From contig JAVZCV010000002.1 in the NCBI GenBank assembly GCA_038874215.1, forward strand, positions 6,664 through 70,663: a stretch of DNA of 64,000 nucleotides, read 5' to 3'. The stretch is from Candidatus Micrarchaeia archaeon. GTDB lineage: Archaea > Micrarchaeota > Micrarchaeia > Burarchaeales > JAVZCV01. How positions within the stretch are numbered: the first letter of the stretch is position 1; every line of letters starts with the position of its first letter. This document shows positions 1 through 64,000 of the stretch, piece by piece. Both the position numbers and the translations under genes were made by a program. A model generated the notes under the pieces. The model was not told the origin of the DNA. It did no database searches and saw nothing but the letters and a program-made list of their open reading frames with translations.

Positions 1-417
1 TCTCGCGCGCGGTGGCATAGTTGTTGGCTTTGTGAGAAAACTGCAAACTGAGGGTCTGGGGGGGCGAATAACAGTACAGGATATGAGAATATTTTCCTAT
101 TCCTTATGTACTGTTTCCTCAATAATCTCATGCCTTCTCCTTGGCATAATAAGCGATGGCGAGATGCGTGCAGGTATAAAATACATCCCTATTTTTGTGA
201 TTGTTTCGCTTTCCGTTTACTTCTACGCGGACCAATTTGCAACGCAGATGTTAAACGAGGCTTTTGGCGGTCTCCTTTCTCAGTAAAGCTACACGTTTAT
301 GGAAAAGTATAAAAAGGGGTTATTGGATAACCATATCATTGGCCGAAGAGCAGCGACCGTAGTTAAACATCTACACGTGGGGATTAGCGGTGGCGTTATA
401 TGTTTGATGGGAGCCGA

Positions 418-1002
418 ATGAAAACCAAGCGTGGTGCTGTTGGTATCGGAACTCTGATAATCTTCATAGCGATGGTCCTTGTGGCCGCAATCGCTGCCGC
501 AGTTCTCATCAACACCTCTGGTATTCTCCAACAAAGGTCCATGATGACTGGCAAAGAATCAATAGCGCAGGTTTCAACGAATATAAAAGTTTCTTCCATA
601 ATCGGCTTTACCGATGCCAATTTCAGCAATATAGAGAACCTTAGTATTTTCATAACGATGGCACCGGGTGCGCAGCCACTGAACCTAAAATATCTTATCG
701 TAGTGGTTGGAAACAACAACAACCAAACGACAAACCAATTCTCAGAAGAGCTCGAGAACAATACCTTCACCCCAAGAATAATACGCGACCCAAACAATCT
801 TTTCTCAACGACAAACCCAGTCATAGATAGTTCGTCTCTTGTTGAGCTTAAAATCACGCCAGCAAATATGTCACCAATCGTACTTTTGCCACCTCGCACC
901 ACACTTCATGTAGAACTAATCCCCGAGCATGGCTCGCCCGTTATCATAGAAACAAAAACCCCACAAACATACGCCACATCAATACAGCATCTCTATCCAT
1001 AG
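418..1002 (+). CDS. flaB: Archaellin (archaeal flagellin) FlaB paralog 1. Probable start at the second Met of the ORF ([11 protein letters not shown]...).
   Basis: The N-terminus MKTKRG|[34 protein letters not shown] is a classic class III (preflagellin) signal peptide plus the hydrophobic archaellin N-domain. The C-terminal block (...LPPRT.LH.ELIPEHG...YP) is conserved in the other two paralogs. There are many N-x-S/T sequons. A TATA-like ttatat lies about 25 nt upstream. Confidence 0.9.
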
Positions 1003-1015
1003 GAAAACCAACGAA

Positions 1016-1027
1016 AAGTTTATATAG
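1016..1027 (+). promoter_or_regulatory. Putative TATA box (aagtttatatag) for flaB2, about 55 nt upstream of the ATG. A ggaggga RBS lies at 1071..1077.
   Basis: An A/T-rich 8-mer is followed by a purine-rich SD-like sequence. Confidence 0.3.
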
Positions 1028-1081
1028 TGCGTAATGTTATTCCATTAGGAAAGCAATAAGAAAAAGGGAAGGAGGGAGAAC

Positions 1082-1675
1082 ATGCAATATAAAAAGGGTG
1101 CTGTTGGTATCGGAACTCTGATAATCTTCATAGCGATGGTCCTTGTGGCCGCAATCGCCGCAGCCGTTTTGATAAACGTTTCTGGCATACTGCAACAGAG
1201 GGCAATGTCCACGGGCAAAGAGGCAATAGCCCAAGTCTCATCAAACATAATAGTAACATCTATATCTGGGAAAACCAATACTAATAAGACGAACATAGAT
1301 AATCTCACCATAACCATTTCTGCGGCGGCAGGCGCTGGAAGGATAGACATCGGCAAAATGATTCTGAAGATTAGTAACGGGGATAACCAGACAGAGCAGA
1401 AATACAACGGGACCATAAACAATCCGGATGGTGCTCACTTCACCGCAACAGCTCTCAGAGACCCGACAGGCCTATTTACTAAAGAATTGCCCGTGATAGA
1501 CTCAAGCAGCTTAATTCAATTGCATGTTGTGCCAAGCAACGATACAACCCCTGTCTATCTGCCACCAAGAACGCCATTGCATATAGAGCTCATCCCAGAG
1601 CACGGTGCATCTGTTACGATAGATTTAGTAACGCCTTCAACATACCCAACTACCCTCCAGCAACTTTATCCATAA
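1082..1675 (+). CDS. flaB: Archaellin FlaB paralog 2
   Basis: The N-terminus MQYKKG|[34 protein letters not shown] follows the same pattern. A ggaggga RBS sits 4 nt before the ATG. The first ~150 nt of the ORF are nearly identical in nucleotide sequence to the other two paralogs. Confidence 0.9.
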   Translation: MQYKKGAVGIGTLIIFIAMVLVAAIAAAVLINVSGILQQRAMSTGKEAIAQVSSNIIVTSISGKTNTNKTNIDNLTITISAAAGAGRIDIGKMILKISNGDNQTEQKYNGTINNPDGAHFTATALRDPTGLFTKELPVIDSSSLIQLHVVPSNDTTPVYLPPRTPLHIELIPEHGASVTIDLVTPSTYPTTLQQLYP

Positions 1676-1685
1676 ACAGTCAGCC

Positions 1686-1702
1686 TTTTATTCTCCTTTT
1701 TT
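1686..1702 (+). terminator. Oligo-T tract (ccttttattctcctttttttaat) downstream of flaB2. It may act as a partial archaeal terminator.
   Basis: A T7 run sits within a pyrimidine-rich stretch 10-25 nt after the stop. Confidence 0.3.
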
Positions 1703-1723
1703 TAATCTATCTTAGGTAATCCC

Positions 1724-2311
1724 ATGGAAATCATAACTATCTTCAAGAAGGCACTTGGTTTACAAAAGGACGAAAAGGAAAGCGAAGAGAAAAAAGAGCA
1801 AGAGGCAAGTGCGAGTGAGATTGAGGTAGAGTTACCAGAAGGGGGCGGAATTTTTGATACGGAGGAGATAGACTCCTTGAAAAAAGAGCTCAGTGCAAGC
1901 GGTTCAAAAATAAGCGATCTGGAAGGAAAGCTGGTAAAGATAGAGGCCCAAAACCACCAAATCCAGAAAGAGATAGACGCTATAAAAAAACGCATGGATG
2001 AAATAGACGCAAGAATAATTGAAATGATGTCCATATACGAGGTAGTTTCAAATCAAATAAACCCCTTTGTAGGCGAAACTAAAAATGTGAGTGCAAACGT
2101 AATCGAAGTTAAGGCGGAGCTTGAAAAACTTCGTGAGCAGGTTTCTGTTCTTGCAGCAGATGTTCGTATAATGGCGAGAAGCAGGATAAATATAAGCAGG
2201 GTTATAGAAGAAGTTCTGAGCACGCCGCCAAAGAAAAAAACCGTTGATCTAAGTAAATTGATAAAAACCGCCATACAGGAGAAGAGGAGGGATAATCTTG
2301 GTGCAGAGTGA
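1724..2311 (+). CDS. flaC: FlaC/D/E-family archaellum accessory protein (FlaC-like coiled-coil protein)
   Basis: An acidic, heptad-rich coiled-coil precedes a conserved ...MMSIYEVVSNQINPF... segment typical of the FlaC/FlaD/FlaE domain. The gene lies directly downstream of the archaellin genes and overlaps the next gene by 14 nt. Confidence 0.6.
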   Translation: MEIITIFKKALGLQKDEKESEEKKEQEASASEIEVELPEGGGIFDTEEIDSLKKELSASGSKISDLEGKLVKIEAQNHQIQKEIDAIKKRMDEIDARIIEMMSIYEVVSNQINPFVGETKNVSANVIEVKAELEKLREQVSVLAADVRIMARSRINISRVIEEVLSTPPKKKTVDLSKLIKTAIQEKRRDNLGAE

Positions 2312-3002
2312 TGAACCAACTGGAAGAGGCAGTGAGCGCATTCTGACACCAGACGAAATAGAAGCAAAACTTTCGGTTTATCAATCACGCTTGCCCTCAA
2401 CTGTTATAGAAGAACTTCTTCGCTATCTGAAAACGATGAAGCTCAGCGAGTCAAAAGTTGATGAAATAATATCGCGTGTGGCATCAAAATACAGCGGCGA
2501 AGATGTATCCGAACAGATAGACTCCCTCTCATCAAAACTTGATACTCTGAGCGCAACAGTTTCACGCATGGTTGCAGCAATAGAGAAGGAGCGCTCATAT
2601 TTGGAAAGAGAACCAACCCCGCCCACCGAAGAAGTTCCAGAAGCCGAGCCAAAAACTCCCTTCCTTTCAAGCCTTAGGGAGGATGCAGTGACAAGAACGC
2701 TTTTTCTGAAATGGGTTGAGTTCCTTCTTTCACGTGTTGGGCATGAGCGGCTTGATGAGGCTCTAAACTTTTATGTTGACATAGGCTGGATAACTGAGGA
2801 AATAGCGATGAAAGCACTCGCATACTCCAAGGGAATATCAACAAAGAAAGGCAGAAAATCATCAAAATTAACGCCAGAGGACCATCTTCGTACCCTCATA
2901 TTTCTAGAGCGGTTAGGCGGTAAAAAAATAGACGAAAATCTAATAACGAAAGCAGAGCGGGAAATAACATACCTGCTTGAAAAAAGACTGCGGAGGCCTT
3001 GA
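2298..3002 (+). CDS. flaD: FlaD/E-family archaellum protein
   Basis: The C-terminal ...TRTLFLKWVEFLLSRVGHERLDEALNFYVDIGWITEEIA... matches the conserved FlaD/E C-terminal domain. The position (after flaC, before flaF/G) fits. Confidence 0.65.
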   Translation: MVQSDEPTGRGSERILTPDEIEAKLSVYQSRLPSTVIEELLRYLKTMKLSESKVDEIISRVASKYSGEDVSEQIDSLSSKLDTLSATVSRMVAAIEKERSYLEREPTPPTEEVPEAEPKTPFLSSLREDAVTRTLFLKWVEFLLSRVGHERLDEALNFYVDIGWITEEIAMKALAYSKGISTKKGRKSSKLTPEDHLRTLIFLERLGGKKIDENLITKAEREITYLLEKRLRRP

Positions 3003-3049
3003 ACGACATGCCTCTAAATATTTAAATAGAAAATAACCTATTAAGATGC

Positions 3050-3490
3050 ATGGGTCTGAGCACGGTAGCAACATTCGCACTTTTTGCACTCGCCTTAATC
3101 TCTATCGTACTTGTCTCCTACGCCATAATCAACGAATCTGCTAAGACAACCGTTGAAGCGATACGGGAGGAGCACAATCTTTTTAGGCTACGGCAGGCAA
3201 CAAGCATAAAAATAAATAACATAAGCGTTAGCGGTATTTGCACAAACTATAATCTCACCATATCCGCTACGAATATGGGCAGCATAGCGCTTGACAGGGC
3301 TAAGATGAACATACTTGATAACGGTGTTCTTATAAACAACACTATGAGGGGAGCGTGGGCACCAGGAAGTGATATATATCTCAACTACACAGAGATGAGT
3401 ACTATGGCAAGCAACCACACAATAAAAATAGTCACAGAAAATGGCGTTTCGGCAATCGGAAAGTATAACCTAACCGATTGCGAGATATAG
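3050..3490 (+). CDS. flaF: FlaF/FlaG-family archaellum stator-like protein (FlaF by position)
   Basis: A single N-terminal TM helix (LFALALISIVLVSYAI) is followed by an N-glycosylation-rich beta-rich domain of about 15 kDa. The gene order fits euryarchaeal flaF-flaG, and the gene overlaps its neighbour. Confidence 0.5.
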   Translation: MGLSTVATFALFALALISIVLVSYAIINESAKTTVEAIREEHNLFRLRQATSIKINNISVSGICTNYNLTISATNMGSIALDRAKMNILDNGVLINNTMRGAWAPGSDIYLNYTEMSTMASNHTIKIVTENGVSAIGKYNLTDCEI

Positions 3491-3963
3491 GTGAAAATTT
3501 GGGGTTTGACACGTCCTTCACGCATGCCATGTTTTTCATAGCGTCAATAGTTGTCGCAATCGCGGTTATATCTGTTCTGTCAACATCTATAAACACTATT
3601 AACAATAGCATAACAGTTCGTACCAACACTTTGGCTGCCCAGATAAGGACTGACATAACCATAATAAACGATCCCTGCTTTGTGAACCGTTCTATTTTTG
3701 TCAAGAATACTGGTAAAACAATATTGAACGCAAAGCTTGTAGACATATACGTTGATGGGAACTACACCCAGTATGATGCAGTAAGCATTCTGCGGAGTCC
3801 TACTGGTGTATGGGAGCCCTACAACGAAAGCAATGGATGGCGCCCGCAAGAGGTCGTGAATTTCTCTTTTTCGTATCCATTGCCTGCTGGAACGCATACG
3901 CTGTTCGTGAGAACGGAAAATGGCGTATACGATAAAATGCTATATACGAACGAGACATGCTAG
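3478..3963 (+). CDS. flaG: FlaF/FlaG-family archaellum protein (FlaG by position)
   Basis: An N-terminal TM helix (FFIASIVVAIAVISVL) precedes a beta-rich domain. The gene overlaps the flaF-like gene by 13 nt. Confidence 0.5.
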   Translation: MRDIGENLGFDTSFTHAMFFIASIVVAIAVISVLSTSINTINNSITVRTNTLAAQIRTDITIINDPCFVNRSIFVKNTGKTILNAKLVDIYVDGNYTQYDAVSILRSPTGVWEPYNESNGWRPQEVVNFSFSYPLPAGTHTLFVRTENGVYDKMLYTNETC

Positions 3964-4008
3964 ATGCGCACACCAACATTAAAAAACAACTAAAAGAAAC
4001 AATATACC

Positions 4009-4446
4009 ATGAGAGCACAGGTTTCCTTTGAATACATTTCGCTTTTCACGCTCCTACTTATTCCACTCGCAGTCGCTTTCCTCTATTCTTATGCCGCTGT
4101 TTTCCAAGCAACATCCGCTTACAAAATAGAAACAAGCCTTGATAAGCTTGCCCAAAATGCAGAAGAACTGTATGTGCAGGGGCCAGGCGCCAAATCCATA
4201 GTAACAATAGACCTGCCTAGCGGCATAAATGCCCATGGTTCATTTATAGGGAATTCTTCGGGCGGACCGGGTCGCTACATTATGCTTAATTTCTCGGGTT
4301 CAAATGCCGTGAGAATTACCCGCGCAACCGTCCAAGGATACTGGCCAAATACTACGGGTGGCTATGTTCGACCAGGCATACTGCAGATGAACCTAACCGT
4401 TGATAATAACAACATTGTTATTATGAGACCGTTGAGGAGTGGTTAA
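4009..4446 (+). CDS. Small class-III-signal-peptide (prepilin-like) protein, function unknown
   Basis: The N-terminus is MRA|QVSFEYISLFTLLLIPLAVAFL: a short basic leader, Q at +1, E at +5 and a hydrophobic helix. This is the type IV pilin / class III signal pattern. It is first of three consecutive such genes. Confidence 0.5.
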   Translation: MRAQVSFEYISLFTLLLIPLAVAFLYSYAAVFQATSAYKIETSLDKLAQNAEELYVQGPGAKSIVTIDLPSGINAHGSFIGNSSGGPGRYIMLNFSGSNAVRITRATVQGYWPNTTGGYVRPGILQMNLTVDNNNIVIMRPLRSG

Positions 4447-4827
4447 ATGCGGAGAGGACAGGTTGGTACCGAATACATAGCCGCATTTACTCTTTGGGTG
4501 ATGGTGTGCGTAATAATAAGCTACACCCTCTCTTCGTATTCCCTTAGCTTAAAGGAAAGTAGGGATACGAATGCCCGCAACACGATTCTTGGGCATTTTT
4601 TTTCTCTTGCCGATGATGCAACAGAACCCTCAACAAAAATCTCTGGCATTTTTTTAGAAGACTACAACATAACCTTCTTTGGTAATATTGGCAGCCTCTC
4701 TTCACGAAATAAGACCACACTCGGCTACACAACGGCAAATTTTACGTATTCTGACACAATAGGGCGTGGCGATACTTTCCTAATCAAAAATGTCAACGGC
4801 ACATTTCTCCTAATAAAAGAAGAATGA
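4447..4827 (+). CDS. Small class-III-signal-peptide (prepilin-like) protein
   Basis: The N-terminus is MRRG|QVGTEYIAAFTLWVMVCVII. The start lies 1 nt after the previous stop. Confidence 0.5.
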   Translation: MRRGQVGTEYIAAFTLWVMVCVIISYTLSSYSLSLKESRDTNARNTILGHFFSLADDATEPSTKISGIFLEDYNITFFGNIGSLSSRNKTTLGYTTANFTYSDTIGRGDTFLIKNVNGTFLLIKEE

Positions 4828-4834
4828 TGGTGTT

Positions 4835-5326
4835 ATGAAACGAGCGCAGATTGCCACTCTTGACATGCTGCTTGCGATTACGGTACTTCTACTCATCGTT
4901 TTTTCCTTCATCATGTTTCTTATTGTTGAGATGCATGAGAAAGATAAAAAAAGCCATGCAGATTCCGAAAGAATCCTTTCAGCATTGGTTGGAAGCTCTG
5001 GCAAACCGTCAAACTGGACGAGCACCCACTTCATAATCCCGGGGCTGAAATGCGGGCAAGGCGTCGTTTGCGCAAATAAAATCAAAGAGCTCAATAATTC
5101 ATGCGGTTCCTCATCGCAATCCGGCTATGTTTCTGTTAAAAAAAGCCTCGGCATACCCACACAATACTACCTGATAGGATACTATGCCAGCAATTCAGAA
5201 AGATGCCTGTGTGGTTGCGATCTTTCAGAAAGAAGAAATACTGCATTGGAAGTTTCAAAATCAAGCCTCCTCGTTTCATTGGACAATAATATAACACGTC
5301 TCTCAATCTATTTATGGAACAGATGA
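4835..5326 (+). CDS. Small class-III-signal-peptide (prepilin-like) protein
   Basis: The N-terminus is MKRA|QIATLDMLLAITVLLLIVF. A Cys-rich, N-x-S/T-rich C-domain follows. Its stop abuts the flaJ stop on the opposite strand. Confidence 0.5.
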   Translation: MKRAQIATLDMLLAITVLLLIVFSFIMFLIVEMHEKDKKSHADSERILSALVGSSGKPSNWTSTHFIIPGLKCGQGVVCANKIKELNNSCGSSSQSGYVSVKKSLGIPTQYYLIGYYASNSERCLCGCDLSERRNTALEVSKSSLLVSLDNNITRLSIYLWNR

Positions 5327-7000
5327 CTAAACTATTGTGGGTGCTGGCAGAACTGCTGCAAGCATCAAGTCTACAATCACTGCGGTTATCGCCCCCGTCC
5401 ACGTCAGACCCACGAAATGAAGAAGCGAGTTTGTCAGGTGTCCGCCATCTATTAATCTTATGGCAACCGCCGAGAGTAGCGCATTAGCAAGCAGTATTAT
5501 GAGCAGAAGAAGAGATATAACCTCAAGAGTATGGCTCTTTGGCAGCATTATCAGGCTCGTGAAAACTGACTCTGGTATCTCCATGCTCGTGTATAATTTA
5601 TTTAGGTAAACCAATATGCCATTTGATACGTATATGCAGAAGATTACGCCTGCCTGCAACCCATACATTATCCCTATGAAGCTCGTTGTGGCGTGATAAC
5701 GCTCACGCCTTAACATCTGTAATTTCATGAAATTTCTGCCTATCATCTGAGCTACTGCGTTTGGTTTTCCACCAAGCCCTATCGCCTCAATAAACATCTC
5801 GCTAAACCTGCTTATCAGATAGCTGCCTGCCTCTATTCTAAAAAAATGCCATGCTTGGAAAACATCTATATTCGTCTTGATACGCTCAAACAAGTTTTTT
5901 ATTATCGGCGTTAAAGGCCCGAAGTCATGATAAGCCAAAGATTTGAGAGCACCGCGCATAACTCCGCCGCGTGCAGCCGTTTCAAGCCCAAGCGAAATTA
6001 TGAATTCAACGAAAAACATGTCCCTGCGTTTTATTAATTCCTCTATACTCCTTGCAACATAACCGACACCAACAAGCGGCGTTATTGTCAGCGCAGCCAT
6101 TATCGGTGCTGGCAGTCCCCTCCAATATGTGTTGATAATGAGCGATACAAAAACTATCCCCACAAGAGATACCGCAAAGGCAGGAAGAATCTGCCTCCTC
6201 ATCTCGTTGTTTGCGTATTCGGTGTACCATATTCTATCTTCTGGCAATATACTCTTTATATAATAAACAACCCCCAACTCTGCAACAGCATAGAGAATCA
6301 TAACGAAACCTATTAGGACTGTGGGGTCAGTACCGCTTATATACGGAATTACGATTGCAAACGAAACGAGAAAAACAAGCGTTATCACCATAGATGTATA
6401 AACCTCTTTCAATACATCAACATCATAGAGCGCACCACGGTATCTTATTGAATAATCGCTTAGGACGATCTCCTGCTCCTCGCCAAGGAAAACTTCTATG
6501 TTCTCCCCAGCTTCCAATGCGTTTGCAAACCTATCCAGAAAATCTGCAAATATTATACTCGGGGTTTGCCTTGCCTCTATCCTGCACGCATCTGCGAGTG
6601 TCGTCCTCCATACAGAGAAGCGCAGGTATATGTTCCTGCACGAATCAGCAAGAGCGCCGTACTCCTTTCTAGCTGCCATAACTCTAAAAAGCTCCCCCGT
6701 TGGTACCTCACATGTAGAAAGTGCACCCATCTGCGTTACAAAAAAATGTATGTTGTTTTCAATCTCCGTCTTAACATTTTCTGCCAAAAGATAAGGGTAG
6801 ACAAGCACAAGCGCCACTACGAGAAAAGGAAAAGCAAAAAGGAAGACGAGAAAAATGCCCGTGAAAAGTTGTGGGACAAGAAAATAAACCACTACTGAAG
6901 TTAGAAGAGATAAAACAAAAATAGGCAAAACAACCTGTGTGAGGTAGTCATAAAGGGTATACCCAACATTTTTCACAAGGTCGGCATACCCCTCTACCAT
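5327..7000 (-). CDS. flaJ: Archaellum assembly polytopic membrane protein FlaJ (TadB/C-like)
   Basis: 557 aa with about 9 predicted TM segments and two cytoplasmic domains. It lies directly downstream of, and 2 nt from, flaI on the same strand. Size and topology match FlaJ. Confidence 0.8.
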   Translation of the reverse strand: MVEGYADLVKNVGYTLYDYLTQVVLPIFVLSLLTSVVVYFLVPQLFTGIFLVFLFAFPFLVVALVLVYPYLLAENVKTEIENNIHFFVTQMGALSTCEVPTGELFRVMAARKEYGALADSCRNIYLRFSVWRTTLADACRIEARQTPSIIFADFLDRFANALEAGENIEVFLGEEQEIVLSDYSIRYRGALYDVDVLKEVYTSMVITLVFLVSFAIVIPYISGTDPTVLIGFVMILYAVAELGVVYYIKSILPEDRIWYTEYANNEMRRQILPAFAVSLVGIVFVSLIINTYWRGLPAPIMAALTITPLVGVGYVARSIEELIKRRDMFFVEFIISLGLETAARGGVMRGALKSLAYHDFGPLTPIIKNLFERIKTNIDVFQAWHFFRIEAGSYLISRFSEMFIEAIGLGGKPNAVAQMIGRNFMKLQMLRRERYHATTSFIGIMYGLQAGVIFCIYVSNGILVYLNKLYTSMEIPESVFTSLIMLPKSHTLEVISLLLLIILLANALLSAVAIRLIDGGHLTNSLLHFVGLTWTGAITAVIVDLMLAAVLPAPTIV

Positions 7001-7002
7001 CT

Positions 7003-8640
7003 CTACACCGTTGGGAGGGAGTCAATACCCTCTTCATAGTATCTCACAAACATTTTGAGAACACTGTCGTAGTCAAATATTTTCTTTGCATACATTGCAT
7101 CAAGCACTCTTTTTCTCTTCTCAAGTTCTATGTAAACCATTCTCTTCTCAGCATAACCCGCCATCGGGGCTATTTTCTCTTCAAGTATGTAGCTGTTGTG
7201 CAGTCCAAGGAACCTATGTTCATCCCTGCTTCCATCCCATTCAAACATCTGCTTCGTTATAACACCCCCCGCCTCCTCCGAATAGCCCTCTATTTCCTCT
7301 ATTGAAATACACCTTCTCTGGAACCTGCCTTTTATATAAACTGCCTGCAGGATTGCAACAACATGCAGGTTATCCATAAAAGTTATTGGTATGTTAATAG
7401 GATTGCCAACAAGCCTCTGTATAAGTCTCCTGACGCTTCCTGCATGGAATGTGGCAAGAACAGAGTGGCCTGTTTGCATCGCTTGAAATGCGACAGAGCC
7501 TTCAACACCCCTTATTTCCCCAACAATTATGTAATTGGGCCTTGAACGCAGGGCTGCTTTTAATATAGAGAACATATCGACTCTTGATTCTTCTGGTCCT
7601 GTAGTCCTCGTTACAAGCCTCTGCCATATTTTATGCGGCGGCCTAACCTCTGGCGTATCCTCAGCGCTCAATATCTTCAAGTCTGGTCTTATCATTGGTA
7701 AACATGCGTTAAGAAATGTAGTCTTGCCGCTTGCCGTTTCTCCTGAGAAGAATATATTCATGCCGTACTCTAAGCATATCCATAGGTATGCTGCCATCTC
7801 AGTGCTTATTGTACCAAGCTTTACCAAGTCCATTATGCTCATTGGGACTGCGGCAAATTTCCTAACCGTAAAACTCGGGCCTCTTATGCTTATATCATCA
7901 GCATATATTATGTTTATCCTGCTTCCATCAGGAAGCACGGAGTCCGCTATCGGCCTTGCAACACTGACAGGATGCCCTATTCTCTCGCTCAGGTTGCGGA
8001 GATATTCCCCAAGGTATTGGAGATTATCAAACTTAAGGTTTGTTATAAGCGGGCCGAATATCTTATGCACCACGCCTATCTCGTTCGTGCCAACTACGTG
8101 TATGTCTTCAAGGTTCCAGTCATCTACAAGTGGTTGTATAAGCGCATGCCCTATTATGTCTCTTTTCAGCTGATAAATAAACTTCACGTACTCTTCATCT
8201 GTTACATAAACCTTCTTCGTTCCCCAGTCTCTAAAAGTCAGCCTTGTGCGCTTAACGCTTTTTTCATATAGCCTTAAAAGAGTCTTTTCAAGTTCTTTCT
8301 CGTCCTCAGGAACTTCCTCTCTCGGTGCATTCTCAAGTATTGCATTCAGAATGCGTCCATACTTCGTTCTCTCAGCTTGTGTTAGTTGGGGTTGTATAAC
8401 CTCATATCTTCTAATGTGTTTATCTATAAAAATATGAACGAAAACATGTTCGCCCGCAGGATATATTATATTAACGAACGGTTCGTCCCCAAGCTCTCTC
8501 GTGAGCCTCTCGTAAAACCTCGGAATGCGCCCCGTCTCCTTCTTCAACCTATCAATATACTGCCGCAGGTGTGGCTCCTTTTTTATTGCCTCATCAAATT
8601 CCACAACCCCACCTAAACATACGAGATGCTGTCCTCGCAT
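7003..8640 (-). CDS. flaI: Archaellum ATPase FlaI (VirB11/GspE secretion ATPase superfamily)
   Basis: Walker A is SGETASGKTTFLNA, Walker B/Asp box is ...ILSAED.... The 545-aa size, the FlaI-type N-terminal domain and the adjacency to flaJ all fit. Confidence 0.9.
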   Translation of the reverse strand: MRGQHLVCLGGVVEFDEAIKKEPHLRQYIDRLKKETGRIPRFYERLTRELGDEPFVNIIYPAGEHVFVHIFIDKHIRRYEVIQPQLTQAERTKYGRILNAILENAPREEVPEDEKELEKTLLRLYEKSVKRTRLTFRDWGTKKVYVTDEEYVKFIYQLKRDIIGHALIQPLVDDWNLEDIHVVGTNEIGVVHKIFGPLITNLKFDNLQYLGEYLRNLSERIGHPVSVARPIADSVLPDGSRINIIYADDISIRGPSFTVRKFAAVPMSIMDLVKLGTISTEMAAYLWICLEYGMNIFFSGETASGKTTFLNACLPMIRPDLKILSAEDTPEVRPPHKIWQRLVTRTTGPEESRVDMFSILKAALRSRPNYIIVGEIRGVEGSVAFQAMQTGHSVLATFHAGSVRRLIQRLVGNPINIPITFMDNLHVVAILQAVYIKGRFQRRCISIEEIEGYSEEAGGVITKQMFEWDGSRDEHRFLGLHNSYILEEKIAPMAGYAEKRMVYIELEKRKRVLDAMYAKKIFDYDSVLKMFVRYYEEGIDSLPTV

Positions 8641-9491
8641 TCATAATGCATTACCGTAATGCCCTTCAAATCCCTTTCAAGTTTCTCTGCGAGGTTTTGC
8701 ATTATCAGTCTTTCAAGCCTGCTTCTCTCTATATCTATTAGTGAGATGCCAAGATCATCTGCATAGCGTGCCACCGTCTCCGTCATCTCAGAAGAAACAA
8801 CAACCTGCGCCCCTTTCAGATACATCTCTTCTATAACATCAATATACTTCAGCCCTGGTCCTATGAAGCACCCAACCTTTGTAATGGGCTTGCTTGATTC
8901 TACATCGCCCGTTATTCTAATGACATCGCACAAATACGAAGTTTTTAGCGTGCTTACTATATTCCCTAGCGTTGTTTCCGCAATTTCCCCAATTCTACCG
9001 CATTTGAATTTTTCAACAACGTGCATACCAAGCACCTTAGCCAAAGCATCCGCAGTGCCCCCCTCAGCATCATCCAGATTTGAGTGCATAACATAAACAC
9101 ACACATCTTTTGCTGCGAGCCTCTTAATCCTCTTCGCATTTGGGGGTTTTTCAAAAAATGAAATGCCAGGGAAAATCGCCCTCTTTTCTTCAAAAAACGG
9201 GTATTCATGAAGAACGAACATATCTATGTCTGCTTCCACTTCCTCTGGCGTCTTTTTTCTTAGAGCAAAACGTGCATGCAAAGGGCTTATCTTTCTGGGC
9301 TTTATCTCCTGCGTTACTTCAAGAAGGTTTGCCTGCTCCATTACATAATCTGTTATTGCCCAAGCAACTCCCACCTTTTTGACTACCTTGTTAGGGTCGC
9401 CGAAAACAAGGCCTACCGGGTCGTCCTCAAACGCCAATGATAGTGGTGCTATCTTCTCAAGTCGCCCAACTATCTCCGATGCTAGCATCAA
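8613..9491 (-). CDS. Nif3/YqfO-family (DUF34) dinuclear metal-centre protein
   Basis: The N-terminus ...IVGRLEKIAPLSLAFEDDPVGLVFGD... and the internal ...VYVMHSNLDDAEGGTADALAKVLG... resemble conserved Nif3 blocks. The stop overlaps the flaI start by 28 nt. Confidence 0.55.
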   Translation of the reverse strand: MMLASEIVGRLEKIAPLSLAFEDDPVGLVFGDPNKVVKKVGVAWAITDYVMEQANLLEVTQEIKPRKISPLHARFALRKKTPEEVEADIDMFVLHEYPFFEEKRAIFPGISFFEKPPNAKRIKRLAAKDVCVYVMHSNLDDAEGGTADALAKVLGMHVVEKFKCGRIGEIAETTLGNIVSTLKTSYLCDVIRITGDVESSKPITKVGCFIGPGLKYIDVIEEMYLKGAQVVVSSEMTETVARYADDLGISLIDIERSRLERLIMQNLAEKLERDLKGITVMHYECEDSISYV

Positions 9492-9591
9492 ATCACTCTC
9501 TTCTCACCATTATATACCTGCCTTTAATTTTAAACCTATTGTATGTTGAAACAACAAATCTATTTTAAGGTGTTATGAGAAAGGTCTTTTC

Positions 9592-10278
9592 ATGAGAAAA
9601 AAAATAGCATTCATGCTCGCTGTTTTTTTATTCATGTCCGTATCAGCGGCAGAAGTAAAACTATCAAATACTAGGATAGTCTGTTGCGATAGATGGACAT
9701 CTCTGGTGAACGTCAGCGAAGATGCCAAACCCCTGCGTGCGCGGGTTATGCTTGTTGCCCTATCCCCCACAGAAATCCGCCTCAATGCTACTTTCTTCAC
9801 AGACTCTAATGGCATCGCACAGGTTTCATATACCCCGTCTGCGCCAGGCGAGATTGTTTTAATAAAAGTTTACAAAAATGAGAGTCCTATCTATGAGGCC
9901 TTTATTGAGGTTTCTTCAAACCCAAACCAGACCCCCAAGACCATTTTAGGCATTCCATTAGAAATTTTTCCGTTTGACGTTATAGCGCTTATCTACAATC
10001 TTTCATTAATAACGATTGTCCTATCAGCATTCTTACTGGTTCTACTTTTTGTCCACGTATACTACAAGCGTCGGGGGATAGATTTGTTTGATATTTTTAG
10101 GCGAAAAATATCCCTGCTCCTATTCTGGATTAAAGGAAGATTGCTTCCAATCTACGCCACGTTTAAAAAACTCGGCAAAAAACAAGAACAAGACCTAAGC
10201 TCCATTAGAATGCGCAGGGCAGTTCTTTCAACTAAGCAAGAAAAGAAAATAGGTGGGAACACAGGCAAAAACCCCTAA
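9592..10278 (+). CDS. Hypothetical secreted/membrane-anchored protein
   Basis: An N-terminal signal peptide (MRKKIAFMLAVFLFMSVSAAEV) and a C-terminal TM helix plus basic tail are present. I recognise no motif. Confidence 0.4.
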   Translation: MRKKIAFMLAVFLFMSVSAAEVKLSNTRIVCCDRWTSLVNVSEDAKPLRARVMLVALSPTEIRLNATFFTDSNGIAQVSYTPSAPGEIVLIKVYKNESPIYEAFIEVSSNPNQTPKTILGIPLEIFPFDVIALIYNLSLITIVLSAFLLVLLFVHVYYKRRGIDLFDIFRRKISLLLFWIKGRLLPIYATFKKLGKKQEQDLSSIRMRRAVLSTKQEKKIGGNTGKNP

Positions 10279-10313
10279 GCAATATGCTTTAATATCATAT
10301 TCTATATTCTTTT

Positions 10314-11009
10314 ATGGCACTTCCGCTTTCATTTAAGATAGAAGTTGACGATTTGGACAAGCGCCTTGGAGGCGGAATACCAAAAGGTTCGCTTGTGCTG
10401 ATAGACGGCGAGCACGGGACTGGCAAGAGCGTTTTAGTCCAGAGGCTTGCATACGGATTTCTCCAAAATGGGTACTCCGTTACTTTTATCTCAACACAAC
10501 TCACAACCAAGGATTTCATAAGCCAGATGTATTCACTTGGCTATGATATTCTGAAATACCTCTCAAAAAACAAACTGCTCTTCATCTCTGTTTTTCCACT
10601 TTTGGGCGAGCACAAAAAAGAAGACGTCTTCTTTAAAAAGCTCGTAGAAACGCAGGAACTTTACAAAAACGACATCATTTTCATAGATACGCTCTCCTCA
10701 ATAATACGATACTCCTTGGATTTGGGAAAAATAGACGATTTAATCGGTTTCTTTAAAAGGCTGACGGGCATAGGTAAAACCATATTCGTAACGCTCGGAG
10801 AAGGAGACCTTGACTCCATGATAGTGGGCGAACTCGTATCAAGTGCTGACATCCACATAACCATGAAGGCGAAAACATTCGGCGAGGATATAAAGCACAT
10901 GCTCGTGATTAACAAGTATGCAGGAGCCCTTCAGCCATACAGCACAATGACTGGCTTCCGCATAGTCCCGAAAATAGGTTTCGTAATAGAAATCGCAACA
11001 GTTGCTTAA
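10314..11009 (+). CDS. flaH: Archaellum protein FlaH (KaiC/RecA-like ATPase)
   Basis: Walker A is GEHGTGKS. The fold is a single KaiC-like domain of about 230 aa, which is typical of FlaH. It lies next to other fla genes. Confidence 0.8.
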   Translation: MALPLSFKIEVDDLDKRLGGGIPKGSLVLIDGEHGTGKSVLVQRLAYGFLQNGYSVTFISTQLTTKDFISQMYSLGYDILKYLSKNKLLFISVFPLLGEHKKEDVFFKKLVETQELYKNDIIFIDTLSSIIRYSLDLGKIDDLIGFFKRLTGIGKTIFVTLGEGDLDSMIVGELVSSADIHITMKAKTFGEDIKHMLVINKYAGALQPYSTMTGFRIVPKIGFVIEIATVA

Positions 11010-11133
11010 TCGCTGCAAAATCAGCGAAACATTTATAAATAGCCTAATAGAAATAAAAACTGCCACGTGTGGGAGCAAGGCGACGAATTATGGCAATAAG
11101 CATCCTACTCGTAGGTATATAGGAGGTGCAGCA

Positions 11134-11724
11134 ATGTCCGAGAAAAAAGGCCAAGGTGCTTTTGAATACCTTATGAGCTATGGTTGGGCTATCCTTATCG
11201 TGATCGTGCTCGGTATAGTGCTCTGGAACCTTGGTGTTTTCAACCCAAACACAACCCCAGAAGCAAGCGGCTTCACTATCCTCAGACCAGGAACATGGGA
11301 GTTCACAGGAGCAGCATCGCAAACGGGCTGGGCAGAAGCAGAAGGTGACACTTCGGTGACATATGTTGCAATCGCATTCCAGAATGTGGCAGGAATAGAC
11401 TTGATACTTAGAGTTAATGAAACCAATTCTTCTATACAATTCAAAAAACCAGGTTCTGGAATATGTCAATTTCATACAAATCCAGGTTCAGATATTTTTG
11501 TGAACGCTACGGATGAACAGGGGAATAGGCTTGTAATAACCGACAACTCAGTCGCTGTGCCTGCAGGCTCCACAGTAATACTACGAGGATGGCTTAAAAG
11601 CGATCAGGGGGGTTGTGGGGGATTAAGCAAAGGTCCTTATAGGTATTCGGTGATTACCGTTTCAACAGATGCATTTAACATCTCTCATACGGATACAGGC
11701 TTCATAACTGGGAGGTATACCTAA
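11134..11724 (+). CDS. Class-III-signal-peptide type IV pilin-like protein (probable start at the internal Met)
   Basis: The N-terminus is MSEKKG|QGAFEYLMSYGWAILIVIVLGIVLW, the canonical archaeal pilin motif (QxxxEY plus hydrophobic helix). A ggaggtg RBS lies 6 nt upstream. A Cys/Gly-rich C-domain follows. Confidence 0.6.
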   Translation: MSEKKGQGAFEYLMSYGWAILIVIVLGIVLWNLGVFNPNTTPEASGFTILRPGTWEFTGAASQTGWAEAEGDTSVTYVAIAFQNVAGIDLILRVNETNSSIQFKKPGSGICQFHTNPGSDIFVNATDEQGNRLVITDNSVAVPAGSTVILRGWLKSDQGGCGGLSKGPYRYSVITVSTDAFNISHTDTGFITGRYT

Positions 11725-11747
11725 TAAAATTTTAAGAGGTGCTACGC

Positions 11748-12347
11748 ATGAGATTTGATAAAAATACCAAACGTGGTGCGGTTGGTATCGGAACTCTGAT
11801 AATCTTCATAGCGATGGTCCTTGTGGCCGCAATCGCCGCAGCCGTTTTGATAAACGTTTCTGGCATACTGCAACAAAGGGCGATGACGACGGGCAAAGAG
11901 TCAATAGCGCAGGTTTCATCCAACCTGATAGTAACAGGCATAACGGGCTATACTGATGATAACAGAACAAACATAGAGAACATAAGTATCTATATAACTG
12001 CGGCATCTGGTGCGGGGAGGCTTGACCTACGTTATCTCATAATGAAAGTAGGCAACAACATTAACGAGACACCGCAACGCTACTCAAATGTCTCATCGGG
12101 TGATAGCAATTTCACTGCGCAAGTGCTCAGAGATCCTGCAAACTTATTCACACCGAATAACCCGGTGATAGACTCTACATCTTTAATAGAGCTTAAAATA
12201 ATACCAAGCAACGATACAACTTTTGTTTCCTTGCCCCCACGGTCTCCGTTTCACATAGAGCTTATCCCAGAAAGGGGCGCACCACTCGTGATAGATACGA
12301 TGACACCAAGCACTTATGCAACCAACATTCAACACCTCTACCCATAG
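11748..12347 (+). CDS. flaB: Archaellin FlaB paralog 3
   Basis: The N-terminus is M.FDKNTKRG|[35 protein letters not shown] gaggtg RBS precedes it. The 5' ~150 nt are nearly identical to flaB2. It has the conserved C-terminal block. Confidence 0.9.
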   Translation: MRFDKNTKRGAVGIGTLIIFIAMVLVAAIAAAVLINVSGILQQRAMTTGKESIAQVSSNLIVTGITGYTDDNRTNIENISIYITAASGAGRLDLRYLIMKVGNNINETPQRYSNVSSGDSNFTAQVLRDPANLFTPNNPVIDSTSLIELKIIPSNDTTFVSLPPRSPFHIELIPERGAPLVIDTMTPSTYATNIQHLYP

Positions 12348-12737
12348 CCCCCTCTCCCCTTTCTTTTCATTTCTACCACAATAGAAAGAATAACTGATAA
12401 TAGGTAAATTAGGAAAAAAGCAGACAAAGCTAACTTTATACTGGTTTTAAAGTAAAAAAACGATTCTGGTGCCAATCCTCTCAACAAGTTTCCGAAAAAC
12501 CAACCCCATGTCTTACACAAAGAAAAAATAGCGGATCAAAAAACCAAGGAAGATTACCCGAAAATCTAAATCCCAAGACGAGCCAGACTATCGCTATCAA
12601 AAATTCAAAACAATACCCCGAAATCCCATACTGTGATATTATTGGCGAACCCTCTGCATAGGGTCCTATAGTCAAATAATTCACAAGTGAGCTAACCATG
12701 TCTGCAAAAACGAGCAGAAAAGCGAGAAAAAACAATC

Positions 12738-13571
12738 TCATTTCCCGCCTCCCCTATATATCTTTTGCATTTTAATAGCATCCTGCTCAAGTAAGGGAGT
12801 TTCGCAGATTATTGTGCCTTCAAGATTGTTCTTGGATAAAAATCCTGCAAGTTCTTTGAAAGGCGGCTCGTTGTTCGTTCCGAGTTCAAGATGCCTGATT
12901 TCACCTCCTTTTCCATATTCTATCTCGCTGAAATGCGAATGAAACCGTTTAACTTTCAGCCTACTCCATTTTTCAAATATCTTTGCGTAGTCTTTCTCGC
13001 TTTTTATCCACCCGCCTTCTCGCGCATGCATGTGCGCAAAGTCTATTACAGGAACGACCTCCTTAATCGTTCTTGAAAGTGAAATTATCTCATCCAGGCT
13101 TCCATACTGCGAGTTTTTTCCAGTCGTCTCAGCGCCAAGAGTTACGTCATCTATCCCTGCGTCCTTCATTTTTGCCAAAAGTTTATCGAGTGTCTGGATA
13201 GTTATCTCTTCACAGACTTTCGGCTCCCTGCCCATGTAATAGCCCGGATGGAACACAATAACCCACGCACCCATTGCATGCGCAGCGCGTGCTGTTTCAA
13301 ACAAATTCCTTATAGTCATTGCAATCTTCCTTTCTTCCTTTGCGCAACAATTTATCCAGTAGGGCGCATGACAGCTTAGAATTATTCCGTGCTTTTTTGC
13401 TATCTCCCCAACCTCTTTTGCAGCGCTCTCGCCCATCTTCACTCCTCTTACGAACTCAACCTCAAAAGCGTCCAATCCGATTTTTGAAACATACTCTATT
13501 CCATCAAGCGTGCTGCAACTATGGCATGCGATCGGTATCCCGGCAGGACCAAATCTAACAACGGAAACCAT
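12738..13571 (-). CDS. nfo: Endonuclease IV (AP endonuclease, xylose-isomerase-like TIM barrel)
   Basis: ...ILSCHAPYWINCCAKE... matches the Endo IV HAPYLINL motif, and ...IDFAHMHAREG... is also present. Length is 277 aa. Confidence 0.7.
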   Translation of the reverse strand: MVSVVRFGPAGIPIACHSCSTLDGIEYVSKIGLDAFEVEFVRGVKMGESAAKEVGEIAKKHGIILSCHAPYWINCCAKEERKIAMTIRNLFETARAAHAMGAWVIVFHPGYYMGREPKVCEEITIQTLDKLLAKMKDAGIDDVTLGAETTGKNSQYGSLDEIISLSRTIKEVVPVIDFAHMHAREGGWIKSEKDYAKIFEKWSRLKVKRFHSHFSEIEYGKGGEIRHLELGTNNEPPFKELAGFLSKNNLEGTIICETPLLEQDAIKMQKIYRGGGK

Positions 13572-13623
13572 GCTTGGCTAAACTGTTTTTGCATTTTTAA
13601 GTTTTTTCATCCATTCTATACTC

Positions 13624-14559
13624 ATGGAAAAGTATGAAATATACGACAGGGACATCAGCACATACCACAGGAAGATTATGGAAAATGCCATACGTGCATT
13701 AAAAGACGATATTGGCGATGGAGACATAACGTCAGATGCTGTTGTCCAGGATTGCGACATAACTGGAGAAATAAAAGCAAGAAAGCCCGCTGTTGTTTGT
13801 GGGTTGCTGGAAGGCAGAACAATTTTTGAGGCTAACGGCTTAGTAGTAAGGGTATTTGTTGACGAGGGGGAGTATGTTGGAGAGGGAACAACCATCATGC
13901 GAGTTACGGGAAATGCAAAAAAGATGTTCTCTTGCATAAGGCTTGTTGTTGATTACCTTCATCTTCTTAGCGGAATAGCAACAACAACAAGAGAGCTTGA
14001 AGAAAAATATCCTGGCAGAATAGCCGCAACGAGAAAATCACACCCAGGCCTATTGCTAAGTGAAAAACGTGCAGTAAGCATAGGAGGGGGCTTTACGCAC
14101 CGCGTTTCATTGTCTGACGGCTATCTTATCAAAGACCACCACATAGATGCGGTAGGAGCGGAGCTTTTTGGGCAAGGAAAATTCGTTGAAGAGCGCCGCG
14201 TTGCCGCAACCCAAGAAGCAATCAGAAGGGCAGAAGAACACAGAAAGAAAAAAGGATTATCCTGCCCCATAATTGTTGAGGTTATAAGTTTAGAACAAGC
14301 AGTTGCAGCCGCAAAAATTTTCACAGAAAGAGGAGTTCCCGACGCCATCCTAATAGACAACAAGACACCAGAAGAGGTAAAAAAGATAGTCCAAGAGGTT
14401 AGGCCCATAAGCAAAGATATAAAGATAGAGGCTTCTGGCGGGATAACCCCATACAACATTGAGGAATACCTCAATGCGGGTGTTGATGTTGTCTCAATGA
14501 GCTATCTAATACTCGGGGCGACGGACATTGATTTTTATTTTTCAATAGTTGGGGAGTAA
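13624..14559 (+). CDS. nadC: Nicotinate-nucleotide (quinolinate) phosphoribosyltransferase, NadC/ModD family
   Basis: Motifs include ...DITSDAV..., ...ATRKSHPGLLLSEKRAVSIGGGFTHRVSLSDGYLIKDHH..., ...IEVEVISLEQ... and ...IEASGGIT.... Confidence 0.8.
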   Translation: MEKYEIYDRDISTYHRKIMENAIRALKDDIGDGDITSDAVVQDCDITGEIKARKPAVVCGLLEGRTIFEANGLVVRVFVDEGEYVGEGTTIMRVTGNAKKMFSCIRLVVDYLHLLSGIATTTRELEEKYPGRIAATRKSHPGLLLSEKRAVSIGGGFTHRVSLSDGYLIKDHHIDAVGAELFGQGKFVEERRVAATQEAIRRAEEHRKKKGLSCPIIVEVISLEQAVAAAKIFTERGVPDAILIDNKTPEEVKKIVQEVRPISKDIKIEASGGITPYNIEEYLNAGVDVVSMSYLILGATDIDFYFSIVGE

Positions 14560-15435
14560 ATGCAGGTTTTTTATTCAGAAAAATTCCTGAATCACAAAAC
14601 GAATACTCCCGATACGCCCGAACGTTTGAAAGCAATAGTAAAAAAAATATCCAACCGATCGGATTTCGTTTTTGTTGAGCCAACCCAAACCGATGAAGAC
14701 ATGCTTCTCCTTGTTCATGAGAAACCATATCTAGAAAAACTGAAAGAACTCTGTAATATCGGCGCCGATTTTGGCGACAATCAATTCTATGGTGACACGT
14801 TTGAAATAGCGATGCTTGCCTGCAGTGCTTCATGCCAAGCTGCTTTAAACGATGGTTTTGCACTTGTCAGACCACCAGGGCATCATGCAGGAAAGGATTT
14901 CTTTGGTGGCTTCTGCTTTCTAAATAACATTGCCGTTGCCGTTCGTGCAAGGCAAAGAGACATAGGCGGCAAATCCCTAATAGTTGATATAGACCACCAT
15001 CACGGAAACGGAACGCAGAGCATCTTCTACGATGACGATACCGTTTTCTACATATCGCTTCATCAGGACCCACGCGTATCCTACCCTGGCACGGGCTTTG
15101 AGAGCGAAAACAATGAAACTACATTAAACATTCCGCTTCCGCCAAACACGAGCGATGAGGAATACCTTGAAAAACTCCGCTTTGCGCTTTCAATCGCAGA
15201 GCAAAACTTCTCTTTTGATTTCGTCGCAGTAAACGCAGGCTTTGATACATACTATCTTGATCCTGTAGGAGGTCTTGGCATACGAAACGTCCCAACATAC
15301 GAAAAAATTGGAGAGATGATAGCAGAACTCGGGAAACCAACCTTTGCAGTTTTAGAAGGCGGATATTTTGAAAAAATGCTCGGGGATATGGCTCTTTCTT
15401 TCCTTAATGGTTTGCAAAAACGAAATCAAAAATAA
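14560..15435 (+). CDS. Histone deacetylase-family enzyme (HDAC/AcuC/acetylpolyamine amidohydrolase)
   Basis: Motifs are RPPGHHA, GFCFLNNIAVA and DIDHHHGNGTQ. Its start is contiguous with the nadC stop. Confidence 0.85.
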   Translation: MQVFYSEKFLNHKTNTPDTPERLKAIVKKISNRSDFVFVEPTQTDEDMLLLVHEKPYLEKLKELCNIGADFGDNQFYGDTFEIAMLACSASCQAALNDGFALVRPPGHHAGKDFFGGFCFLNNIAVAVRARQRDIGGKSLIVDIDHHHGNGTQSIFYDDDTVFYISLHQDPRVSYPGTGFESENNETTLNIPLPPNTSDEEYLEKLRFALSIAEQNFSFDFVAVNAGFDTYYLDPVGGLGIRNVPTYEKIGEMIAELGKPTFAVLEGGYFEKMLGDMALSFLNGLQKRNQK

Positions 15436-15456
15436 AAAAGAGTAAAGGGAGGGGCG

Positions 15457-17127
15457 TTAGTATTCGCCACCCGTTTCTTCCCCGCCAGGTCCTCCTCCCT
15501 TCGGCATCTCTGGCTTCTTGCCCTTTGAGCTTATGACGTCATCTATTCTCAACAGCATCTCTGCCGCTTCGCTTGCGCTCGCTATCGCCTGCTTTTTGAC
15601 TTTGAGAGGCTCTATTACTCCGAGTTTTGTCATATCTGCAACCTTTCCCTCAAACACATCAACACCTGCAGTTTTCTCTCCCTTCTGGTGTTTTGCCCTG
15701 AGCAAAACTATTGTGTCTATCGGGTCCATGCCTGCACTCTCTGCAAGCGTTCTTGGCACGCTCTCAAGCGCATCCGCAAACGCCTGCACGGCAAGTTGCT
15801 CTCTTCCCCCAATATCGTTTGCGAAGTTCCTTAGTTCAAGCGCAAGCTCAACCTCCGTGCTGCCACCACCAGTCACGTAGTATCCCTCTTCTATTGCAGA
15901 GGCAACTGCCCCCACACCGTCTTTGACAGCCCTTTCTGCCTCATTGACAACATGCTCTGTTCCAGCCCTAACGAATATCGTAACGCTCTTCGGGTCTTTG
16001 CAGTTCTCAACAAAAACCATCTCTTCGCCAGCAATCTTCCTCTCCTCAACAAGACCCGCAAACCCGAGGTCCTTCTCACTTAGGTCGTCAAGGCTCGTTG
16101 CTATCTTTGCACCAGTCGCCCTTGCAAGCTTCTCCATGTCGCTCTTCTTCACGCGCCTTACCGCAACGATTCCCTTCTTGGCCAAGTAGTGTTGTGCGAT
16201 GTCGTCAATACCTTTCTGGCAGAATACGACATTTGCACCGCTTGCCTCTATCTTGTCTACCATGTTCTTGAGCATTTTCTCCTCTTGGTCCAAGAATGCC
16301 TGCAGTTGGTCGGGTGAAGTTATCTCTATCTTTGCGTCAGTCTCTGTTTTTTCTATTTCAAGCGCAGAGTCTATGAGCGCTATCTTTGCGTTCTTTACGC
16401 TCTTCGGCATCCCTGGGTGCACTATCTCTTTGTCTATTAAAACACCGTTTATAAGCTGCGTATCCTCTACATTCCCCCCTTCTTTCTTCTCTATTTTTAC
16501 AAATTCCTGGTCAATCTTCCATTTTCCATCGCTTTTCTCCGCAACCTGCGTTACTGCGCTAACAACAAGCTTCGCAAGGTGCTCCTTCGCCCTTCCGACA
16601 CCGACAGTCTTTGACCCCATAGATACCTCTGCTATCTTCTGGAGTGTTTTGGTGTCCTCTATGCTAACCTTGTTCGCTATTTTGAGCAATATTTCATGCG
16701 ATTTTTTTGCAGCTTTCTTATACCCGTTTATTATTGTGCTTGCATGCACGTCTTGATCAAGCAAATCCCCAGCACGCTTGAGAAGCTCGCCAGCAAGCAT
16801 CGCCGCCGTCGTAGTTCCATCGCCTACCTCCTTGTCCTGCGTTTTTGCTATCTCCACCATTATTTTCGCTGCGGGGTGCTCAACGTTCATCTCCTCAAGT
16901 ATCGTCGCTCCATCGTTTGTTATCACTATGTCGCCGAGTTCGCTCACAAGCATTTTGTCCATGCCCTTCGGGCCAAGCGTTGTCCTTATTGCGTTTGCAA
17001 CAGCCCACGCTACACCTATATTCGTTCTTTGCGCATCACGACCTATCAATCTGCCCGTTCCTTCGGGCAAAATCAGGATTGGTTGCGCGCCCATGCTCTC
17101 CTGTGGCATTTTCTCACCTCCAAACAA
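15457..17127 (-). CDS. ths: Thermosome subunit (group II chaperonin)
   Basis: Hallmarks include ...[26 protein letters not shown]..., ...GDGTTTA... and a GGM-like C-terminal tail. It is 556 aa. The true start may be one of the internal Mets ([12 protein letters not shown]). Confidence 0.95.
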
Positions 17128-17190
17128 AACTCATTATTTGCATTTTTAATGGATATGAATGCATACAAAAATTTATATATCTTTCCCACT

Positions 17191-18192
17191 TCAGAATTCT
17201 CTCATAACGAGGAAATCGGCAAGTTCCAAAAGCATCCTTTTGGTTCTGCTGTCGGGTAGCTGCTCTATGCACATCTTCGCCTCACCGCTTATTTTTCTGC
17301 ATTTCCTCTTTGCGTAATCAACAGCTCCACAGTTTCTAAGTATATCTATCACTTCTTGTATCTCCTCATCGCTACTCGCCTCTTTTCCAAGCACCACTAG
17401 AAGCTTCTCCCTATCCTTCTGTTCGCAATTCCTTAAAGCATAAATCGTGCTTAATGTCCTCTTGCCTTCCCGGATATCGCCTCCTATCTCCTTCTTGTAT
17501 AAATCCTCCTCACCTATTAGGTTCAGCACATCGTCCCGTATCTGGAATGCTATTCCTAGCTTCTTTCCAAACTCCTCCAGCCTTTTTATTTCCTCCTCGC
17601 TGCCCCCACCCAAATATGCGCCGACAGAGCAAGCCGCGCCTAACAGGGCTCCTGTCTTGCCCTCAACCATACTGAAGTAGTTCTCTTCCGTTATATCCCA
17701 TGTTTTATTTTTGTGCCATTCCAACTCAATTCCTTGTCCATCAAGAACTAGGCTGAATGCATTGCATAACCTCTTCTCCGTTTCTATTATCTTTTCAGGT
17801 TCAAACTTAAGGTTAAAGAGAGACTGAAAAACCCACATGAAAAGGCCGTCGCCCGCGTTTATTGCAAGCGGAACCCCATATATGTGATGAAGACACGGCT
17901 TTCCTCTCCTCATCTTTGAGTCATCCTCTATATCATCGTGTATCAGAGTGAAATTGTGGAATAGTTCAATCGAAACAGCAGCAGGCAAAACGGAGTCTGG
18001 ATCACCGCCAACCGCCTCGCATGAGAGCATGCACAGCGCTGGCCTGAATCTTTTACCCCCCCTATCAAGCAAATCCCATATTATTTTGTAAACTGCTTGG
18101 GGCTCCTTATTCCTTGGCATTATCCTCTCAATTTCTGCTTCAACTTTCGGTTTAATGGCTTCTATATACTCCATAACTCCTTCGTGTGCCAT
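17191..18192 (-). CDS. idsA: Geranylgeranyl diphosphate synthase (trans-polyprenyl synthetase)
   Basis: The first Asp-rich motif is LIHDDIEDDSKMRRG and the second is FQIRDDVLN. Confidence 0.85.
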   Translation of the reverse strand: MAHEGVMEYIEAIKPKVEAEIERIMPRNKEPQAVYKIIWDLLDRGGKRFRPALCMLSCEAVGGDPDSVLPAAVSIELFHNFTLIHDDIEDDSKMRRGKPCLHHIYGVPLAINAGDGLFMWVFQSLFNLKFEPEKIIETEKRLCNAFSLVLDGQGIELEWHKNKTWDITEENYFSMVEGKTGALLGAACSVGAYLGGGSEEEIKRLEEFGKKLGIAFQIRDDVLNLIGEEDLYKKEIGGDIREGKRTLSTIYALRNCEQKDREKLLVVLGKEASSDEEIQEVIDILRNCGAVDYAKRKCRKISGEAKMCIEQLPDSRTKRMLLELADFLVMREF

Positions 18193-18196
18193 TCAA

Positions 18197-19732
18197 TCAC
18201 TCCAAAAGTGCTCTCTTGACCTCTTTTATCCCTATCGCTTCTATCAGCCTCCCCATACGGGGTCCCCTCTCCTTGCCAATCAGCGCCATGTAAAGCATCT
18301 TGAACAATTCGCTTGGTTCCATACCATTCTCTCTGGCAAATTTAAAAACACTATTGTGGATTTCAACCGCACTCATCCCCTCCTGCAAACTTCTAACGAA
18401 CTTTTTAACCTCCTCGCTTGGCTTCTGCGGGTTAAAAGAGAAAGAGTATTCTTCTGGTGCATATCCTTCCTTTATCCAGTTCTCTATGTATTTTTGCAGG
18501 TTCTTCGCCCCTTCCTTATCCCCAATGAGTTCTCCAACCTTCTCCCAATTTTTGTAGAGCTGATAGTAGAGGAGAAAATCTGTGAACTGCGCTGAAAACA
18601 ATTTGCTTTCGCAGGCAAGCTGGAAGGCAACAAGTTTTTTTCTATCTGCACGTGAAAGCCCACCATTATCTGAAAGGGAGCTCGCATACAAAAAATCGTT
18701 GTAAAGGTCTATGAGCTTGTATCCTGAGGGGTCAAAATCTATATTTTCTTCAAGGTCAGGCCTAAAGAGCGCATACTTTATAATTTCGGGAGGAACAAGG
18801 GAGAGCAATTCCCTGACGCCCATGCCTTCCCCTTTTGATTTTGAGTATTTTTTTCCTTTGAAGAGAATAAAACCAAATTTATACCCGATTGGCGGCTCTT
18901 TGCAAAATATGCGCTTATGAACTGCTTTTGCAGTATCCCAAGAGCCACCCCTCGTCATGTGGTCTACCCCGGCGCCTTCTATACTTGCATGAAGGAAATC
19001 CTGTCTTGATGGCCAGTCAAGCCGCCACGTCACCTTGTATTCATGCTCCTCTATCCTGCCCTCGCCAACATGGCCGCAGCCCTCGATCTCGCCTTTACCC
19101 ACGCACTCATACCTGTATGCCCCGCTTTTCCACTCCAAAACCCTTGTTGTTGCCATCTTCCCGCATTTTTCACAAATGGGCATCAGGGGGCTCCAATACT
19201 CCCCCGAATCCTTGCGAAGAGAAGTCTCAAAAACGAGCTTCCTCATTTCCTCCTGACTCTCCATAAACATTTTAGCATACCTATCATACATGCCCGCCGC
19301 ATACATCTCATTTGCCCTCATTATCTCAGGTGATACCCCAAACTCCTGCATTATCTCAACCGTTTCCATGAGAAAATGTTCGCCAAAAGAATTGTGGCAA
19401 CCAAGAGGGTCTAACACGTTGCATAAGGGCTTTCCAAGCTCGGGAATAAGACTACGCTCGTGCTCTTTCATCGCAACGGGAACCGAGTCAAACGCATCCA
19501 TTATATCAGCTATGAAAATAAACCGTGCTTCATGCTCTCTTGAAATGTACTTGTGTATCGCAGACGGAAAAAGAAATTCGCAAAGCGTTCCCAAATGGCA
19601 TGGGCCACTTGTTGTTATTCCCGAAAGAACAACGTAAGGCGGTTCCTTCTCCTTTACAACCCTCTCAGCCAGAACCTCTGCCCAGTGCCTGTTCTCCCTC
19701 TCCCCTATCTTTCCACTTCTCTCTCTTTCCAT
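18197..19732 (-). CDS. lysK: Lysyl-tRNA synthetase, class I (archaeal type)
   Basis: HIGH-like ...SGPCHLGT... and KMSKS-like ...KYSKSKG... are present, as is a Zn-finger-like Cys cluster (CEKCGK...CGH). It is 511 aa. Confidence 0.8.
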   Translation of the reverse strand: MERERSGKIGERENRHWAEVLAERVVKEKEPPYVVLSGITTSGPCHLGTLCEFLFPSAIHKYISREHEARFIFIADIMDAFDSVPVAMKEHERSLIPELGKPLCNVLDPLGCHNSFGEHFLMETVEIMQEFGVSPEIMRANEMYAAGMYDRYAKMFMESQEEMRKLVFETSLRKDSGEYWSPLMPICEKCGKMATTRVLEWKSGAYRYECVGKGEIEGCGHVGEGRIEEHEYKVTWRLDWPSRQDFLHASIEGAGVDHMTRGGSWDTAKAVHKRIFCKEPPIGYKFGFILFKGKKYSKSKGEGMGVRELLSLVPPEIIKYALFRPDLEENIDFDPSGYKLIDLYNDFLYASSLSDNGGLSRADRKKLVAFQLACESKLFSAQFTDFLLYYQLYKNWEKVGELIGDKEGAKNLQKYIENWIKEGYAPEEYSFSFNPQKPSEEVKKFVRSLQEGMSAVEIHNSVFKFARENGMEPSELFKMLYMALIGKERGPRMGRLIEAIGIKEVKRALLE

Positions 19733-19773
19733 ACCTTCCTATTGTCCGCGAAAGTTTATATTTGCGCCACAAA

Positions 19774-19862
19774 AGCGGGCCCGGAGGGATTTTCGCGTCC
19801 TATTTCGAACCCTCGACCTACTGGTTAAGAGCCAGCCGCTCTGGCCAAGCTGAGCTACGGGC
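19774..19862 (-). tRNA. tRNA-Lys (anticodon CTT) with a ~14-nt insertion/intron in the T-loop
   Basis: On the - strand the sequence is GGGCCCG-TA-GCTC-AGCTTGGCCA-GAGC-G-GCTGG-CTCTTAA-CCAGT-AGGTC-GAGGG-TTCGAA[ATAGGACGCGAAAA]T-CCCTC-CGGGCCC-G. All stems pair and the anticodon is CTT. The T-loop is 21 nt instead of 7. Confidence 0.8.
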
Positions 19863-19899
19863 CCAGATTATAAACTCTTCCATATAAACAATAATAAAC

Positions 19900-20421
19900 A
19901 TGCATGTAAGCGTCCTAAGGCTTGGGCACAGAATAAAGCGTGATGAGCGGGCAACAACACACGTCTGTCTTGTTGCTCGCGCTTTCGGAGCAAGCGAGGT
20001 ATTCATAAGCGGGGATAAAGATACGGCTCTAATAGAGCGAATAGGCAAAATGCAGGAGAAATGGGGGTTTGGGATAACAGTAAAGCACGTTAAAAATTGG
20101 CGCGAAGTTTTGGATAACTGGCACGGAATAAAGGTTCATCTAACAATGTACGGTCTTCCAGTTTCCCACGTTCTTTCTGAGATAAAGAAGGCGGAGAACA
20201 TTCTCGTAATTGTTGGGTCCCAGAAAGTGCCCCCCGAAATTTACAAGAATGCCGATTTTAACGTTTCTATCACGAACCAACCCCACTCCGAAATAGCAGC
20301 CCTCGCAGTCTTCCTTGACCATCTATTTGAAGGAGCCGAGCTAGAACAGAACAGCTTTAAGAATGCAAAGCACAGAATAATTCCCTCGGCGCGTAGCAAA
20401 TTGATACGAAGGTATTTATAA
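19900..20421 (+). CDS. trm56: tRNA (cytidine56-2'-O)-methyltransferase aTrm56 (SPOUT)
   Basis: ...LRLGHRIKRDERATTHVCLVARAFGA..., ...VHLTMYG... and ...NQPHSEIAALAVFLD... match aTrm56. Confidence 0.85.
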   Translation: MHVSVLRLGHRIKRDERATTHVCLVARAFGASEVFISGDKDTALIERIGKMQEKWGFGITVKHVKNWREVLDNWHGIKVHLTMYGLPVSHVLSEIKKAENILVIVGSQKVPPEIYKNADFNVSITNQPHSEIAALAVFLDHLFEGAELEQNSFKNAKHRIIPSARSKLIRRYL

Positions 20422-20444
20422 TTGATTTTACAAAACTATCATGT

Positions 20445-20909
20445 ATGCCGAAAAGAGTTATTAGCGCCGAGCTTCGCAAATTCTTGGTTGAGATTGCAGG
20501 AGAATACGCGCCACCTATCGTAGATGCCATAAAAAAGCCAAAAAGCGACGAGCAGCTAGCCGAGATATGCAACATAAAGGTAAGCGAAGTAAGGGCTACA
20601 CTGAATAAGCTTCACATCCTTGGTATTGCAACATATGATAGAACGAGAGATGAAGAAACTGGGTGGTACTCGTATGTTTGGAACGTCAATCTAAGCAAGG
20701 CGTACGAGCTTATGGAAATGAAACAGAAGAAAGAGGCCGAAAAGCGAATCGTTCCGTTCACAGAAACCGTCATGGACTTCTATATGTGTAAAAACTGCAT
20801 AGATTTCAAAATCCAGTTTGACCAAGCGATGGACTATCTTTTCAAATGCCCAAAATGCAACAGCGATTTGGTTTATTTTGAAAATGTTAGAAAAGAAAAA
20901 AAGCCCTGA
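20445..20909 (+). CDS. tfe: Transcription factor E (TFE-alpha, TFIIE-alpha homolog)
   Basis: A winged-helix N-domain (...LAEICNIKVSEVRATLNKLHILGI...) is followed by a C-terminal zinc ribbon (CKNC...CPKC). Confidence 0.8.
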   Translation: MPKRVISAELRKFLVEIAGEYAPPIVDAIKKPKSDEQLAEICNIKVSEVRATLNKLHILGIATYDRTRDEETGWYSYVWNVNLSKAYELMEMKQKKEAEKRIVPFTETVMDFYMCKNCIDFKIQFDQAMDYLFKCPKCNSDLVYFENVRKEKKP

Positions 20910-20943
20910 TTCCCCACCAACAATGCTGATTTTCATGATATTA

Positions 20944-21051
20944 TAGCGGGAGGTGGATTTGAACCACCGATCTCTGGGTTCCTCAAAACGTTTTGGCATC
21001 GTCAAAGGTTTGTATGAGCCCAGCGGGCACTCCATGCTACCCTATCCCGCT
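20944..21051 (-). tRNA. Initiator tRNA-Met (CAT) with a canonical 33-nt intron at 37/38
   Basis: On the - strand the sequence is AGCGGGA-TA-GGGT-...-GCCC-G-CTGGG-CTCATA[33 nt]A-CCCAG-AGATC-GGTGG-TTCAAAT-CCACC-TCCCGCT-A. An A1:U72 pair and three G:C pairs at the base of the anticodon stem are archaeal initiator hallmarks. Confidence 0.85.
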
Positions 21052-21083
21052 ACTTATTCTTATGTATAGGTGCGTTTAAATCC

Positions 21084-21428
21084 TTATCTCAGCTCGGTCA
21101 TTTTGAGCATTCTGAAGTAGGAATATGCAAAAACCACTATGAAGAGAGCCTCAAAAAAATCATGAAGAAGAATTGTGATATCTGGCTGCATTATGCCGGA
21201 GCATTTTACAAAGTCAAGCGCAAAGGAGATAGCAAGCATGTAAAGACCCACATACAAGTATACGTTTTTTCTTAGAAAATGCCATCGGGTGTAGAAAAGA
21301 GATATACTCGCAAGAGTTATTATCATTAGGAGGAATTTTAGAAGAGCGAGAAATGCATCAGCAATATCTATAACCCCAGCATAGCCAAAAAGCAAAGTCG
21401 CAGAAGGCTCGCACATTGTTGATACCAT
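21084..21428 (-). CDS. Hypothetical small membrane protein
   Basis: 114 aa with 3-4 hydrophobic segments and no recognisable motif. Confidence 0.3.
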   Translation of the reverse strand: MVSTMCEPSATLLFGYAGVIDIADAFLALLKFLLMIITLASISLFYTRWHFLRKNVYLYVGLYMLAISFALDFVKCSGIMQPDITILLHDFFEALFIVVFAYSYFRMLKMTELR

Positions 21429-21482
21429 GGGTGCACCTATTCTCCCTTTATCTTTCTTAATCCTTTAAATACCTCCGTTTTT

Positions 21483-22691
21483 TCACAACCATTCGGTAAG
21501 CCTCGTCTGCCCTATTATCCTGCTTTTTAGAATATAATCATTTATATTTAATCTCAGTCTCCCTGCAATATCGCCAAGCGCTTCGCTAAGTGTCTGGAAC
21601 TTAACCCCATTCTTCATTAACGCATGCCTTATGTTTTCTCGCACTTCCCACACACCGACAGGGACCATGTATCCCTCATAAACTTCCCTGAAAACCACTG
21701 CTTTCGCCTGTCTTTTTATGCGCTTTGCAAGCGCTTCCGAAACGGCAAACCTGCTCGCATAGTACCCCCCACCCTGGCTCTCCGCATACTTCGTCCTTCC
21801 TTCATAGGGTTCGTGTTCTTCTGTTATCTGCGCGTTGGTCATTCCCTGCGTCCAGACAGTGTTTGGCGCCCATGCCTCAAAGTTTTCAAATTCCCATTTC
21901 CCAGGCATGAGCAAAATCTCAAAATGGTTGCTCAGATATTCGTTTGAAAACACAAGAAATTCGTTTATGCTTGGCATGCTTTTTATCTCCGCAACATAAT
22001 TTTTTGAGAGCATGTCGTCTATTGCGGTTATTGACCATCTTGTTGGCACCATCCTCTTGTTTTCCTTCTTGCCCAATACACCCGCAGAAAAAACACGCGT
22101 TATATAATAATTATCAAACCCATACCTGCACATTTCTCTTATAGCTTCCATTGCACTAATACCATCATCTACTATCATGTCTACCCGCTTTGGTATCTTG
22201 GGATTCTCACATACATGGAAATCAAGCAGGGGGGCGGAAGGACCCATTGGCTGGGTAATCGGAGAAAAAACGATCATCGGCTTTATTTTCCTTGAGAAAT
22301 GCGCCTCAACGTCAATGCTCCTGTAAGAGAGGGCTACTTCCTGCGCTCGCTCAACCATCCTATCCTTGAGATGCACATCCCCCTGCTTCTTCCCTCTTAC
22401 AAGCATCCCCCTATGCCTAATTATATCTGAAAGCTCCATCCCATACATGTCGGCGGGGTTATCAACGACAGTTTCACTTGCAGATACAAGGGGACCCCAG
22501 AAAACGCTGGGATAACCGTACGAACCTACGAATATATTTGGCGGCGTTTTTCCGAATATGCTATCTTTATAAACCGCAACACTATGAACCTCAAAAAGCA
22601 ACCGTGCTTTTTCAAGATGAGGGCATCTCTCCCTACCGCACAGCATTCTCCCTCCCTTGCAGAATACGCACAAACCCCTATCAGGCTGCAT
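21483..22691 (-). CDS. NreA-like protein (archaeal Nre family, putative DNA repair)
   Basis: The N-terminal CxxCKGxRxLCGxxxCP motif (LCVFCKGGRMLCGRERCP) is typical of the Nre family. It is about 400 aa. Confidence 0.5.
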   Translation of the reverse strand: MQPDRGLCVFCKGGRMLCGRERCPHLEKARLLFEVHSVAVYKDSIFGKTPPNIFVGSYGYPSVFWGPLVSASETVVDNPADMYGMELSDIIRHRGMLVRGKKQGDVHLKDRMVERAQEVALSYRSIDVEAHFSRKIKPMIVFSPITQPMGPSAPLLDFHVCENPKIPKRVDMIVDDGISAMEAIREMCRYGFDNYYITRVFSAGVLGKKENKRMVPTRWSITAIDDMLSKNYVAEIKSMPSINEFLVFSNEYLSNHFEILLMPGKWEFENFEAWAPNTVWTQGMTNAQITEEHEPYEGRTKYAESQGGGYYASRFAVSEALAKRIKRQAKAVVFREVYEGYMVPVGVWEVRENIRHALMKNGVKFQTLSEALGDIAGRLRLNINDYILKSRIIGQTRLTEWL

Positions 22692-22724
22692 AACCGTTAT
22701 ATTGGTTTCCGCAAAATTAATAAC

Positions 22725-23573
22725 GTGCTCCGCAGCTTCATAGACAGATACTTCATAGAGCCTTTATGGCAACACGAAGGCTACAACATCTTTAATACTA
22801 CTGTGTATGCGATAATAGCGCTTGCCTCCGCATACCTCATTTTCTTACTATTGCAGAAAATGAAAATTCGCATAGACGACGAATTCATCTACTCCATCAT
22901 ACCCTTCATATTTATTGGTTCAACTATCCGTGTTATTACTGATAGCATAGATACGGGCGTCGCTAAAGGCGAGATGCTTCTCGGGTTCATGCAGTACATA
23001 CTTGACTCACACATATACGATTACGGCTACCTAACAGCTTCGCCAGGCATATATGTTGTTATCGGCTTGCTAACGCTCGTGTGCGTTGTTGTTTTCAAAT
23101 TATTGGGCAAAGAGAAGTATCTGAAATTCGTGGGAATTACCCTTTTCATCCCGCACTTCCTAATCCTCACACCCATGATGAAGAACTTCGCATACGTCGT
23201 GCTTATCCTCGTTTTCGCTCTACTCGGGTTTTCAATAGGCTTTTACATTTTCAAAGGCATAAACCCCGCTTCTCTCGCCGTTTTTTCACATTCTCTTGAC
23301 GGTGCAGCAACCTTCGTCATACTGGATTTTTTTAACAGATATGCAGGAGGGAAATACTTTGAGCAGCATGTCATCCCATCGCTAATAGGCTCTGCTTTTG
23401 GCACGATGCTACCTTTCTTTCTTATAAAAGTCTTCTTTTCCACATTCGCCGCATACATAATAATTAACTCTGAAGAGAGCGAAGAAGAGAAAAAATACCT
23501 CTTACTTCTACTTGTAATCTTCGGGCTTGCCCCAGGCATACGTGATACGATGCGCCTTCTGGTGGGAGCATGA
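22725..23573 (+). CDS. Polytopic membrane protein (DUF63-like?). The start is uncertain; a GTG avoids overlap with the nreA-like start.
   Basis: 7-8 TM helices. The ORF in the track begins at 22584 and overlaps the opposite-strand gene. Confidence 0.4.
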   Translation: MLRSFIDRYFIEPLWQHEGYNIFNTTVYAIIALASAYLIFLLLQKMKIRIDDEFIYSIIPFIFIGSTIRVITDSIDTGVAKGEMLLGFMQYILDSHIYDYGYLTASPGIYVVIGLLTLVCVVVFKLLGKEKYLKFVGITLFIPHFLILTPMMKNFAYVVLILVFALLGFSIGFYIFKGINPASLAVFSHSLDGAATFVILDFFNRYAGGKYFEQHVIPSLIGSAFGTMLPFFLIKVFFSTFAAYIIINSEESEEEKKYLLLLLVIFGLAPGIRDTMRLLVGA

Positions 23574-24001
23574 ATACACACCTATGCGCCACAACAAACT
23601 ATGCTTTCTTTATTTTTGGCTGGGCTCTGGTTGCGGTTTTTCTCTTCTTTTACACAGGATTCATCAGAAAAATGAAGCCCAACGTGAAAACCTTCGCAAT
23701 CTCCCTCCTGACGCTCTTCCCGACGGCTTTATCTTTTGAGCTCGCCTACCCTGGCCTTATGCTCTCCCAGTATAAGGCAGAGTTACCCGACCAAAATCCC
23801 GGGGCTGGTTTGGCAGACTTTGCAAACTTCATGATGCCTCTATCCGTCTATCTTCTGCTTACAGGGCTCCTCTATTTCCTTACACGAAGATACTTCGGAA
23901 GCACTGCATTCATTTTTGTTGCAACGTTCATAACCGCCGTATCCTATATATTTTCATTTGCAATCTTTCCGCCAAAGTGGTATCTATGCTATATCTTATA
24001 G
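23570..24001 (+). CDS. Hypothetical membrane protein
   Basis: 4 TM helices and an ATGA overlap with the upstream gene. Confidence 0.35.
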   Translation: MNTHLCATTNYAFFIFGWALVAVFLFFYTGFIRKMKPNVKTFAISLLTLFPTALSFELAYPGLMLSQYKAELPDQNPGAGLADFANFMMPLSVYLLLTGLLYFLTRRYFGSTAFIFVATFITAVSYIFSFAIFPPKWYLCYIL

Positions 24002-24747
24002 GGACGGGCATATGGGATGAGATGGACATGTCCCTACGGGCAGTTGAATGCGCAAAGAAGTGCGAGCGCGTTTATGCGGAATTCTACACAACGAAAAACG
24101 GGACAGATGCCAAAAAGCTATCAAAATTGATAGGGAAAGATGTTGTGGAAGTTCAAAGAAAAGACCTTGAGGAAAACTGCGCCAGAATGGTAGAGGAAGC
24201 ACGCTACAATGATGTTGCAATACTGGTTGGTGGGGATTGCTTGGCTGCAACAACCCACTCCGCGCTTATTCTTGAAGCGATAAAGCGCAAAATCCCATAC
24301 AGCGTTATACATGGTTCATCTGTTTTTACTGCTGTCTCCGAATGCGGTTTATTTCTTTATAAATTCGGCAACACAACAACGCTCCCATTCTGGAGTGATA
24401 GGTACAAGCCAACCTCAACATACGAAACAATAGCAGAAAACACGAGGCGTGGCCTTCACACCCTTGTTCTCCTTGACATAGGGTCCAGCCCCATGGAAAT
24501 CGGAACCGCCTTTACAATCTTAATTGATATGGAGAAGAGAAGCAGCGAGAATATTAACATAGGCGAAAAAAACATCGTTGTACTATCTCGTATTGGAAGC
24601 AGCGAGCAGAAGGTTACGTATGGGAAGCTTTGCGATCTTGCAGAGCACAGGGAGCTCTTGGGCAAACCGCCATTCGTAATAGTTTTCCCAGGCAGGCTCC
24701 ACTTCATTGAGGAAGAAATGCTTGTCAATTTCAAATTAAAAAAATAG
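23986..24747 (+). CDS. dphB: Diphthine synthase (Dph5)
   Basis: MLYLIGTGIWDEMDMSLRAVECAKKCERVYAEFYTT... is the tetrapyrrole-methylase fold N-terminus typical of diphthine synthase. Confidence 0.8.
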   Translation: MLYLIGTGIWDEMDMSLRAVECAKKCERVYAEFYTTKNGTDAKKLSKLIGKDVVEVQRKDLEENCARMVEEARYNDVAILVGGDCLAATTHSALILEAIKRKIPYSVIHGSSVFTAVSECGLFLYKFGNTTTLPFWSDRYKPTSTYETIAENTRRGLHTLVLLDIGSSPMEIGTAFTILIDMEKRSSENINIGEKNIVVLSRIGSSEQKVTYGKLCDLAEHRELLGKPPFVIVFPGRLHFIEEEMLVNFKLKK

Positions 24748-24780
24748 CAAGAATTTTAATCCATGGTGTTATATAGGATT

Positions 24781-25176
24781 ATGTTTAGTTTTACGATATC
24801 AACGAAAAGGCAGATTGAGCTGATTGACATAACTGATAAGGTGGGCGAAATCGTTGTGAAGAGCGGTGTAAAGGAGGGCGTCTGCCTTGTTTATGTCCCG
24901 CATGCAACAGCGGCTATAATAATAAATGAGTTTGAACCGAACATAGCACAAGATTATTTGGAGTTCTTTGAAAAATTCGTTCCAAAAGGCCCTTATAAGC
25001 ACAACATGATTGACGACAATGCCGAGGCGCACATGAAAAGTGCATTTTTTGGCGCGGGCAAATGCATCCCCGTTTCAGGCGGCAAGATTGCGCTCGGCAC
25101 ATGGCAAAGCATCATCCTATGCGAATTTGACGGCCCAAGAACGCGAACAGTCCATGTGCAGGTGGCATCATGCTAA
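24781..25176 (+). CDS. YjbQ/UPF0047-family protein (secondary thiamine-phosphate synthase-like)
   Basis: ...CLVYVPHATAAIIINEFEP..., ...DDNAEAHMKSAFFGAG... and ...GKIALGTWQSIILCEFDGPRTRTV... match the family. Confidence 0.75.
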   Translation: MFSFTISTKRQIELIDITDKVGEIVVKSGVKEGVCLVYVPHATAAIIINEFEPNIAQDYLEFFEKFVPKGPYKHNMIDDNAEAHMKSAFFGAGKCIPVSGGKIALGTWQSIILCEFDGPRTRTVHVQVASC

Positions 25177-25198
25177 TTTTATTAAATAAATACAGTCG

Positions 25199-25984
25199 GT
25201 GGCTGTTTCAATGAAATATCGCGCATGTGTCATACCAAACCCGTTTAAAGACTCCGCCGTTGCACTATCAAAGGAGATTGAAAAATTCCTACTGGAATGT
25301 GATTGCGTTATCTCTAACATGAAGCAATGCGATTTCGTGATAACGGTAGGAGGAGATGGAACCGTGCTGTTTGAAAAGAACAGGACAGAAAAACCAATAT
25401 TCGCAGTCGGAAGCGAAATAAGCTATCTCTGCCAAGCATCCGAAAAAAATTGGGAGCAGATACTAAGCGACATAATAAACAAGGGATACATACTGGAAGA
25501 GAGGGATATGCTTCTCTCCTCGTTAAATTCCAGAGTTCTTCCACCCGCCCTGAACGAGGTTACCGTAAGGAACAAGGAACATAGGATACTGCGGCTTGAG
25601 CTGAATGTTATGGGATCAATATACACATTTAAGGCAGATGGGGTAATATTCGCAACCCCGACTGGCTCAACAGCCTACTCGTACTCATGCGGCGGCCCAG
25701 AGCTTGATCCGCATGCAGACAAGTATGTTCTCGCCCCCATTGCGGCTTACAGGCGTGCCTTCCTACCCCTCATCGTGCCGATCAATGAGAAATCCCTGCT
25801 AAAAGTTTCAACAACATGCGAAGCAGACGTAGTTATTGATGGCCAGATTGTTTTTCCTTTAAGCGAGAACAACTCCATAGAGGTATGGAAAAGCGAGAGA
25901 AAGCAGGCATTCATCATACCAAAGACAGAGAAACTGCTTCGCACGTTCCCTCTCTCAAATTTTATGAGAAAGCATTACGACTAG
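25199..25984 (+). CDS. nadK: NAD+ kinase
   Basis: GGDGT is present (...ITVGGDGTVLF...), together with ...DGVIFATPTGSTAYSYSCGGP.... Confidence 0.85.
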   Translation: MAVSMKYRACVIPNPFKDSAVALSKEIEKFLLECDCVISNMKQCDFVITVGGDGTVLFEKNRTEKPIFAVGSEISYLCQASEKNWEQILSDIINKGYILEERDMLLSSLNSRVLPPALNEVTVRNKEHRILRLELNVMGSIYTFKADGVIFATPTGSTAYSYSCGGPELDPHADKYVLAPIAAYRRAFLPLIVPINEKSLLKVSTTCEADVVIDGQIVFPLSENNSIEVWKSERKQAFIIPKTEKLLRTFPLSNFMRKHYD

Positions 25985-26779
25985 GCCAAAAAGCCCGTAG
26001 GAGAGAAGGTTGTTTAGCAGCATGTGGAGTGCGCTCATTAAGTCCAATGGCAATCCCTCAACACAGAAAACAACGGTGTTAATTGCGAATATGAGTGCAC
26101 CCAGCAAGCATGAGACAAAAACAAATCCATACTGTATTTTAACTTTGAAAAGATCGCACGCAAACGGAAGCGCAGAAGCAACTGAAAAACCGAAGAGTGC
26201 ATTTATCGCTATGAAATGAAAGTTTTCAAAGAGCCACGCTGTGCCCTGAAAAGTCGGCAACGTACCGCGAAGTAGCGCCACATAGGTAGGCGAGCTTATC
26301 CACGAGATGCCAACAGAGAGGATGGGCAGAGATACCAAGCCTATAAACGCCTTTCCCCTAAGCTTGCTATCAAAACTTAGGATAAGACCCAAATAAACCA
26401 CGAAAAAGAAAACAAGGTTATTTAGATAATGCACAAGTGCTCGGCTTAGTAGTGCAGTTGTTATAATCACATCTTGGGTGGCTATTGGAGACGAGATGGC
26501 AGTCAAAGTAAAGAGGGCGGTGGAGTGGATGACTGCGAAAGAAGCAGCCTCTTCTCGCCTGACCTTTCTCGCGAGAATGTAATACGACCCGATTACCAGA
26601 ACTGGTTTAAAAACTTCCGCAACTTCCTTAACGTAGCCTGTCCCAGTTCCGCTGATGACTTCATATCCAAGTAGCGTGGCAATCGCAAAGACAACATATA
26701 TGAAAGATGTAGCAGCGATAAATGCCCCTATCTGCCCCCTGTTTATCTCAAACTCCGCCTTCTTAAACCATTTATGCAT
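25955..26779 (-). CDS. Integral membrane protein, function unknown
   Basis: About 8 TM helices. There is a possible CPBP-like H...N motif (LVHYLNN) but it is not convincing. Confidence 0.35.
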   Translation of the reverse strand: MHKWFKKAEFEINRGQIGAFIAATSFIYVVFAIATLLGYEVISGTGTGYVKEVAEVFKPVLVIGSYYILARKVRREEAASFAVIHSTALFTLTAISSPIATQDVIITTALLSRALVHYLNNLVFFFVVYLGLILSFDSKLRGKAFIGLVSLPILSVGISWISSPTYVALLRGTLPTFQGTAWLFENFHFIAINALFGFSVASALPFACDLFKVKIQYGFVFVSCLLGALIFAINTVVFCVEGLPLDLMSALHMLLNNLLSYGLFGLVVMLSHKI

Positions 26780-26804
26780 GTGCGTATATCGCAGTTCCTA
26801 AATT

Positions 26805-27440
26805 TTAATATTTCCCTTCCTCTATCTTAGCGATAACCTCCGCAACCTCCTCTATTCTCCTTATGTTCGCATCCCCTTTAACAGCATCGCCCAATATTAT
26901 CGTAAAAACGCCAGCTGCCCTGCCCGCTTCCAAATCAACCCCATTATCCCCAACATAAACAGCACTTTCCTTATCCACGTTAAGGGCTTTGAGCGCCTTT
27001 AGTATCGGCTCTGGGTGGGGTTTTATGTTATCGCAGTCCGCACTCGTTATGACCACGTCAAACTTAATCCCAAAGTGCCTGAGAACAGCCGGCGTGGACC
27101 TACCCCTGTTCGTGACAAGGCCCAACCGATACCTCTTGCCAAGACGCTCAAGCAGTCCAGGAACCCCTCCCCCTATCTTCATATCCCCAATCGTTTCTAT
27201 TGATATGCGAGATGTTTCCAGGCTCATTTGTCTTATGAGTCCCTCACTTCTTTTTTCTTTCGGTAGCAACTCCCTTATGATGTTTCTGCTTCCAGATGCC
27301 CAAAGCCTTTCTATATCCTTTCTGGGAGGCTTTTCAAACCCAAACATCGTGAAAACCTGCTGGAATACCTTAACAACATGCTCCTTGGAATCTACAATTA
27401 CGCCATCAAGATCAAATAAAATAGCCTTTATCCTTTGCAC
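26805..27440 (-). CDS. HAD-superfamily hydrolase (phosphatase). Probable GTG start just before IKAILFDLDGV.
   Basis: HAD motif I is FDLDGVIVDS and motif IV is VGDNGVDLEAGRAAG. The track ORF extends 21 codons upstream. Confidence 0.7.
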   Translation of the reverse strand: MQRIKAILFDLDGVIVDSKEHVVKVFQQVFTMFGFEKPPRKDIERLWASGSRNIIRELLPKEKRSEGLIRQMSLETSRISIETIGDMKIGGGVPGLLERLGKRYRLGLVTNRGRSTPAVLRHFGIKFDVVITSADCDNIKPHPEPILKALKALNVDKESAVYVGDNGVDLEAGRAAGVFTIILGDAVKGDANIRRIEEVAEVIAKIEEGKY

Positions 27441-27447
27441 TCTCTCA

Positions 27448-27999
27448 TCACTCCCTGCCAAAAACACAATACCAAAGACAATGGCACAAGGATAGCAGCA
27501 CAAGGTATTTTATAAATGTATGCGCTGAAGTCCACCCCGCGCCGTACCCAACAATCATCCACTGCCAGCCAAGTATATACTCCACCAACGTAAGCAAAAA
27601 GCCCACCATCACGACTTCAATAATGCTATGCCCCCAATCAAATTTCCTTGGTATGTAGAGAGCCCATGCCACGCTGCAGAAGAAGTAGACAGCCACGAGT
27701 TCAGCAGGTATCCCGAAAAACAAAAAAGAGCCTCCATAGAGACTCCAAAGCTTCAACCATCGCGCCATCTCCTCCATCGCAAAGAGAATACACGAAACAA
27801 CAAAACCAAAAACAAGCGCATTCAGGACAATTCTATTCCTCAGATTTCTATATGCTTCTACGAGAAACCACGTACCCGAGGAAGCGAGCATTGTCGTCCA
27901 TACCCATCTTTGCGACGGAAAATTCGCAAATGCAAAAACTGCGCAGAAACCGGAAAGCACCGCTACGATCCACATAAGATGGTGCCATTTGCCAGCCAT
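27448..27999 (-). CDS. Hypothetical membrane protein
   Basis: 5-6 TM helices, Trp-rich. Confidence 0.35.
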   Translation of the reverse strand: MAGKWHHLMWIVAVLSGFCAVFAFANFPSQRWVWTTMLASSGTWFLVEAYRNLRNRIVLNALVFGFVVSCILFAMEEMARWLKLWSLYGGSFLFFGIPAELVAVYFFCSVAWALYIPRKFDWGHSIIEVVMVGFLLTLVEYILGWQWMIVGYGAGWTSAHTFIKYLVLLSLCHCLWYCVFGRE

Positions 28000-28002
28000 G
28001 CT

Positions 28003-28959
28003 CTAACTATCCGCTCTTATATTTAAAATTCTCCCCCTATCACTTTTTTTATCCCTGCATAAAAGAACAACCCTGCTTGGCTCATATTCCGCAGATACGA
28101 TATAGCCACACACCTCTGCAAGTTCTTTGGCGAAAGCTCTTATCTCGTCATGTGTTGGCATATTGTTGAGGCTGAGCCCCCTACGCGGGTCCCGAGCCCC
28201 GCCAACATACACGAAGCTCTTAACCTCAACATATTCTGGCAGTGCTTTCTCAATGAGCTTTGCGTAACCTGCGGCATCAAGCATGTTATGCCCTTTTACA
28301 AGCGTCATTCTCAGAACGCGGCGCGTTGGCATGCTGTTTAAAATCTCCAAAGTTTCGTTGAAATTCACCCATGCTCTCTGGTACTTAGGGGCGCAAATAC
28401 GGCGATACACCTCCTCGTTTGGTGCGTTGAGGGAAACATAAAACTGGGTAGGCAGCCTTTCAAGTTCTGCAATTTGTTTGGGAAGCGTTCCGTTCGTAAC
28501 CAAAAATGTTGTCATCCCCCTCCTCCAGAACTCCTCAATCAATTCAGACATATGTGGGTAAAACATTACCTCCCCAGTAAGGCTTATTGCGGCATGCTTC
28601 GGGTTTTTAGCTTCCTCCCACATCCCTTTGCTAACCCTCTTATTCCCCCCATAACCCGATACTATCCTAAGATGTTCTGCAATAATCCATTCAACAACAT
28701 CAGCAGCTTCATCCCATTTAGCAGGGAGGTTCTCTTTTTCATCGGGCATAATCCGCCAGCAGAATATGCAACCCATGTTGCAGTATGTTGCAACAGGGGT
28801 GCACTGGATACATCGGTGGCTTTCTATCCCGTAAAAAGCATTCTTGTAGCACTTTTTCCCTTTGACAAGGGCATCGTGGAGCCATTTGCATCCCTTTACT
28901 GCGCTATGCCCGCCTGCGAAATGGTACTCTTGGTTTTTCATCCTCTCCATCAAACCCAT
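28003..28959 (-). CDS. taw1: tRNA 4-demethylwyosine synthase Taw1/TYW1 (radical SAM). Start uncertain between 28941 and 29016.
   Basis: ...GCKWLHDALVKGKKCYKNAFYGIESHRCIQCTP...CNMGCIFCWR... matches the two-cluster radical-SAM signature of archaeal Taw1. Confidence 0.8.
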   Translation of the reverse strand: MGLMERMKNQEYHFAGGHSAVKGCKWLHDALVKGKKCYKNAFYGIESHRCIQCTPVATYCNMGCIFCWRIMPDEKENLPAKWDEAADVVEWIIAEHLRIVSGYGGNKRVSKGMWEEAKNPKHAAISLTGEVMFYPHMSELIEEFWRRGMTTFLVTNGTLPKQIAELERLPTQFYVSLNAPNEEVYRRICAPKYQRAWVNFNETLEILNSMPTRRVLRMTLVKGHNMLDAAGYAKLIEKALPEYVEVKSFVYVGGARDPRRGLSLNNMPTHDEIRAFAKELAEVCGYIVSAEYEPSRVVLLCRDKKSDRGRILNIRADS

Positions 28960-28992
28960 GCGTTTTTTATTTTTCACATCATATTTATAGGC

Positions 28993-30150
28993 ATGGCGGT
29001 CCAGCTTGAGGTTCATGGGAAAAAAATAATCGTGCGCGATCCCGCTTCTGTCTCTTCACTTCAAAAGGGTTTCTATGGTGTGATGCACAAAGGCGTAATC
29101 ACCCTCTTCCCCGAGGAAGCCCTTTATCTCATAGATATAAGGAATGCAAAATGCTACGATAAAAATGGGAACGCGCTAAAATTCAACGATGTTGCCCAAA
29201 TTTTCAAAAAGAAGAAACTACTCGCCCGCTACTTCACCTATAAAGATTGGCGCGACAGAGGGCTCATAGTTCGTCCTGTTGAAGAGGCTACGGGTAACTA
29301 CGGGAGGAATCCTGTCAAAAAATATCCCATGCGCGAGTTTGAACCTCCAAAATACTCTGTTGATGGGGTCTTCTTCCCAGATGATCTTTTTACAATAATA
29401 GATGACGAAGTTGTCGGCAGAGAGCTGTATGAGAACTACTGGCTTGGCCAGTTTGCCTCATACAAAGCAGAACAAAGGGGCAGAGTAGCGAAACTTGACG
29501 CCTACGAGACTCTTTTCATGCTGAGGCACTGCAACCTCTCCCTCCATAACTCTGATGAGGAGAAGGTTATCAAGAACGCTACAAAAAGAAGAAGCGATTT
29601 CATGCTGATGTACGAGGTTTATGAGGATTGGAGGCTTCGTGGCTATATACTAAAAACTGGTTTCAAGTTTGGCACGCACTTCAGGCTCTATATGCCAGGC
29701 GCATCACCAGTTAAAAAAGGCGACGAATGGATACACAGCAAGCATGTAATCCACATATTCCCGCGTTCCAAAAAAATGATAATCTCTGAATGGGCGAGAG
29801 CAATACGGGTTGCACACAGCGTAAAGAAGACTTTTATACTTGCGATACCAGGCGCGAAGAAGAAGCACAGTTTGAAGAAACCCGATTTTCTTCTTTATCA
29901 TCGCCACAAAACAGGCATAGAGACCCCAGATACAGGAAAGCCGAAGTTTCTCATGCTATCCCTAAGCGAAGAGGAGTACATAGGGGGTGAAGAACTCGCA
30001 GATGCTATAGAAATCGCAAAGAGCTTTGGGCTTGACCTAATGCTCGCAATAGCGGATAGGGAAAGCTCTGTTACTTACTATCGTGTAAGAAGGATAGAGT
30101 TGCAGGGCAGCAAATACGAATATTACGAGATAGAATGGGAGCAACCATAA
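28993..30150 (+). CDS. endA: tRNA-splicing endonuclease EndA, long single-chain form with duplicated/extended architecture
   Basis: The N-terminus MAVQLEVHGKKIIVRDPASV...VITLFPEEALYLID is like the EndA N-domain. A degenerate repeat is YKDWRDRGLIVRPVEE. The catalytic repeat is YEDWRLRGYILKTGFKFGTHFRLY...HSKHVIHIF...RVAHSVKKTFILAIPG, containing a Tyr/His/Lys triad. There is an extra ~75-aa C-terminal segment. Confidence 0.8.
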   Translation: MAVQLEVHGKKIIVRDPASVSSLQKGFYGVMHKGVITLFPEEALYLIDIRNAKCYDKNGNALKFNDVAQIFKKKKLLARYFTYKDWRDRGLIVRPVEEATGNYGRNPVKKYPMREFEPPKYSVDGVFFPDDLFTIIDDEVVGRELYENYWLGQFASYKAEQRGRVAKLDAYETLFMLRHCNLSLHNSDEEKVIKNATKRRSDFMLMYEVYEDWRLRGYILKTGFKFGTHFRLYMPGASPVKKGDEWIHSKHVIHIFPRSKKMIISEWARAIRVAHSVKKTFILAIPGAKKKHSLKKPDFLLYHRHKTGIETPDTGKPKFLMLSLSEEEYIGGEELADAIEIAKSFGLDLMLAIADRESSVTYYRVRRIELQGSKYEYYEIEWEQP

Positions 30151-30204
30151 TCTGCGAAAGGTATTTAAACACCATATAGCCAATTTAGATAAAAGGTGGT
30201 GCTA

Positions 30205-30459
30205 ATGTCAAAATACATGATTGCAAAGCAGGTTGCAGGCAAGCGCTTAATAACAAATGATGGTGAAGAGTTGGGAAGGCTAGTGGATATAAACGTAAAC
30301 GAAGTGACTGGAAAGATTGAATCCCTCGTAATTGAGCCAAACCTTGACAATAAAACAGCAAGAAAAATGGGGAAGCAGGATGGCATGATAGTTCTTCCTT
30401 ACAAATCCGTTTTGGCTATTTCTGATCACATAATCGTCCAGAAGAAGGACCTGCTCTGA
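30205..30459 (+). CDS. PRC-barrel domain protein
   Basis: ...KRLITNDGEELGRLVDINVNEVTGKIESLVIEP... is a PRC-barrel signature. Confidence 0.6.
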   Translation: MSKYMIAKQVAGKRLITNDGEELGRLVDINVNEVTGKIESLVIEPNLDNKTARKMGKQDGMIVLPYKSVLAISDHIIVQKKDLL

Positions 30460-30513
30460 TTTCCCCCTTTTATTTATAATTTATATTTTGTTACTGGAAA
30501 GAAGTTATAAGCG

Positions 30514-31170
30514 GTGGTAGGTCTGTCAGCAAAATTGATAGCTGGCGTGGATGAGGCGGGAAGGGGTGCAGTCATCGGCCCGCTCGTTATATGCGTCGCA
30601 GCAATAGACAAGGGAAAAGAGAACAGTCTCAGAGGGCTTGGCGTAAAAGATTCAAAAATGCTCGGAAAGGAAAGGCGTTCTGTTCTATACGAACAGATAC
30701 TCAAAATTTGTAGGGTTCGGGTGATAAAAATCAGCGCAAAGGAGCTCAACCTTCTTATGGAGAAACACACGCTCAACGAAATAGAGGCAATGGCATGCGC
30801 ACCAGCAATCGCTTCATTCAATCCAGATATAGCATATGTTGATTCGCCCGACCCGCAACCAAAAAAATTTGAGTTAAGGTTAAAGAAGTTCGGCGTATCA
30901 TGCAACCTTGTCTGTGAAAATGGCGCCGACGCAAAATACCCTATCGTTTCTGCCGCCTCAATAGTGGCGAAGGTTGAGAGAGATGCTGAAATAGACCAAA
31001 TAAAGAAAATCCTTGGCTTTGATTTCAACAGCGGCTATCCTTCCGATGAAAAAACGCGCAAGTTCTTGGAAAACAAAAAAATTGAGGGAAAACTGCTTGA
31101 CTATGTTCGCCTAAAATGGAGGACTCTCAAAAAAATTCGGCAGAAAAAAATAAGCGATTTCTTTTCATGA
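30514..31170 (+). CDS. rnhB: Ribonuclease HII
   Basis: ...IAGVDEAGRGAVIGPLVI... and ...DSKML... are present. 218 aa. Confidence 0.9.
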   Translation: MVGLSAKLIAGVDEAGRGAVIGPLVICVAAIDKGKENSLRGLGVKDSKMLGKERRSVLYEQILKICRVRVIKISAKELNLLMEKHTLNEIEAMACAPAIASFNPDIAYVDSPDPQPKKFELRLKKFGVSCNLVCENGADAKYPIVSAASIVAKVERDAEIDQIKKILGFDFNSGYPSDEKTRKFLENKKIEGKLLDYVRLKWRTLKKIRQKKISDFFS

Positions 31171-32055
31171 GCCCATTATGAAAATGAGGACAGCCGGGAT
31201 TGTCAAGAGGCTCAAAAGCGTTGAAACGAAAACTATGGACGCAACGAGCTCTTCCCTTCTTCTGTACTTTGCCGCAAGCAGGAAATTGGTGACAGCAGAC
31301 GGCATCGCAGACTGCAGTACGAGGACACCCATATAAATTCCACTGATTCCTGCGAAACTGCAAAGCACGAATGCAACAACAGGCCCGATTATAAGCCTAA
31401 CAAAAGCGTTGAGGCAGGGCAGTTTTATCTTCCTCGCATCTGGCTTTATCCTTGAAAGCTGAACTCCAAGCATGATTAGCTGTACGGGCAATGCGGATTT
31501 GCCCAGCAGTTCAACCACCCCGAAAATCGGGGCGGGCAGCTTTATCGACAGCGCAGAGAGCGCAATACCAGCAGCCACAAAATACACCAAAGGAAGTTTC
31601 AGGAACTCAAGCATCCTGCTTCCGCTTGCTATATAAACGCCAGCAGTGTACATTATTATTGTATTTACAACCATGTAGTAAGCACCAAGCGAAAGACCCT
31701 CATTCCCAAAAGCGAAAAGACAGAAGGACAGGCCCATGTTACCCGTGTTTATAAGCATTGATGTCATCAGCACAATCCTTGCGTCTTCATCACTGAATCC
31801 GAAAAGACGCGTCCCCAAGAATCCTATAACCCCCGAGATTATCATAACTGCGAGAGAAACAACCACAAAACCAACGAGTTCTGGCCCGAGCTGCCCTATG
31901 CCAAGCGAATATAACATGAGAAAAGGCGACAGTACATAAATGGTCATGTCTGCGAGCGAGCCAACATCTATTTTCCTGTATTTGCCGAGGCAGTATCCAA
32001 GCCCCATTATGAAGAATGCTGGGAAAGATACACCCAATACCCTTACTATGTCCAT
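31165..32055 (-). CDS. AEC-family (auxin efflux carrier-like) membrane transporter
   Basis: About 10 TM helices in two halves and an N-terminus typical of Mem_trans proteins. Confidence 0.6.
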   Translation of the reverse strand: MDIVRVLGVSFPAFFIMGLGYCLGKYRKIDVGSLADMTIYVLSPFLMLYSLGIGQLGPELVGFVVVSLAVMIISGVIGFLGTRLFGFSDEDARIVLMTSMLINTGNMGLSFCLFAFGNEGLSLGAYYMVVNTIIMYTAGVYIASGSRMLEFLKLPLVYFVAAGIALSALSIKLPAPIFGVVELLGKSALPVQLIMLGVQLSRIKPDARKIKLPCLNAFVRLIIGPVVAFVLCSFAGISGIYMGVLVLQSAMPSAVTNFLLAAKYRRREELVASIVFVSTLLSLLTIPAVLIFIMGS

Positions 32056-33362
32056 AGCCCAAACGCCCCCAGTGCTTCATCCAGTCTTCTCATAAAAGCC
32101 TCAAGATTTTCTTTCTTTACGCTTGCACCAGCCGCCATTTTATGCCCCCCACCGTTTCCAATTCCCTCGCATGCCTCAACCATGATCCTACCTAAATTAA
32201 CACCCCTTTTGACTACTTCGCTGGATGCACGTGCAGAGACCTTAACGTTCCCCTCATCATCGTAAGCAAGGCCTATGACAGGTTTATCCTGCTTATACAT
32301 CATGCCTGCAATGACACCGATTATTCCGTCCTCTATCTTGCCCCTGCCATCTATGATGTAGTACGCATCCCTTTCTTCGGTTGAAGATACGGCGAATTCT
32401 ATTCCCTCCCTTAATTTTTTCCTGTAAATTCTCAGTATAGCCCTCGCCTCATTCCGTGCCTTTTCGTCACCCATACAAAGCCGTATGCCTATCTCTGGCT
32501 TTTTGTTTCTGCCGCAGGCGTTTAGGAGCGTTGAAAACTCATTCGCATCCCTCGTTTCCTCAGGCTCGTTCGGGAATTCGTAGACCTCCCCAACGAGTTC
32601 TCTCGCCTTCTCATCAAGACCGTGTGCGTACAGGTGTTTTACGAGTGCGGTTACAAAGCGAACCTTCTCATCCATGCTCAAATCCACATACCGCCTCCAC
32701 TTTTCCCTCTTCTGCTCAATTCCAAGCATTTCAATGAAATCCCTGCATGCTTCAACATCCTCAGTCAGCCCAGGAAAATAATGGGAAGTTGAGTAGCACA
32801 AAAGCTCTGCTAAGGGCCTGTTGAATCGCCCGTAGAGCGTTAAATCCCTCTTTATTTCTATGAGCCCTGCCCTTTGCCCTTCCTCAAGTATTACCCTGTT
32901 CATTCCCCTTAGGGGATGTTGCATGTCCCCAACAGCACCAACAACGGCGAGATGGGACATTTTGGCATCACCAAAAACACGATATGCGACCCCCGCTGCG
33001 CTCAACTCTTTGCCCCCATCTATCCCGAATTCATGCGGGTTTGCCTCAATGACGCCTATGCCATCGCCCTTCCTCTGATGATGGTCTATAACAACTATTC
33101 TCCTACCAGTTTTACCCAACAAATCCAAGACGCCGCTCCCCAAATCAACGAAAATAATCTCATCCTCAGATATCTCGCCCAATTCCTTCTCGCCAAGTTT
33201 TCTAACGGTCTTTACGCTGAATTCCTTGCCCATATCCCTAAGCCCAAGCAAAACTATCGCTGTTGAGGAGATGCCATCAGAATCGTAGTGGCCAACAACA
33301 AGCGGCCTCTCCATCTTTTCTATCTCCCGCCTGACATTTTTGCATTTTTCCAGAAAATTCAT
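32046..33362 (-). CDS. DHH/DHHA1 phosphoesterase (archaeal RecJ/GAN-like nuclease)
   Basis: Motifs HYDSDGISS, VIDHHQ and the DHHA1 GGGHKMAAG are present. Confidence 0.8.
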   Translation of the reverse strand: MNFLEKCKNVRREIEKMERPLVVGHYDSDGISSTAIVLLGLRDMGKEFSVKTVRKLGEKELGEISEDEIIFVDLGSGVLDLLGKTGRRIVVIDHHQRKGDGIGVIEANPHEFGIDGGKELSAAGVAYRVFGDAKMSHLAVVGAVGDMQHPLRGMNRVILEEGQRAGLIEIKRDLTLYGRFNRPLAELLCYSTSHYFPGLTEDVEACRDFIEMLGIEQKREKWRRYVDLSMDEKVRFVTALVKHLYAHGLDEKARELVGEVYEFPNEPEETRDANEFSTLLNACGRNKKPEIGIRLCMGDEKARNEARAILRIYRKKLREGIEFAVSSTEERDAYYIIDGRGKIEDGIIGVIAGMMYKQDKPVIGLAYDDEGNVKVSARASSEVVKRGVNLGRIMVEACEGIGNGGGHKMAAGASVKKENLEAFMRRLDEALGAFGLWT

Positions 33363-33411
33363 GGGTAAATTTTGAAAACAAGTTTTTTATCCCTCCCCTC
33401 ATTATATTCTC

Positions 33412-34032
33412 ATGCAAAAGAAACTCGCCACTTCTTTCCTGTTTCTCATCAACCTTCTCTATTCCTACTCCTGCGCTGTTGAACCAAAAGCGTCCTTTGC
33501 CCACGAAGGCGAAACAGCCACGTTCTCCATCTTCTATGAAAACATGACAATTGGCGAGATCATAACTCTCGTATGCAGGCCAAACTACTTCGCTTCCTGC
33601 AACACAAAGAATGCGAGCGGGCAGTGCGAAGCAAATTACCGCTACTTTCCACAGGGAAGATTCTTTATCTATGCATCATCGCCTTTCACTTCATGCAACG
33701 CCACACTATCTGTAGCCTCAAAAAGGGATTCTATCCCACCGATCGTAGATATAACGAATATAAGAAACGGCGATACGGTGTCTGGCATTACGCCCATAAA
33801 CGCTGCTGCATACGATCAATCTGGTGTAAAGCGGGTTGATATACTGATAAATGGCATTCTCGTTAAATCATGCCCTTCAGATTCATGTGTTTATCTATGG
33901 AATACTACGGGGCTTCCCCCGCGCAACTACACGATATCGGCAGTTGCATACGATTCCCAAAACAACAGCGCTGCAACAACCACAGTAGTCCGTACTGCGG
34001 AAGTGAAGGGATGCAGATGCGGGGCCACATAG
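33412..34032 (+). CDS. Hypothetical secreted Cys-rich protein with Ig-like C-domain
   Basis: It has a signal peptide and several Cys residues. ...ISAVAYDSQNNSAATTTVV... is beta-sandwich-like. Confidence 0.4.
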   Translation: MQKKLATSFLFLINLLYSYSCAVEPKASFAHEGETATFSIFYENMTIGEIITLVCRPNYFASCNTKNASGQCEANYRYFPQGRFFIYASSPFTSCNATLSVASKRDSIPPIVDITNIRNGDTVSGITPINAAAYDQSGVKRVDILINGILVKSCPSDSCVYLWNTTGLPPRNYTISAVAYDSQNNSAATTTVVRTAEVKGCRCGAT

Positions 34033-34067
34033 CTACATATATATAGGTCAAATGAATATACTTTCTT

Positions 34068-34616
34068 ATGAAGTTCTCACTCACTGAGACTGCTTTAATC
34101 GCCTTTTTCGCTTTTTTCATCATCTTTCTGGTGGTTGTTTTAACTTCAACCCCCCCAAAAAGCGTGGCCGCATACAAGCTCTACTCAATAAAACCCGACC
34201 TTGAATATACCTACATCGTTCTGTCAAAATCTAACTCATCCCAAATTACCAAAATATCCCGCCACGTGCTGGGCGCAAGCGATGGCTACTGGATCATTGA
34301 TACGAGTCTGGAGGGCGGTGAAAAAATTCGTACATGGGTAAGCAAAAGCACACTCGTCTGTGCGAAGGCAATCCTCATATTCGGAAGCAGGGAAAAGGAG
34401 GCAGTATGTCCTGAACCTTTTTATAACGAAGAACTGCTACACGGCGGCAGAGAAAAAATAAACTTCAGCATGGGCTCATTCGTAGCGGATGTGTACTCCT
34501 CAAAAGACGGCAAGCTTCGTTTCTGGCAGGTCCCAGAAATCCCTGTTCCAGTGAAAATAGACTTGGGAGAGAATATTCTTCTTCTTGAAAACTGTACACA
34601 CCCCCCACATATTTAG
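34068..34616 (+). CDS. Hypothetical N-terminally anchored extracellular protein
   Basis: One N-terminal TM helix, then a soluble domain. Confidence 0.35.
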   Translation: MKFSLTETALIAFFAFFIIFLVVVLTSTPPKSVAAYKLYSIKPDLEYTYIVLSKSNSSQITKISRHVLGASDGYWIIDTSLEGGEKIRTWVSKSTLVCAKAILIFGSREKEAVCPEPFYNEELLHGGREKINFSMGSFVADVYSSKDGKLRFWQVPEIPVPVKIDLGENILLLENCTHPPHI

Positions 34617-35905
34617 ACTGTATAACTCTCAAGGTTTGCTGGGACCACAACGTCATACCCATACTTCTCAAGACTCTCTTTAAGCTCGTATGGCTTTCTT
34701 TCATCTCCATGGACTATGAAGATTTTCTTGAGACCCCGTATACTCCTCGCGAAACTTACGAGCCCCTGCCTATCTGCGTGTGCGCTGAGCTCAAACTTTA
34801 CAACCTCCATATTAACATTGATTTCATCCCCCCCGATAATCACCCTCCTCTCCCCATCAAGCAGTTTCCTACCCAATGTTCCCTTTGCCTGATACCCCAC
34901 AAGAGCGAGCGTGTTTTTCGGGTCCGCTGCGAGCGCTTTCAGATACCCCACAACAGGCCCCCCTGTGAGCATACCAGAACTTGCGACTATTATCCCTCCT
35001 TCCCCAAGCACGTCGCTCCTATCTTTTGTTTTGGGCATCCTGAAAAATCTACTTTTGAAAGGATCATCGTCGCTCATGAGAATGCGGAGTTGTATCTCCC
35101 TCCGCGCGTATATCACGTTTTGCCTATATATCCTGTTTGCCTTTATTATCATCCCATCAACCCATATAGGCACCTTTTTTATTACCCCAGAACGCATGTA
35201 GCTTTCAAGAGTTATGAGAACCTCTTGCCCCCTCCCAACCGCGAAAGATGGTATTAAGACTACTCCGCCCCTGCTTATAGTCCTGTTTATAGTTTCACAA
35301 AGTTTTGCAAATTCACTTTTTGCGGGAGGATGTTTATCCTCAAAACCGCCATATGTGCTTTCAATTATCAGCGTATCCGCGCGTATACCAGTCTCAGCAC
35401 CTTCAATGAGCCTTGAACCCTTAATCTCTATATCTGAAGTGTATAGGATGTTCTTATCCGCACTGAGCTTTATCATAGCCCCTCCAAGGATATGCCCAGA
35501 CCTGCGGAATTCTGTTTTTATGCCCCCCCCAAACTTAGCGCCGTATTCCACGATCGCACAGCGGCGCATAACTTCTTCTATCTCCTTATCAGAAACTGCC
35601 TCCGGGTTTATTCTTCTATAATCAGCAAGAAGCAGATGCATGAGATCCCGCGTAGGCTTTGTTGCATATATGCTCGCTTTGCAGCCTCTCCTCATGAGCA
35701 TAGGTAGATAGCCCGCATGGTCTATATGGGCATGACTGACCACAACCCTCCGCGTTCTTTTTATAAGCCCATCGTCCAGAAGAGGATACTCTTCTCTCTC
35801 CCCCAACTTTATCCCACAGTCAAGCATAACCGCTGTTCTCTTTTCTTCTGCAAGGATGCAGCTTCTGCCTACTTCGCCCGCACCGCCTAAAAACGTGAGT
35901 TTCAT
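34613..35905 (-). CDS. beta-CASP metallo-beta-lactamase-fold ribonuclease (aCPSF2/RNase J-like)
   Basis: HxHxDH (VSHAHIDHAG) is present, along with beta-CASP motifs further C-terminal. Probable start at the internal Met MKLTFLGGAGEVGRS. Confidence 0.8.
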   Translation of the reverse strand: MKLTFLGGAGEVGRSCILAEEKRTAVMLDCGIKLGEREEYPLLDDGLIKRTRRVVVSHAHIDHAGYLPMLMRRGCKASIYATKPTRDLMHLLLADYRRINPEAVSDKEIEEVMRRCAIVEYGAKFGGGIKTEFRRSGHILGGAMIKLSADKNILYTSDIEIKGSRLIEGAETGIRADTLIIESTYGGFEDKHPPAKSEFAKLCETINRTISRGGVVLIPSFAVGRGQEVLITLESYMRSGVIKKVPIWVDGMIIKANRIYRQNVIYARREIQLRILMSDDDPFKSRFFRMPKTKDRSDVLGEGGIIVASSGMLTGGPVVGYLKALAADPKNTLALVGYQAKGTLGRKLLDGERRVIIGGDEINVNMEVVKFELSAHADRQGLVSFARSIRGLKKIFIVHGDERKPYELKESLEKYGYDVVVPANLESYTV

Positions 35906-35955
35906 GCTCGTTTTTCTGTGCTCATCTTTATAAACCGTCAAGCATTATTCCTATC

Positions 35956-36588
35956 GTGGCAATCATAGATATCCCAAAAATCCCGCTCATTAAGGGAAAC
36001 GGGAAGAAAGCACCCCGAGAGTGCGGCAAAAAAGAGGACGAGCCACTGAAAAAAGTTGAGCGCATACTAAAAATCTACAAAGCAATAATAAGCCGTTACC
36101 GCGAGATGATAGAGGAGAAGGAAAAAAAGACAATACCAGAGCTCAAGATGCTCATCCAACCAGAAAATCCTGCGGTACTCTCTATATGCAACTCTATAAA
36201 AGCGAATTTCAGGCCCTATATATACAAAGAGCATTTTTTAAAAGCGGCCGAACTCTGCCATGACTTTGTGAAGGAGGAGATAGCGAACGAAGTTCTTCCC
36301 GTAGACTTCTGGATGAGGCCAGAAGAAATTCTTGAAATAGGTGCTGCTGACGAAGTTGATAAGGCGATATTCCTCTGCTCCCTCCTGATAGCACTTGAGA
36401 ACAAGAGCGCAAAGGTCCTTATTGAATCGGCCGAAGCAAAGCGTGCATTCGTAATTTTTGAGTTTGGTGGTGATTTTTACCTCATTGACCCAGTCCGTGG
36501 CGAAATTAAAAAAGGAAAACACGAGGATTTTGCAAAGAGCGGTTCATACGAATTCAACAACCAGGAATACAACGAACTCAGCGATTGA
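35956..36588 (+). CDS. Hypothetical protein, possibly a degenerate transglutaminase-like fold
   Basis: ...AIFLCSLLIALENKSAKV... and ...FVIFEFGGDFYLIDP... resemble the TGase-like core but the catalytic His is missing. Confidence 0.3.
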   Translation: MAIIDIPKIPLIKGNGKKAPRECGKKEDEPLKKVERILKIYKAIISRYREMIEEKEKKTIPELKMLIQPENPAVLSICNSIKANFRPYIYKEHFLKAAELCHDFVKEEIANEVLPVDFWMRPEEILEIGAADEVDKAIFLCSLLIALENKSAKVLIESAEAKRAFVIFEFGGDFYLIDPVRGEIKKGKHEDFAKSGSYEFNNQEYNELSD

Positions 36589-36619
36589 AATATATACTTT
36601 TCTGTAAAAAAATTATCCC

Positions 36620-36796
36620 ATGTTTCGGTTAAATGAAAATAGGTGCATGTACTGCGGTTCATGTGTTGGCGTATGCCCGCAGCTTGCTCTCGTTCTTGAC
36701 GAAGTGAAAATAAGGCATGATGCCAAAAGATGCATAGAATGTGGCATATGCATGCGCGCATGTCCGCTTTCAGCTATAACCGTGAAAAAAGAGTGA
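36620..36796 (+). CDS. fdx: 4Fe-4S ferredoxin (2 x CxxCxxCxxxCP), 58 aa. Not in the ORF track.
   Basis: My manual translation is MFRLNENRCMYCGSCVGVCPQLALVLDEVKIRHDAKRCIECGICMRACPLSAITVKKE. It sits immediately upstream of geranylgeranyl reductase. Confidence 0.7.
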   Translation: MFRLNENRCMYCGSCVGVCPQLALVLDEVKIRHDAKRCIECGICMRACPLSAITVKKE

Positions 36797-36800
36797 TAGC

Positions 36801-38006
36801 ATGCGCACATACGACATCGCAGTGGTCGGCGCTGGTCCTGCTGGTTCCTCTGCAGCAAGGGTTGCGGCAGAGGCGGGCGCAAAAGTAATCCTTATTGAGA
36901 GAAAAAAGGAGATAGGCAACCCAGTGCGCTGTGGGGAAGGAATAGGGAAGCACTGGCTTGATGAGATAGGTCTAAAAGTCCCTCCACGCGCGATATGTGC
37001 TGAGCTGAACGGCGCTATCCTTTTCGGCCCGAATATGAAATCAATAAAGATAAAAACAGACGAGACGAAGGGCTATGTTCTTGATAGGAATGTTTTTGAT
37101 AGGGAGCTTGCGATTGATGCTGCAAGGGTGGGCGCAGAGATATTGGTGAAGGCGCAGGTTGTTGATATAGAAGGGAATACGCTCAAAGTCGCCCACATGG
37201 GGGAAAAGAATGAGATAAAGGCAAGTGTGATAATCGCGGCTGATGGTGGCGAGTCTGTCATTGCAAGGAAAGTTGGAATAAACTCTACCGCAACGCTTTA
37301 CGATACAGACTTCGGGGTTGAGTACGAGATGGCGAATGTTGAGTGCACGGACCTGATAGAAATATACTTCGGCAGAAGCGTTGCACCGCGCGGATACGTC
37401 TGGGTCTTTCCAAAAGGAAAAGACGTTGCGAACGTTGGTGTTGGTATCGGTGGCTTAGAACAACCAAACGCGATAAGCTACCTTGAAAAGTTCATAAAAG
37501 GCCATCCCGATAGGTTTAAGGATGCGCAGCCCGTTGCAGTCAAGGCTGGCGTAATACCTGTGGGTGCTCCTCTTGAAACTTTTGTCAAAGGCAATGTTAT
37601 GGTTGTTGGTACAGCTGCACATCAGGTTGACCCGATACACGGCGGCGGCATATGCCTTGCCATAGATGCAGGGCTGATGGCAGGCAAGGTTGCCGCAAAA
37701 TGCATAAATGAAAAAAAGGTTAGCGAGTCTTCCTTAAAAGAATACGAGAAGATATGGAGAAGCAAAAGGGAAAGCAAGCATATGAAGAGGCTTGCACTAA
37801 GGAAGGCTGTTGAAAAGCTTGATGACGATGACTTCAATGTTATATTCTCTTCTTTAGATGAGAATGATCTAGACCTTCTGTTGAAGGGAAACTACGCACC
37901 CGTGGTCCAGAAGGTGCTATTGAGAAGACCGCAACTCCTAAAAATACTCTCCCCACTTTCACAGTATGGTGCTGGGGAACTGATAAAGGCATTCAAGGAT
38001 TGGTAG
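36801..38006 (+). CDS. ggr: Geranylgeranyl reductase (digeranylgeranylglycerophospholipid reductase family, FAD-dependent)
   Basis: FAD-binding motif is DIAVVGAGPAGSSAA. ...RCGEGIG... and ...PRGYVWVFPKG... are typical. 401 aa. Confidence 0.9.
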   Translation: MRTYDIAVVGAGPAGSSAARVAAEAGAKVILIERKKEIGNPVRCGEGIGKHWLDEIGLKVPPRAICAELNGAILFGPNMKSIKIKTDETKGYVLDRNVFDRELAIDAARVGAEILVKAQVVDIEGNTLKVAHMGEKNEIKASVIIAADGGESVIARKVGINSTATLYDTDFGVEYEMANVECTDLIEIYFGRSVAPRGYVWVFPKGKDVANVGVGIGGLEQPNAISYLEKFIKGHPDRFKDAQPVAVKAGVIPVGAPLETFVKGNVMVVGTAAHQVDPIHGGGICLAIDAGLMAGKVAAKCINEKKVSESSLKEYEKIWRSKRESKHMKRLALRKAVEKLDDDDFNVIFSSLDENDLDLLLKGNYAPVVQKVLLRRPQLLKILSPLSQYGAGELIKAFKDW

Positions 38007-38013
38007 TGGTCCT

Positions 38014-38187
38014 ATGAATGAGTACACAAAATATGAAAAGGCAAGGTTGATAGGTGCAAGGGCATTGCAGATCGCGTTGGGGGCACCGCCGCTCATAGAC
38101 TTGTCAGAGGGTTTAACGGACGCAGTGGCAATAGCGATGAAGGAGTTTGAAAAAGGCGTCATACCCCTCGCCGTGATGAGGGAATAA
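38014..38187 (+). CDS. rpoK: DNA-directed RNA polymerase subunit K (Rpb6/omega homolog), 57 aa. Not in the ORF track.
   Basis: My manual translation is MNEYTKYEKARLIGARALQIALGAPPLIDLSEGLTDAVAIAMKEFEKGVIPLAVMRE. It matches the RpoK TRYEKARiiGARALQis.GAP signature. Confidence 0.7.
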   Translation: MNEYTKYEKARLIGARALQIALGAPPLIDLSEGLTDAVAIAMKEFEKGVIPLAVMRE

Positions 38188-38299
38188 CGGTGCTTTTACG
38201 AGGCACTACTACTCTGTTCTTGAAAACAAAGAGCAGGCGAACTACCTGAAATCAAAAATCAAACCTGTTCTTGAGGAGAAGATAAGAAAAGCAAGAAAA

Positions 38300-39088
38300 A
38301 TGATTGAAAGCTGCGTTTTTTGTGAGCGCAAATGCAGAGCAAACAGACTTCACGAGAGAGGCTTCTGCGGCGTTTCTTATGATGCACGCGTCTCATCCGC
38401 TTTCATCCATATGGGTGAGGAGAGCATGCTAATTCCGTCAGGCACGATATTCTTCTCCGGTTGTAATTTTAGGTGCTGCTTCTGCCAGAATTACGACATA
38501 AGCCAAAACCCAAGCGCAGGTAGGGTGTGGACTGCTGAAGAAATCGCATCGTGGATTGAAAACATAAAAGCGAAAAACATAAACCTCGTAGGCGGCGAGC
38601 CAACGCCCAACCTCCACATCATCCTTGATGCACTTGCCCTTTGCAAAAGAAACATTCCAATAATATGGAACTCAAACATGTACATGTCTTTGGAGGCGAT
38701 GGAACTCCTGAATGGAATCGTTGATTTATACCTCGCCGATTTCAAATACGGCAACAGCAAATGTGCTGAGAGGCTTTCATCGGCTCCCAACTACTTTGAG
38801 ATCGTATCAAGAAACCACCTAATCGCACAAGAACAGTGCGATGTTCTCATACGGCATCTCGTCCTGCCTGGTCATTTAGAGTGCTGTTCTAGACCAACAC
38901 TGAGATGGATCGTTGAAAACATGGATCCAGAAAAAACACACGTAAACATAATGAGGCAGTACAGGCCAGTTTACAAGGCGCATATGCACAAAGAAATAGA
39001 CCGCCTTCTCTCGGGCGACGAGTACTGGTCTGTTGTAGAATATGCTGAGAGGCTTGGGCTTGAGAACTACGAAATACAAGGGTTATGA
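38300..39088 (+). CDS. Radical SAM protein (PflX-like activating-enzyme family)
   Basis: The CxxxCxxC motif is FFSGCNFRCCFCQN. An N-terminal Cys cluster CVFCERKC is also present. Confidence 0.6.
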   Translation: MIESCVFCERKCRANRLHERGFCGVSYDARVSSAFIHMGEESMLIPSGTIFFSGCNFRCCFCQNYDISQNPSAGRVWTAEEIASWIENIKAKNINLVGGEPTPNLHIILDALALCKRNIPIIWNSNMYMSLEAMELLNGIVDLYLADFKYGNSKCAERLSSAPNYFEIVSRNHLIAQEQCDVLIRHLVLPGHLECCSRPTLRWIVENMDPEKTHVNIMRQYRPVYKAHMHKEIDRLLSGDEYWSVVEYAERLGLENYEIQGL

Positions 39089-39796
39089 CTACGTGAAGGG
39101 TGCCTCTATCAGCACAATGCTTACATACTCATTTCTTCTTTCCAAAACAAGTCGGCTTTCCTTGTCTATGATGGCTTTTTCTGTCCTCGCACCGCCACGA
39201 GCGGTATTCATCGTTATTCTCACATCGTATGCACTCCGTCCTTTGAAAGTAATCTCTGTCGCTCCGTAGTCCACCACATCAACAAGCTCATTACCCAGCC
39301 TTTCATATTTTGTGGTGATGTTCACCTGCCAACGCCATCCGTCATCAACGGCAAGCATCCATTCCTGAAAAAAATCAAGGCTTGTGTTTATAGGGACACC
39401 GCCAACATTTACGCCATCATATTTGCCATCCTCATAGACACATGCCCAGAAGCTTACATTCTGCCCTTCACCCGTTAGCTTCCCGCTTATGGGAGTGCAA
39501 ATACCCTTATCTAAAACATCAAACTCAACCCTGCTACTGCTGTTCAGCACCCTCATCTCGTAGGCATAATGTCCTTTTGGGGGCGAAAACTTCGCAACTT
39601 TTTTAAGAGGCGCCATTTTTACCTCCATTTTTATTTCTTTTGAATAATCATACGGAAAAAGCAGGAAATACCCTACCGTTACTGCGATAAGGAGAAAAAC
39701 GAAAATTGCCGGTATAAGAAGATCACGCCAGCCTATGCGGGAGAGTATTCCCTCCCTCTTCTTTTCTCCAGCTGGCTTTTCTACCTCCCCCATCAA
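39089..39796 (-). CDS. Hypothetical N-terminally anchored extracellular protein
   Basis: It has a TM helix near the N-terminus and no motif. It overlaps the upstream membrane-protein gene by 4 nt. Confidence 0.35.
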   Translation of the reverse strand: MMGEVEKPAGEKKREGILSRIGWRDLLIPAIFVFLLIAVTVGYFLLFPYDYSKEIKMEVKMAPLKKVAKFSPPKGHYAYEMRVLNSSSRVEFDVLDKGICTPISGKLTGEGQNVSFWACVYEDGKYDGVNVGGVPINTSLDFFQEWMLAVDDGWRWQVNITTKYERLGNELVDVVDYGATEITFKGRSAYDVRITMNTARGGARTEKAIIDKESRLVLERRNEYVSIVLIEAPFT

Positions 39797-40332
39797 ATCC
39801 CTTTTGAAACAACAGGCGATTGCATCTTTTGTTTATTTATGAATTCCATAAGCGCAGGGGTGAGCATGACGCTGAAGAGGCAGTTGGACAGAAGATGCAT
39901 GAGGGTGAAAGGAACTTGCGCCAAAGCCACATATTGCATGTATCCAAGTAAACCGAAAGAAGCCGCAAATGCCACCATTGTTATAACATCATAAACGACC
40001 GTAAGGGTAATGGCAATAACAACCAGCTCCACACTTTTTCTAAAAGGCTTCGGCATGAATAGCCCATACAAGCCCGCCAAAAAGCCAACCACCCCATAAG
40101 CGATACTCGTATAAACCGTCCACGGCCCAATCCAGAGAAGATTGACATCATAGAGCGCCCTTATCGCAAGCCCACCTACAAAGCCCCCCATCGGGCCATA
40201 TGCAAAGGCAACACTCAAAACGAAAGGCATGAGCATCTCAAAATTGGGCGGCGCTCCCGCAAATTTTAAGACTACGCCAAGAAATGCGCCAAAGAAAACA
40301 ATACCCGCAGCCGATATTGCCCCCCTGTCCAT
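39793..40332 (-). CDS. Small polytopic membrane protein (possibly ECF-type S-component-like)
   Basis: 5-6 TM helices, Gly-rich. Confidence 0.35.
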   Translation of the reverse strand: MDRGAISAAGIVFFGAFLGVVLKFAGAPPNFEMLMPFVLSVAFAYGPMGGFVGGLAIRALYDVNLLWIGPWTVYTSIAYGVVGFLAGLYGLFMPKPFRKSVELVVIAITLTVVYDVITMVAFAASFGLLGYMQYVALAQVPFTLMHLLSNCLFSVMLTPALMEFINKQKMQSPVVSKGI

Positions 40333-40391
40333 GCATCCCTATTATGCATTCGCATATTTAAAATCTACCCAATATATCCAACCGTGGTTCA

Positions 40392-40784
40392 ATGGGCTTC
40401 AAAATATCGCCTGCACCCGACGTAGAGGAAATGGCGAAGTCAATCGTAACAGTTCTTCCAGAATTTTCACATATAAACAACAGCCGTGTTTTCTATGTGC
40501 GGAGCACGGGCTCAAAAGCACGCGCATACGCAAGAATATGGGAACTTCCTTCAATATGGCAGAATGTCCTTAGCATAGGGCCGTACTACATAATTGAAGT
40601 CCTCTCACAGAATTTTGACAAACTGCCTGCTGAAGAAAAAACAAAAGTGATAATACACGAGCTTCTTCACATTCCCAAAACATTCAGCGGCTCAATAAAG
40701 CCCCATAGATGCTTCAAAGATAGGATAGACAGGAAAATCGTCAATAGGCTTTATGAAAAATACGTTGCGCTACTTTCACAGTGA
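40392..40784 (+). CDS. Putative zinc metallopeptidase (HExxH)
   Basis: ...KVIIHELLHIPKTF... is an HExxH zincin motif in a ~130-aa protein. Confidence 0.45.
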   Translation: MGFKISPAPDVEEMAKSIVTVLPEFSHINNSRVFYVRSTGSKARAYARIWELPSIWQNVLSIGPYYIIEVLSQNFDKLPAEEKTKVIIHELLHIPKTFSGSIKPHRCFKDRIDRKIVNRLYEKYVALLSQ

Positions 40785-40786
40785 AT

Positions 40787-41530
40787 TCACCTAAGTCGCT
40801 CAAAGCTCTCTGTTTCGTATACCTGTTCGTTTGGATATATCGCGATGCCTTTTTCAGTAAACCTCATAGGGCATATTCTCTGCTCAAAATTCGTGCCCCT
40901 TAACTTTATCACTTCAAGCGCCCTCTGCCTTACATTTCCCTTCCGAAGATTATACAGATATATGAGACCATCCGTAAGCGTTTCCACCCCAAAGCGTGCG
41001 CGGGGTTGGCCCGCTTTGGTAGTGCTTTCAGAGGTCATCACAATAGTGCAATTCCACCTCCTCAATTTTCCAAGAAGCCTAACGAGCTCCTCCCTCCTTC
41101 TGTGTTCTGTCTCATAAAGTAGAGCAAGGGATGTTACCGAGTCTATCGCTACCCTTCTAACGCCGTGCTCGTCTATCGCATCCTTAATGAGTGTCTCCTG
41201 GTTTACGAACCTATCAACTTCCTGTGGCGGATACTCATAAAAAAGCAACTTCTTCTGCTTTTCAAGCTCATGAAGGTTCCACCCATAGCCTTTAAGGTTG
41301 TCAAAAAGGTAATCCCTCTCTTCCTCAAAAGATACGTAGAGGCCTGGCTCGTTGTATCTTGTTATGCCCGCCCATATGAACTGCATGGCAAACGTTGTTT
41401 TGCCGCAACCACTATCCCCCGTAATCGTTATTATGCTACCTCTCTTGAAGCCCCCACTTATTATTTCGTCAAGCCCAGGTATCCCTGTTTTTACCCTCTC
41501 ATCACCCACCATCATACCACCTATCCTCAT
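40787..41530 (-). CDS. KaiC/RecA-like ATPase (single KaiC domain)
   Basis: ...GIPGLDEIISGGFKRGSIITITGDSGCGKTTFAMQF... is Walker A in a KaiC-type N-terminus. Confidence 0.75.
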   Translation of the reverse strand: MRIGGMMVGDERVKTGIPGLDEIISGGFKRGSIITITGDSGCGKTTFAMQFIWAGITRYNEPGLYVSFEEERDYLFDNLKGYGWNLHELEKQKKLLFYEYPPQEVDRFVNQETLIKDAIDEHGVRRVAIDSVTSLALLYETEHRRREELVRLLGKLRRWNCTIVMTSESTTKAGQPRARFGVETLTDGLIYLYNLRKGNVRQRALEVIKLRGTNFEQRICPMRFTEKGIAIYPNEQVYETESFERLR

Positions 41531-41600
41531 TCGGATAAACAGATATAAAAATGTTGGGAAACCGCCGCATCACAATAAGCAATTTCATAATGCACATAAA

Positions 41601-42539
41601 CTAATCCAACAATGCATCAACGAACCACTCAGGGTTGAATTCAACAAGCGCATCATACTCCTGACCCGTGCCAATGTATGCGATGGGGAATCCAGCATCG
41701 CAAACAGACAAAATAGTGCCTCCTTTTACATCGCAGTCTATCTTCGTCAGTATGGCGGCATCAACCCCCACCGCCTTATCAAGCTCCTTTATCTGGCTCA
41801 CTACCGCATTACCAGCCAATGCTTCCCCAACAAAAATTTTTAGGTCTGGTTTTGCCACGCGGGCTATCTTCCTCATTTCCTCAAGCAAGTTTCTGTTTGT
41901 TTCCTGCCTGCCCGCTGTATCTATAAGAACTACATCTATCCCGCGTGCCTTCGCTCTCTCTATAGCATCAAATGCTATGGCGGCAGGGTCAGAGCCATAG
42001 CTATGCCTTATTATGCCTACACCAAGCCTCCTGCCATGCTCCTCTATCTGCTCTATCGCCGCCGCCCTAAAAGTATCCGAAGCCGCTATTATGCACCTAT
42101 AACCCTTTCGGCCGAGCATATACGCAAATTTTGCTATCGTTGTTGTTTTTCCAGCGCCGTTCGGTCCGATAAAAAGAATTACATACGGGCTTTTTTCTAT
42201 CCTCAGCTCATATTTTTTCGTAATGGAAAGGAGAGAGTTTCTCACGACTTCCTGGACAAACTCCCTTATCGTGTTTTTCTCAACACGCTTTCCAACCAAC
42301 CCCTCCTTTATTATTCCCGTTATCCTCTCTGCTGTTTCATGGGCAACATCTGCCTCAAGCAGTGAGAGCATAAGTTTTTCCAAGTAGGTTGCAACATCCC
42401 TTTCTTTTATCTCTACCTCTTTGCTTAATATGCTCGTAAGTTTTGTTTGCATACTTAACTCTAACTCTATCTCCTTTTCTTCTGCTTTTACGAAGGAGCT
42501 AGCGAACTCTGCTATCCTGCTCTTCAGAATTTCGAACAT
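41601..42539 (-). CDS. ftsY: Signal recognition particle receptor FtsY
   Basis: The SRP-GTPase NG domain has GPNGAGKTTT, DTFRAAA, DTAGR and TKIDCD. There is no M domain. Confidence 0.9.
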   Translation of the reverse strand: MFEILKSRIAEFASSFVKAEEKEIELELSMQTKLTSILSKEVEIKERDVATYLEKLMLSLLEADVAHETAERITGIIKEGLVGKRVEKNTIREFVQEVVRNSLLSITKKYELRIEKSPYVILFIGPNGAGKTTTIAKFAYMLGRKGYRCIIAASDTFRAAAIEQIEEHGRRLGVGIIRHSYGSDPAAIAFDAIERAKARGIDVVLIDTAGRQETNRNLLEEMRKIARVAKPDLKIFVGEALAGNAVVSQIKELDKAVGVDAAILTKIDCDVKGGTILSVCDAGFPIAYIGTGQEYDALVEFNPEWFVDALLD

Positions 42540-42978
42540 CCTTCATCTTCTCTAAAAGCTTTCTTGTACTTCTATCTATCTCCTGTAATCTGCCAGCCGT
42601 CTCCGCCATTCTCTTTTCTATCATATCCTGCATTTCCTCAAGCTCCTTCTTCTTCTTAACCAAGAACTCCTCTGTTTCCTCCTTCGTCTTTGCAACAATA
42701 ACATTTGCGCCAACATTGACGAGGAACGAGTTTGCATCAACATCGCTGACCTTCACGTATACCCCTGAACCCATATGGAAAAGATTTTTTTTAGACCCAA
42801 GCTTCCTCAACGCCTCCACGCTCCCCTCTATCTCTGCAATCTTCATGGATACGGCACTAAGCTGCCTCCTTAATACCTCACCCTGTTGCTGATATGCCTG
42901 TGCTTCATAAGCAAGCCTGGAAAGCTCCTCTTCATCGGACGTTTTTTCCAACTGCTCACCCCCTAGCTCTTTCCACAC
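42499..42978 (-). CDS. pfdA: Prefoldin alpha subunit
   Basis: Coiled-coil / beta-hairpin (...MGSGVYVKVSDVDANSFLVNVGANVIV...) / coiled-coil layout. The operon position is before ftsY. Confidence 0.7.
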   Translation of the reverse strand: MWKELGGEQLEKTSDEEELSRLAYEAQAYQQQGEVLRRQLSAVSMKIAEIEGSVEALRKLGSKKNLFHMGSGVYVKVSDVDANSFLVNVGANVIVAKTKEETEEFLVKKKKELEEMQDMIEKRMAETAGRLQEIDRSTRKLLEKMKDVRNSEEQDSRVR

Positions 42979-43135
42979 CCTCTATTTTTATCATGCTCCT
43001 TTTCAACCTGCTTCTACTTCCCATCTCTGCAAGCGCAACATCAACAGCATGCTTCTCATTCTTTGCATCAACTACGATATTAAACTCCCTCTTTTTTCCC
43101 ATCTTGCTCATTCTACCGATTATTCTGAATTTCAT
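42956..43135 (-). CDS. rplX: Ribosomal protein LX (L20a), 59 aa. Not in the ORF track.
   Basis: My manual translation is MKFRIIGRMSKMGKKREFNIVVDAKNEKHAVDVALAEMGSRSRLKRSMIKIEGVERARG. It lies in the conserved position between aIF6 and prefoldin-alpha. Confidence 0.65.
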   Translation of the reverse strand: MKFRIIGRMSKMGKKREFNIVVDAKNEKHAVDVALAEMGSRSRLKRSMIKIEGVERARG

Positions 43136-43145
43136 AGTATCCCCC

Positions 43146-43502
43146 TCATAGTATTGGCGTGCCTGCCTTCACATCTTTATCTACTGTTACCAATGATATT
43201 ATGCCTTCCGCATCACTTACTGCTGCGAGTAGCATGCCCTCAGAAAGTACGCCTCGCACATTTCTCGGCTCTAAGTTTTTAACGAGTATTATCTTTTTTC
43301 CTATCAGTTCGTCTGGCGTGTAGTGCTTTGCTATGCCCGCAACTATCTGCCTGCTACTGTTCCCCACATCCAGCGAGAGTTTAAGGAGTTTCTCCGCGCC
43401 CACGATTTTTTCCGCACTCTTTATCTCAGCAACTACAAGTTCAATTTTCTTGAAATCCTCATACGTTGCCATTCCATCACCTCTCATATAAACCCAAGGC
43501 AC
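43146..43502 (-). CDS. tRNA-binding domain protein (Trbp111/CsaA/EMAP-like OB fold)
   Basis: ...FKKIELVVAEIKSAEKIVGAEKLLKLSLDVGNSSRQIVAGIAKHYTPDELIGKKIILVKNLEPRNVRGVLSEGMLLAA... matches the Myf/Trbp111 domain. Confidence 0.7.
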   Translation of the reverse strand: MPWVYMRGDGMATYEDFKKIELVVAEIKSAEKIVGAEKLLKLSLDVGNSSRQIVAGIAKHYTPDELIGKKIILVKNLEPRNVRGVLSEGMLLAAVSDAEGIISLVTVDKDVKAGTPIL

Positions 43503-44146
43503 TCGTCTATCCTATGCATTTCAAAGCCGCTCGTTCCTTCCCCTACAACATAACCCTTTGAGTTTGCTATCATCCCAAGCGCAACAAACGGAATACCCAT
43601 ATTTATTGTTCCTATGCCAGAACGCACACCAAGTATCCCCTCAACAGCCCTCAATTCCTCATCACTTGCGTTGTTGTGCAATATAGCACCCCTGTTGGTT
43701 GCAACACAACAACTGCCAACCGTTTTATACCCCGCTATGCTCATCCTCTCCATCTCAACCCCTAGGCAATCGCTTATACCCTTTACTTCGTTGAGGGGTA
43801 CTGACTGGTTTACTATCCCCCCCTTATCGTTTGCGCAAATGTTCATGCCCACAGCACAGTATTTTGATTTAATTACATAAACGTTCAGCCCAGTTTTTCT
43901 CACCCTATTAATCTCTCCTTTCGTTACAAATGGTGGCAGTATTATGCCGTTTGAATTCATAACCGCATAAATCCCTATAAGGTCGCTGTTTCCAATACTC
44001 ATCTGAAACATCTCTGTTCCGAGCGCCTTGCAAGCATCTATAAACTTGCGATGGGCGTTTTCGCCGATTATCGTTATCTCATCATTCGTTTCAGCGAAAA
44101 GCCCGACTGCATCGTTCCCCCAAACCGACACCTTTCTAAAATGCAA
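43484..44146 (-). CDS. eif6: Translation initiation factor 6 (aIF6)
   Basis: Pentameric repeat pattern ...SIGNSDLIGIYAVMNSNGIILP... in 220 aa. Confidence 0.85.
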   Translation of the reverse strand: MHFRKVSVWGNDAVGLFAETNDEITIIGENAHRKFIDACKALGTEMFQMSIGNSDLIGIYAVMNSNGIILPPFVTKGEINRVRKTGLNVYVIKSKYCAVGMNICANDKGGIVNQSVPLNEVKGISDCLGVEMERMSIAGYKTVGSCCVATNRGAILHNNASDEELRAVEGILGVRSGIGTINMGIPFVALGMIANSKGYVVGEGTSGFEMHRIDECLGFI

Positions 44147-44512
44147 TCACTCACTCCCCGTTTTTTTGCTTTCCTCCCCTCTCTCTGGTTTTGTAGTCTG
44201 CTCTGTATCCTTTACTTCTCCTCCCCTACTCTTCTCCTCTTTAATTTTTTTCTCTGATTTAACGTCAGCAAGCCTCACGTTCACATAGCCCTCCTCCACA
44301 GATACCATTACTTTTACTCTTCTGGGTGGTTTCTTCATACCGCGGCTAAAAACATACTCCCCGATTTTGCCATCAATTCTAACTGCGTCTTCCTTCACTT
44401 TCATGTGCCTTGCTACTCCCACCCTGATTATTTCTATCGCCTTTCTCGCTCTCTTAGTTCTGGGCTGTTCGTAAGCGGAAGAAAGCGTTAAAGTGTAAAC
44501 TCTCTCTTTCAA
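44147..44512 (-). CDS. rpl31e: Ribosomal protein L31e
   Basis: MKERVYTLTLSSAYEQPRTKRARKAIEIIRVGVARHMKV... The stop is contiguous with the eif6 start. Confidence 0.85.
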   Translation of the reverse strand: MKERVYTLTLSSAYEQPRTKRARKAIEIIRVGVARHMKVKEDAVRIDGKIGEYVFSRGMKKPPRRVKVMVSVEEGYVNVRLADVKSEKKIKEEKSRGGEVKDTEQTTKPERGEESKKTGSE

Positions 44513-44520
44513 ACAACCAC

Positions 44521-44682
44521 CTACTCCAACTTCAATTTCAGTTTTCTCGCCCTCCAGTTTCTTGCCTTGACGTTTCTTTTTACCTTTCTATTCGTTTTCG
44601 CCATCACAAAAATCGGAACCCTTCTATTCTGCCTCAATTTCTTGCCCAGCCTTGCTTTTTTTTCAGCGCTTTTCTTCCCCAC
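44521..44682 (-). CDS. rpl39e: Ribosomal protein L39e, 53 aa, GTG start. Not in the ORF track.
   Basis: My manual translation is (M)[52 protein letters not shown], matching the L39e ...KQNRRVPvWVm.KTNR...RRHWRR.KLK signature. Confidence 0.65.
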
Positions 44683-44691
44683 CAAACCACC

Positions 44692-44997
44692 CTACTTCCT
44701 CCTTATCTCTATTCTCGTCTCTTTTTTAGTGCTAACGCGCGAAAGCAAATCTAAAAGCTTTTCATTGCTTATCTTGCCTCTAAGTTGGTTTGATTGTATC
44801 AGATATGCGATAAGCGATACAACCTGATTATACAATTCCGGGTTTGCAATCCTAACGTTCATCATTCTCTCGTATGCATCTGCTTCAAGCGCAGACTTAA
44901 GAATGAGCTTCCTCTGCTCTTCCATAGCAATCTCTTTTTGCAATCTCTCAATTTTTTTTCTTCTTAATTCCTCTATGTCCACCATTTCTGCACCCAT
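44692..44997 (-). CDS. PDCD5/TFAR19-like dsDNA-binding protein
   Basis: ...ALEADAYERMMNVRIANPELYNQVVSLIAYLIQSNQLRGKISNEKLLDLL... is PDCD5-like. It sits in its usual place upstream of L39e. Confidence 0.65.
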   Translation of the reverse strand: MGAEMVDIEELRRKKIERLQKEIAMEEQRKLILKSALEADAYERMMNVRIANPELYNQVVSLIAYLIQSNQLRGKISNEKLLDLLSRVSTKKETRIEIRRK

Positions 44998-45419
44998 TAC
45001 TTCGCTACATTCTTTATTGCTGCAGAAACCTCATTCAAAAAAGATATTCCTTTTTCTGTTAGCATTCTGCCATTTTTTGTCTTTTTTACAAAACCTATTT
45101 TTTCAAGCTGTTGCAACCCCATCCTTATTATTTTACCCCCAGCCTTCCCATGCCTCTCCGACCTACTTCCATGCTTTACCCTTCCGCCGTATGCCTTCCT
45201 AAAATCACCAACACCCATCGCACCGTTAACATACATCTTTCTGAGCATGGATGCGCAGCGAATATACCAGAAGTTCTTTTGTTCCGGAGCCCTCTCCCTA
45301 TGCGCACCGCTCTTTACGAATGAAAGCCATTGCGGTGCCTTAATTTCCCCGATTCCTTCAAGCCTCCTCGCAGTTTCCTCTATCAGCCTCTTTGCTGGAA
45401 CATCATACGGCGTTACCAT
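44997..45419 (-). CDS. rps19e: Ribosomal protein S19e
   Basis: MVTPYDVPAKRLIEETARRLEGIGEIKAPQWLSFVKSGAHRERAP... is present. 140 aa. Confidence 0.9.
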   Translation of the reverse strand: MVTPYDVPAKRLIEETARRLEGIGEIKAPQWLSFVKSGAHRERAPEQKNFWYIRCASMLRKMYVNGAMGVGDFRKAYGGRVKHGSRSERHGKAGGKIIRMGLQQLEKIGFVKKTKNGRMLTEKGISFLNEVSAAIKNVAK

Positions 45420-45428
45420 ATGCCCACC

Positions 45429-45734
45429 TCACTTGTAACCAAATCGCCTTTTTGCTCCACATTCACACACATACTCAACAACCCCTCTGCGAGGTAAGAG
45501 TCTAACACTCGCATTATAGCCTGGGATCAAAAAGGCATTACACTTTTTGCACAATCGCCTTTTTATCGTTTTCGGAATTCTGACGTTATACCTCCTCTCT
45601 ATTTTTCTTGCCAGTTCAACATAGCGTTTGCTTCTCTTTGGGTTCGTTTTGGCGTTTTCTTTGGCAAGGGAGCAGAGTATGGCGATCCTCTCCTTTGCAA
45701 TCGCCTTAACAATCGTCCGCCTGTTCGCCCCCAC
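45429..45734 (-). CDS. rnp4: RNase P protein subunit Rpp21/Rpr2 (Rnp4). Probable GTG start so that it does not overlap the tRNA.
   Basis: ...AKERIAILCSLAKEN...RYVELARKIERRYNVRIPKTIKRRLCKKCNAFLIPGYNASVRLL...YVCECG is a Zn ribbon. The track ORF extends into the tRNA gene. Confidence 0.7.
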   Translation of the reverse strand: MGANRRTIVKAIAKERIAILCSLAKENAKTNPKRSKRYVELARKIERRYNVRIPKTIKRRLCKKCNAFLIPGYNASVRLLPRRGVVEYVCECGAKRRFGYK

Positions 45735-45765
45735 TTCTACTCCCTTGTCTACGTAAAAGCAAACA

Positions 45766-45913
45766 TGGGCCCGGAGGGATTTCCGCAACCTTCATTCGAA
45801 CCCTCGACCTACAGCTGTCGCAAGCGCATGTGCTAGAGTGCGCCATATAAGACATGCGTACCGAAAGGCAAGGCATTTCGGTATGCCGCTCTAGCCAGCT
45901 GAGCTACGGGCCC
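45766..45913 (-). tRNA. Long (148-nt) intron-containing tRNA gene. Isotype unresolved, and it could be a disrupted gene.
   Basis: The - strand reads GGGCCCG-TA-GCTC-AGCTGGCTA-GAGC-G...[~76 nt]...AGGTC-GAGGG-TTCGAA[TGAAGGTTGCGGAA]T-CCCTC-CGGGCCC-A. The acceptor, D and T arms are perfect and nearly identical to the tRNA-Lys at 19.8 kb, including a 14-nt T-loop insertion at the same place. About 59 extra nt sit in the anticodon region. They form an 11-bp hairpin (GCATACCGAAA/TTTCGGTACGC) and a second helix (CGCATG/CATGCG). Confidence 0.55.
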
Positions 45914-46000
45914 ATATCTTTTCTAATTAAAATAAAATTATAAGCGCATCGGTTGTTCTAATACCTAAATCGTTTTATTTCTCACATTCGGAGCTGCTTT

Positions 46001-47305
46001 ATGGACCTTGGGCAAAGTCTCAGGAATGCACTTGCAAAAATAACGGGCGCAGCGCTTGTAGACGAAAAAGCAGTGAATTCCCTTGTCAAGGAGCTCCAAA
46101 GGCTTCTAATAAGCGCCGATGTAAGCGTATCGCTTGTTTTTGAGCTTTCGGAGAGAATACGCAGGCGCGCCCTTTCCGAGCAGATACCCCCAAGCATATC
46201 CCGCAAGGAGCACATAGTTCGTGTCGTGTATGATGAGCTCGTTTCTCTTATGGGCGAGAAATACGAGTGCAGGCTTGGGCCGCAAAAAATACTTGTAGTG
46301 GGATTATATGGGAGCGGCAAGACAACGACATGCGGGAAGCTTGCGAACTTCTATAAATCCCGCGGTCTTTCAGTCCTTCTTGTATGTGCTGATGTATCAA
46401 GACCCGCAGCCTACGAACAGCTTAAACAGCTCGCAGAAAAATGCGGGGTAGCGTTCTATGGCGAAAAGGAAAATACCAACGCGACTCACATAGTCCGAAA
46501 TGCGCTCAGTGTTGCAAATCAGGACGTTATAATAGTGGATTCATCTGGAAGAAACGCGATTGAAGATGAGCTCGCAAAAGAGCTGCGTGAAATAGGCGAT
46601 GTACTAAAACCAGACGAGTGTTTCCTCGTTGTCAGCGCTGATATTGGACAGGTTGCAGCAAAGCAGGCAAAGGCATTCAATGCTGCCGTTGGAATAACGG
46701 GCGTAATCGTTACAAAGATGGATGGCAGCGCAAAAGGGGGGGGCGCTCTAAGTGCTGTTGCCGCAAGCGGCTCAAAAATAGCGTTCATGGGAACGGGCGA
46801 AAAAATCTCAGATATTGAGGTTTTCGACGCTAAAAAATATGTAGGCAGGCTTCTCGGTTTCCCTGATATAGAAGCGCTGCTTGAGCGTGTGAAGGAGGCT
46901 TCAAAAGAGTTAGACGAAAGCATGCTTGAAGAGAAGTTCACTCTAAACACTTTCTACAAGCAAATGAAAGCGGCAAAGAGCATGGGACCGCTAAAGAATA
47001 TCTTCTCAATGCTTGGTTTATCAGACCTGCCAGAAGAAGTCTTATCACAGAGTGAGGAGAAACTTAGAAAGTACGAGAGCATAATACTGTCAATGACTCC
47101 CGAGGAGCGTGAGAATGCCCTTCTTGTAAAGAAGAGCAGGAGCAGAATTGAAAGAATAGCAAAGGGTTCGGGCAGGAGTGTTGATGACGTAAAGGCTCTG
47201 CTCCAGGAATTTGAAAGAATTGAAAAAATGCTAAATGCGATTAAGAAGAACAGAGGGATGAGGCGGAAGTTTGAGAAAATGCTCGGGACGAAACTCGGTG
47301 GTTGA
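46001..47305 (+). CDS. srp54: Signal recognition particle protein SRP54 (Ffh)
   Basis: The NG domain has GLYGSGKTTT, DVSRPAA, DSSGR and TKMDGS. A C-terminal Met-rich M domain is present. 434 aa. Confidence 0.95.
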   Translation: MDLGQSLRNALAKITGAALVDEKAVNSLVKELQRLLISADVSVSLVFELSERIRRRALSEQIPPSISRKEHIVRVVYDELVSLMGEKYECRLGPQKILVVGLYGSGKTTTCGKLANFYKSRGLSVLLVCADVSRPAAYEQLKQLAEKCGVAFYGEKENTNATHIVRNALSVANQDVIIVDSSGRNAIEDELAKELREIGDVLKPDECFLVVSADIGQVAAKQAKAFNAAVGITGVIVTKMDGSAKGGGALSAVAASGSKIAFMGTGEKISDIEVFDAKKYVGRLLGFPDIEALLERVKEASKELDESMLEEKFTLNTFYKQMKAAKSMGPLKNIFSMLGLSDLPEEVLSQSEEKLRKYESIILSMTPEERENALLVKKSRSRIERIAKGSGRSVDDVKALLQEFERIEKMLNAIKKNRGMRRKFEKMLGTKLGG

Positions 47306-48274
47306 ATGAAAACAATTACCCTATTCTTTCTACTCCTGACACTTGTGCTTTTCATATTCTCATTTTATATTTTTCCAATAATGATTGAGGGGATTATACC
47401 CCCCCAATTCCACGATTTGTCCAAAAAGACGCTAATCTCCGTGATTGTCCTTGTTGTTGCCATAACTCTATCTAAGGTATTTGATGAATGGGTCAGGCAT
47501 GCTTTGCGCAGAGTATCAGAAATGGAGGTTGGCATTGTTTCAAACATCTTCCGCTATACCGTCCTCGGAATAGCACTTTTGATGATTGCTTTCACATTCG
47601 TTGGCGACGTGGGTTCTCTTTCTGTCTTTTTGGGACTCGTTGGAGCGGGGCTTGCCGTTGCTCTTCAGCAACCTCTCTCCTGCGTTATTGCTTGGCTTGT
47701 CATAATAACGAACCGCCTCTATCGCATAGGCGATAGGGTTGCGATAGATGGGGTGAGGGGCGATATAGCGGATATAAGGCTTTTCTTCACCCAGCTTGTA
47801 GAAGTTGATGAGATGACGGAGCAGGAAACTGGTCGTCTCGTTTTCATCCCTAACAACGTCATATTCGCAAAGAACATATTAAACTACACGCTTGAGAATC
47901 CCTTCGTATGGGATGAAGTGCTCGTCTCAGTTACATACGAAAGCGACATAAAACTCGCAAACAAGCTGATTGAAAAGGCGGCGCATGAAATAGTAGGCAA
48001 GAGCATGGAGAATGCTGCATACTATCTATCACTTAGAAGCGAGCCCCTGCAAAAATTCAGGGATAGAACCGCAAAACCGATAACATATATAAAATTCGCG
48101 CCGAGTTCGGTTGATATTTCGGTTCGTTATCTCGTTGAGGCAAGGAGCAGGCGAAACGTGCATTCAGCGATAACCTCCAGAATATTTGAATACTTCTCAA
48201 AAACACCAGGGGTTGAGATTGCCTATCCAACAACAAGGACGATTAGGATTGAGCCCGAGGCCAAAAGTAATTAA
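47306..48274 (+). CDS. Small-conductance mechanosensitive channel (MscS family)
   Basis: 3 TM helices, then ...NRLYRIGDRVAIDGVRGDIADIRLFFTQLVEVDE...RLVFIPNNVIF... (MS_channel beta domain). Confidence 0.75.
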   Translation: MKTITLFFLLLTLVLFIFSFYIFPIMIEGIIPPQFHDLSKKTLISVIVLVVAITLSKVFDEWVRHALRRVSEMEVGIVSNIFRYTVLGIALLMIAFTFVGDVGSLSVFLGLVGAGLAVALQQPLSCVIAWLVIITNRLYRIGDRVAIDGVRGDIADIRLFFTQLVEVDEMTEQETGRLVFIPNNVIFAKNILNYTLENPFVWDEVLVSVTYESDIKLANKLIEKAAHEIVGKSMENAAYYLSLRSEPLQKFRDRTAKPITYIKFAPSSVDISVRYLVEARSRRNVHSAITSRIFEYFSKTPGVEIAYPTTRTIRIEPEAKSN

Positions 48275-48297
48275 TGTAAAAATACATATGTGTTTAT

Positions 48298-49404
48298 ATG
48301 AAGATAGCCGCAATCGGCCATTGCCTGCTTGCGCGGAGGCAATACGGGATATTTAACGAAATGCGCGAGCACGAAATTGAGCTTTTCGTCCCAAAAGCGT
48401 GGCCTGGCGTCCTTGAAAGGCCGGTAATAGCAGGAAAAGTCCATAGGATGAGGCTTCTTAACCATGGCAACACCTACAATTACATCATGCCCGGCATTAT
48501 GCCAGCCCTCGCAGCTTCAAAGCCTGATTTAGTATACACAAACGCTGAGCCATGGAGCAACATGTGCTTCTATGCACAACTCTGCTCAAAAATGCTGAAA
48601 ATACCGCATGTTTTTTTCACATGGGAAAATACAAGCTGGCCCACAAGAGGGTTTCAGAAGAGAAAAGAATGCTTCGTGGTTTCATGCGCTGCGGGTGCGG
48701 TGGCAGGAAACAAGGATGCAGAGAACAGGCTTAAGATCCTTAGGCCTGACCTCCCAGTCAAGAGAATGCCAAATGGCGGAATAGACACGAAACTTTTCAG
48801 GCATTCAAAGAAAAGCCTAAGACACGAGCTGGGGCTTGAAGATAAGAAGGTTGTTCTATTTGTAGGAAGGTTTGTGAAGGAAAAGGGCATTTGGTTTATC
48901 ATTGATAGCATTGAACGCGTAAGGCAGGAAATAAAGGATGCCCATTTTGTTTTCGCCGGTAAGGGTCCCGAGAAGCGGGCAATGATGCTCCGCATACTGA
49001 ATTCACCATTCAGGGACGCATGCACGCTTCTCAGCTGGAGGCCATACGAGGAACTACCACTTGTATACAACAGCGCAGACATTTTCGTGTACCCAAGCTA
49101 TTCCACACCGCACTGGAGAGAGCAGTTCGGCTTTGCAATACTTGAAGCGATGGCATGCGGTCTCCCCGTTATAACAACGAGATGCGGCGCTATAGAAGAA
49201 GTTGCGGGCGATGCCGCAGAGTATGTGCCAGAAAGGGATTCAAACGCCCTTGCAAAAAAAATAGTGGAGTTGCTCTGCGAAGAAGGAAAAAGAAAATCAC
49301 TTGCCGCAAAGGGCCGAGAAAGAGCACAAGTTTACGATTTAAAGAGAGTTGCACGCATGCACAAAGAATTCTTTGAGGAAATAGCAGGCAGGGGTCATAT
49401 ATAG
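48298..49404 (+). CDS. Glycosyltransferase family 4
   Basis: C-terminal GT-B signature ...EQFGFAILEAMACGLPVITT.... Confidence 0.85.
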   Translation: MKIAAIGHCLLARRQYGIFNEMREHEIELFVPKAWPGVLERPVIAGKVHRMRLLNHGNTYNYIMPGIMPALAASKPDLVYTNAEPWSNMCFYAQLCSKMLKIPHVFFTWENTSWPTRGFQKRKECFVVSCAAGAVAGNKDAENRLKILRPDLPVKRMPNGGIDTKLFRHSKKSLRHELGLEDKKVVLFVGRFVKEKGIWFIIDSIERVRQEIKDAHFVFAGKGPEKRAMMLRILNSPFRDACTLLSWRPYEELPLVYNSADIFVYPSYSTPHWREQFGFAILEAMACGLPVITTRCGAIEEVAGDAAEYVPERDSNALAKKIVELLCEEGKRKSLAAKGRERAQVYDLKRVARMHKEFFEEIAGRGHI

Positions 49405-50366
49405 AACCAAAAATTTTCCCTGTAATATTCATACATCTTCCTCAGCCCTTCTTCAAAACATGTTTCTGGTCTCCAGCCCAGCTCTTTCAATCTTCCTATA
49501 TCGGCTATGTAATCGCCTGTTTTGTCTCGCCCGTAGTCCTCGGGCCATTCTGCGTGCTTAATCCTCCCCTTTCCAACAACTTTGACGACTGATTTCGCCA
49601 TGTCTATAAAGGCGGTTCCCTTTCCCGAGCCTATGTTGAAAGGACCTTGATTCCCGCACGCAACAACCATACCCTCTACTACATCATCCACATACACATA
49701 GTCTCTCAACTGCTTTCCATCCCCAAAAACCTCTATTGTCTTATCCTCCATCGCAAGCCTCATGAACCATCCTACTATACCATATTTCCAGTGCTTTATC
49801 TGCTGGCGAGGTCCATACGGGTTTGCAATCCTTACTATCGTAGTTTTCATGCCATATGCACGCGCATATATCATGTAATACATCTCCCCGACCAGTTTCT
49901 CTATCCCGTATAGCGTTATCGGTTTTTTTGGTGCATCCTCATTTGTAAGGCCGTTCGTAATACCATAGACCATTCTTGAGCTTGTGAAGAGAATAGCTGC
50001 ACTTTCCGCATGCTTTCTGCACGCTTCAAGTATGTTTATATGCCCCTTAAGATTGACGTCAATATCATAAAGCGCCATTTTTAGCGCATCAACGTAGTTC
50101 ACCTGCGCCGCCAGACTGAAAACATAATCCTTTTCCTTCACTGCTTCCTCAACCCTGCGCATATCCCTAATGTCTGCTTTAATGAATTCTATATCCCCCT
50201 CCATGCCTTCAAGGTTCTTCATGTTTCCGCCATAGCCCGGTAGCATCCCATCTAAAATTGTGACTTTTGCACCAAGCGAAACAAGCCTCCTTGCAAGATT
50301 GCTACCTATAAAACCCGCACCCCCTGTTATCAGAACTTCGCTATCCTCGTAATCTTTGGGTTCCAT
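49395..50366 (-). CDS. NAD-dependent sugar-nucleotide epimerase/dehydratase (SDR extended family)
   Basis: Rossmann motif VLITGGAGFIGSNL, catalytic YxxxK (YGIEKLVGEMYY...). Confidence 0.85.
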   Translation of the reverse strand: MEPKDYEDSEVLITGGAGFIGSNLARRLVSLGAKVTILDGMLPGYGGNMKNLEGMEGDIEFIKADIRDMRRVEEAVKEKDYVFSLAAQVNYVDALKMALYDIDVNLKGHINILEACRKHAESAAILFTSSRMVYGITNGLTNEDAPKKPITLYGIEKLVGEMYYMIYARAYGMKTTIVRIANPYGPRQQIKHWKYGIVGWFMRLAMEDKTIEVFGDGKQLRDYVYVDDVVEGMVVACGNQGPFNIGSGKGTAFIDMAKSVVKVVGKGRIKHAEWPEDYGRDKTGDYIADIGRLKELGWRPETCFEEGLRKMYEYYRENFWFYI

Positions 50367-51525
50367 GATAAAACCTCACCTCGCACTTATTAAATATTGG
50401 CTATTCTATCTAATTATGCGCGTTGTCTATTCTATCGGCGTTGAGCTTTCCAGCGGAGCTCTCGCCGAGGTTGGGCTCAACGCAATACATGCAATAGAAA
50501 AGAAGGGAATGCTAAAAAGTGCATTTTTTTTGCATGGGGCGAAGGACGCCGATAGCGGTCTGGTACGGGAAAACTATGCGCGCATAAATCTGCCCGCATT
50601 CGTTCTTCATCGCTACTGGGCAAAAGACAACCTTTTTGACATTTCAGTCGCGATGAAAATGCCAAGCTGTGAAATATTCCATGGGTGGAACGGTTTTTCG
50701 CTATTTTCAATCATGGCTGCAAAAAGGAAGAATGCAAAAACGATCGTAGAGCGTGCATCAACCCACATACTAACACAAAAGAAAATACTTGAAACAGAAC
50801 GCATGCTTTTTGGTTTAAGCGGAAGCGGCCTAAACCCCATCTCTGTTAGGAAATCACTGCTTGAGTACAAGCATGCGCACTATGTTTTTGTGCCTTCCGA
50901 CCTTGCCTATAACTCTTTCGTTGAAAACGGTTTTGAAAGAGAACGGCTCATAAAAATACCGCTTGGTGTTGACTTGGGGGTGTTCTCTCCTGCGAAAAAA
51001 GAAAGCGACGTTTTCACTGTTCTCTTTGTTGGAAGCATCATACTGCGTAAGGGCTTGCAGTATCTCCTGCAGGCATACAGCAAGATGGACAAAAAAGGTA
51101 AAGAGCTTGTCGTTATCGGCTCCGTTTCCCCCGAGATGAGGCGCATATTCAACCTTTACATGCAAAAGATGAAATTTAAGCACATAGAATGGGCAGACAA
51201 CCTTTTGCCATACTACAGAAATGCGAGCGTTTTCGTTCTCCCGACTCTTGAGGAGGGGTTTTCGCTTGCACTCCTAAAGGCGATGGCGTGCGGCATTCCC
51301 GTCATAACAACAGAGAATTCAGGCTTACCAATCCGCGATGGGGTTGAAGGTTTCATATGTCCTTTCCGCGACCCAAAATCAATACGCGAGAAACTACTGT
51401 ATCTTTTTGAAAACGAGAGCGAACGAAAAAGGATGGGCAATATGGCGAGAAGGAAGGCAGAGGATTTCTCGTGGGATAAATACGGCGAAAACCTCATTAA
51501 GGTATATCGTTCCTTGTGTGAATGA
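50356..51525 (+). CDS. Glycosyltransferase family 4
   Basis: ...EEGFSLALLKAMACGIPVITT.... Confidence 0.85.
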   Translation: MGSMIKPHLALIKYWLFYLIMRVVYSIGVELSSGALAEVGLNAIHAIEKKGMLKSAFFLHGAKDADSGLVRENYARINLPAFVLHRYWAKDNLFDISVAMKMPSCEIFHGWNGFSLFSIMAAKRKNAKTIVERASTHILTQKKILETERMLFGLSGSGLNPISVRKSLLEYKHAHYVFVPSDLAYNSFVENGFERERLIKIPLGVDLGVFSPAKKESDVFTVLFVGSIILRKGLQYLLQAYSKMDKKGKELVVIGSVSPEMRRIFNLYMQKMKFKHIEWADNLLPYYRNASVFVLPTLEEGFSLALLKAMACGIPVITTENSGLPIRDGVEGFICPFRDPKSIREKLLYLFENESERKRMGNMARRKAEDFSWDKYGENLIKVYRSLCE

Positions 51526-52178
51526 ATGTTGGTGCGTTGCCGATGAAATACTATGAATACTATTGGACTGCAATGAAACCGCATTGCGAGATTACGCACG
51601 CAAAGAAGGATGCGTTCACCCTTCTTAAAGGCAAAAAAGTACTTGATGTCGGCTGTGGGGACGGAGAACACTACGGGAAGGCTCTCGCAAAGGAATGCCA
51701 GCTTTATGGGATAGATATCTCAAACGAGGCCGTGTCTATTGCAAGAAAAAACGGCATGGATGCCACTGTTGGGGAGGCAGACAACCTTCCTTTCGGAGAT
51801 GGGGAATTTGACGCGGTCTTGTTTATTGACGTTCTTGAACACCTTTTCAATCCAGAAGGTGCCCTCCACGAGGCAAACCGCGTTTTGAAAAACAACGGTT
51901 TTATTATAGTATCCCTGCCGAATGCCGCTTACATCCGCGAGAGGCTTTCTTTCCTATTTGGGGATTTCAACCCGCGAGGCTCGCCCCACACTTCTTTTGA
52001 TTCGCCTTGGGCTGACCCCCACATACGCTTCTTCACCAAGAAAACGGTTATGGCACTTCTCCAAAAAACAGGCTTCAAAGTCCGCGTTTTTATAGGGGAG
52101 GCAGGCATACCAATACTATCGCATTTCTTCCCTTCTCTCTTTGCCTCGGATTTCCTCATAATCGCAGAAAAGCAGTGA
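51522..52178 (+). CDS. Class I SAM-dependent methyltransferase
   Basis: Motif I VLDVGCGDGEH, post-I acidic DIS, motif II FDAVLFIDVLEH. Confidence 0.8.
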   Translation: MNVGALPMKYYEYYWTAMKPHCEITHAKKDAFTLLKGKKVLDVGCGDGEHYGKALAKECQLYGIDISNEAVSIARKNGMDATVGEADNLPFGDGEFDAVLFIDVLEHLFNPEGALHEANRVLKNNGFIIVSLPNAAYIRERLSFLFGDFNPRGSPHTSFDSPWADPHIRFFTKKTVMALLQKTGFKVRVFIGEAGIPILSHFFPSLFASDFLIIAEKQ

Positions 52179-52182
52179 TTCC

Positions 52183-53064
52183 ATGGCCACTGGCAAAAAA
52201 CCAGAATTGAGCGTCGTCGTCCCAACATATAATCGGGCAGAAAAACTAAAAGAGACGCTGAATTCCCTTTTGCGCCAGAGTATCCCGTGCGAGATAATCA
52301 TCGTAGATGACGGTTCGCGCGATGATACGCCCCTGATTGCTAAAAATTTTGGCTTTAAATACATAAAGTGCGAGCACAGGGGACCAGCAGCATCACGCAA
52401 CATCGGAATAAAGAATGCGAACGCAGACATAGTTGCCTTTATAGATGACGACTGCATAGCACCCGAAAGATGGGCTGAAACCTTGCTTGAAGGCTACAAG
52501 CGTCATCCTCATGTTGCAGGAGCTGGAGGCTACATGCTACCCCCCCAAGATGCGAAGGGCATTTTTGCAGATTACGAACGCCATAACACAAAGAAATACG
52601 GTGCTTTTTCAGGAGAGAGCGTATACAAGGAAGACGGACCCGTAGGCTCCACATGCAACATGTCTTACAGAAAAAGCGTGCTTTTAGAAGCAGGCGGATT
52701 TGATGAGCGCTTCGTATCTGCAGCTGGCGAGGATATAGACCTTCGCGACCGCGTCTATGAACTGGGATACTCTCTGCTTTTCATTCCTGTTGCAGTAATC
52801 CACAATGCCGACTATTCCTTTCGCGGTTTTTTAAGGAGATCCTTGATGCGTGCCGATGGGGTTTTTGTTTACGAGCAGAAGCGTGGGCGAAGGTTCTCCA
52901 TTAAAACAAATACATTCAATGCGCTTTCTGCCTTCCTGCGCTTTCTGCTCTTCCTTATCCTTATTGACTCAATTTCTGCATTAGAAAGCCTTGAGCTTTT
53001 TATAGTGAATGCGGGCATCATACGGAGGTGTCTCTCTGATCGTCTCTCTTTTTGCACCCCTTGA
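52183..53064 (+). CDS. Glycosyltransferase family 2
   Basis: LSVVVPTYNRAEKL...IIVDDGSRDDT...FIDDDC is a GT-A DxD arrangement. Confidence 0.85.
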   Translation: MATGKKPELSVVVPTYNRAEKLKETLNSLLRQSIPCEIIIVDDGSRDDTPLIAKNFGFKYIKCEHRGPAASRNIGIKNANADIVAFIDDDCIAPERWAETLLEGYKRHPHVAGAGGYMLPPQDAKGIFADYERHNTKKYGAFSGESVYKEDGPVGSTCNMSYRKSVLLEAGGFDERFVSAAGEDIDLRDRVYELGYSLLFIPVAVIHNADYSFRGFLRRSLMRADGVFVYEQKRGRRFSIKTNTFNALSAFLRFLLFLILIDSISALESLELFIVNAGIIRRCLSDRLSFCTP

Positions 53065-54106
53065 AAAGCACTGGGCAAGCATGCACGTATTTACGCAAAA
53101 CCTTGCAAAAAATCTGCCCTCAGGAGTGCATGTTTCAAGGCCATTCATCCCATACATAAGGCTCCCGCTCGCTTCATTAGAGCGCAGAAGCATATCCTTT
53201 TTCAAGCATATCGTCTATCCTAACGTTGCGCATATTTCACAGGGAGCAATAAACCACATCACAGACCACAGCTACTCTTTTTTAATAAAAAAAATTGACC
53301 CAAAAAGAACGCTTGTGACATGCCACGACCTTATCCCCCTTAATTTTTTTGAAGAAAGCATAAGGGATGCTTTTCTGCGCGATATATCGCCAATTAGGGA
53401 TGCAGCAGCTATCGTAGCCGATTCTAAAAAAACAAAGGCCGACATAGTTGAAAAGCTTGGAATTGAAGAGAAAAAAATACGGGTTGTGCCGCTGGGTGTT
53501 GATCATGAACGCTTTTTTCCGTTTGATGAAAAAAGAAAGAGATGCACAAGAGCCAAATTCGGCTTCGGCTCAGAATTCGTAGTCCTGCATGTTGGCAGCA
53601 CGCTTCCTTATAAGAACATAGAGGGCATAATACATGCGCTCTCGTTGATAGAGGATGAAATACTCTTTGTAAAGGTCGGTTGGGATTTCACTGCTGAGCA
53701 AAAAAAATTCATTGATAAAAAAGGCATCCGCAAGAAAATATCTTATATCGGAAAACTTAAAGATGCCCAGATGCCCGAGATATACAATGCATGCGACCTT
53801 CTCGTTTTCCCATCCTTCAATGAGGGCTTTGGTCTTCCCATAATAGAAGCAATGGCATGCGGCCTTCCCGTCCTCACATCAAATAGCGGGGGTTGCGAAG
53901 AAACGGCAGGAGATGCAGGGATACTAGTGGAACCATCCGATGCAGGAGCGATAGCCGACGCAATAATGCAGGTTATGCAATCAAAGGATTTTGCATGCGA
54001 AATTTCCAAAAAAGGATTAAAGAGGGCAGCGGAATTCTCATGGAAGAGAACAGCAGAAGAATACATGCACATTTATACCCACATCATAAAGTCATTAAAG
54101 AGGTAG
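53009..54106 (+). CDS. Glycosyltransferase family 4 (the start may instead be Met at 53081)
   Basis: ...NEGFGLPIIEAMACGLPVLTS.... Confidence 0.8.
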   Translation: MRASYGGVSLIVSLFAPLEKHWASMHVFTQNLAKNLPSGVHVSRPFIPYIRLPLASLERRSISFFKHIVYPNVAHISQGAINHITDHSYSFLIKKIDPKRTLVTCHDLIPLNFFEESIRDAFLRDISPIRDAAAIVADSKKTKADIVEKLGIEEKKIRVVPLGVDHERFFPFDEKRKRCTRAKFGFGSEFVVLHVGSTLPYKNIEGIIHALSLIEDEILFVKVGWDFTAEQKKFIDKKGIRKKISYIGKLKDAQMPEIYNACDLLVFPSFNEGFGLPIIEAMACGLPVLTSNSGGCEETAGDAGILVEPSDAGAIADAIMQVMQSKDFACEISKKGLKRAAEFSWKRTAEEYMHIYTHIIKSLKR

Positions 54107-54110
54107 GCTA

Positions 54111-55532
54111 ATGCATGTCCTTTTCATATACCCCGACATAATATTTAAAGAGAACTGGAATGGGCAGTACTACTCGGGCATAGCTTACATATCATCCGTT
54201 CTTAAAGAAAACGGCCATAAAACCTCGCTCCTTCACATAACACAGCCAATCAGGCGGAAAAATCTCATAGAGCTTGTAAAACGAGAGGTCAAGGGCGATA
54301 CGATAATAGGCATTTCTTCTACAACAAACATGTTCCCATTCGCTGCGAGATGGGCAAAATGGATAAAAGAAGAGTTACCAGAAACCACCATACTCTGCGG
54401 AGGAGTCCACCCAACCTTATCGCCAAAAAGCGTCATAAAAACCAGCAACATAGATGCCATTGTTGTTGGCGAGGGTGAATACCCCACACTAGAAATATGC
54501 GATGCGCTTGAAAAAGGAGCATGGATAAACGGGATACCAAACGTTTGGGTTCGCGATGGGCAAAGAATATACGCAAACCCAACACGCCCGCCTATAAAAC
54601 TTGATTCTCTTCCACTGCCCGATAGAAGCATCTTCAAGATGAGGGAATTGTTCTGGGAAAGACAAGGAATAGGAAATCTCATAGTTTCAAGGGGGTGCCC
54701 ATATAACTGCGCATACTGTTGCAACCATGCGCTAAGAAAGTTCATGGGTTCGGGTGTGCGAATGAGAAGCGTTGAGAAGACCATAGAAGAGGCAAACCAA
54801 CTTATAACAGAATATCCCTTCATAAAAAAGCTGCACTTTGATGATGACATATTCGGCTTATCAATTGGCTGGCTTCGTGAATTTGCAGAGAAATTCCCAG
54901 ATGAAGTGGGTGTGCCATTCAGCTGCAACATACGTGCAAACCTGCTTACAGATGAGCGCATCGCACTTCTGAAAAAATCAGGCTGCTACCGTTTGCAGAT
55001 TGGAGTAGAGAGCGGGAATGATTTCATACGCAATGAGATAATGAACCGCAACATGAGCAGGGAAACGATCGTACGCGCATTTAAAAAAGCGAAGGAGGCG
55101 GGCTTTGAGACATATGCGTTCAACATGATCGGCCTGCCGCATGAGAATGCGGCTGCAGTTCTTGATACCGTTAAGTTAAATGCCGAGATAGAACCAGATA
55201 TGTTCCAATGCTCAATATTCTATCCCTACCCCTCAACACGCCTTTACTCTCTCTGCCGCAAGGAAAATATGATAAGGCGCAGGCAGATGCATAGCTATTT
55301 CCGAGGTAGCATACTCAACCTGCAAGGCATGTCAGATGCACAGCTTGAAGTTTTCAACAGATACTTTGAACACCTCGTTGCACTATATGGAGATGCGAAA
55401 GCAATCCCGAAGGTGCATAAGCTGCTTGATACCATGCTCTGTTCACGAGCGTTTCCTATTTTCGCAGGCAACCTCATCTCCTGTTACCTCTGGATGAAAC
55501 AACTTCATCGTAAATTCTTTCAATCTCAATAG
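54111..55532 (+). CDS. B12-binding-domain radical SAM enzyme (class B radical SAM)
   Basis: N-terminal cobalamin-binding Rossmann-like region. The radical-SAM motif is ...SRGCPYNCAYCCN.... 473 aa. Confidence 0.8.
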   Translation: MHVLFIYPDIIFKENWNGQYYSGIAYISSVLKENGHKTSLLHITQPIRRKNLIELVKREVKGDTIIGISSTTNMFPFAARWAKWIKEELPETTILCGGVHPTLSPKSVIKTSNIDAIVVGEGEYPTLEICDALEKGAWINGIPNVWVRDGQRIYANPTRPPIKLDSLPLPDRSIFKMRELFWERQGIGNLIVSRGCPYNCAYCCNHALRKFMGSGVRMRSVEKTIEEANQLITEYPFIKKLHFDDDIFGLSIGWLREFAEKFPDEVGVPFSCNIRANLLTDERIALLKKSGCYRLQIGVESGNDFIRNEIMNRNMSRETIVRAFKKAKEAGFETYAFNMIGLPHENAAAVLDTVKLNAEIEPDMFQCSIFYPYPSTRLYSLCRKENMIRRRQMHSYFRGSILNLQGMSDAQLEVFNRYFEHLVALYGDAKAIPKVHKLLDTMLCSRAFPIFAGNLISCYLWMKQLHRKFFQSQ

Positions 55533-56634
55533 CATGCTGGCTTATTCCAAAGCGCTTTGAGAATTCAAATGCCCGCCTGCCCATATCCATCGCTTTTTTC
55601 CTGTCAGCAAGCAGCATCACGATTTTATCCGCAAGTTCCTCCTCATCCTTAGGTTTTACAAGAAATCCTGTCTTACCATCTTCAACAAGTTCGCTGAACG
55701 CACCAACATCGCTTGCAACAACGGGACGTGCTGTTGAAAATGCCTCAAGTATCACAAGCCCGAACGTCTCGGGCCATATTGAAGGGGCAACAACAACCCT
55801 GCTTCTCTCAAAAAGCTTCTCCTTTTGCCTATCGCTTATCTTCCCGAGCATTTTTATGCCATCAGCCCCAGTTTCTGTAGCCCAAATACCTTCACCCGCT
55901 ATCACAAGTTTTGCATCGCTAACCCTATCGCGTACTTTTGAAAATGCTCTCTCTAGATAGCCTATGCCTTTAAGAGGATTTAATCTGCCCACATACGTGA
56001 CTATTTTTTCAACACCCATGTACTTCTCGCCGATAGGCTCTATTCCATGTGGCAGATGAATTACCTTCTCGCTCTTTATCCCGTTCCTTATTAGAAGGTT
56101 CTTGACGAATAAACTTGGCGCTATGTACTTGTCTATAAACCTATCATACGGTTTGGTTGCGAATATCGCTTCCCGAAGTGCAAACAAGCTTCTGCCTGTT
56201 AAGGTGGTTGAGCAAAGAGAGCATATCCTAACCCCCCCCTTCATCTTCGGGCACTGTTCCCCGTCCGTAGTGTAGTATGTCAAAAGCGGGCAGAACATCC
56301 AGTGGTCATGCACCGTTAAAACTACGGGTGCCTTCCTTGAAACCCTACCAAGCGCAGCTAAAGAGATCCCCCAAACACCATGCACATGCACAACGTCAGC
56401 ATCAATATCCAGCTTTATATCGGGGTTAAAAACATCCCTTCGCATTATCTGATCATGGCTCCTCCCAATTCCAACGACCTTGATTCCCCCTTCAATCTCC
56501 CTATCTTCCGTATCGCAGGCGAATATCGTTACCTCGTGTCTCTTTGCCAACTCTTTTGAGAGCGACAGGCAGTAGCGCTCGCTTCCTCCAATGCCTTCAC
56601 CGCTAAACTTGTTCGTCAACTGAGCTATCCGCAT
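55474..56634 (-). CDS. Glycosyltransferase family 4
   Basis: ...ETFGLVILEAFSTARPVVAS... GT-B C-terminal domain. 386 aa. Confidence 0.85.
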   Translation of the reverse strand: MRIAQLTNKFSGEGIGGSERYCLSLSKELAKRHEVTIFACDTEDREIEGGIKVVGIGRSHDQIMRRDVFNPDIKLDIDADVVHVHGVWGISLAALGRVSRKAPVVLTVHDHWMFCPLLTYYTTDGEQCPKMKGGVRICSLCSTTLTGRSLFALREAIFATKPYDRFIDKYIAPSLFVKNLLIRNGIKSEKVIHLPHGIEPIGEKYMGVEKIVTYVGRLNPLKGIGYLERAFSKVRDRVSDAKLVIAGEGIWATETGADGIKMLGKISDRQKEKLFERSRVVVAPSIWPETFGLVILEAFSTARPVVASDVGAFSELVEDGKTGFLVKPKDEEELADKIVMLLADRKKAMDMGRRAFEFSKRFGISQHAIEIERIYDEVVSSRGNRR

Positions 56635-56725
56635 TCTAACCCTCTTTTATACCACATAGGTTTCCTTCATTACTGCTTGCATGGCCGCCTTTTTCAAAAA
56701 AAGGCACAGCATCACCAAAACAATT

Positions 56726-56743
56726 TAATTAATTACATATAAA
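56726..56743 (+). promoter_or_regulatory. Putative TATA box (catataaa) and ggag RBS upstream of the flaK-like gene, in the divergent intergenic region
   Basis: Read directly from the sequence. Confidence 0.3.
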
Positions 56744-56748
56744 CTTAT

Positions 56749-57618
56749 TTGGAGTCTATGGAACATGAGTTAATAAGGATTTCACTTGCTGTGGCGGCGT
56801 GTGCGCTCGGGGCATACTACGATATTAAAAACAACAGGAATGTCCCAAACTGGGTTACATACTCCTTCGTTGCTATCGGCGTTTTTATAAACGCCATCCC
56901 CTTTGATCTTTCCTTTATCCTTCCTGTTTTTGCTGTTTCTGCCCTTATTTTCATTGTCGGCTATTTGTTCTACAGGCTTGGGCAGATAGGGGGAGCAGAC
57001 GTTCTTTTATTTACCGGCGTGTCCCTCGCACTTCCGTATCCCCCCTCGCACCTCTCTTCTACCCTTTTTGAATATCCCTTCATACTTCCTGTCTTCGTTG
57101 TTTCTGGTGTTCTGTTCAGCATTGCAATGCTCATAGCATACGTGCCGCGTATTTTTGCAGATGTGCGTGCGCGAAAAGTAAAAACCAGCCCTTATGGCGT
57201 CTTACTCTCGCTCATCATGCTCCTTGCATACACCGCAGTCATCTATATGCTGGCCCAGATACTGCCATTGCGACCCCTCCAAATTCTCATTTTGGTTATC
57301 GTGGTGTTTTCTGCGGTTTTCTTCATGCTTTTCAGGGAGCACATAACCGAAAATTATGTAATAGAGTACGTCTCCCTTGAAGAAGTTGATGAGGAGGATG
57401 TGCTTGCGCTTGAAAAAATTGACAGCAAAACAATATCCCAATACAGCCTTAAAAGACTTTTGACTGCTTCTGAAATAGAGAGGCTCAAAAGAACCCCAGT
57501 CGCAAAGATGAGACTTCCCGTGTGTAAAAACATGCCCATGTTTGCCCCATACCTACTTCTATCCCTCTTAATAAACCTGGTTATTGACCCATCCCTTCTG
57601 TTCGCCCCTGCATTTTAA
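56749..57618 (+). CDS. flaK: Class III signal peptidase (prepilin/preflagellin peptidase FlaK/PibD, A24 family)
   Basis: The first catalytic-Asp block is ...ALGAYYDIKNNRNVPNW... and the second is ...LGQIGGADVLLF... (GxGDxK-like). It is a polytopic membrane protein with an archaeal C-terminal extension. A TATA-like catataaa and a ggag RBS lie upstream. Confidence 0.75.
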   Translation: MESMEHELIRISLAVAACALGAYYDIKNNRNVPNWVTYSFVAIGVFINAIPFDLSFILPVFAVSALIFIVGYLFYRLGQIGGADVLLFTGVSLALPYPPSHLSSTLFEYPFILPVFVVSGVLFSIAMLIAYVPRIFADVRARKVKTSPYGVLLSLIMLLAYTAVIYMLAQILPLRPLQILILVIVVFSAVFFMLFREHITENYVIEYVSLEEVDEEDVLALEKIDSKTISQYSLKRLLTASEIERLKRTPVAKMRLPVCKNMPMFAPYLLLSLLINLVIDPSLLFAPAF

Positions 57619-57638
57619 AAAGAAATCGTTATAATTAT

Positions 57639-58730
57639 GTGTGGTATTCTATCGGTATGGCTGTTGATATAATAACCCACTCAATTGCGCAGATTGATGT
57701 ACCACTGCTCACTACCATATCGTTTTTGATAAACCACAAAATTTACGGCAATGTTTTCCTCTCATTTTTATTTTTATTTGCACTCATATCCTCAAAGAAG
57801 AAGGCATCAACCTTAATTTCAGTTTTTCTGACGGTTGTGCTTTTCATACTGCTAAAAGATTTCTATGGCATAGGAAGGCCGTGCTTTGCGATTCCATCAA
57901 AAGTCGCCTGTCCCACTGATTATTCATTTCCAAGCGGCCACGTCTCAATAGGCGCATGTTTAACCGCATCTGTGGTAGGAACTGTCCTGTTCATTCCATA
58001 TCTCTTAATGCTGGTCCTCATTTCATTCAGCAGGATGTACCTGGGCGTTCACATGCTTAACGACATCGTTGGGGGCATAGTTCTTGGCGTATCCGTCTTT
58101 TTTGTAGTGGATAAGCTATTCACAAGGCTCATCAAAAAAGAGCAGAATATTGCATACGAGAAAGACGTGCTCGGAAGACGGCTCCTCCATATAGGATTCG
58201 GCACGATAGTTATCCTATTCATAATGCTCAGCAGCTATCTGCCTTACGGGTTCTACATGCTTGAATTCATGCTCGCAATGTTTTTTTTGATTGGCTTTAT
58301 CATTCTTGATGCAAAGCTGAAAGGAATTCAGCTACCGATTATTGACTACCTTATAGACAAGCTTGAACGGCCGCATGCCTTACCCGCGGAGGGGGCATTC
58401 TGGTACGGTCTGGGCGTGTTGCTTGCATTCTCATATGTTGGCGAGCCAATTAAAACAGCAGCCGTTATATCATTACTCGCTTTTGGGGATGGGCTATCCA
58501 CACTCATAGGCAGGAAAGGAAGAATACCACTACCATACAACAAGAGAAAAACTCTTGAAGGCACGGCTGCCTTTCTAATAGGTGGTTCCTTATCATATTT
58601 TTTCGTAGGCCCTGCAGGTATTCTCCTCTCATTGCTATGCGCGATTGTGGAGACTTTTTACTTTGGCATTGACGATAACTTCCTTGTGCCTCTTACTTGT
58701 GTCATCGTGCTGCGATTGGGGATCATTTAA
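57639..58730 (+). CDS. Fusion membrane protein: PAP2-family phosphatase N-domain plus dolichol-kinase/CTP-transferase-like C-domain
   Basis: PAP2 motifs KDFYGIGRP, PSGH and SRMYLGVHMLND are present. The C-terminal ...LIGRKGRIPLPYNKRKTLEGTAAFLIGG... matches the CTP_transf_1/dolichol kinase signature. Confidence 0.6.
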   Translation: MWYSIGMAVDIITHSIAQIDVPLLTTISFLINHKIYGNVFLSFLFLFALISSKKKASTLISVFLTVVLFILLKDFYGIGRPCFAIPSKVACPTDYSFPSGHVSIGACLTASVVGTVLFIPYLLMLVLISFSRMYLGVHMLNDIVGGIVLGVSVFFVVDKLFTRLIKKEQNIAYEKDVLGRRLLHIGFGTIVILFIMLSSYLPYGFYMLEFMLAMFFLIGFIILDAKLKGIQLPIIDYLIDKLERPHALPAEGAFWYGLGVLLAFSYVGEPIKTAAVISLLAFGDGLSTLIGRKGRIPLPYNKRKTLEGTAAFLIGGSLSYFFVGPAGILLSLLCAIVETFYFGIDDNFLVPLTCVIVLRLGII

Positions 58731-58754
58731 AATATTTGGATAAATACTCATTTT

Positions 58755-59420
58755 ATGGAATCCATAGCAGAAATTGAGAAAGAAGATGCTGCAAGGCGAG
58801 CACTCCAACTTGTTAAAAGCGGGATGACTATCGGTCTGGGCAGTGGCACAACATCAGAGATTTTCATAAAAATGCTCGGGCAACGCGCGCATGAAGAAAG
58901 GTTGAAAGTTAGGTGTATTGCAACATCCGTGCGCTCCGAGAAGGTCGCCAAAAGTGTTGGACTAAATGTTGTTGAGCCAAGAGAAATAGGGGCAATTGAC
59001 ATTGCTTTTGACGGTGCAGACTACGTGGGAAATGGTTTCTTGATAAAAGGCCTTGGCGGCGCTCTCACAAGGGAAAAAATCATCGCATACTGGGCGAGAA
59101 AATTCGTGGTTATGGTTGATAGCTCAAAACTGAAATACCGAAACATTCTGCCTGTTGAGGTTTTGCCTTTTGCAGCATCTTTCCTCTTGAGAAGGCTTGG
59201 GGAATACGGGGAACCACATGTAAGAACCTATAAAAACAAGGCAGCGCTGACAGATAACAAAAACATAATAGTGGATGTATGTCTCCGTAGAAAACCAACA
59301 TCCTCATCAGCAAAAATACTTGAGAAGGAGCTCAATTCCATCCCTGGCGTTGTTGAAAACGGGATTTTCACAAGAAAAGCGCAAATCATAGTAGGAAGCG
59401 CAAAGCCCAAACATATTTAG
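58755..59420 (+). CDS. rpiA: Ribose-5-phosphate isomerase A
   Basis: ...GMTIGLGSGTTSE..., ...AFDGADYV... and ...KGLGGALTREK... are present. Confidence 0.9.
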   Translation: MESIAEIEKEDAARRALQLVKSGMTIGLGSGTTSEIFIKMLGQRAHEERLKVRCIATSVRSEKVAKSVGLNVVEPREIGAIDIAFDGADYVGNGFLIKGLGGALTREKIIAYWARKFVVMVDSSKLKYRNILPVEVLPFAASFLLRRLGEYGEPHVRTYKNKAALTDNKNIIVDVCLRRKPTSSSAKILEKELNSIPGVVENGIFTRKAQIIVGSAKPKHI

Positions 59421-59458
59421 AAAAATCTAAAACAGTCGCCAACATCGGTAAGAAGCGT

Positions 59459-60469
59459 CTATCTCACCTCAACAGTCCTATAGACATCCATTTTTAACTC
59501 AAGCTCAACCTCTCCATGCCTTTTTAGGTTTGTTTCAAGAGCCCTTTTTATTTCAGAAACGCGTTCAAAAGAAAGCTCGTGAGGAACTTCAACGGTTGCC
59601 CTAACCACCATCTTTCCCCCTCTTTCCTCAATGCTCAACTCCCTCAGTTCCGCTCCCTCAACTCCAAGAAGGTTATTCTTTATCGTGTTCCCCACCAACT
59701 CCCTTGTTTTGGCCGTCTGTATGCTCGTCACCATTATGTATGCAAGCGGGATTGAAACAAGCCCCAATAAAACGAGAGATGTACGTATGGCCTTTATCGT
59801 TCCTTCCTCCTGCACTTTTGACCACTTCGGCCCGAAACCCAATACCCAGAAAACAAAGGAACTCGCAACGTTTATCGCAATGAGGTTTGCAAAGAAAAGA
59901 AGAAATGCACCGATGCTTATCTCAAGGCTATAAAGCGCCAGCCCTATACCAACAACACAAAGCGGAGGCAGAAGCGCAGTTGATATCGCCACGCCTATGA
60001 GGCTGGCATTCATTCTCCGTGCTATTGCATATGCACCCGCTCCGCCAGCTGCGAGCGCAATCCCTAAATCAAGCAGCGTTGGCTTCGTCCTATTCATTAT
60101 CTCTGCATGCGGTGCTGTTATCTGCCCGAAAAACATTGAATAGACTATTGTAAGCATAAGGGCTATCCCGACTGCAAGCAAAATGCCTTTCAGCTCTGCC
60201 TCCACAGACCTGTAAAACAGGGGCAAATCACCATGGACCATCGCAAGAGAAATCGCTATCACGGGCGACATGAGAGGGGCAACAAGCATGGCTCCTATTA
60301 TAACAGCCGTTTGCCCGCCTATCAACCCAAAACTCGCTATTATAGTTGATAAAACAACCATCGTGTAATAATCGGGGCATGGCTTCGCATCCTTCTCAAG
60401 CATGGCATAAACTTTAACTTTCTCCTCGGGATCAACCTGCTCTATCGGAAGAGGTATCCTGTCAAGCAT
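59459..60469 (-). CDS. DUF389-like polytopic membrane protein
   Basis: A hydrophobic core with the repeated pattern ...AMLVAPLMSPV.... The family assignment is tentative. Confidence 0.4.
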   Translation of the reverse strand: MLDRIPLPIEQVDPEEKVKVYAMLEKDAKPCPDYYTMVVLSTIIASFGLIGGQTAVIIGAMLVAPLMSPVIAISLAMVHGDLPLFYRSVEAELKGILLAVGIALMLTIVYSMFFGQITAPHAEIMNRTKPTLLDLGIALAAGGAGAYAIARRMNASLIGVAISTALLPPLCVVGIGLALYSLEISIGAFLLFFANLIAINVASSFVFWVLGFGPKWSKVQEEGTIKAIRTSLVLLGLVSIPLAYIMVTSIQTAKTRELVGNTIKNNLLGVEGAELRELSIEERGGKMVVRATVEVPHELSFERVSEIKRALETNLKRHGEVELELKMDVYRTVEVR

Positions 60470-60500
60470 ACTGAAATCTACCCGATGCAGAATAAAAGCT

Positions 60501-62123
60501 TTATCTATACTTCAATGTCGCTTTGAGAAAAGCGAGAAAGAGTGGTGCGGGCCTCTCAAGCCTACTTTTAAATTCGGGATGTGCCTGTGTTGCAACACCC
60601 CAGCCAGTAGGCCATTCTATAACCTCAACTATCTTTCCATCAGGCGATACGCCTGAAATTATCAGCCCAGACTTCTCAAGCATGCTTACATAATCGGGGT
60701 TAACCTCATAGCGATGCCTGTGGCGCTCGCTTATCATCTCGGCGCCGTTATAAGCGAGATGTGCCTTAGTACCGCCAATCAGCCTACACGGATACGCCCC
60801 CAGCCTCATTGTGGCACCTTTATCAATAATCGCCCTTTGTTCTGGCAGATAATCTATCACGGGATATGGCGTTTTCGGGTCTATTTCTGTTGAGTTGGCT
60901 TCTTTTAAGCCCGCAACGTTCCGTGCCCACTCAACAACAGCAAGCTGAAAACCAAAGCAAAGGCCAAGGAATGGAAGTCCATTTTTGCGGGCATACTCAA
61001 TGCAGCATATCTTTCCCTCCGCTCCCCTAACCCCAAATCCGCCAGGTACAATTATCCCGTAGCAGTTTTTTAGTGCTTTTTCCGCATCTTTTATATCCTC
61101 GATCTCCGTGGTTTCTATCCATTCTATCTCCGCCCTGCATCCGAGCCGTGCTCCCGCATGGGCGAGTGCCTCCTTTATGCTCACATAAGCGTCTCTTAGC
61201 GTTGTGTATTTACCAGTTATGCCAACCCTCACTTTCTTTTTTGAGCCCTTTATTCTCAAAACGAGTCCCTTCCACTTTTGCATGTCCCCTCTCTTAGGTT
61301 TAATTCCTAGATTGTTCATTATCCTTCTTCCAACCCCCTGCTTCTCAAAAAGCAAAGGCACTTCATATATCGTATCAACATCGGGGTCGTCTATTATCGC
61401 GTTTTCAGGAACATTGCAGTAGATTGCTATCTTCTTCTTTACTTCTGGCTTCAGTTTTTCCTCCTCCCTGCATATTATCATTGACGGTTGTATGCCCATG
61501 CCCAGAAGAAGTTTTGTCGCATGCTGCGTTGGTTTCGTTTTCTGTTCCCCCGCTGCCTTAAGCATAGGCACATATGTTACTTGCACGAACATAACGTGCT
61601 TTTCCTCAAAAGCAAGCTGCCTCATCGCCTCTATGAAATAAGAATTTTCAAGGTCGCCAACGGTTCCGCCAACCTCCACAAGCACAATGTCTGCATCAAA
61701 GTTATCCCCCACAGACCGAACCATGTCCTTTATCTCGTTTGTGAGATGTGGCACTATCTGGACATCGTACCCGAGATAACCACCTCTTCTTTCTTTCTCT
61801 ATAACATATCTGAATATTTTACCCCCTGTCAGGCTGTTCGTTTTGTTCAGGTCTATGTTTAGAAACCTCTCGTATGTCCCAAAGTCCATATCGCATTCAG
61901 TCCCATCTTCAAGAACAAAAACCTCCCCATGCCTATACGGGTTCATAGTACCGCAGTCAACGTTAAGATACCCATCAAACTTTATCGGCACGACACGGAA
62001 CCCGTAGCACTGCAATATCTTGCCTATAGAAGCAGAGACTATGCCCTTGCCAAGACCAGACATGAGAGAACCGACTACAACGATATAACGCCTTTCCTTC
62101 CTTCCTGCACCCTCACGTTGCAT
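60501..62123 (-). CDS. pyrG: CTP synthase
   Basis: N-terminal synthetase domain ...IVVVGSLMSGLGKGI... and C-terminal glutamine amidotransferase ...GLCFGFQ.... 540 aa. Confidence 0.95.
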   Translation of the reverse strand: MQREGAGRKERRYIVVVGSLMSGLGKGIVSASIGKILQCYGFRVVPIKFDGYLNVDCGTMNPYRHGEVFVLEDGTECDMDFGTYERFLNIDLNKTNSLTGGKIFRYVIEKERRGGYLGYDVQIVPHLTNEIKDMVRSVGDNFDADIVLVEVGGTVGDLENSYFIEAMRQLAFEEKHVMFVQVTYVPMLKAAGEQKTKPTQHATKLLLGMGIQPSMIICREEEKLKPEVKKKIAIYCNVPENAIIDDPDVDTIYEVPLLFEKQGVGRRIMNNLGIKPKRGDMQKWKGLVLRIKGSKKKVRVGITGKYTTLRDAYVSIKEALAHAGARLGCRAEIEWIETTEIEDIKDAEKALKNCYGIIVPGGFGVRGAEGKICCIEYARKNGLPFLGLCFGFQLAVVEWARNVAGLKEANSTEIDPKTPYPVIDYLPEQRAIIDKGATMRLGAYPCRLIGGTKAHLAYNGAEMISERHRHRYEVNPDYVSMLEKSGLIISGVSPDGKIVEVIEWPTGWGVATQAHPEFKSRLERPAPLFLAFLKATLKYR

Positions 62124-62172
62124 ACTTCATTTAATGAATAAAATTATTTAAACACACCTCATTCTCTAAATT

Positions 62173-62688
62173 ATGAATGAAAAAACCCGCAACATCCTCA
62201 CAGTCATCGTCGGTATTATCCTTGGTACAGTCTGCGGCTACCTATTCTACTCAACATACAGGATAGACCTTCCCCTCTCAGTTTTCATTGGCCTCTCCGT
62301 TGCAACAGTCTTCTCGCTCACCCTATACTACATCTCCAAGGGATTTGATGAAAAAACCCGCAACATCCTCACAGTAATCATTGGCATTATCCTAGGAACG
62401 ATATGCGGCTACCTATTCTACTCAACATACAGGATAGACCTTCCCCTCTCAGTTTTCATTGGCCTCTCCGTTGCAACAGTCTTCTCGCTCACCCTATACT
62501 TTGTCTGGAAAGGCACCGAGGATAGCTCAAGGAACATACTAATAATCCTTGCGGGCGTCATCATCGGCGCAATATGCGGCTACATCGCAAATACTACATA
62601 CGGCCTCGGTATTCTCCCATCATTAGTTCTTGCCGGAGTCATCGCGATATTTGCCCCAATCATCATATACTACGTATCCAAGGGCTAG
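62173..62688 (+). CDS. Small membrane protein built from three tandem ~55-aa two-helix repeats
   Basis: The peptide KTRNILTVIxGIILGTxCGYLFYSTYRIDLPLSVFIGLSVATVFSLTLY occurs twice nearly identically, then once diverged. The underlying DNA is a ~165-bp tandem duplication. Confidence 0.5.
   Translation: MNEKTRNILTVIVGIILGTVCGYLFYSTYRIDLPLSVFIGLSVATVFSLTLYYISKGFDEKTRNILTVIIGIILGTICGYLFYSTYRIDLPLSVFIGLSVATVFSLTLYFVWKGTEDSSRNILIILAGVIIGAICGYIANTTYGLGILPSLVLAGVIAIFAPIIIYYVSKG
62188..62517 (+). repeat. Two ~165-bp direct tandem repeat units (about 110 nt 100% identical) inside the CDS 62173..62688. A third diverged unit follows.
   Basis: Seen by direct comparison of the blocks 62188..62352 and 62353..62517. 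Confidence 0.8.
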
Positions 62689-63179
62689 ATGTCCTCAAAA
62701 ATCTCCCATGCTTTCTTCCTCATCGTATCATCAACCCTTACAATCACGACCCCCTCATTCGGTTGCCCATAGACTATAAGCGTTCCGTCAGGTGCAAACA
62801 TCATGGCAACGAGAGCAGCGAGGTCCTCCTCCCCCTCAACATAAACCTTTGAGTTCTCCCTGCTGTTTAAGACGGTGCGCATCACTTCAATGAGTTCATC
62901 GTTTATGGTGCCTGGTTCATTGACAACCCGGTATTCACGGGCGCTGAACGCATCTATCGCCTTGCGGACTCTCTCATCAACAGGCATTCTCTTTATCTTT
63001 CTGTCATAAACAACAACGTGCGGCTTTATCCCACTCAAAATAACCTCATAACTGCTTTCATCCCCTATGCAGACAATGCTCTCGCCGCTTCCGATTTTTT
63101 TAGCAAGCGCTTTTGCGTCCATGAGTTCCCCAAAAGGTTTCCTCAACCGCTGCCGCATCTCCTCGCTGATTTTTTTCAT
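62685..63179 (-). CDS. GTP-dependent dephospho-CoA kinase (archaeal DUF359 family). Probable start at the internal Met MKKISEE.
   Basis: ...LRKPFGELM..., ...IVCIGDESSYEVILSGIKPHVVVYDRKIKR..., ...NEPGTINDEL... and ...EGEEDLAALVAMMFAPDGTLIVYGQPNEGVVIV... match the family. The track ORF has a 63-codon hydrophobic N-extension, which is unlikely to be real. Confidence 0.65.
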   Translation of the reverse strand: MKKISEEMRQRLRKPFGELMDAKALAKKIGSGESIVCIGDESSYEVILSGIKPHVVVYDRKIKRMPVDERVRKAIDAFSAREYRVVNEPGTINDELIEVMRTVLNSRENSKVYVEGEEDLAALVAMMFAPDGTLIVYGQPNEGVVIVRVDDTMRKKAWEIFEDI

Positions 63180-63225
63180 ACACATATATGGAAGCAATAT
63201 AAATAATAAGAATGTACTCTGTTTG

Positions 63226-64000
63226 ATGAAGCTATCCCATACTATGCCAATTCTACTGCTGGCAACCTTCATCTGCACAGCCATAAGCATAAATACAGAC
63301 AAGACGGTGTACACTAAGGGAGAAACGATAATGATTAAGACAGATGAGATCCCACCGACACCGCTCATAATAAGGGTGGGCGATTACATTCTCTTTAACG
63401 AGACACTCTACTCCAATGAATTAAACTACACAGCCTCAATGTTAAACCCAACGGGGGTTTGGCGCATATACTTTGATGGCATAAACGAAACGAAGAGTGT
63501 TTCTGTCATTAACAGCATAAACAGCTCCTCTCTTCTCATCCGCATTCTCAACATGCCAACGCAGAAATACCCGCGAACGTCGCGCGTGTTCTTCATGGCA
63601 AGCGTCAGCATGAACGGCATTCCTATTGAAGATGCTAATGTCTATCTCCTCTCACCCACTGGCCTTTTACCTATGACGGGTTCTGGCGGGCTTTACTCCA
63701 CAGATTACATAATCCCGCCCGATTCTCCTATAAAGCAGCAGGCATTCTACATTCTTGCAATAAAAAATTCATCAGATACTCTTTTAGGAGGCGAATGCTC
63801 AGTGGAAATCAGCGTAGTGCCTGCCCGCATGCATATCGGATTCAGTGAATTGCGTAGTGCCGTGTCTGCTGGATCAAAGATAAGGGTTTTGCCAAACATA
63901 TCCTACGAGACAGGATTAAAGCCAAAAGAACCCACGTGCGTCATACGCATAAACGGGGTTAAAGTAGCAGAAAATTGTATGGCAGAATTCACGCCACCAG
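63226..64000 (+). CDS. Partial secreted protein that runs off the window end
   Basis: An ATG at 63226 is followed by a signal peptide (MKLSHTMPILLLATFICTAISI). The frame is open to the end of the window and is N-x-S/T rich. Confidence 0.4.
   Translation, partial: MKLSHTMPILLLATFICTAISINTDKTVYTKGETIMIKTDEIPPTPLIIRVGDYILFNETLYSNELNYTASMLNPTGVWRIYFDGINETKSVSVINSINSSSLLIRILNMPTQKYPRTSRVFFMASVSMNGIPIEDANVYLLSPTGLLPMTGSGGLYSTDYIIPPDSPIKQQAFYILAIKNSSDTLLGGECSVEISVVPARMHIGFSELRSAVSAGSKIRVLPNISYETGLKPKEPTCVIRINGVKVAENCMAEFTPP

Follow-up and report, generated by a model that had tools for sequence, protein, structure and literature searches.

An archaellum gene island lies within the window, the 64,000-nucleotide stretch of DNA that we analysed. 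All 16 open reading frames (ORFs) of the island are present at the coordinates given below, and they fall into three modules. The source is a metagenome-assembled genome (MAG) labelled by its depositor as Candidatus Micrarchaeia (DPANN). Module 1, on the + strand, has the order arlB1-arlB2-arlC-arlDE-arlF-arlG-P1-P2-P3, and the gene assignments of the original prediction (FlaB/C/DE/F/G/H/I/J) were supported by HMM searches, with ArlF and ArlG scoring under their NCBI equivalog cut-offs.

Three archaellins had been proposed, and each matched PF01917 with 118–121 bits (cut-off 29.5). ArlB1 (400..1002, +; 121 bits) carries a class III signal (KRG cleavage) and scored 164 bits against NF006325, under the cut-off of 210. 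Its start may be an internal Met at 418, and a TATA-like box lies near 305, ahead of the gene. ArlB2 (1082..1675, +; 119 bits) is preceded by a separate TATA-like box (~1018), and a T7 run lies 3' of its stop (1697-1703); it is 57% identical to ArlB1 and 66% to ArlB3. Each archaellin has 6–7 N-glycosylation sequons (six in ArlB1), and the N- and C-termini are conserved across the three paralogues.

The accessory genes of module 1 follow directly. The coiled-coil accessory protein ArlC (1724..2311, +) matched PF05377 (FlaC_arch, 60.2 bits, cut-off 27.8), and its homologues hold the same position in three other loci (L164, L167, and L169). ArlD/E (2298..3002, +) matched PF04659 (Arch_fla_DE) with 80.5 bits against a cut-off of 21. 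The stator proteins were more divergent: ArlF (3050..3490, +), which has an archaellin-like N-terminus, scored 58.3 bits and ArlG (3478..3963, +) 84.7 bits against NCBIfam models whose equivalog cut-off is 110. ArlF was the sole NCBIfam match of its ORF and the full profile was covered, while ArlG also matched PF01917 (58.5 bits). In phmmer comparisons with the F- and G-position genes of the canonical loci L167 and L169, E values ranged from 1e-25 to 1e-29 for ArlF and from 1e-29 to 1e-32 for ArlG.

Three further genes are packed closely after arlG, probably sharing its transcript. P1 (4009..4446, +; N-terminus MRA/QVSFEYISL) belongs to a broad class III signal family, and its structure model has a 56-residue N-terminal helix followed by a small beta domain. 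The start codon of P2 (4447..4827, +; MRRG/QVGTEY) stands immediately 3' of the P1 stop; P2 had no family match in profile searches and matched a P1-family HMM weakly (E 1.7e-4, 21 bits). P3 (4835..5326, +; MKRA/QIATLD) is a possible class III signal protein by N-terminal motif only, with six Cys and no Glu at +5. It had no family match in profile searches and no homologue in the ~170 loci fetched, except in contig L001, which is from the same organism. Of the four extra pilin-like genes originally proposed, P1 and P4 (module 3) are supported at the family level, and P2 and P3 are putatively pilin-like, mainly by their N-terminal motif. These four proteins comprise at least two unrelated families. 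Epd-type or "system 1" pilins (PF04021; bioRxiv 10.64898/2026.04.22.720090; PMC4858521) share with P1, and more weakly with P2, a Q-x-S-x-E N-terminus and a helix plus beta-domain build, and PF04021 was matched by 12 of 42 P1 relatives. Unlike those pilins, P1 and P2 lie inside the archaellum operon, directly after arlG, and neither an ATPase of their own nor a TadC or EppA-type peptidase adjoins them. None of the ~170 other loci fetched had such genes in this position.

Module 2 (nif3-arlI-arlJ) lies on the - strand and converges on module 1. As predicted, the two units meet tail to tail at 5326/5327, where the stop codons abut exactly: the P3 TGA occupies 5324-5326 and the arlJ TAG (CTA on the + strand) 5327-5329. 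The membrane platform ArlJ (5327..7000, -) scored 575.8 bits against NF004704 (ArlJ/FlaJ, cut-off 550) and matched PF00482. The motor/assembly ATPase ArlI (7003..8640, -) scored 689.5 bits against NF058587 (archaellum FlaI, cut-off 550) and has the Walker A motif GETASGKT at residue 300. The true start of arlI is probably GTG 8604, judging from alignment with the locus L002 and from an AGGTGG ribosome-binding site; this site overlaps the stop codon of nif3, which is apparently translationally coupled to arlI. The NIF3/DUF34-like gene (8613..9491, -), divergent in sequence, occupies the operon position normally held by arlH. Its product matched PF01784 (119 bits, cut-off 23.4), scored 87.5 bits against TIGR00486, below the cut-off of 130.55, and had weak PDB matches. 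The motif HEYPFF is invariant; canonical NIF3 proteins presumably have HH at this position.

The ATPase and platform pair could in principle have been that of a type IV pilus. Pilus models scored far below their thresholds, with 25.5 bits for UpsF on ArlJ (cut-off 400) and 206 bits for BasE (cut-off 1000). Since ArlH, ArlI, and ArlJ all exceed archaellum-specific cut-offs, the pair does not belong to an Aap- or Ups-type pilus, and the original archaellum assignment stands.

Module 3 (sec-arlH-P4-arlB3) lies on the + strand and diverges from nif3 across a 100-bp spacer (9492..9591), in which A/T-rich TATA-like elements face both ways and may serve as promoters. The first gene, sec (9592..10278, +), encodes a secreted single-pass membrane protein with a signal peptide, beta-rich ectodomain, TM helix, and basic cytoplasmic tail. 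Profile searches returned no family match for it, and L164 has a weak homologue (26% identical over 103 aa, pairwise E 7e-9) in the same setting, beside arlH and divergent from nif3. A secreted hypothetical protein next to flaH had been noted before, and its position is therefore conserved in this one relative. ArlH (10314..11009, +), a KaiC-like ATP-binding regulator, scored 254.6 bits against NF006320 and 242.2 bits against NF052589 (cut-off 215 for both), and has the Walker A motif GEHGTGKS. The gene was correctly described as displaced, but the proposed distance of 1.3 kb was wrong: arlH starts 823 bp past the nif3 start and 1.67 kb past the called arlI start. P4 (11134..11724, +) is a type IV pilin with the N-terminus KG/QGAFEYLMSYGWAILIV, which is invariant in its family; a separate TATA-like box for the gene lies near 11033. 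For the archaellin ArlB3 (11739..12347, +; PF01917 118 bits), the start codon is probably ATG 11748, which follows a GAGGTG site, and a short T-rich stretch lies 3' of the gene; its best relatives were the archaellins of L172 (243 bits).

P4 had 28 homologues, and all named ones were from Micrarchaeota or Anstonellales, which points to a type IV pilin family restricted to Micrarchaeota. The AF2 model of P4 (pLDDT 83) is a helix plus beta sandwich, and in Foldseek it matched the Sulfolobus acidocaldarius Aap pilin 8q30 (E 8.5e-4) and the Pyrococcus furiosus flagellin 5o4u (E 7e-3). P4-family pilins are multi-copy and occupy their own locus, lacking arl genes, in L170, L173, and L174. P4 is a lineage-specific pilin, one paralogue of which is fixed beside arlH and arlB.

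An unusual gene order in a MAG, with a convergent junction that has no spacer and duplicated archaellin genes of the kind that can confuse assemblers, could reflect an assembly or binning artefact, such as a chimera of two archaellum loci or two organisms. We regard this as extremely improbable. The Logan contig L001 (SRR30574052) corresponds to window positions 1178-11190, from B2 through P4, at 99.84% identity with 16 mismatches in 10,013 bases and no gaps. Because this independently assembled contig has the same order, the layout is not a misassembly. GC content is even over the island (0.41–0.44), and the junctions of nif3 with sec-arlH and of arlH-P4-arlB recur in L164 and L172, respectively.

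Comparison with other loci confirmed that the organisation is non-canonical: among 142 other ArlI loci, taken from GTDB genomes and JGI metagenomes, ~140 have arlH directly upstream of arlI, unlike here. The nearest canonical relatives, L167–L169 (ArlI 56% identical), have EarA beside B-C-DE-F-G-H-I-J-B. Six relatives' genomes share nif3-arlI-arlJ (L002, L162/L163, L166, L164/L165, and L171), with ArlI identities of about 58–62% where measured, and all five of their ArlI proteins tested (from four genomes) passed the archaellum model at 698–720 bits. The arlH-P4-archaellin order was also found in one other Micrarchaeota assembly, on L172; the same assembly contains L166, its nif3-arlI-arlJ contig. 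Module 3 support comes from one other genome for this order and from one, L164, for the sec-arlH pair. Given these recurrences, the layout is partly lineage-conserved rather than a one-off scramble, and modules 2 and 3 are lineage-conserved Micrarchaeota units that lie on different contigs in some relatives. Synteny thus bears out the predicted rearrangement, but as one that is partly neither local nor recent: the arl operon of this lineage broke up long ago, and the island does not stem from a recent inversion on the spot. The canonical layout of L167–L169 places the break-up specifically in the 58–64% clade.

The separate nif3-arlI-arlJ operon could also be a shared or repurposed motor core, with ArlI and ArlJ serving a type IV adhesion pilus of P4- or P1–P3-type pilins instead of, or besides, an archaellum. 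The core pair is not transcribed together with arlH or the structural genes; in L002, L162, and L166 no other arl gene lies within 10 kb of nif3-arlI-arlJ; P4-family pilins, with their multi-copy, arl-free locus, occur near arlI/arlJ in L164 and L171; and the literature describes Micrarchaeota with FlaIJK and no archaellum (PMC8561730, PMC8784108). We nevertheless find this unlikely, given the archaellum-specific scores of the pair and the presence in the window of all archaellum-specific partners in intact form. The L166 assembly has archaellins and arlH on L172, so "lone" pairs may reflect dispersal, and the lone-locus ATPases of L162 and L166 (P0004 and P0008) pass the archaellum-specific FlaI model. 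The pilins could be served by a split TadC-like pair that is separately present in L171 and L172.

The component set is that of Arl1 clusters such as those of Methanococcus maripaludis and P. furiosus (arlB(n)-C-D-E-F-G-H-I-J; PMC10117864). As in those clusters, the B-B-C-DE-F-G order is kept and the peptidase lies outside. Unlike them, arlH-arlI-arlJ is broken up, with arlI-arlJ inverted behind the NIF3-like gene and arlH in another, divergent unit that also contains a pilin gene and the third archaellin, and arlG is followed by three genes with class III signals. Archaellum genes are likewise outside one colinear operon in Nanoarchaeota, another DPANN phylum, and in halobacteria they form transcription units of differing orientation. 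Halobacterial archaellin genes point away from the accessory gene group (PMC10117864); the split in the window separates arlH from arlI.

A class III signal (prepilin/prearchaellin) peptidase gene (56749..57618, +) lies 44 kb away; its product matched PF01478 (Peptidase_A24, 43.9 bits, cut-off 26.5) and no NCBIfam subtype model. Neither an EarA regulator gene nor che genes were seen near the island, and reading translations by eye revealed no chemotaxis genes in the 64-kb window, although ArlCDE commonly connect to Che systems. The missing che genes, the fragmented operon, the divergent ArlF and ArlG, and the reductive nature of DPANN genomes would fit a decaying relic with no working archaellum, en route to the flaI/flaJ-only state of other Micrarchaeota. 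This seems quite improbable to us, as none of the eleven arl ORFs (three for archaellins, eight for accessory genes) is truncated, the Walker A motifs and leaders are intact, and the spacing is tight. The three archaellin paralogues keep conserved termini at 57–66% identity, and the strain represented by L001 retains every ORF covered intact.

We conclude that the region very likely holds a complete Arl1-type (euryarchaeal) archaellum gene set in an unusual three-module layout in a Micrarchaeia genome. This reading draws on the gene identities and order, the conservation of the modules, and the fact that ORFs and Walker motifs are intact. By family knowledge, the peptidase would remove the short class III leaders, with P1–P4 as possible extra substrates. 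ArlI, a hexameric ATPase, and ArlJ would build the filament from archaellins and then rotate it through ATP hydrolysis, with ArlH modulating ArlI, ArlF and ArlG anchoring the motor, and ArlC and ArlD/E forming the cytoplasmic ring or switch. The NIF3-like protein and P1–P4 may also have a role in the filament. Three modules take the place of the single B-C-DE-F-G-H-I-J operon; spacing and A/T-rich motifs suggest their transcription units.

The accounts consulted here describe only remnants of this system in Micrarchaeota: for cultivated members, either flaI/flaJ only (PMC8784108) or a "type IV pilus (FlaIJK) but not archaellum" (PMC8561730). The arlI-arlJ pair in those loci is probably the same as here, but here it lies among a full arl set. 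The complete motor gene set suggests that the archaellum of this organism is real and, from its genes, probably functional.

Open reading frame listing of the island (400–12347) recovered every gene called in the original prediction, and HMM searches backed the assignment of its archaellum genes. The archaellins B1 (400–1002, + strand), B2 (1082–1675, +), and B3 (11739–12347, +) scored 118–121 bits against PF01917 (cut-off 29.5), with typical class III leaders (KRG/..., the slash marking the end of the leader) and six to seven N-glycosylation sequons each. ArlC (1724–2311, +) matched PF05377 at 60.2 bits (cut-off 27.8), ArlD/E (2298–3002, +) matched PF04659 at 80.5 bits (cut-off 21), and ArlH (10314–11009, +) scored 254.6 bits on NF006320 and 242.2 bits on NF052589 (cut-off 215). 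ArlF (3050–3490, +) and ArlG (3478–3963, +) matched their NCBIfam models over the full length at 58.3 and 84.7 bits, respectively, both below the equivalog cut-off of 110. These matches were the best and essentially the only ones for the two proteins, which occupy canonical positions and align with their counterparts in canonical loci (phmmer E 1e-25 to 1e-32); ArlG also matched PF01917 at 58.5 bits (cut-off 29.5). The Walker A motif is intact in both ArlI (7003–8640, −) and ArlH. A candidate prearchaellin peptidase of the A24 family lies at 56749–57618 (PF01478, 43.9 bits); NCBIfam did not assign it to the FlaK or EppA subtype.

An alternative raised alongside the original prediction was that the ATPase and membrane platform belong to a type IV pilus of the Aap, Ups, or bindosome type. 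ArlI scored 689.5 bits on the archaellum model NF058587 (cut-off 550), while its runner-up, BasE, reached 206 bits (cut-off 1000). ArlJ (5327–7000, −) scored 575.8 bits on NF004704 (cut-off 550) and 25.5 bits on UpsF (cut-off 400). With both proteins above archaellum cut-offs and the pilus models failing, we rejected the pilus identity, and neither result that would count against the predicted archaellum, unsupported gene assignments or a pilus-type pair, was found. By predicted gene content, the region is an Arl1-type archaellum (cf. PMC10117864). We consider it quite likely that the archaellum gene set of this genome is complete and probably functional, in a modular arrangement typical of its lineage. 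We note that motility of the cells is predicted, as are any roles in it for the NIF3-like protein, the pilin-like proteins P1–P4, and the secreted protein.

The non-canonical organisation with a displaced flaH (arlH) was also borne out. On the + strand, the two archaellin genes and arlC to arlG are followed by P1 (4009–4446), P2 (4447–4827), and P3 (4835–5326). The − strand unit consists of nif3 (8613–9491), arlI, and arlJ, and a second + strand unit contains a gene for a secreted single-pass membrane protein (9592–10278), arlH, P4 (11134–11724), and B3. The junction of the first two units is exactly tail to tail, with the P3 stop codon TGA (5324–5326) touching the arlJ stop (5327–5329, CTA on the + strand). 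GC content is even across the island (0.41–0.44), and an Rfam scan of the window gave no match. Misassembly was ruled out by an independent Logan contig of the same organism (L001, run SRR30574052), which covers window positions 1178–11190 with 16 mismatches over 10,013 gap-free bases; since it shows the same order, the arrangement is not the product of one assembly.

Adjacent arlH, arlI, and arlJ in a colinear operon are typical of the Arl1 archaellum, although not strictly defining. The window departs from this order, with arlH in a separate divergent unit and nif3 preceding arlI. To place this difference, we surveyed 160 ArlI loci (80 GTDB species genomes and 80 JGI metagenomes, not de-replicated), labelling their ORFs with the window proteins and counting the 142 loci, the window's own excluded, with room upstream of arlI. 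A distance rule flagged six loci, three of which were false negatives of the rule. Since arlH lay directly upstream of arlI in about 140 of the 142, the uncoupling of the two genes is rare. The exceptions were the closest relative (L002) and Candidatus Syntrophoarchaeum (L017). In the latter (Candidatus Syntrophoarchaeum butanivorans, L017 9887–13342), arlI-arlJ was found, and neither arlH nor any other arl homologue was detected up to 10 kb away.

Comparison with relatives suggests that the arrangement was not confined to this genome. Exact copies of the window's ArlI, P4, and P1 are recorded in NCBI for a MAG labelled 'Candidatus Micrarchaeia archaeon', on a 117,623-bp contig. Among GTDB representatives, 'Candidatus Micrarchaeota archaeon PPR_0038' is the closest (ArlI 62% identical). 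The ArlI proteins P0002–P0011 form a clade at 58%–64% identity, all remaining ArlI are at most 56% identical, and a metagenome scan yielded only one partial close relative (L141). Three relatives (L162/L163, L166, and L002) have CTP synthase (−) next to nif3-arlI-arlJ (+), with no further arl gene within 10 kb of the latter. Another (L164/L165) has arlDE-arlC-arlB ... arlH-X on one strand and nif3, a 59-aa ORF, arlI, arlI', and arlJ divergent to it; X shows weak homology to the secreted protein of the window (26% identity across 103 aa). A further locus (L171) has two TadC-like genes and then nif3-arlI-arlJ on a single strand. All five ArlI proteins tested from L162, L164, L166, and L171 passed the archaellum model (698–720 bits). 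The contig L172, from the same assembly as L166 (GCA_043814255.1), carries archaellin-arlH-P4 homologue-archaellin, matching arlH-P4-B3 of the window. The nearest canonical group (L167–L169, ArlI 56%) has EarA next to B-C-DE-F-G-H-I-J-B, with CheA nearby, which indicates that nif3-arlI-arlJ is specific to the Micrarchaeota-labelled clade. Judged from gene order, the predicted rearrangement is largely lineage-conserved, and the archaellum genes of this lineage are organised as modules, possibly dispersed, three of which lie together in the window.

We observed several other features around these modules. The L164/L165 arlI genes (L164 10001–13346, equal to L165 8266–11611) are tandem full-length paralogues (P0010 and P0011) between nif3 and arlJ, both scoring about 719 bits on the archaellum FlaI model, with the 59-aa ORF lying between nif3 and the first copy. 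The TadC/T2SSF-like genes directly upstream of nif3 in L171 (5829–7825) are a half-size pair of 310–352 aa each, and L172 has a similar pair (1686–3700), 4–5 kb upstream of its archaellin-arlH-P4 module; these pairs may represent a second platform for a type IV filament, linked to the arl modules. CTP synthase adjoins nif3 divergently in L002, L162, and L166 and is found in the window at 60501–62123 (−), about 51 kb from nif3, so the arl modules have apparently shifted position with respect to this anchor gene. Several tubulin-family genes (PF00091) are clustered a few kb from nif3-arlI-arlJ in L162 (1–4860) and L166 (1854–5723). Near CTP synthase and nif3-arlI-arlJ, L002 (4322–6134, −) also encodes three tandem paralogous small membrane-anchored proteins of 161–228 aa, which belong to no known family and share a C-terminal domain, '...YYFE.EGP...G.(I/V)(Y/L)VKA(G/Q)'.

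Genes within modules either overlap or are tightly spaced, with gaps of 0 to 79 bp. The probable arlI start is a GTG at 8604, and the AGGTGG site 8 nt ahead of it is where the nif3 stop codon TAG falls, which suggests translational coupling of the two genes. Reading by eye or regular expression, and noting that archaeal signals differ from bacterial ones, we found TATA-like A/T boxes upstream of B1, B2, arlF, and P4 and inside the 100-bp divergent spacer, as well as T-rich stretches after B2 and B3. The convergent junction itself lacks an oligo-T run; the closest ones are at 5895–5900 (+) and 5138–5144 (−), so the 3' ends of the two convergent units may overlap. The transcription units of the island are putative.

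The pilin-like genes differed in how widely they were distributed. We identified class III signals (PF04021) by a short basic leader with Gly or Ala at −1, by Gln and Glu at +1 and +5, respectively, and by a hydrophobic helix roughly 20 residues long. The leaders of P1 (RA/QVSFEY), P2 (RG/QVGTEY), and P4 (KG/QGAFEY) have these features, while P3 (RA/QIATLD) lacks Glu at +5 and is pilin-like only in its N-terminal motif. None of P1–P4 matched PF04021 directly; 12 of 42 aligned P1 relatives did. An exhaustive search with P1 returned 126 representatives, compared with only P1 itself in a word-seeded search. The AF2 model of P1 (pLDDT 96) consists of a 56-residue helix and a small beta domain, with weak matches to solved structures, and P2 can be placed in the P1 family as a faint match (family HMM, E 1.7e-4). 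Searches of about 170 other loci by BLAST, phmmer, and family HMM found no P1–P3 homologues inside or directly beside arl genes. The remaining matches were limited to short ORFs (about 55 aa) lying several kb away from arlJ in loci labelled Thermococcus, class III-like by the P1-family HMM, and to weak, scattered hits in L020, L042, and L172. Two of four close P1 homologues on Logan contigs (P0150 and P0152) have an N-terminal extension of 105–110 aa before the class III motif, comprising a TM helix and a coiled coil, which is either gene-call run-on or a real fusion.

P4 has 28 homologues, and every named one is from Micrarchaeota or Anstonellales. The N-terminus of the family (KGQGAFEY.xSYGWA) is invariant. 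Its AF2 model (pLDDT 83), a helix plus beta sandwich, matched the S. acidocaldarius Aap pilin, more weakly the P. furiosus flagellin, and also chaperone-usher pilins, a generic helix and Ig sandwich fold that does not separate a pilin from a minor archaellin. Genes of the family occur in multiple copies and also make up a locus of their own beside the TBP gene in L170, L173, and L174; in two genomes one paralogue adjoins arlH and arlB, and two further genomes have copies close to arlI/arlJ. Together, the taxon-restricted homologues, invariant N-terminus, fold match, and separate locus point to P4 as a lineage-specific type IV pilin. That locus is conserved in Anstonellales-type genomes (L170 4172–8337, L174 525–5425, and L173 192–1425), where the TBP gene is followed by two to four P4-family pilin genes in tandem and an uncharacterised gene (about 445 aa).

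The NIF3-like gene fills the operon slot that arlH occupies almost everywhere else. Its product matched PF01784 at 119 bits (cut-off 23.4), scored 87.5 bits on the TIGR00486 equivalog model (below the cut-off of 130.55), and matched solved NIF3 structures in the PDB weakly (37–62 bits). NIF3 family members form ring-shaped oligomers, and the NIF3/DUF34 dinuclear metal site has what we take to be five conserved ligands (His-His, Asp, His, Glu), with positions as in E. coli YbgI. Six clade members share an invariant H95-E96 ('HEYPFF'), D140, and E260, and the 'GH' column of 2gx8 is 'ER' in the window protein and variable within the clade. The gene may encode either a motor partner or a housekeeping NIF3 whose synteny has been retained. 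Conserved gene order, on its own, is the basis for a more specific reading, in which the divergent NIF3-like protein is a dedicated ArlI/ArlJ partner in Micrarchaeota and nif3-arlI-arlJ might serve archaellins together with P4-type or P1–P3-type pilins; we consider this improbable. If it were true, this symbiotic DPANN lineage would have an archaellum motor shared with, or evolving into, a pilus for adhesion or host contact. The text of a 2026 preprint on archaeal TFF systems includes neither NIF3 nor Micrarchaeota.

Elsewhere in the window, translations of 48298–56634, just upstream of the A24 peptidase gene, resemble glycosyltransferases, an epimerase, a methyltransferase, and a radical-SAM enzyme, and this block could supply glycan for the sequon-rich archaellins and pilins. 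In a 171-aa protein (62173–62688, +), a membrane unit of two helices and about 57 aa is repeated three times in tandem, and copies one and two are nearly identical (EKTRNILTVI.GIILGT.CGYLFYSTYRIDLPLSVFIGLSVATVFSLTLY). A stand-alone single-domain KaiC-like ATPase (40787–41530, −; PF06745, 199 bits) differs from ArlH, whose model it matches at only 50 bits.

Previous studies of Micrarchaeota reported flaI/flaJ alone (PMC8784108) or a 'type IV pilus (FlaIJK) but not archaellum' (PMC8561730), and a DPANN comparison listed archaellum genes for Nanoarchaeota and Woesearchaeota only (PMC8407392). In contrast to these Micrarchaeota reports, the Micrarchaeia genome of the window carries the whole predicted Arl1 set. 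Non-traditional arl arrangements have been noted in Nanoarchaeota, and archaellin and accessory units in opposite orientation are known in haloarchaea (PMC10117864). The island leaves our understanding of how archaella work unchanged. It does make the lineage a natural case of arlH genetically uncoupled from arlI and supplies candidate accessory genes: the NIF3-like gene, P4, P1–P3, and the gene for the secreted protein beside arlH. In the two relatives checked (L162 and L166), the 'lone' flaI/flaJ are archaellum-type and preceded by a NIF3-like gene, and at least one genome with 'lone' flaI/flaJ keeps archaellins and arlH on another contig. Thus, surveys based on colinear arl clusters may underestimate how often archaella, and hence possible free-swimming stages, occur in host-associated Micrarchaeota.

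Follow-up and report, generated by a model that had tools for sequence, protein, structure and literature searches.

A conserved, ordered trio of prepilin-like genes beside the archaellum genes of a Micrarchaeia archaeon: probable minor pilins of an Epd-like type IV pilus

Three consecutive small genes next to the archaellum cluster of a Candidatus Micrarchaeia archaeon probably encode the minor pilins, conserved and fixed in order, of a DPANN type IV pilus of the Epd-like (System-1-like) kind, a reading to which we give a probability of about 0.6. The window, that is the whole stretch of DNA analysed, comprises 64,000 nt (assembly GCA_038874215.1, contig JAVZCV010000002.1, 6,664-70,663 of the forward strand), and its genes ORF1, ORF2 and ORF3 define three uncurated protein families whose gene order is fixed across several DPANN phyla. 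Minor pilins set how type IV filaments start, what their tips contain and which targets they bind, while DPANN archaea are dependent on cell-cell contact with their hosts, which makes surface filaments prime candidates for attachment. To our knowledge, a tip-complex role has been shown for no archaeal system and almost nothing is known about archaeal minor pilins beyond Methanococcus; the trio is a concrete candidate for an archaeal tip or priming complex. The window features considered here are as follows, with predicted cleavage marked by an arrow.

3050-3490, forward strand: arlF, archaellum stator (NCBIfam ArlF, E 8.7e-16)
3478-3963, forward strand: arlG, archaellum stator (Pfam Arch_flagellin, 1.3e-15; NCBIfam ArlG, 6e-24)
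4009-4446, forward strand: ORF1, prepilin-like, 145 aa; predicted cleavage MRA↓QVSFEY; Q+1 and E+5
4447-4827, forward strand: ORF2, prepilin-like, 126 aa; predicted cleavage MRRG↓QVGTEY; distant paralog of ORF1
4835-5326, forward strand: ORF3, prepilin-like, 163 aa; predicted cleavage MKRA↓QIATLD; D+6 without E+5; G-x-P-x-N-W; Cys-rich
5327-7000, reverse strand: arlJ, platform protein, convergent on ORF3 (NCBIfam ArlJ, 575.8 bits, cut-off 550)
7003-8640, reverse strand: arlI, ATPase (NCBIfam FlaI, 689.5 bits, cut-off 550)
11134-11724, forward strand: fourth class III pilin-like gene, MSEKKG↓QGAFEYLMSYGWAILIV; candidate cognate major pilin of the trio
56749-57618, forward strand: candidate class III signal (prepilin) peptidase, 289 aa, about five TM helices (Pfam Peptidase_A24, E 3.5e-11, 43.9 bits, cut-off 26.5)

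Coding sequences and prepilin signals

The three ORFs occur in the window exactly at the coordinates and with the sizes given by an earlier sequence-only reading. ORF1 starts 45 nt past arlG, its stop codon is directly joined to the ATG of ORF2 (TAAATG), and 7 nt separate ORF2 from the start of ORF3. All three starts are the earliest in-frame start codons past an upstream stop, so the leaders are at most MRA↓Q, MRRG↓Q and MKRA↓Q; the concern that alternative starts might remove the motif is thereby ruled out on the upstream side. The ORFs could nevertheless have been spurious, or their true starts elsewhere and the motif an artefact, since the curated family libraries (Pfam, NCBIfam) hold no match to them and a word-based homology search returned self-matches alone. 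This reading is already refuted by homology and synteny: an exhaustive HMMER search, with the three proteins concatenated as query, recovered three families with 96 homologs (E to 1e-35, excluding the three self-matches), gene order and motif are kept in more than 20 loci, the AF2 models of ORF1 and ORF3 are confident, and the starts are already the first possible in frame. ORF1 and ORF3 looked like orphans in the word-index search because of its low sensitivity, as the exhaustive search showed. We also rejected a horizontally acquired island, composition being unremarkable (GC 0.41-0.46).

Each trio protein opens with a basic leader of three to four residues that ends in [AG]↓Q and is followed by about 20 hydrophobic residues, with a mean hydropathy of 2.2-3.0 and no charged residue from +7 to +24. 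The window has 306 six-frame ORFs of 55 aa or more, and only five of these show [KR][GA]Q ahead of a hydrophobic stretch without charges, namely the trio, the fourth pilin-like gene (here as ORF 11002-11724) and one polytopic membrane protein; the motif in the trio is no chance pattern. Q+1 is invariant across all three families. The ORF1 family has E+5 without exception and the ORF2 family almost without exception, and D+6 is nearly invariant in the ORF3 family, where ORF3 itself reads Leu (+5) and Asp (+6). Basic leader, [AG]↓Q and hydrophobic helix are thus present in all three ORFs, as the sequence-only reading had claimed, and conserved in their homologs; its identification of a class III / type IV pilin signal agrees with the match between these leaders and the experimentally defined EppA-type prepilin sites (PMC4371748). 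The same reading had described the proteins as rich in N-x-S/T and Cys. Sequons are enriched in ORF1 (four in total), ORF2 and ORF3, at 1.8-3.2 per 100 aa versus a window median of 0.23 and similar to archaellins, while Cys richness applies to ORF3 (six Cys) but not to ORF1 (none) or ORF2 (one, inside the membrane helix).

The peptidase candidate at 56749-57618 was identified by Pfam; NCBIfam gave it no specific name and a scan of the window for the G-x-G-D motif returned nothing useful. Neither an EppA-type peptidase nor pilus ATPase or platform genes adjoin the trio in the window.

Protein families, predicted folds and gene order

None of the three window proteins reaches a Pfam or NCBIfam threshold, and NCBIfam has no family for any of them. 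Their homologs nevertheless align with clear landmarks: Q4, E8 and P70 are invariant in the ORF1 family (30 aligned), Q5, G56, P58, W61 and G70 in the ORF3 family, and syntenic homologs of ORF2 were recovered at E 1e-10 to 1e-18. The AF2 model of ORF1 (pLDDT 95.6) predicts a helix at residues 2-57 followed by a six-strand beta head, and that of ORF3 (pLDDT 85.3) a helix at 3-53 followed by an alpha/beta head. The structure prediction proposed earlier as a check on a pilin-like fold therefore returned a long N-terminal helix with a globular head in both cases. By these models ORF1 and ORF3 have a predicted pilin architecture, which would extend to ORF2 by paralogy to ORF1: comparison of the ORF1 and ORF2 families by hhalign (probability 96%, E 3.7e-9, 123 columns) indicates that the two are distant paralogs over their whole length. 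The C-domains, earlier described as unrelated to one another, are hence not all so.

The order ORF1-ORF2-ORF3 is kept in more than 20 DPANN loci (denoted below by L numbers), and the trio is an ordered three-gene module rather than a group of orphans. Every homolog with a readable neighbourhood sits among pilus or archaellum genes; the sequence-only reading would have been undermined by homologs that never occur with them. In ten loci (L009, L014, L021-L024, L028-L030 and L034) the trio lies within PilB-type pilus operons that carry no arl gene. Loci of the Woese- and Undinarchaeota type place it in pilus operons together with a PilB-type ATPase, a vWA adhesin-like pilin and a major-pilin candidate. 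In L021, L023, L024 and L029 the operon continues past the trio with a pilin-like vWA protein of about 900 aa, a pilin-like protein of about 315 aa, a protein of about 383 aa and the PilB-type ATPase, and a divergent major-pilin candidate stands upstream. Homologs of the fourth pilin-like gene of the window (11134-11724) adjoin the trio or lie near it in L018, L020, L021, L023, L024, L029, L030 and L035. Platform genes are split in L014, L022 and L033, the split TadC platform of L014 lying directly upstream of the trio. Several companions of the trio at other loci are absent from the window, namely the vWA adhesin, the 315 aa and 383 aa proteins and the TM-coiled-coil genes. ORF1 of the sister clade is an in-frame fusion with a TM-plus-coiled-coil module of about 100 aa that precedes KKKA↓Q, and even these fusions keep the [KR][GA]Q site and E+5 strictly.

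The window and its close relatives present another context. The genes had been placed between flaG and flaJ at the end of one unit, and both neighbours were confirmed, but arlJ is convergent on the trio, not downstream in the same unit; its stop abuts that of ORF3 (5326/5327) on the opposite strand. In all close Micrarchaeota relatives (L011, L012, L013, L015-L019 and L026) the trio stands next to arlG, and three arrangements were observed. The two are co-directional in the window, with the trio 45 nt past arlG. They are convergent in L011, L012 and L015-L019, where the stops overlap by 4 nt or lie 0-55 nt apart, and in L026, with 573 nt between them. In L013, arlG is followed by an ORF2-like gene and ORF3, and this arlG is detached from the other arl genes. 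Protein identities between the close-clade loci and the window are just 25-53%, so adjacency to arlG has outlived much divergence and at least one inversion. Relatives retrieved through ArlJ (L001-L006) keep a NIF3-arlI-arlJ block and have no trio beside arlJ, which indicates that the trio tracks arlG and not arlJ.

Assignment to a pilus or to the archaellum

Judged by the gene context of distant relatives, the trio is more likely to encode minor pilins of an Epd-like pilus than subunits of the archaellum. The broader proposal of the sequence-only reading, minor archaellum or pilus subunits or filament-associated factors, is supported by signals, predicted folds, gene context and the Peptidase_A24 gene in the window. 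We infer that the N-terminal hydrophobic helix would insert each protein into the membrane, where an A24-family class III signal peptidase, for which the gene at 56749-57618 is the candidate, would trim the leader of three to four residues at the cytoplasmic face and leave Gln as residue 1. The helices would then pack as the filament core, with N-glycosylated heads pointing outward. Bacterial minor pilins and pseudopilins suggest by analogy that the three proteins probably assemble into a small complex which initiates the filament and remains at its tip. Glu5, the partner of the next subunit's N-terminus, is kept in ORF1 and ORF2; ORF3, without Glu5, may occupy the distal end as a cap, and most of the filament would consist of the 11134-11724 pilin. 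The set sits in the archaellum cluster of this lineage, beside arlG, and its linked PilB-type ATPase would have been lost, so the motor would be ArlI/ArlJ or else a PilB/TadC pair encoded at an unlinked site of the genome. The 64 kb window contains no second T2SSE-type ATPase or T2SSF-type platform besides arlI and arlJ, and the flanks of L015-L019 likewise contain no PilB/TadC, so that a pilus machine distinct from that of the archaellum is hypothetical here.

That the trio stays beside arlG speaks for the archaellum and against an Epd-like pilus; the pilus reading is weakened too by the components missing from the window and by the lack of a Pfam or NCBIfam match above threshold for the three window proteins. 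The trio might have been recruited in Micrarchaeota as a low-abundance complex that primes or caps the ArlB filament, or as partners of the ArlF/ArlG stator, assembled by ArlI/ArlJ. Abutment on arlG in every close-clade locus, in three arrangements and despite the low identities and the inversion, is consistent with such recruitment, as is the presence of ArlI/ArlJ as sole ATPase and platform in the window. We consider it unlikely, however, given that the same ordered trio occurs in the ten PilB-type operons without arl genes and that its Q+1 leaders are unlike those of the window archaellins (RG↓AVGIG, KG↓AVGIG). Moreover, trio and arlG converge in most loci, so that the two are not co-transcribed there, and an unrelated PAC2 gene is equally syntenic in L012 and L015-L019, so that part of the conserved neighbourhood may reflect plain shared ancestry. 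Profile similarity is also lacking: hhalign gave the ORF1 family probabilities of 11% with ArlG and 3% with ArlB, and the ORF3 family 1.6% with ArlG, and we rejected the trio as paralogs of ArlF/ArlG or archaellins. No Pfam match to the archaellin-type domain PF01917 was found in ORF1-3. A variant that combines both contexts is that an Epd-type pilin set (the trio and the 11134-11724 candidate) was captured by the archaellum cluster and lost its own ATPase; a single ArlI/ArlJ/ArlH motor, anchored by ArlF/ArlG, would build two kinds of filament or a hybrid archaellum with a pilin-type tip primer or cap. Linked to this variant is the sister-clade fusion of ORF1, which the prepilin peptidase would need to split at the conserved KKKA↓Q, acting as a polyprotein-processing enzyme. 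We regard this variant as unlikely. The repeated linkage to arlF/arlG in Micrarchaeota raises the question of whether the archaellum motor can handle a second pilin set, which bears on the evolution of the rotating archaellum from pili.

The proteins could instead be membrane-anchored assembly or anchoring factors that never polymerise, perhaps uncleaved, in a pseudopilus- or bindosome-like structure or as a stator-like envelope anchor. The sister-clade fusion of ORF1 to a module ahead of KKKA↓Q resembles no ordinary prepilin leader, in favour of this reading, and ArlF and ArlG are a precedent for an N-terminal helix with a beta head as an uncleaved anchor. Yet strict conservation of [KR][GA]Q and E+5 even in the fusions argues for processing and helix-helix packing, the leaders of the window trio are merely three to four residues long, and the loci hold a major-pilin candidate and an assembly ATPase, as is typical of filament systems, which altogether makes a non-polymerising role quite improbable.

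Comparison with known systems

The gene neighbours ArlF and ArlG and the archaellins (PF01917) share with the trio an N-terminal hydrophobic helix and a beta-rich glycosylated head, but [KR][GA]↓Q is missing from ArlF and ArlG, and the window archaellins have Ala in place of Gln at +1. PF04021 (Class_IIIsignal; DUF361 / UPF0333) has an N-terminal Q-x-S-x-E-x-x-x-L signature that ORF1 carries as QVSFEYISL; it matched 8 of 30 ORF1-family members (E to 1.7e-5) and 1 of 16 ORF2-family members, and one ORF2 relative bears the name UPF0333 in its source. The model spans about 27 N-terminal residues and is silent on the head domains, and it gave no match to the window ORF1-3 at E up to 1. ORF3 relatives match DUF7287 and Pilin_N, that of L024 aligning end to end with DUF7287 (13-170 / 2-157 of 157, E 3.8e-5, 24.7 bits). 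ORF3 itself scores 13.5 bits (E 0.11) against a gathering score of 27 bits, which suggests distant relatedness and no membership. The ORF2-position protein of L024 matches DUF7266 (E 0.0028) and ORF1 has a faint match to DUF7311 (E 0.18). All trio-side scores against these three uncharacterised pilin-like families are below curated cut-offs, and we found no mention of DUF7287 in the literature searched.

The bacterial FimU-PilVWX set with PilY1, and GspH-I-J-K, likewise consist of several small pilin-like proteins in a fixed order, some with Glu5 and one without. They differ from the trio in that no sequence relationship is detectable and that the archaeal system operates without an outer membrane. 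As in bacterial tip-adhesin systems, full DPANN loci place a large vWA-domain protein after the trio, which we take to be comparable to PilY1. The works consulted on PilY link it only to a DUF2341 domain and the adhesin of subsystem 4A/4B (PMC4858521; 10.64898/2026.04.22.720090).

The trio resembles the Epd pilins of Methanococcus maripaludis in its cleavage sites and gene grouping. EpdA, EpdB and EpdC (arCOG05055, 05053 and 06584; archaeal TFF 'System 1' / clade 1) are small proteins with a short basic leader and several N-glycosylation sequons, and are EppA substrates cleaved at RA↓QI (EpdA) and KG↓QV (EpdB/C) with conserved Q+1 and E+5 (PMC4371748); the corresponding trio sites are RA↓QV, RG↓QV and RA↓QI, and both residues are found in ORF1 and ORF2, while ORF3 has Q+1 but no E+5. 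The window trio differs in its position in an archaellum cluster after arlG, with no linked pilus ATPase, platform or EppA-type peptidase. ATPase/TadC modules are, for their part, able to work with different pilin sets, and surveyed loci of such type were assigned at least five minor pilins (PMC4858521). System 1 has been reported in DPANN archaea with split platform genes (preprint 10.64898/2026.04.22.720090), which the three trio loci with a split platform parallel, and the Epd pilus locus, like the loci described here, encodes three minor pilins together (PMC4858521).

The archaellum cluster around the three prepilin-like genes

The first 12 kb of the window hold a complete euryarchaeal-type archaellum cluster (arl, also called fla), and base composition is even over this region. 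The genes under study (ORF1 to ORF3) lie within it.

Features of the archaellum region and a candidate peptidase (window coordinates, strand)
400-1002 and 1082-1675, +, arlB
1724-2311, +, arlC
2298-3002, +, arlD/E
3050-3490, +, arlF
3478-3963, +, arlG, with the trio next on the same strand
4009-4446, +, ORF1 (145 aa)
4447-4827, +, ORF2 (126 aa)
4835-5326, +, ORF3 (163 aa)
5327-7000, -, arlJ (above NCBIfam equivalog cut-off)
7003-8640, -, arlI (above NCBIfam equivalog cut-off)
beyond arlI, -, NIF3 gene (NIF3-arlI-arlJ block, 5327-9491)
between the NIF3 gene and arlH, +, membrane protein of 228 aa
10314-11009, +, arlH
11002-11724 as listed ORF, +, pilin-like gene (probable start 11134)
11739-12347, +, third arlB
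56749-57618, +, candidate class III signal peptidase, 289-aa polytopic membrane protein (Pfam Peptidase_A24 above cut-off)

The three ORFs have exactly the coordinates and sizes assigned by the sequence-only reading, and two database entries (QXP42_00950 and QXP42_00960) are identical to trio proteins. The genes are packed like an operon, TAAATG joining ORF1 and ORF2 and 7 nt separating ORF2 from ORF3, while ORF1 begins 45 nt past arlG, in a gap that contains no T-run. An A-rich TTAAAAAA element about 30 nt 5' of the ORF1 start (3977-3990) could be an archaeal TATA-like box yielding a leaderless transcript, in which case the trio may additionally have its own promoter. The proposed placement at the end of the flaB-G unit beside flaJ holds for the co-directional position after arlG; arlJ, however, is on the opposite strand and convergent on ORF3. 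Their stop codons abut at 5324-5329 without intergenic DNA, and the transcripts of the two units must overlap or terminate inside the neighbouring gene.

Several arl features vary among the related loci from other genomes and MAGs (L001-L035). The NIF3-arlI-arlJ block is conserved in Micrarchaeota (L001-L006, e.g. L001 7456-11689) and lies apart from arlF/arlG in several MAGs. In L004, tandem, strongly ArlI-like paralogs (6646-8262 and 8381-9991; 538 and 536 aa) precede arlJ. ArlF is short (141-146 aa) in the window, L011 and L018, and long (321-335 aa), with an insertion of ~190 aa in the extracellular domain, in L012 (3849-4835), L015 (9850-10857), L016 (9768-10757), L017 (4855-5823) and L019 (3819-4784). 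In L015 (10952-12306) and L016-L019, arlF is followed by an archaeal MinD-type ATPase (199 bits against a cut-off of 201.75 in L015) and a conserved protein of ~150-235 aa, both absent from the window.

Leaders, families and predicted folds

As each start is the first possible in frame, the leaders read MRA|Q, MRRG|Q and MKRA|Q (bar, predicted cleavage point). The combination of [KR][GA]Q with an uncharged hydrophobic stretch is rare, occurring in 5/306 six-frame ORFs of the window, and the trio together with the pilin-like gene 11002-11724 accounts for four of these five. The fifth encodes a 274-aa polytopic membrane protein of unknown family (25955-26779, -), whose RG|Q near the N-terminus is probably a chance match.

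A word-index homology search returned only self-matches, and the curated libraries (Pfam, NCBIfam) gave nothing significant for the trio. When the three sequences were concatenated as the query of an exhaustive HMMER search, 96 proteins were retrieved; judged by these similarities, the trio proteins are not orphans. The ORF1 family is large (133 to 1,628 aa) and shares a pilin-like N-terminal domain with invariant Q+1 and E+5 and a conserved QGPGA...LP.G core. Many members carry LamG, Ig-like or other adhesin-like extensions after this domain. Q+1 is also invariant in the small ORF2 family, where E+5 is nearly so, and in the ORF3 family, together with G-x-P-x-N-W and a nearly invariant D+6. 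Pfam Class_IIIsignal matches 8/30 ORF1 relatives, DUF7266 some ORF2 relatives, and DUF7287 and Pilin_N some ORF3 relatives; one relative is annotated UPF0333 at source. In a sister Micrarchaeota clade the ORF1 homologs are in-frame fusions (L008, L011, L012, L015-L019, L026, L027; e.g. L015 7641-8423), in which a TM-plus-coiled-coil module of ~100 aa precedes a conserved KKKA|Q site and the ORF1 part; in L009 the module is a separate gene. Cleavage at KKKA|Q, if it occurs, would mean that the prepilin peptidase separates two proteins made as one precursor.

The C-domains had been described as mutually unrelated and rich in Cys and N-x-S/T. ORF1 and ORF2 are in fact full-length distant paralogs (hhalign probability 96%, E 3.7e-9), while ORF3 has only the N-terminal helix in common with them in profile comparison. 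Cys richness applies to ORF3 alone (6 Cys; none in ORF1), whereas sequon richness is borne out for each of the three proteins: their 1.8-3.2 sequons per 100 aa compare with a median of 0.23 in the window and are similar to the level in archaellins, ArlF and ArlG. AlphaFold models give a pilin-like layout of long N-terminal helix and head: a very confident one for ORF1 from the family alignment (pLDDT 95.6; helix 2-57 bearing a six-strand beta head) and one for ORF3 (pLDDT 85.3; helix 3-53 plus alpha/beta head). Foldseek found nothing for the head domains, with no close solved relative. Kinship with ArlG or archaellins was also considered and was rejected on profile comparisons, which show no relationship.

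Genomic contexts and alternative roles

The order ORF1-ORF2-ORF3 is kept in all loci whose length allows a judgement (>20), and the suggested tie to filament genes is upheld by their neighbours, which define two contexts. The trio sits in a pilus operon in L009, L014, L021-L024, L028-L030 and L034 (Woesearchaeota, Undinarchaeota, MAGs labelled Methanosarcinales and some Micrarchaeota). In L021, L023, L024 and L029 a divergent pilin (KGQAAMEFLMTYGWAILVV) lies upstream, and the genes after the trio encode two pilin-like proteins, the first of ~900 aa with a vWA domain and the second of ~315 aa, then a protein of ~383 aa and finally a PilB-type ATPase. In L014 the trio is directly preceded by a split TadC platform; in L009 the genes upstream of it encode one ATPase of PilB type, one KaiC-like ATPase and two small TM-coiled-coil proteins. 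A single-domain KaiC-like ATPase in the window (40787-41530, -), adjoining an FtsY/SRP54-type GTPase (41601-42539, -), resembles the L009 one (E 2e-27). The vWA, 315-aa, 383-aa, TM-coiled-coil and MinD components are absent from the window.

In the window's nearest Micrarchaeota clade (25-53% protein identity), the trio always adjoins arlG. The two are co-directional in the window and convergent in L011, L012 and L015-L019, where the stops either overlap by 4 nt or are separated by 0-55 nt, and also in L026, where 573 nt separate them; L013 reads arlG, ORF2-like, ORF3, its arlG being detached from the remaining arl genes. No T2SSE/T2SSF genes besides ArlI/ArlJ were seen in these loci.

The chief alternative, backed by an arlG adjacency that persists through rearrangements, is that the trio has been turned into an archaellum component in this clade. 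We consider this unlikely, given the pilus context elsewhere, the mostly convergent orientation to arlG, and an unrelated PAC2 gene that is likewise syntenic; moreover, the window archaellins carry RG|AVGIG or KG|AVGIG, unlike the Q+1 leaders of the trio. That the proteins are non-polymerised membrane anchors would agree with the module fused to ORF1 in the sister clade and with the sensor-like ORF3 head, but the cleavage site is strictly conserved in the fusions and their predicted topology puts it at the cytoplasmic face, making such a role very improbable.

Proposed assembly and comparison with Epd-like pili

The trio proteins are probably minor pilins of an Epd-like pilus; their leaders would be cleaved and their conserved helices packed into the filament core. 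Bacterial minor pilins suggest, by analogy, that the three may act together as a complex that primes the filament or sits at its tip; ORF1 and ORF2, which carry Glu5, would lie below ORF3, which does not. The shaft would be the pilin of 11134-11724 (+), a fourth class III pilin-like gene (MSEKKG|QGAFEYLMSYGWAILIV) between arlH and the third arlB. It is homologous to the divergent pilin of the pilus operons and is a candidate major pilin because its homologs adjoin or sit near the trio in many DPANN loci. The motor may be an unlinked PilB/TadC pair or ArlI/ArlJ, the latter being conceivable because ATPase/TadC modules are considered able to serve different pilin sets (PMC4858521); we regard service by the archaellum motor as distinctly doubtful. 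The candidate peptidase received no FlaK- or EppA-specific name from NCBIfam.

The kind of protein is already known, namely Epd-like minor pilins with the archaeal class III signal, while the three families are uncurated and appear undescribed in the searchable literature, where apparently neither the fixed order across DPANN nor the linkage to arlF/arlG in Micrarchaeota is described. The pilus-operon loci match published Epd-like (System 1 / clade 1) and related loci, where split platforms and adhesin-like proteins accompany numerous class III 'minor pilins' (PMC4858521; preprint 10.64898/2026.04.22.720090), System 1 being reported in DPANN (preprint 10.64898/2026.04.22.720090). In Methanococcus maripaludis, the dedicated Epd-pilin peptidase EppA requires Q+1, while FlaK leaves Q+1 substrates unprocessed; the trio leaders match the Epd pilin sites mapped experimentally there, RA|QI in EpdA and KG|QV in EpdB/C (PMC4371748).

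Follow-up and report, generated by a model that had tools for sequence, protein, structure and literature searches.

In this study, we have analyzed a 64-kb stretch of DNA (64,000 nucleotides; referred to here as the window) from the genome of an uncultivated Candidatus Micrarchaeia (DPANN) archaeon, in which a gene for tRNA-Lys(CUU) carries 14 additional nucleotides within the sequence for its T-loop. We conclude that these nucleotides very probably constitute an endonuclease-dependent archaeal intron at the noncanonical position 59/60 of a functional tRNA. The reading is carried by the anatomy of the gene, by a relaxed splice motif, by an encoded splicing endonuclease of appropriate type, and by the conservation of the exons among related genomes, as opposed to the turnover of the insertion. 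The features concerned are listed in Table 1.

Table 1. Features of the tRNA-Lys(CTT) locus and of the splicing endonuclease gene, in window coordinates
Feature	Position	Strand	Description and basis
lysK, class I lysyl-tRNA synthetase	18197..19732	-	511 aa; PF01921, TIGR00467
TATA-like box AAATATAAA	19755..19763	-	centered ~27 nt upstream of the lysK ATG, with GCGC before it
TTTT run	19771..19774	-	one base past the tRNA-Lys 3' end
Pre-tRNA-Lys(CTT) gene	19776..19864	-	89 nt, discriminator G73, CCA not encoded; sequence and ARAGORN after excision
3' exon of tRNA-Lys	19776..19789	-	positions 60-73, T CCCTC CGGGCCC G
Predicted intron ATAGGACGCGAAAA	19790..19803	-	14 nt, positions 59/60; excision, fold, splice-register scan, orthologue comparison
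5' exon of tRNA-Lys	19804..19864	-	positions 1-59, ends GAGGG TTCGAA; unique splice-site solution, exon alignment with orthologues
Predicted central BHB helix, 3' strand	19792..19795	-	intron CGAA; MFE fold and geometric scan
Predicted central BHB helix, 5' strand	19806..19809	-	exon T54 T55 C56 G57; MFE fold and geometric scan
Candidate TATA box of tRNA-Lys gene, TTTATTAT	19891..19898	-	-34..-27; from position only
aTrm56, tRNA (cytidine56-2'-O)-methyltransferase	19900..20421	+	divergent from tRNA-Lys; PF01994, 147 bits
EndA, epsilon2-type (three-unit) tRNA splicing endonuclease	28993..30150	+	385 aa; PF01974 and PF02778

The tRNA-Lys gene and its splice motif

Read on the minus strand, the tRNA-Lys gene is GGGCCCG TA GCTC AGCTTGGCCA GAGC G GCTGG CTCTTAA CCAGT AGGTC GAGGG TTCGAA-ATAGGACGCGAAAA-T CCCTC CGGGCCC G. 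A preliminary description of this locus had called the tRNA perfect apart from its enlarged T-loop, and excision bears this out: once the 14 nucleotides were deleted, ARAGORN called a tRNA-Lys(CTT) with a full cloverleaf, in which 21/21 stem pairs were standard and the T-loop was the normal TTCGAAT. The boundary given there, 19862, has to be moved by 2 nt, to 19864.

Standard tools do not report the gene as it stands in the DNA. ARAGORN found 0 tRNAs in the 64-kb window and, even with its intron options, gave no call for the unspliced gene; Rfam at the gathering threshold had no match in the window. A whole-window Rfam scan by E value recovered RF00005 at 26.9 bits (cutoff, 29), a match that covered only the part 5' of the insertion, and revealed no further hidden tRNAs; the sole other match, to c4-a1b1 (20 bits; E = 1.3), was dismissed as noise. 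The misses by ARAGORN and by the Rfam gathering score are limits of the tools and not evidence against the gene. They may nevertheless lead automated annotation of this metagenome-assembled genome (MAG) to list tRNA-Lys(CUU) as absent, and such annotation gaps can feed false claims of reduced decoding capacity in DPANN archaea.

The earlier proposal of a noncanonical intron at 59/60 is supported as far as sequence goes: a motif of the bulge-helix-bulge (BHB) kind, named there as a check, is present in a relaxed hBH (BHL) form, and it has one unique splice-site solution. Five splice registers restore a 7-nt T-loop, but in a geometric scan only register 59/60 combined a fully paired (4/4) central helix with a 5-bp outer helix; its bulges are AA↓A on the 5' side and AA↓T on the 3' side (the arrow marks the cut). 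The other registers from 56/57 to 60/61, with 1-3/4 pairs in the central helix and no outer helix, were rejected. The minimum free energy (MFE) fold of the T-arm plus the intron, (((((((((..........))))...))))), had an ensemble frequency of 0.79, and the centroid structure agreed with it. The folding z-scores were unremarkable (-1.2 for the T-arm plus the intron and -1.8 for the pre-tRNA), and by our own estimate the 4-bp central complementarity alone would arise by chance with a frequency of about 1/32.

In the precursor, the T-stem (GAGGG/CCCUC) would stack on a 4-bp helix formed by U54 to G57 with the intron sequence CGAA. The 3' cut would fall within a canonical 3-nt bulge, A A↓U60 (19789-19791), which adjoins the T-stem strand CCCTC (19784-19788). 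The 5' cut, A58 A59↓A, would fall within a 10-nt loop that carries A58, A59 and the first intron A, because the inner helix has shrunk to one possible U.G pair. A strict hBHBh' intron, the substrate of alpha4 or alpha'2 EndA enzymes, was therefore rejected: the inner helix h' would consist of no more than a single U.G pair, which leaves the 5' site in the 10-nt loop. From its predicted fold, the motif is classed as a relaxed hBH (BHL) motif and is the weakest acceptable form, since the inner helix is essentially absent. After cleavage, an RNA ligase would seal the two exons, and the T-loop would then have its normal sequence, UUCGAAU; no RNA ligase (RtcB) was seen in the 64-kb window. Cleavage and ligation in vivo are what we infer from these features.

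The T-arm motif can be envisioned as a transposed version of the 37/38 anticodon-arm architecture. Its geometry relative to a 5-bp stem and a 7-nt loop is identical to that of the canonical 37/38 hBHBh' intron: loop nucleotides 1 to 4 are base-paired to the intron, and each 3-nt bulge would be cut between its second and third nucleotides. The differences from that intron are the location, which is the T-arm here and the anticodon arm there, and the absence of h'. Strict alpha4 and alpha'2 EndA enzymes barely cleaved a substrate that lacked h' (PMC3488258).

The splicing endonuclease and the orthologous loci

The preliminary description had pointed out that such an intron requires a splicing endonuclease of relaxed specificity, and an epsilon2-type EndA is indeed encoded in the same window, about 9 kb from the tRNA-Lys gene. 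This EndA scored 108.6 bits against TIGR00324 (cutoff, 59.6); compared with the ARMAN-2 EndA (PDB 4FZ2), it gave an E value of 3e-138 in phmmer, covering residues 6-387 of 395, and was 53% identical to it in a BLASTP alignment of 383 columns that had 2 gaps. A longer ORF of 532 aa (28552-30150) was rejected as EndA, since the ~147 codons at its start overlap TYW1 on the opposite strand and have no counterpart in 4FZ2; the EndA start was therefore set at the ATG at 28993. The catalytic triad of the ARMAN-2 enzyme, Y236/H251/K282, and the lysine of its specificity loop, K161 (residue roles after PMC3488258), are conserved as Y233, H248, K279 and K158 (ASYK versus GTYK). By likeness to the ARMAN-2 enzyme, we predict that the host EndA acts on relaxed motifs as an epsilon2 homodimer and excises the 14-nt intron; it would cut both sites, with the specificity-loop lysine permitting the relaxed motif.

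These features are very close to those of the pre-tRNA-Cys(GCA) of ARMAN-2 (Candidatus Micrarchaeum acidiphilum), whose 13-nt intron at 59/60 has an hBH (BHL) motif of the relaxed type (Fujishima et al. 2011; PMC3239211) and is cleaved in vitro by the ARMAN-2 EndA (PMC3239211), an enzyme of the epsilon2 type (Hirata et al. 2012; PMC3488258). The two introns come from the same phylum, occupy the same site, are of near-equal length (13 versus 14 nt) and share a relaxed hBH motif in which the T-stem serves as outer helix; likewise, both hosts encode an epsilon2 EndA, the two enzymes being 53% identical with the specificity-loop lysine kept. They differ in that the substrate in the window is Lys(CUU) rather than Cys(GCA) and is known from sequence alone, and in that the host belongs to a different genus-level lineage, for which the closest database lysyl-tRNA synthetase (LysRS) is only 61% identical.

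The preliminary description had also remarked that introns at 59/60 are known mainly from Thermoproteales and a few deep-branching lineages. That remark needs to be qualified here, since the host is a Candidatus Micrarchaeia, from a phylum with a demonstrated 59/60 hBH intron. Given the in vitro cleavage of a micrarchaeal intron of this kind (PMC3239211), such a feature is to be expected and is not exceptional; the intron, although real, is ordinary for its lineage and would not surprise a specialist. In Thermoproteales and other Crenarchaeota, noncanonical BHB introns are cut by an (alpha-beta)2 EndA (PMC4090602). The intron in the window resembles the crenarchaeal introns in its recurrent noncanonical site 59/60, its shortness, its relaxed motif and its rapid gain and loss between related genomes. 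Unlike the crenarchaeal heterotetramer, with its Crenarchaea-specific loop, the EndA in the window is of the three-unit epsilon2 type with an ARMAN-type loop, and the two loops are regarded as convergent (PMC3488258). The host taxon, Candidatus Micrarchaeia, was itself counted in favor of the intron reading.

Of 257 LysRS loci, the best 80 were kept for comparison; related loci are denoted here by L numbers. At position 59/60, the tRNA-Lys gene of L003 has a 24-nt intron with a full hBHBh' motif and a 3-bp inner helix, L093 and L097 have a 34-nt intron with the same TTCGAA and CGAAAA↓T ends, and L002 has a 112-nt intron whose central helix is 3/4 paired. The CGAA-AA↓T intron ending is common to L003, L093/L097 and L090. 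Insertions at the same site in L016 (37 nt) and L023 (110 nt) have a poor central helix (2/4); judged by these sequences, not every same-site insertion fits the simple 59/60 geometry. Elsewhere in the gene, introns occur at 30/31 (L004, L006 and L015), at 37/38 (L008 and L009, the latter being Candidatus Fermentimicrarchaeum limneticum Sv326, CP058998) and in the D-loop, and the tRNA-Lys genes of L010 and L012 have no intron; across all of these sites, lengths range from 0 to 112 nt. Followed through about a dozen Micrarchaeia genomes, this single syntenic tRNA-Lys(CUU) locus thus offers a clean natural series for intron gain, loss and movement with an epsilon2 endonuclease.

The exons behave quite differently from the insertion, which is variable or absent among the orthologues. 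In an alignment of the exons from 12 syntenic orthologues, the mean column identity was 92% and the cloverleaf was paired in 98.6% of cells. Compensatory changes were found in 5 pairs, 3 of them in the intron-flanking T-stem, which was 100% paired, and none of 500 shuffles reached the observed covariation score.

It could be argued that we are dealing with a disabled pseudogene, with a functional tRNA-Lys(CUU) encoded elsewhere in the genome, since standard tRNA finders reject the gene and our inspection covered 64 kb, so that a second, intron-less copy could lie outside. We consider this improbable. The exons are intact: every stem pair is kept, as are the conserved residues of the T-loop and the D-loop. 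The splice motif is intact as well, the promoter-like TATA box upstream has the spacing that would be expected, and the gene occupies a conserved slot beside aTrm56 and LysRS, where a tRNA-Lys(CTT) is found in at least 10 related genomes.

A second explanation would be that the 14 nucleotides are retained, giving a mature tRNA-Lys with a 21-nt T-loop or a hairpin-extended T-arm. The insertion does fold as a compact extension of the T-arm, and the case for splicing here is built on DNA sequence. However, that fold sequesters U54, U55, C56 and G57 in a helix, and helix-bound U54-G57 would abolish the tertiary interaction between the T-loop and the D-loop. Moreover, a dedicated EndA of broad specificity is encoded, and the orthologues have 0, 24, 34 or 112 nt at this site, with only the splice-motif ends conserved; variable length and an unconserved interior point to the behavior of an intron and not to a functional expansion. 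Retention is, in our judgment, very improbable. An origin of the insertion in faulty assembly or sequencing has a negligible probability, even though the source is a MAG: a separate Logan assembly, made from run SRR30574052, shows no difference along 5,565 bp that take in the insertion (although it may share the same source reads), and homologous insertions are present at the same site in several other assemblies and metagenomes.

Linkage to lysyl-tRNA synthetase

The intron-containing gene lies upstream of lysK. LysRS scored 268.1 bits against PF01921 (cutoff, 27) and 310.7 bits against TIGR00467 (cutoff, 147.55), both above the curated cutoffs, so the previous assignment to class I stands; the protein is 100% identical to one named lysine--tRNA ligase at NCBI, from a Candidatus Micrarchaeia MAG. 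The preliminary description had presented tRNA-Lys and LysRS as a co-oriented cognate pair with a 41-nt gap. The co-orientation is correct, but the spacer is 43 nt, as measured to the lysK ATG at 19732, a start that is fixed by an in-frame TAG at -9 to -7. The linkage itself is real and, from comparison of the sequences, is conserved in related genomes of a Micrarchaeia subclade. In the open-access literature we found no description of the tRNA-Lys/LysRS1 gene linkage or of the very short tRNA-to-ORF spacers of the relatives considered below.

On the other side of the tRNA-Lys gene lies aTrm56, which scored slightly under the cutoff for NF003048 (209.5 versus 223 bits). The candidate tRNA-Lys TATA box, TTTATTAT, sits in a 35-nt intergenic region that is common to the divergent aTrm56 gene, and the divergent arrangement is kept in L002-4, L006, L008-10, L012, L015, L051 and L093. 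The neighborhood of tRNA-Lys and lysK is best read as inherited from an ancestral cluster, with aTrm56 and then TFE-alpha reading in one direction and tRNA-Lys, in some cases an RNase Z-like gene, LysRS and a polyprenyl synthase gene reading in the other.

In Methanosarcina, the tRNA-Pyl gene pylT lies directly upstream of its synthetase gene, pylS, and the two, a dedicated orthogonal pair, travel together as a cassette. The arrangement in the window is similar, in that an archaeal synthetase gene is directly preceded, in the same orientation, by the gene for its cognate tRNA; it is different in that the window pair consists of a housekeeping tRNA-Lys and its LysRS.

The sequence of the spacer suggests that lysK in the window has its own leaderless promoter and an independent transcript. 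Promoters were assessed by a positional count of A/T heptamers, a sigma-70 scanner having been set aside as unsuited to archaea. Such a heptamer was present at -32 to -21 in 26 of 45 window genes, compared with 4/45 for a control interval, and those before the lysK ATG are centered at -28 to -26. The 43-nt spacer contains CTTTT and the AAATATAAA box at the modal promoter distance of the window genes, and an independent leaderless promoter is therefore favored. The TTTT run may be a weak archaeal termination signal, to judge from its position; T-runs after the tRNA are also present in relatives in which co-transcription appears to be forced.

The alternative, which the preliminary description had raised as a possibility and which is compatible with the intron reading, is that tRNA-Lys and lysK form one transcription unit from which RNase P and RNase Z would cut out the tRNA, coupling tRNA supply to the synthetase. 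We regard this as possible, although we doubt it for the window. The two genes lie on the same strand 43 nt apart, and the relatives lend the idea some force: LysRS starts 9-13 nt past the tRNA in L016, L023 and L048, and in L004, L006, L009, L010, L012 and L015 an RNase Z-like ORF begins 14-24 nt past the tRNA, with a Shine-Dalgarno-like GGTGAT in the spacer. Spacers of 9-24 nt leave no room for a promoter, and in these relatives co-transcription seems nearly forced. With these spacers and the LysRS linkage, the co-transcription of tRNA and mRNA in DPANN archaea can be put to a direct test. Against a single unit in the window stand the CTTTT and the AAATATAAA box centered at -27 from the ATG. 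In addition, an opposite-strand VKOR gene lies between tRNA and LysRS in the two closest relatives, L002 and L003, so that co-transcription is dispensable, and the flanking synteny is conserved as a block, which could account for the linkage without selection.

It can also be proposed, more tentatively still, that in the Micrarchaeia subclade tRNA-Lys and lysK, in some genomes with the RNase Z-like gene between them, are a selected co-transcribed unit; on balance, we think this rather unlikely. If it were true, processing of the tRNA ends would free the mRNA of the synthetase and would tie tRNA supply to that of the cognate synthetase, and the window would be a derived member in which a separate promoter had been acquired or was also retained. 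In L048, LysRS has the gene of the other isoacceptor, tRNA-Lys(TTT), as its neighbor and different genes around it, which argues that the juxtaposition is more than inherited synteny. Thus, two isoacceptor genes, CTT in the clade of the window and TTT in L048, are found 9-43 nt upstream of LysRS in two contexts; by a rough estimate of our own, a chance tRNA-Lys/LysRS juxtaposition is expected about 5e-5 times per genome.

Anatomy and splice motif of the tRNA-Lys(CTT) gene

The tRNA-Lys(CTT) gene is complete apart from its T-loop, which has 21 nt against the usual 7: GGGCCCG-TA-GCTC-AGCTTGGCCA-GAGC-G-GCTGG-CTCTTAA-CCAGT-AGGTC-GAGGG-TTCGAA-(ATAGGACGCGAAAA)-T-CCCTC-CGGGCCC-G, with the 14-nt insertion in parentheses. 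The preliminary description had placed the 5' end at 19862, 2 nt short. The insertion is real. A Logan assembly from run SRR30574052, which may derive from the same reads, matches the window without a difference over 5,565 bp, insertion included. With the 14 nt left in, ARAGORN found no tRNA in the whole 64-kb window, and Rfam gave no match there at gathering scores. A permissive Rfam scan of the window returned this locus alone, at 26.9 bits (cutoff, 29), through a match that spans just the part 5' of the insertion and is forced onto the full-length model. After deletion of the 14 nt, ARAGORN called a clean tRNA-Lys(ctt) with the T-loop TTCGAAT. This gene was the only tRNA-like sequence from any scan (ARAGORN, Rfam) in positions 1-64000.

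All cut-site pairs were enumerated that return the T-stem to 5 bp and its loop to 7 nt of the form TTCRAnn. Only at 59/60 is the central helix fully paired (4/4, U54-G57 with the intron's CGAA), and only in this register does the T-stem itself serve directly as a 5-bp outer helix, leaving AA|A and AA|U as the bulges. When the pre-tRNA or the T-arm by itself is folded, the minimum-free-energy and centroid structures give the same motif (ensemble frequency of the T-arm fold, 0.79). The inner helix amounts to at most one U.G pair, which would leave the 5' splice site in a 10-nt loop. As modelled, this is a relaxed hBH (BHL) motif rather than a strict bulge-helix-bulge (hBHBh'), and its geometry is that of a 37/38 anticodon-arm intron moved onto the T-arm. 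The preliminary description had asked for a check for a BHB or hBH' motif around the insertion; both enumeration and folding show one, in relaxed form. By our estimate, chance would produce the 4-bp complementarity with a probability of roughly 1/32; folding z-scores of the intron structures are unremarkable (-1.2 to -1.8). The complementarity alone is weak support, and the intron argument is carried by the comparative data.

Features of the window and of tRNA-Lys loci in relatives (L-numbers: LysRS neighbourhoods of Micrarchaeota or metagenome contigs)
Feature	Position	Strand	Details
Archaellum cluster	400-8640 and 11748-12347		at least four flagellin-family genes, FlaC, FlaD/E, FlaI-like T2SSE ATPase, FlaJ-like T2SSF protein
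KaiC-like ATPase	10314-11009
LysRS (lysK)	18197-19732	-	class I; PF01921 at 268 bits, TIGR00467 at 311 bits
tRNA-Lys(CTT)	19864..19776	-	insertion 19790-19803
aTrm56	19900-20421	+	divergent from tRNA-Lys, 35 nt apart
TYW1/Taw1 wyosine-synthesis radical-SAM gene	28062-28950	-	TIGR03972 at 379 bits; divergent from EndA
EndA, longest ORF	28552-30150	+	532 aa
beta-CASP ribonuclease, 430 aa	34613-35905	-	aCPSF1 (TIGR03675) positions 176-628 only, 393 bits against cutoff 580
Small gene	40392-40784	+	matches "putative phage metallopeptidase" (PF18894)
Stand-alone tRNA-binding domain protein, 113 aa	43146-43487	-	resembles MetRS C-terminal domain
Type IV prepilin peptidase	56758-57618
L003 tRNA-Lys(CTT)			59/60 intron of 24 nt in full hBHBh' form (central 4/4, inner 3 bp; TTCG/CGAA and AA|T as in window); D-loop intron
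L002 tRNA-Lys(CTT)	3294-3528		59/60 intron of 112 nt (central 3/4, inner 4 bp); D-loop intron
L016 tRNA-Lys(CTT)	3875-3985		37-nt insertion at same T-loop point, central helix poor (2/4)
L023 tRNA-Lys(CTT)	353-536		110-nt insertion at same T-loop point, central helix poor (2/4)
L006, L015 tRNA-Lys(CTT)			intron at 30/31
L004 tRNA-Lys(CTT)			intron at 30/31; second apparently at about 38/39, same stem
L008, L009 tRNA-Lys(CTT)			intron at 37/38
L010, L012 tRNA-Lys(CTT)			intron-free
L010 RNase Z-like gene	3241-3993		250 aa
L048 tRNA-Lys(TTT)	3892-3966		13 nt before GTG-start LysRS (3980 onward)
L093, L097			34-nt intron ending CGAAAA|T
14 contigs within L082-L092, L094-L096, L098			tRNA-Lys(CTT), 21-23-nt introns at 59/60, full hBHBh'
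L090			tRNA-Arg(TCG), 13-nt hBH intron ending CGAAAA|T

Intron turnover among orthologous genes

GTDB species representatives were scanned with a LysRS alignment, and the best 80 of 257 loci, from Micrarchaeota, were kept; in at least 15 of these 80, LysRS is preceded by a co-oriented tRNA-Lys. Twelve exon sequences spliced in silico have a mean column identity of 92%, and 98.6% of their cells agree with the cloverleaf. On either side of the intron, the T-stem is 100% paired, with compensatory changes at three pairs; none of 500 shuffles scored as high for covariation as the real alignment, and pairing fell to 27-50% in slid controls. Since the exons are conserved while the insertions vary or are absent, with the splice-motif ends alone kept, the insertion behaves as an intron and not as an expanded T-loop, a reading that these comparisons support well.

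One metagenome scan with the pattern GAGGGTTCGAA-N(5-35)-TCCCTCCGGGCCCG yielded 17 further contigs. L093 has divergent aTrm56/TFE-alpha neighbours as in the window. In the 14 contigs, which represent another archaeal lineage, the 5-bp inner helix varies by compensatory substitutions (GATTC/GAATC, GGTTT/AAACC, GGTTC/GAACC, GACAG/CTGTC); a P-loop NTPase gene lies downstream of their tRNA-Lys(CTT). Position 59/60 with its TTCG/CGAA helix is a recurrent insertion site, and it is among the known noncanonical intron sites (PMC4090602). How varied the intron positions are within a single set of orthologous genes is one of only two aspects that go beyond the published work that we found. The 30/31 introns, of 13-15 nt, lie in the anticodon stem, and 30/31 is the point at which, in Nanoarchaeum equitans and Staphylothermus, tRNA-Lys(CUU) is encoded as two separate genes (PMC4090602). 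The D-loop and T-loop introns of L002 jointly hold three copies of a palindromic element of about 45 nt (AACCCTTTTTCGGCGCTCCGAAAAAGCGTTGACGGAAAAAGGG), which look like intron sequence duplicated or transposed inside one gene.

A candidate splicing endonuclease

The preliminary description had called for a relaxed-specificity endonuclease, and the window encodes a candidate, a tRNA-intron endonuclease (PF01974 and PF02778) that matches the epsilon2 EndA of ARMAN-2 (PDB 4FZ2, 395 residues; E = 3e-138, residues 6-387 covered). The 5' part of the longest EndA ORF overlaps the opposite-strand TYW1 gene, so that the start is likely ATG 28993; longest-ORF gene finding would miscall it. From this ATG the protein has 385 aa and is 53% identical to ARMAN-2 EndA, with two gaps. 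The catalytic residues Y236, H251, and K282 of the latter (Hirata et al., PMC3488258) align with Y233, H248, and K279, and K161 in the ARMAN-type specific loop, which enables cleavage of relaxed motifs (PMC3488258), aligns with K158. The mechanism is predicted to be the known epsilon2-EndA pathway. The intron has its counterpart in the 13-nt 59/60 hBH intron in pre-tRNA-Cys of ARMAN-2, which the ARMAN-2 enzyme cleaves in vitro (Fujishima et al., PMC3239211); the phenomenon is the same, but the tRNA and the Micrarchaeia lineage are different.

Linkage to LysRS and neighbouring genes

The gene downstream was correctly named as class I LysRS on the same strand; the spacer is 43 nt and not 41, with ATG 19732 as the start because an in-frame TAG lies three codons upstream. 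The protein is 100% identical to one from a Candidatus Micrarchaeia MAG (next best match, 61%), and neighbours in the window are archaeal (thermosome, polyprenyl synthase, aTrm56, TFE-alpha, NreA).

A block of TFE-alpha and aTrm56, divergent from tRNA-Lys(CTT), LysRS, and polyprenyl synthase, is kept in L002-L004, L006, L008-L010, L012, and L015. Between tRNA and LysRS lies an RNase Z-like metallo-beta-lactamase-fold gene of 250 aa in L004, L006, L009, L010, L012, and L015 (best match TIGR02651, 136 bits, under the cutoff of 293), an opposite-strand VKOR gene in L002 and L003, and no gene in the window, L016, or L023. The RNase Z-like gene, of which the window has no copy, also occurs upstream of LysRS in L013, L021, and L026; in the former six loci, a nuclease of tRNA 3'-processing type would be encoded right behind a tRNA.

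Spacers from tRNA to LysRS start measure 12 nt (L016), 9 nt (L023), and 13 nt (L048), and where the RNase Z-like gene follows the tRNA the gap is 14-24 nt and frequently contains a Shine-Dalgarno-like GGTGAT. Spacers of 9-24 nt leave no room for a promoter, and we infer that transcription must run through the tRNA gene to reach the downstream ORFs. In L048 the tRNA is another isoacceptor with a distinct D-arm sequence, and the window's other flanking genes, aTrm56/TFE included, are absent; this suggests that a tRNA-Lys came to lie beside LysRS, or stayed there, on more than one occasion, and L048 may be an independent case. We found no description of tRNA-Lys/LysRS linkage in the open-access literature; the conserved cognate neighbourhood, with tRNA-mRNA co-transcription apparently obligatory in relatives, is the second aspect that goes beyond the published work found.

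In the window, read-through into lysK from the tRNA promoter is the less likely arrangement. The spacer starts with CTTTT and carries AAATATAAA, whose centre lies 27 nt before the lysK ATG. Of the window genes, 45 are preceded by a gap of 35 nt or more, and 26 of these have an A/T heptamer centred at -32 to -21 (control interval, 4/45), the pattern expected of leaderless archaeal mRNAs. Because the spacer box sits at this common distance, an independent lysK promoter is probable.

The divergent aTrm56/tRNA-Lys(CTT) pair, with 5' ends 32-73 nt apart, is found in L002-L004, L006, L008-L010, L012, L015, L051, and L093, and is more widely conserved than the LysRS linkage. aTrm56 2'-O-methylates C56 of the T-loop; as C56 is base-paired within the central BHB helix of the precursor, methylation presumably follows splicing.

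Elsewhere in the window, the archaellum and prepilin genes point to motility or pili in this DPANN archaeon. Some stretches, among them 22692-23242, 52179-53008, and 55533-56757, contain no called ORF that reaches 80 aa. The beta-CASP ribonuclease is without the region that matches about the first 175 positions of the TIGR03675 profile.
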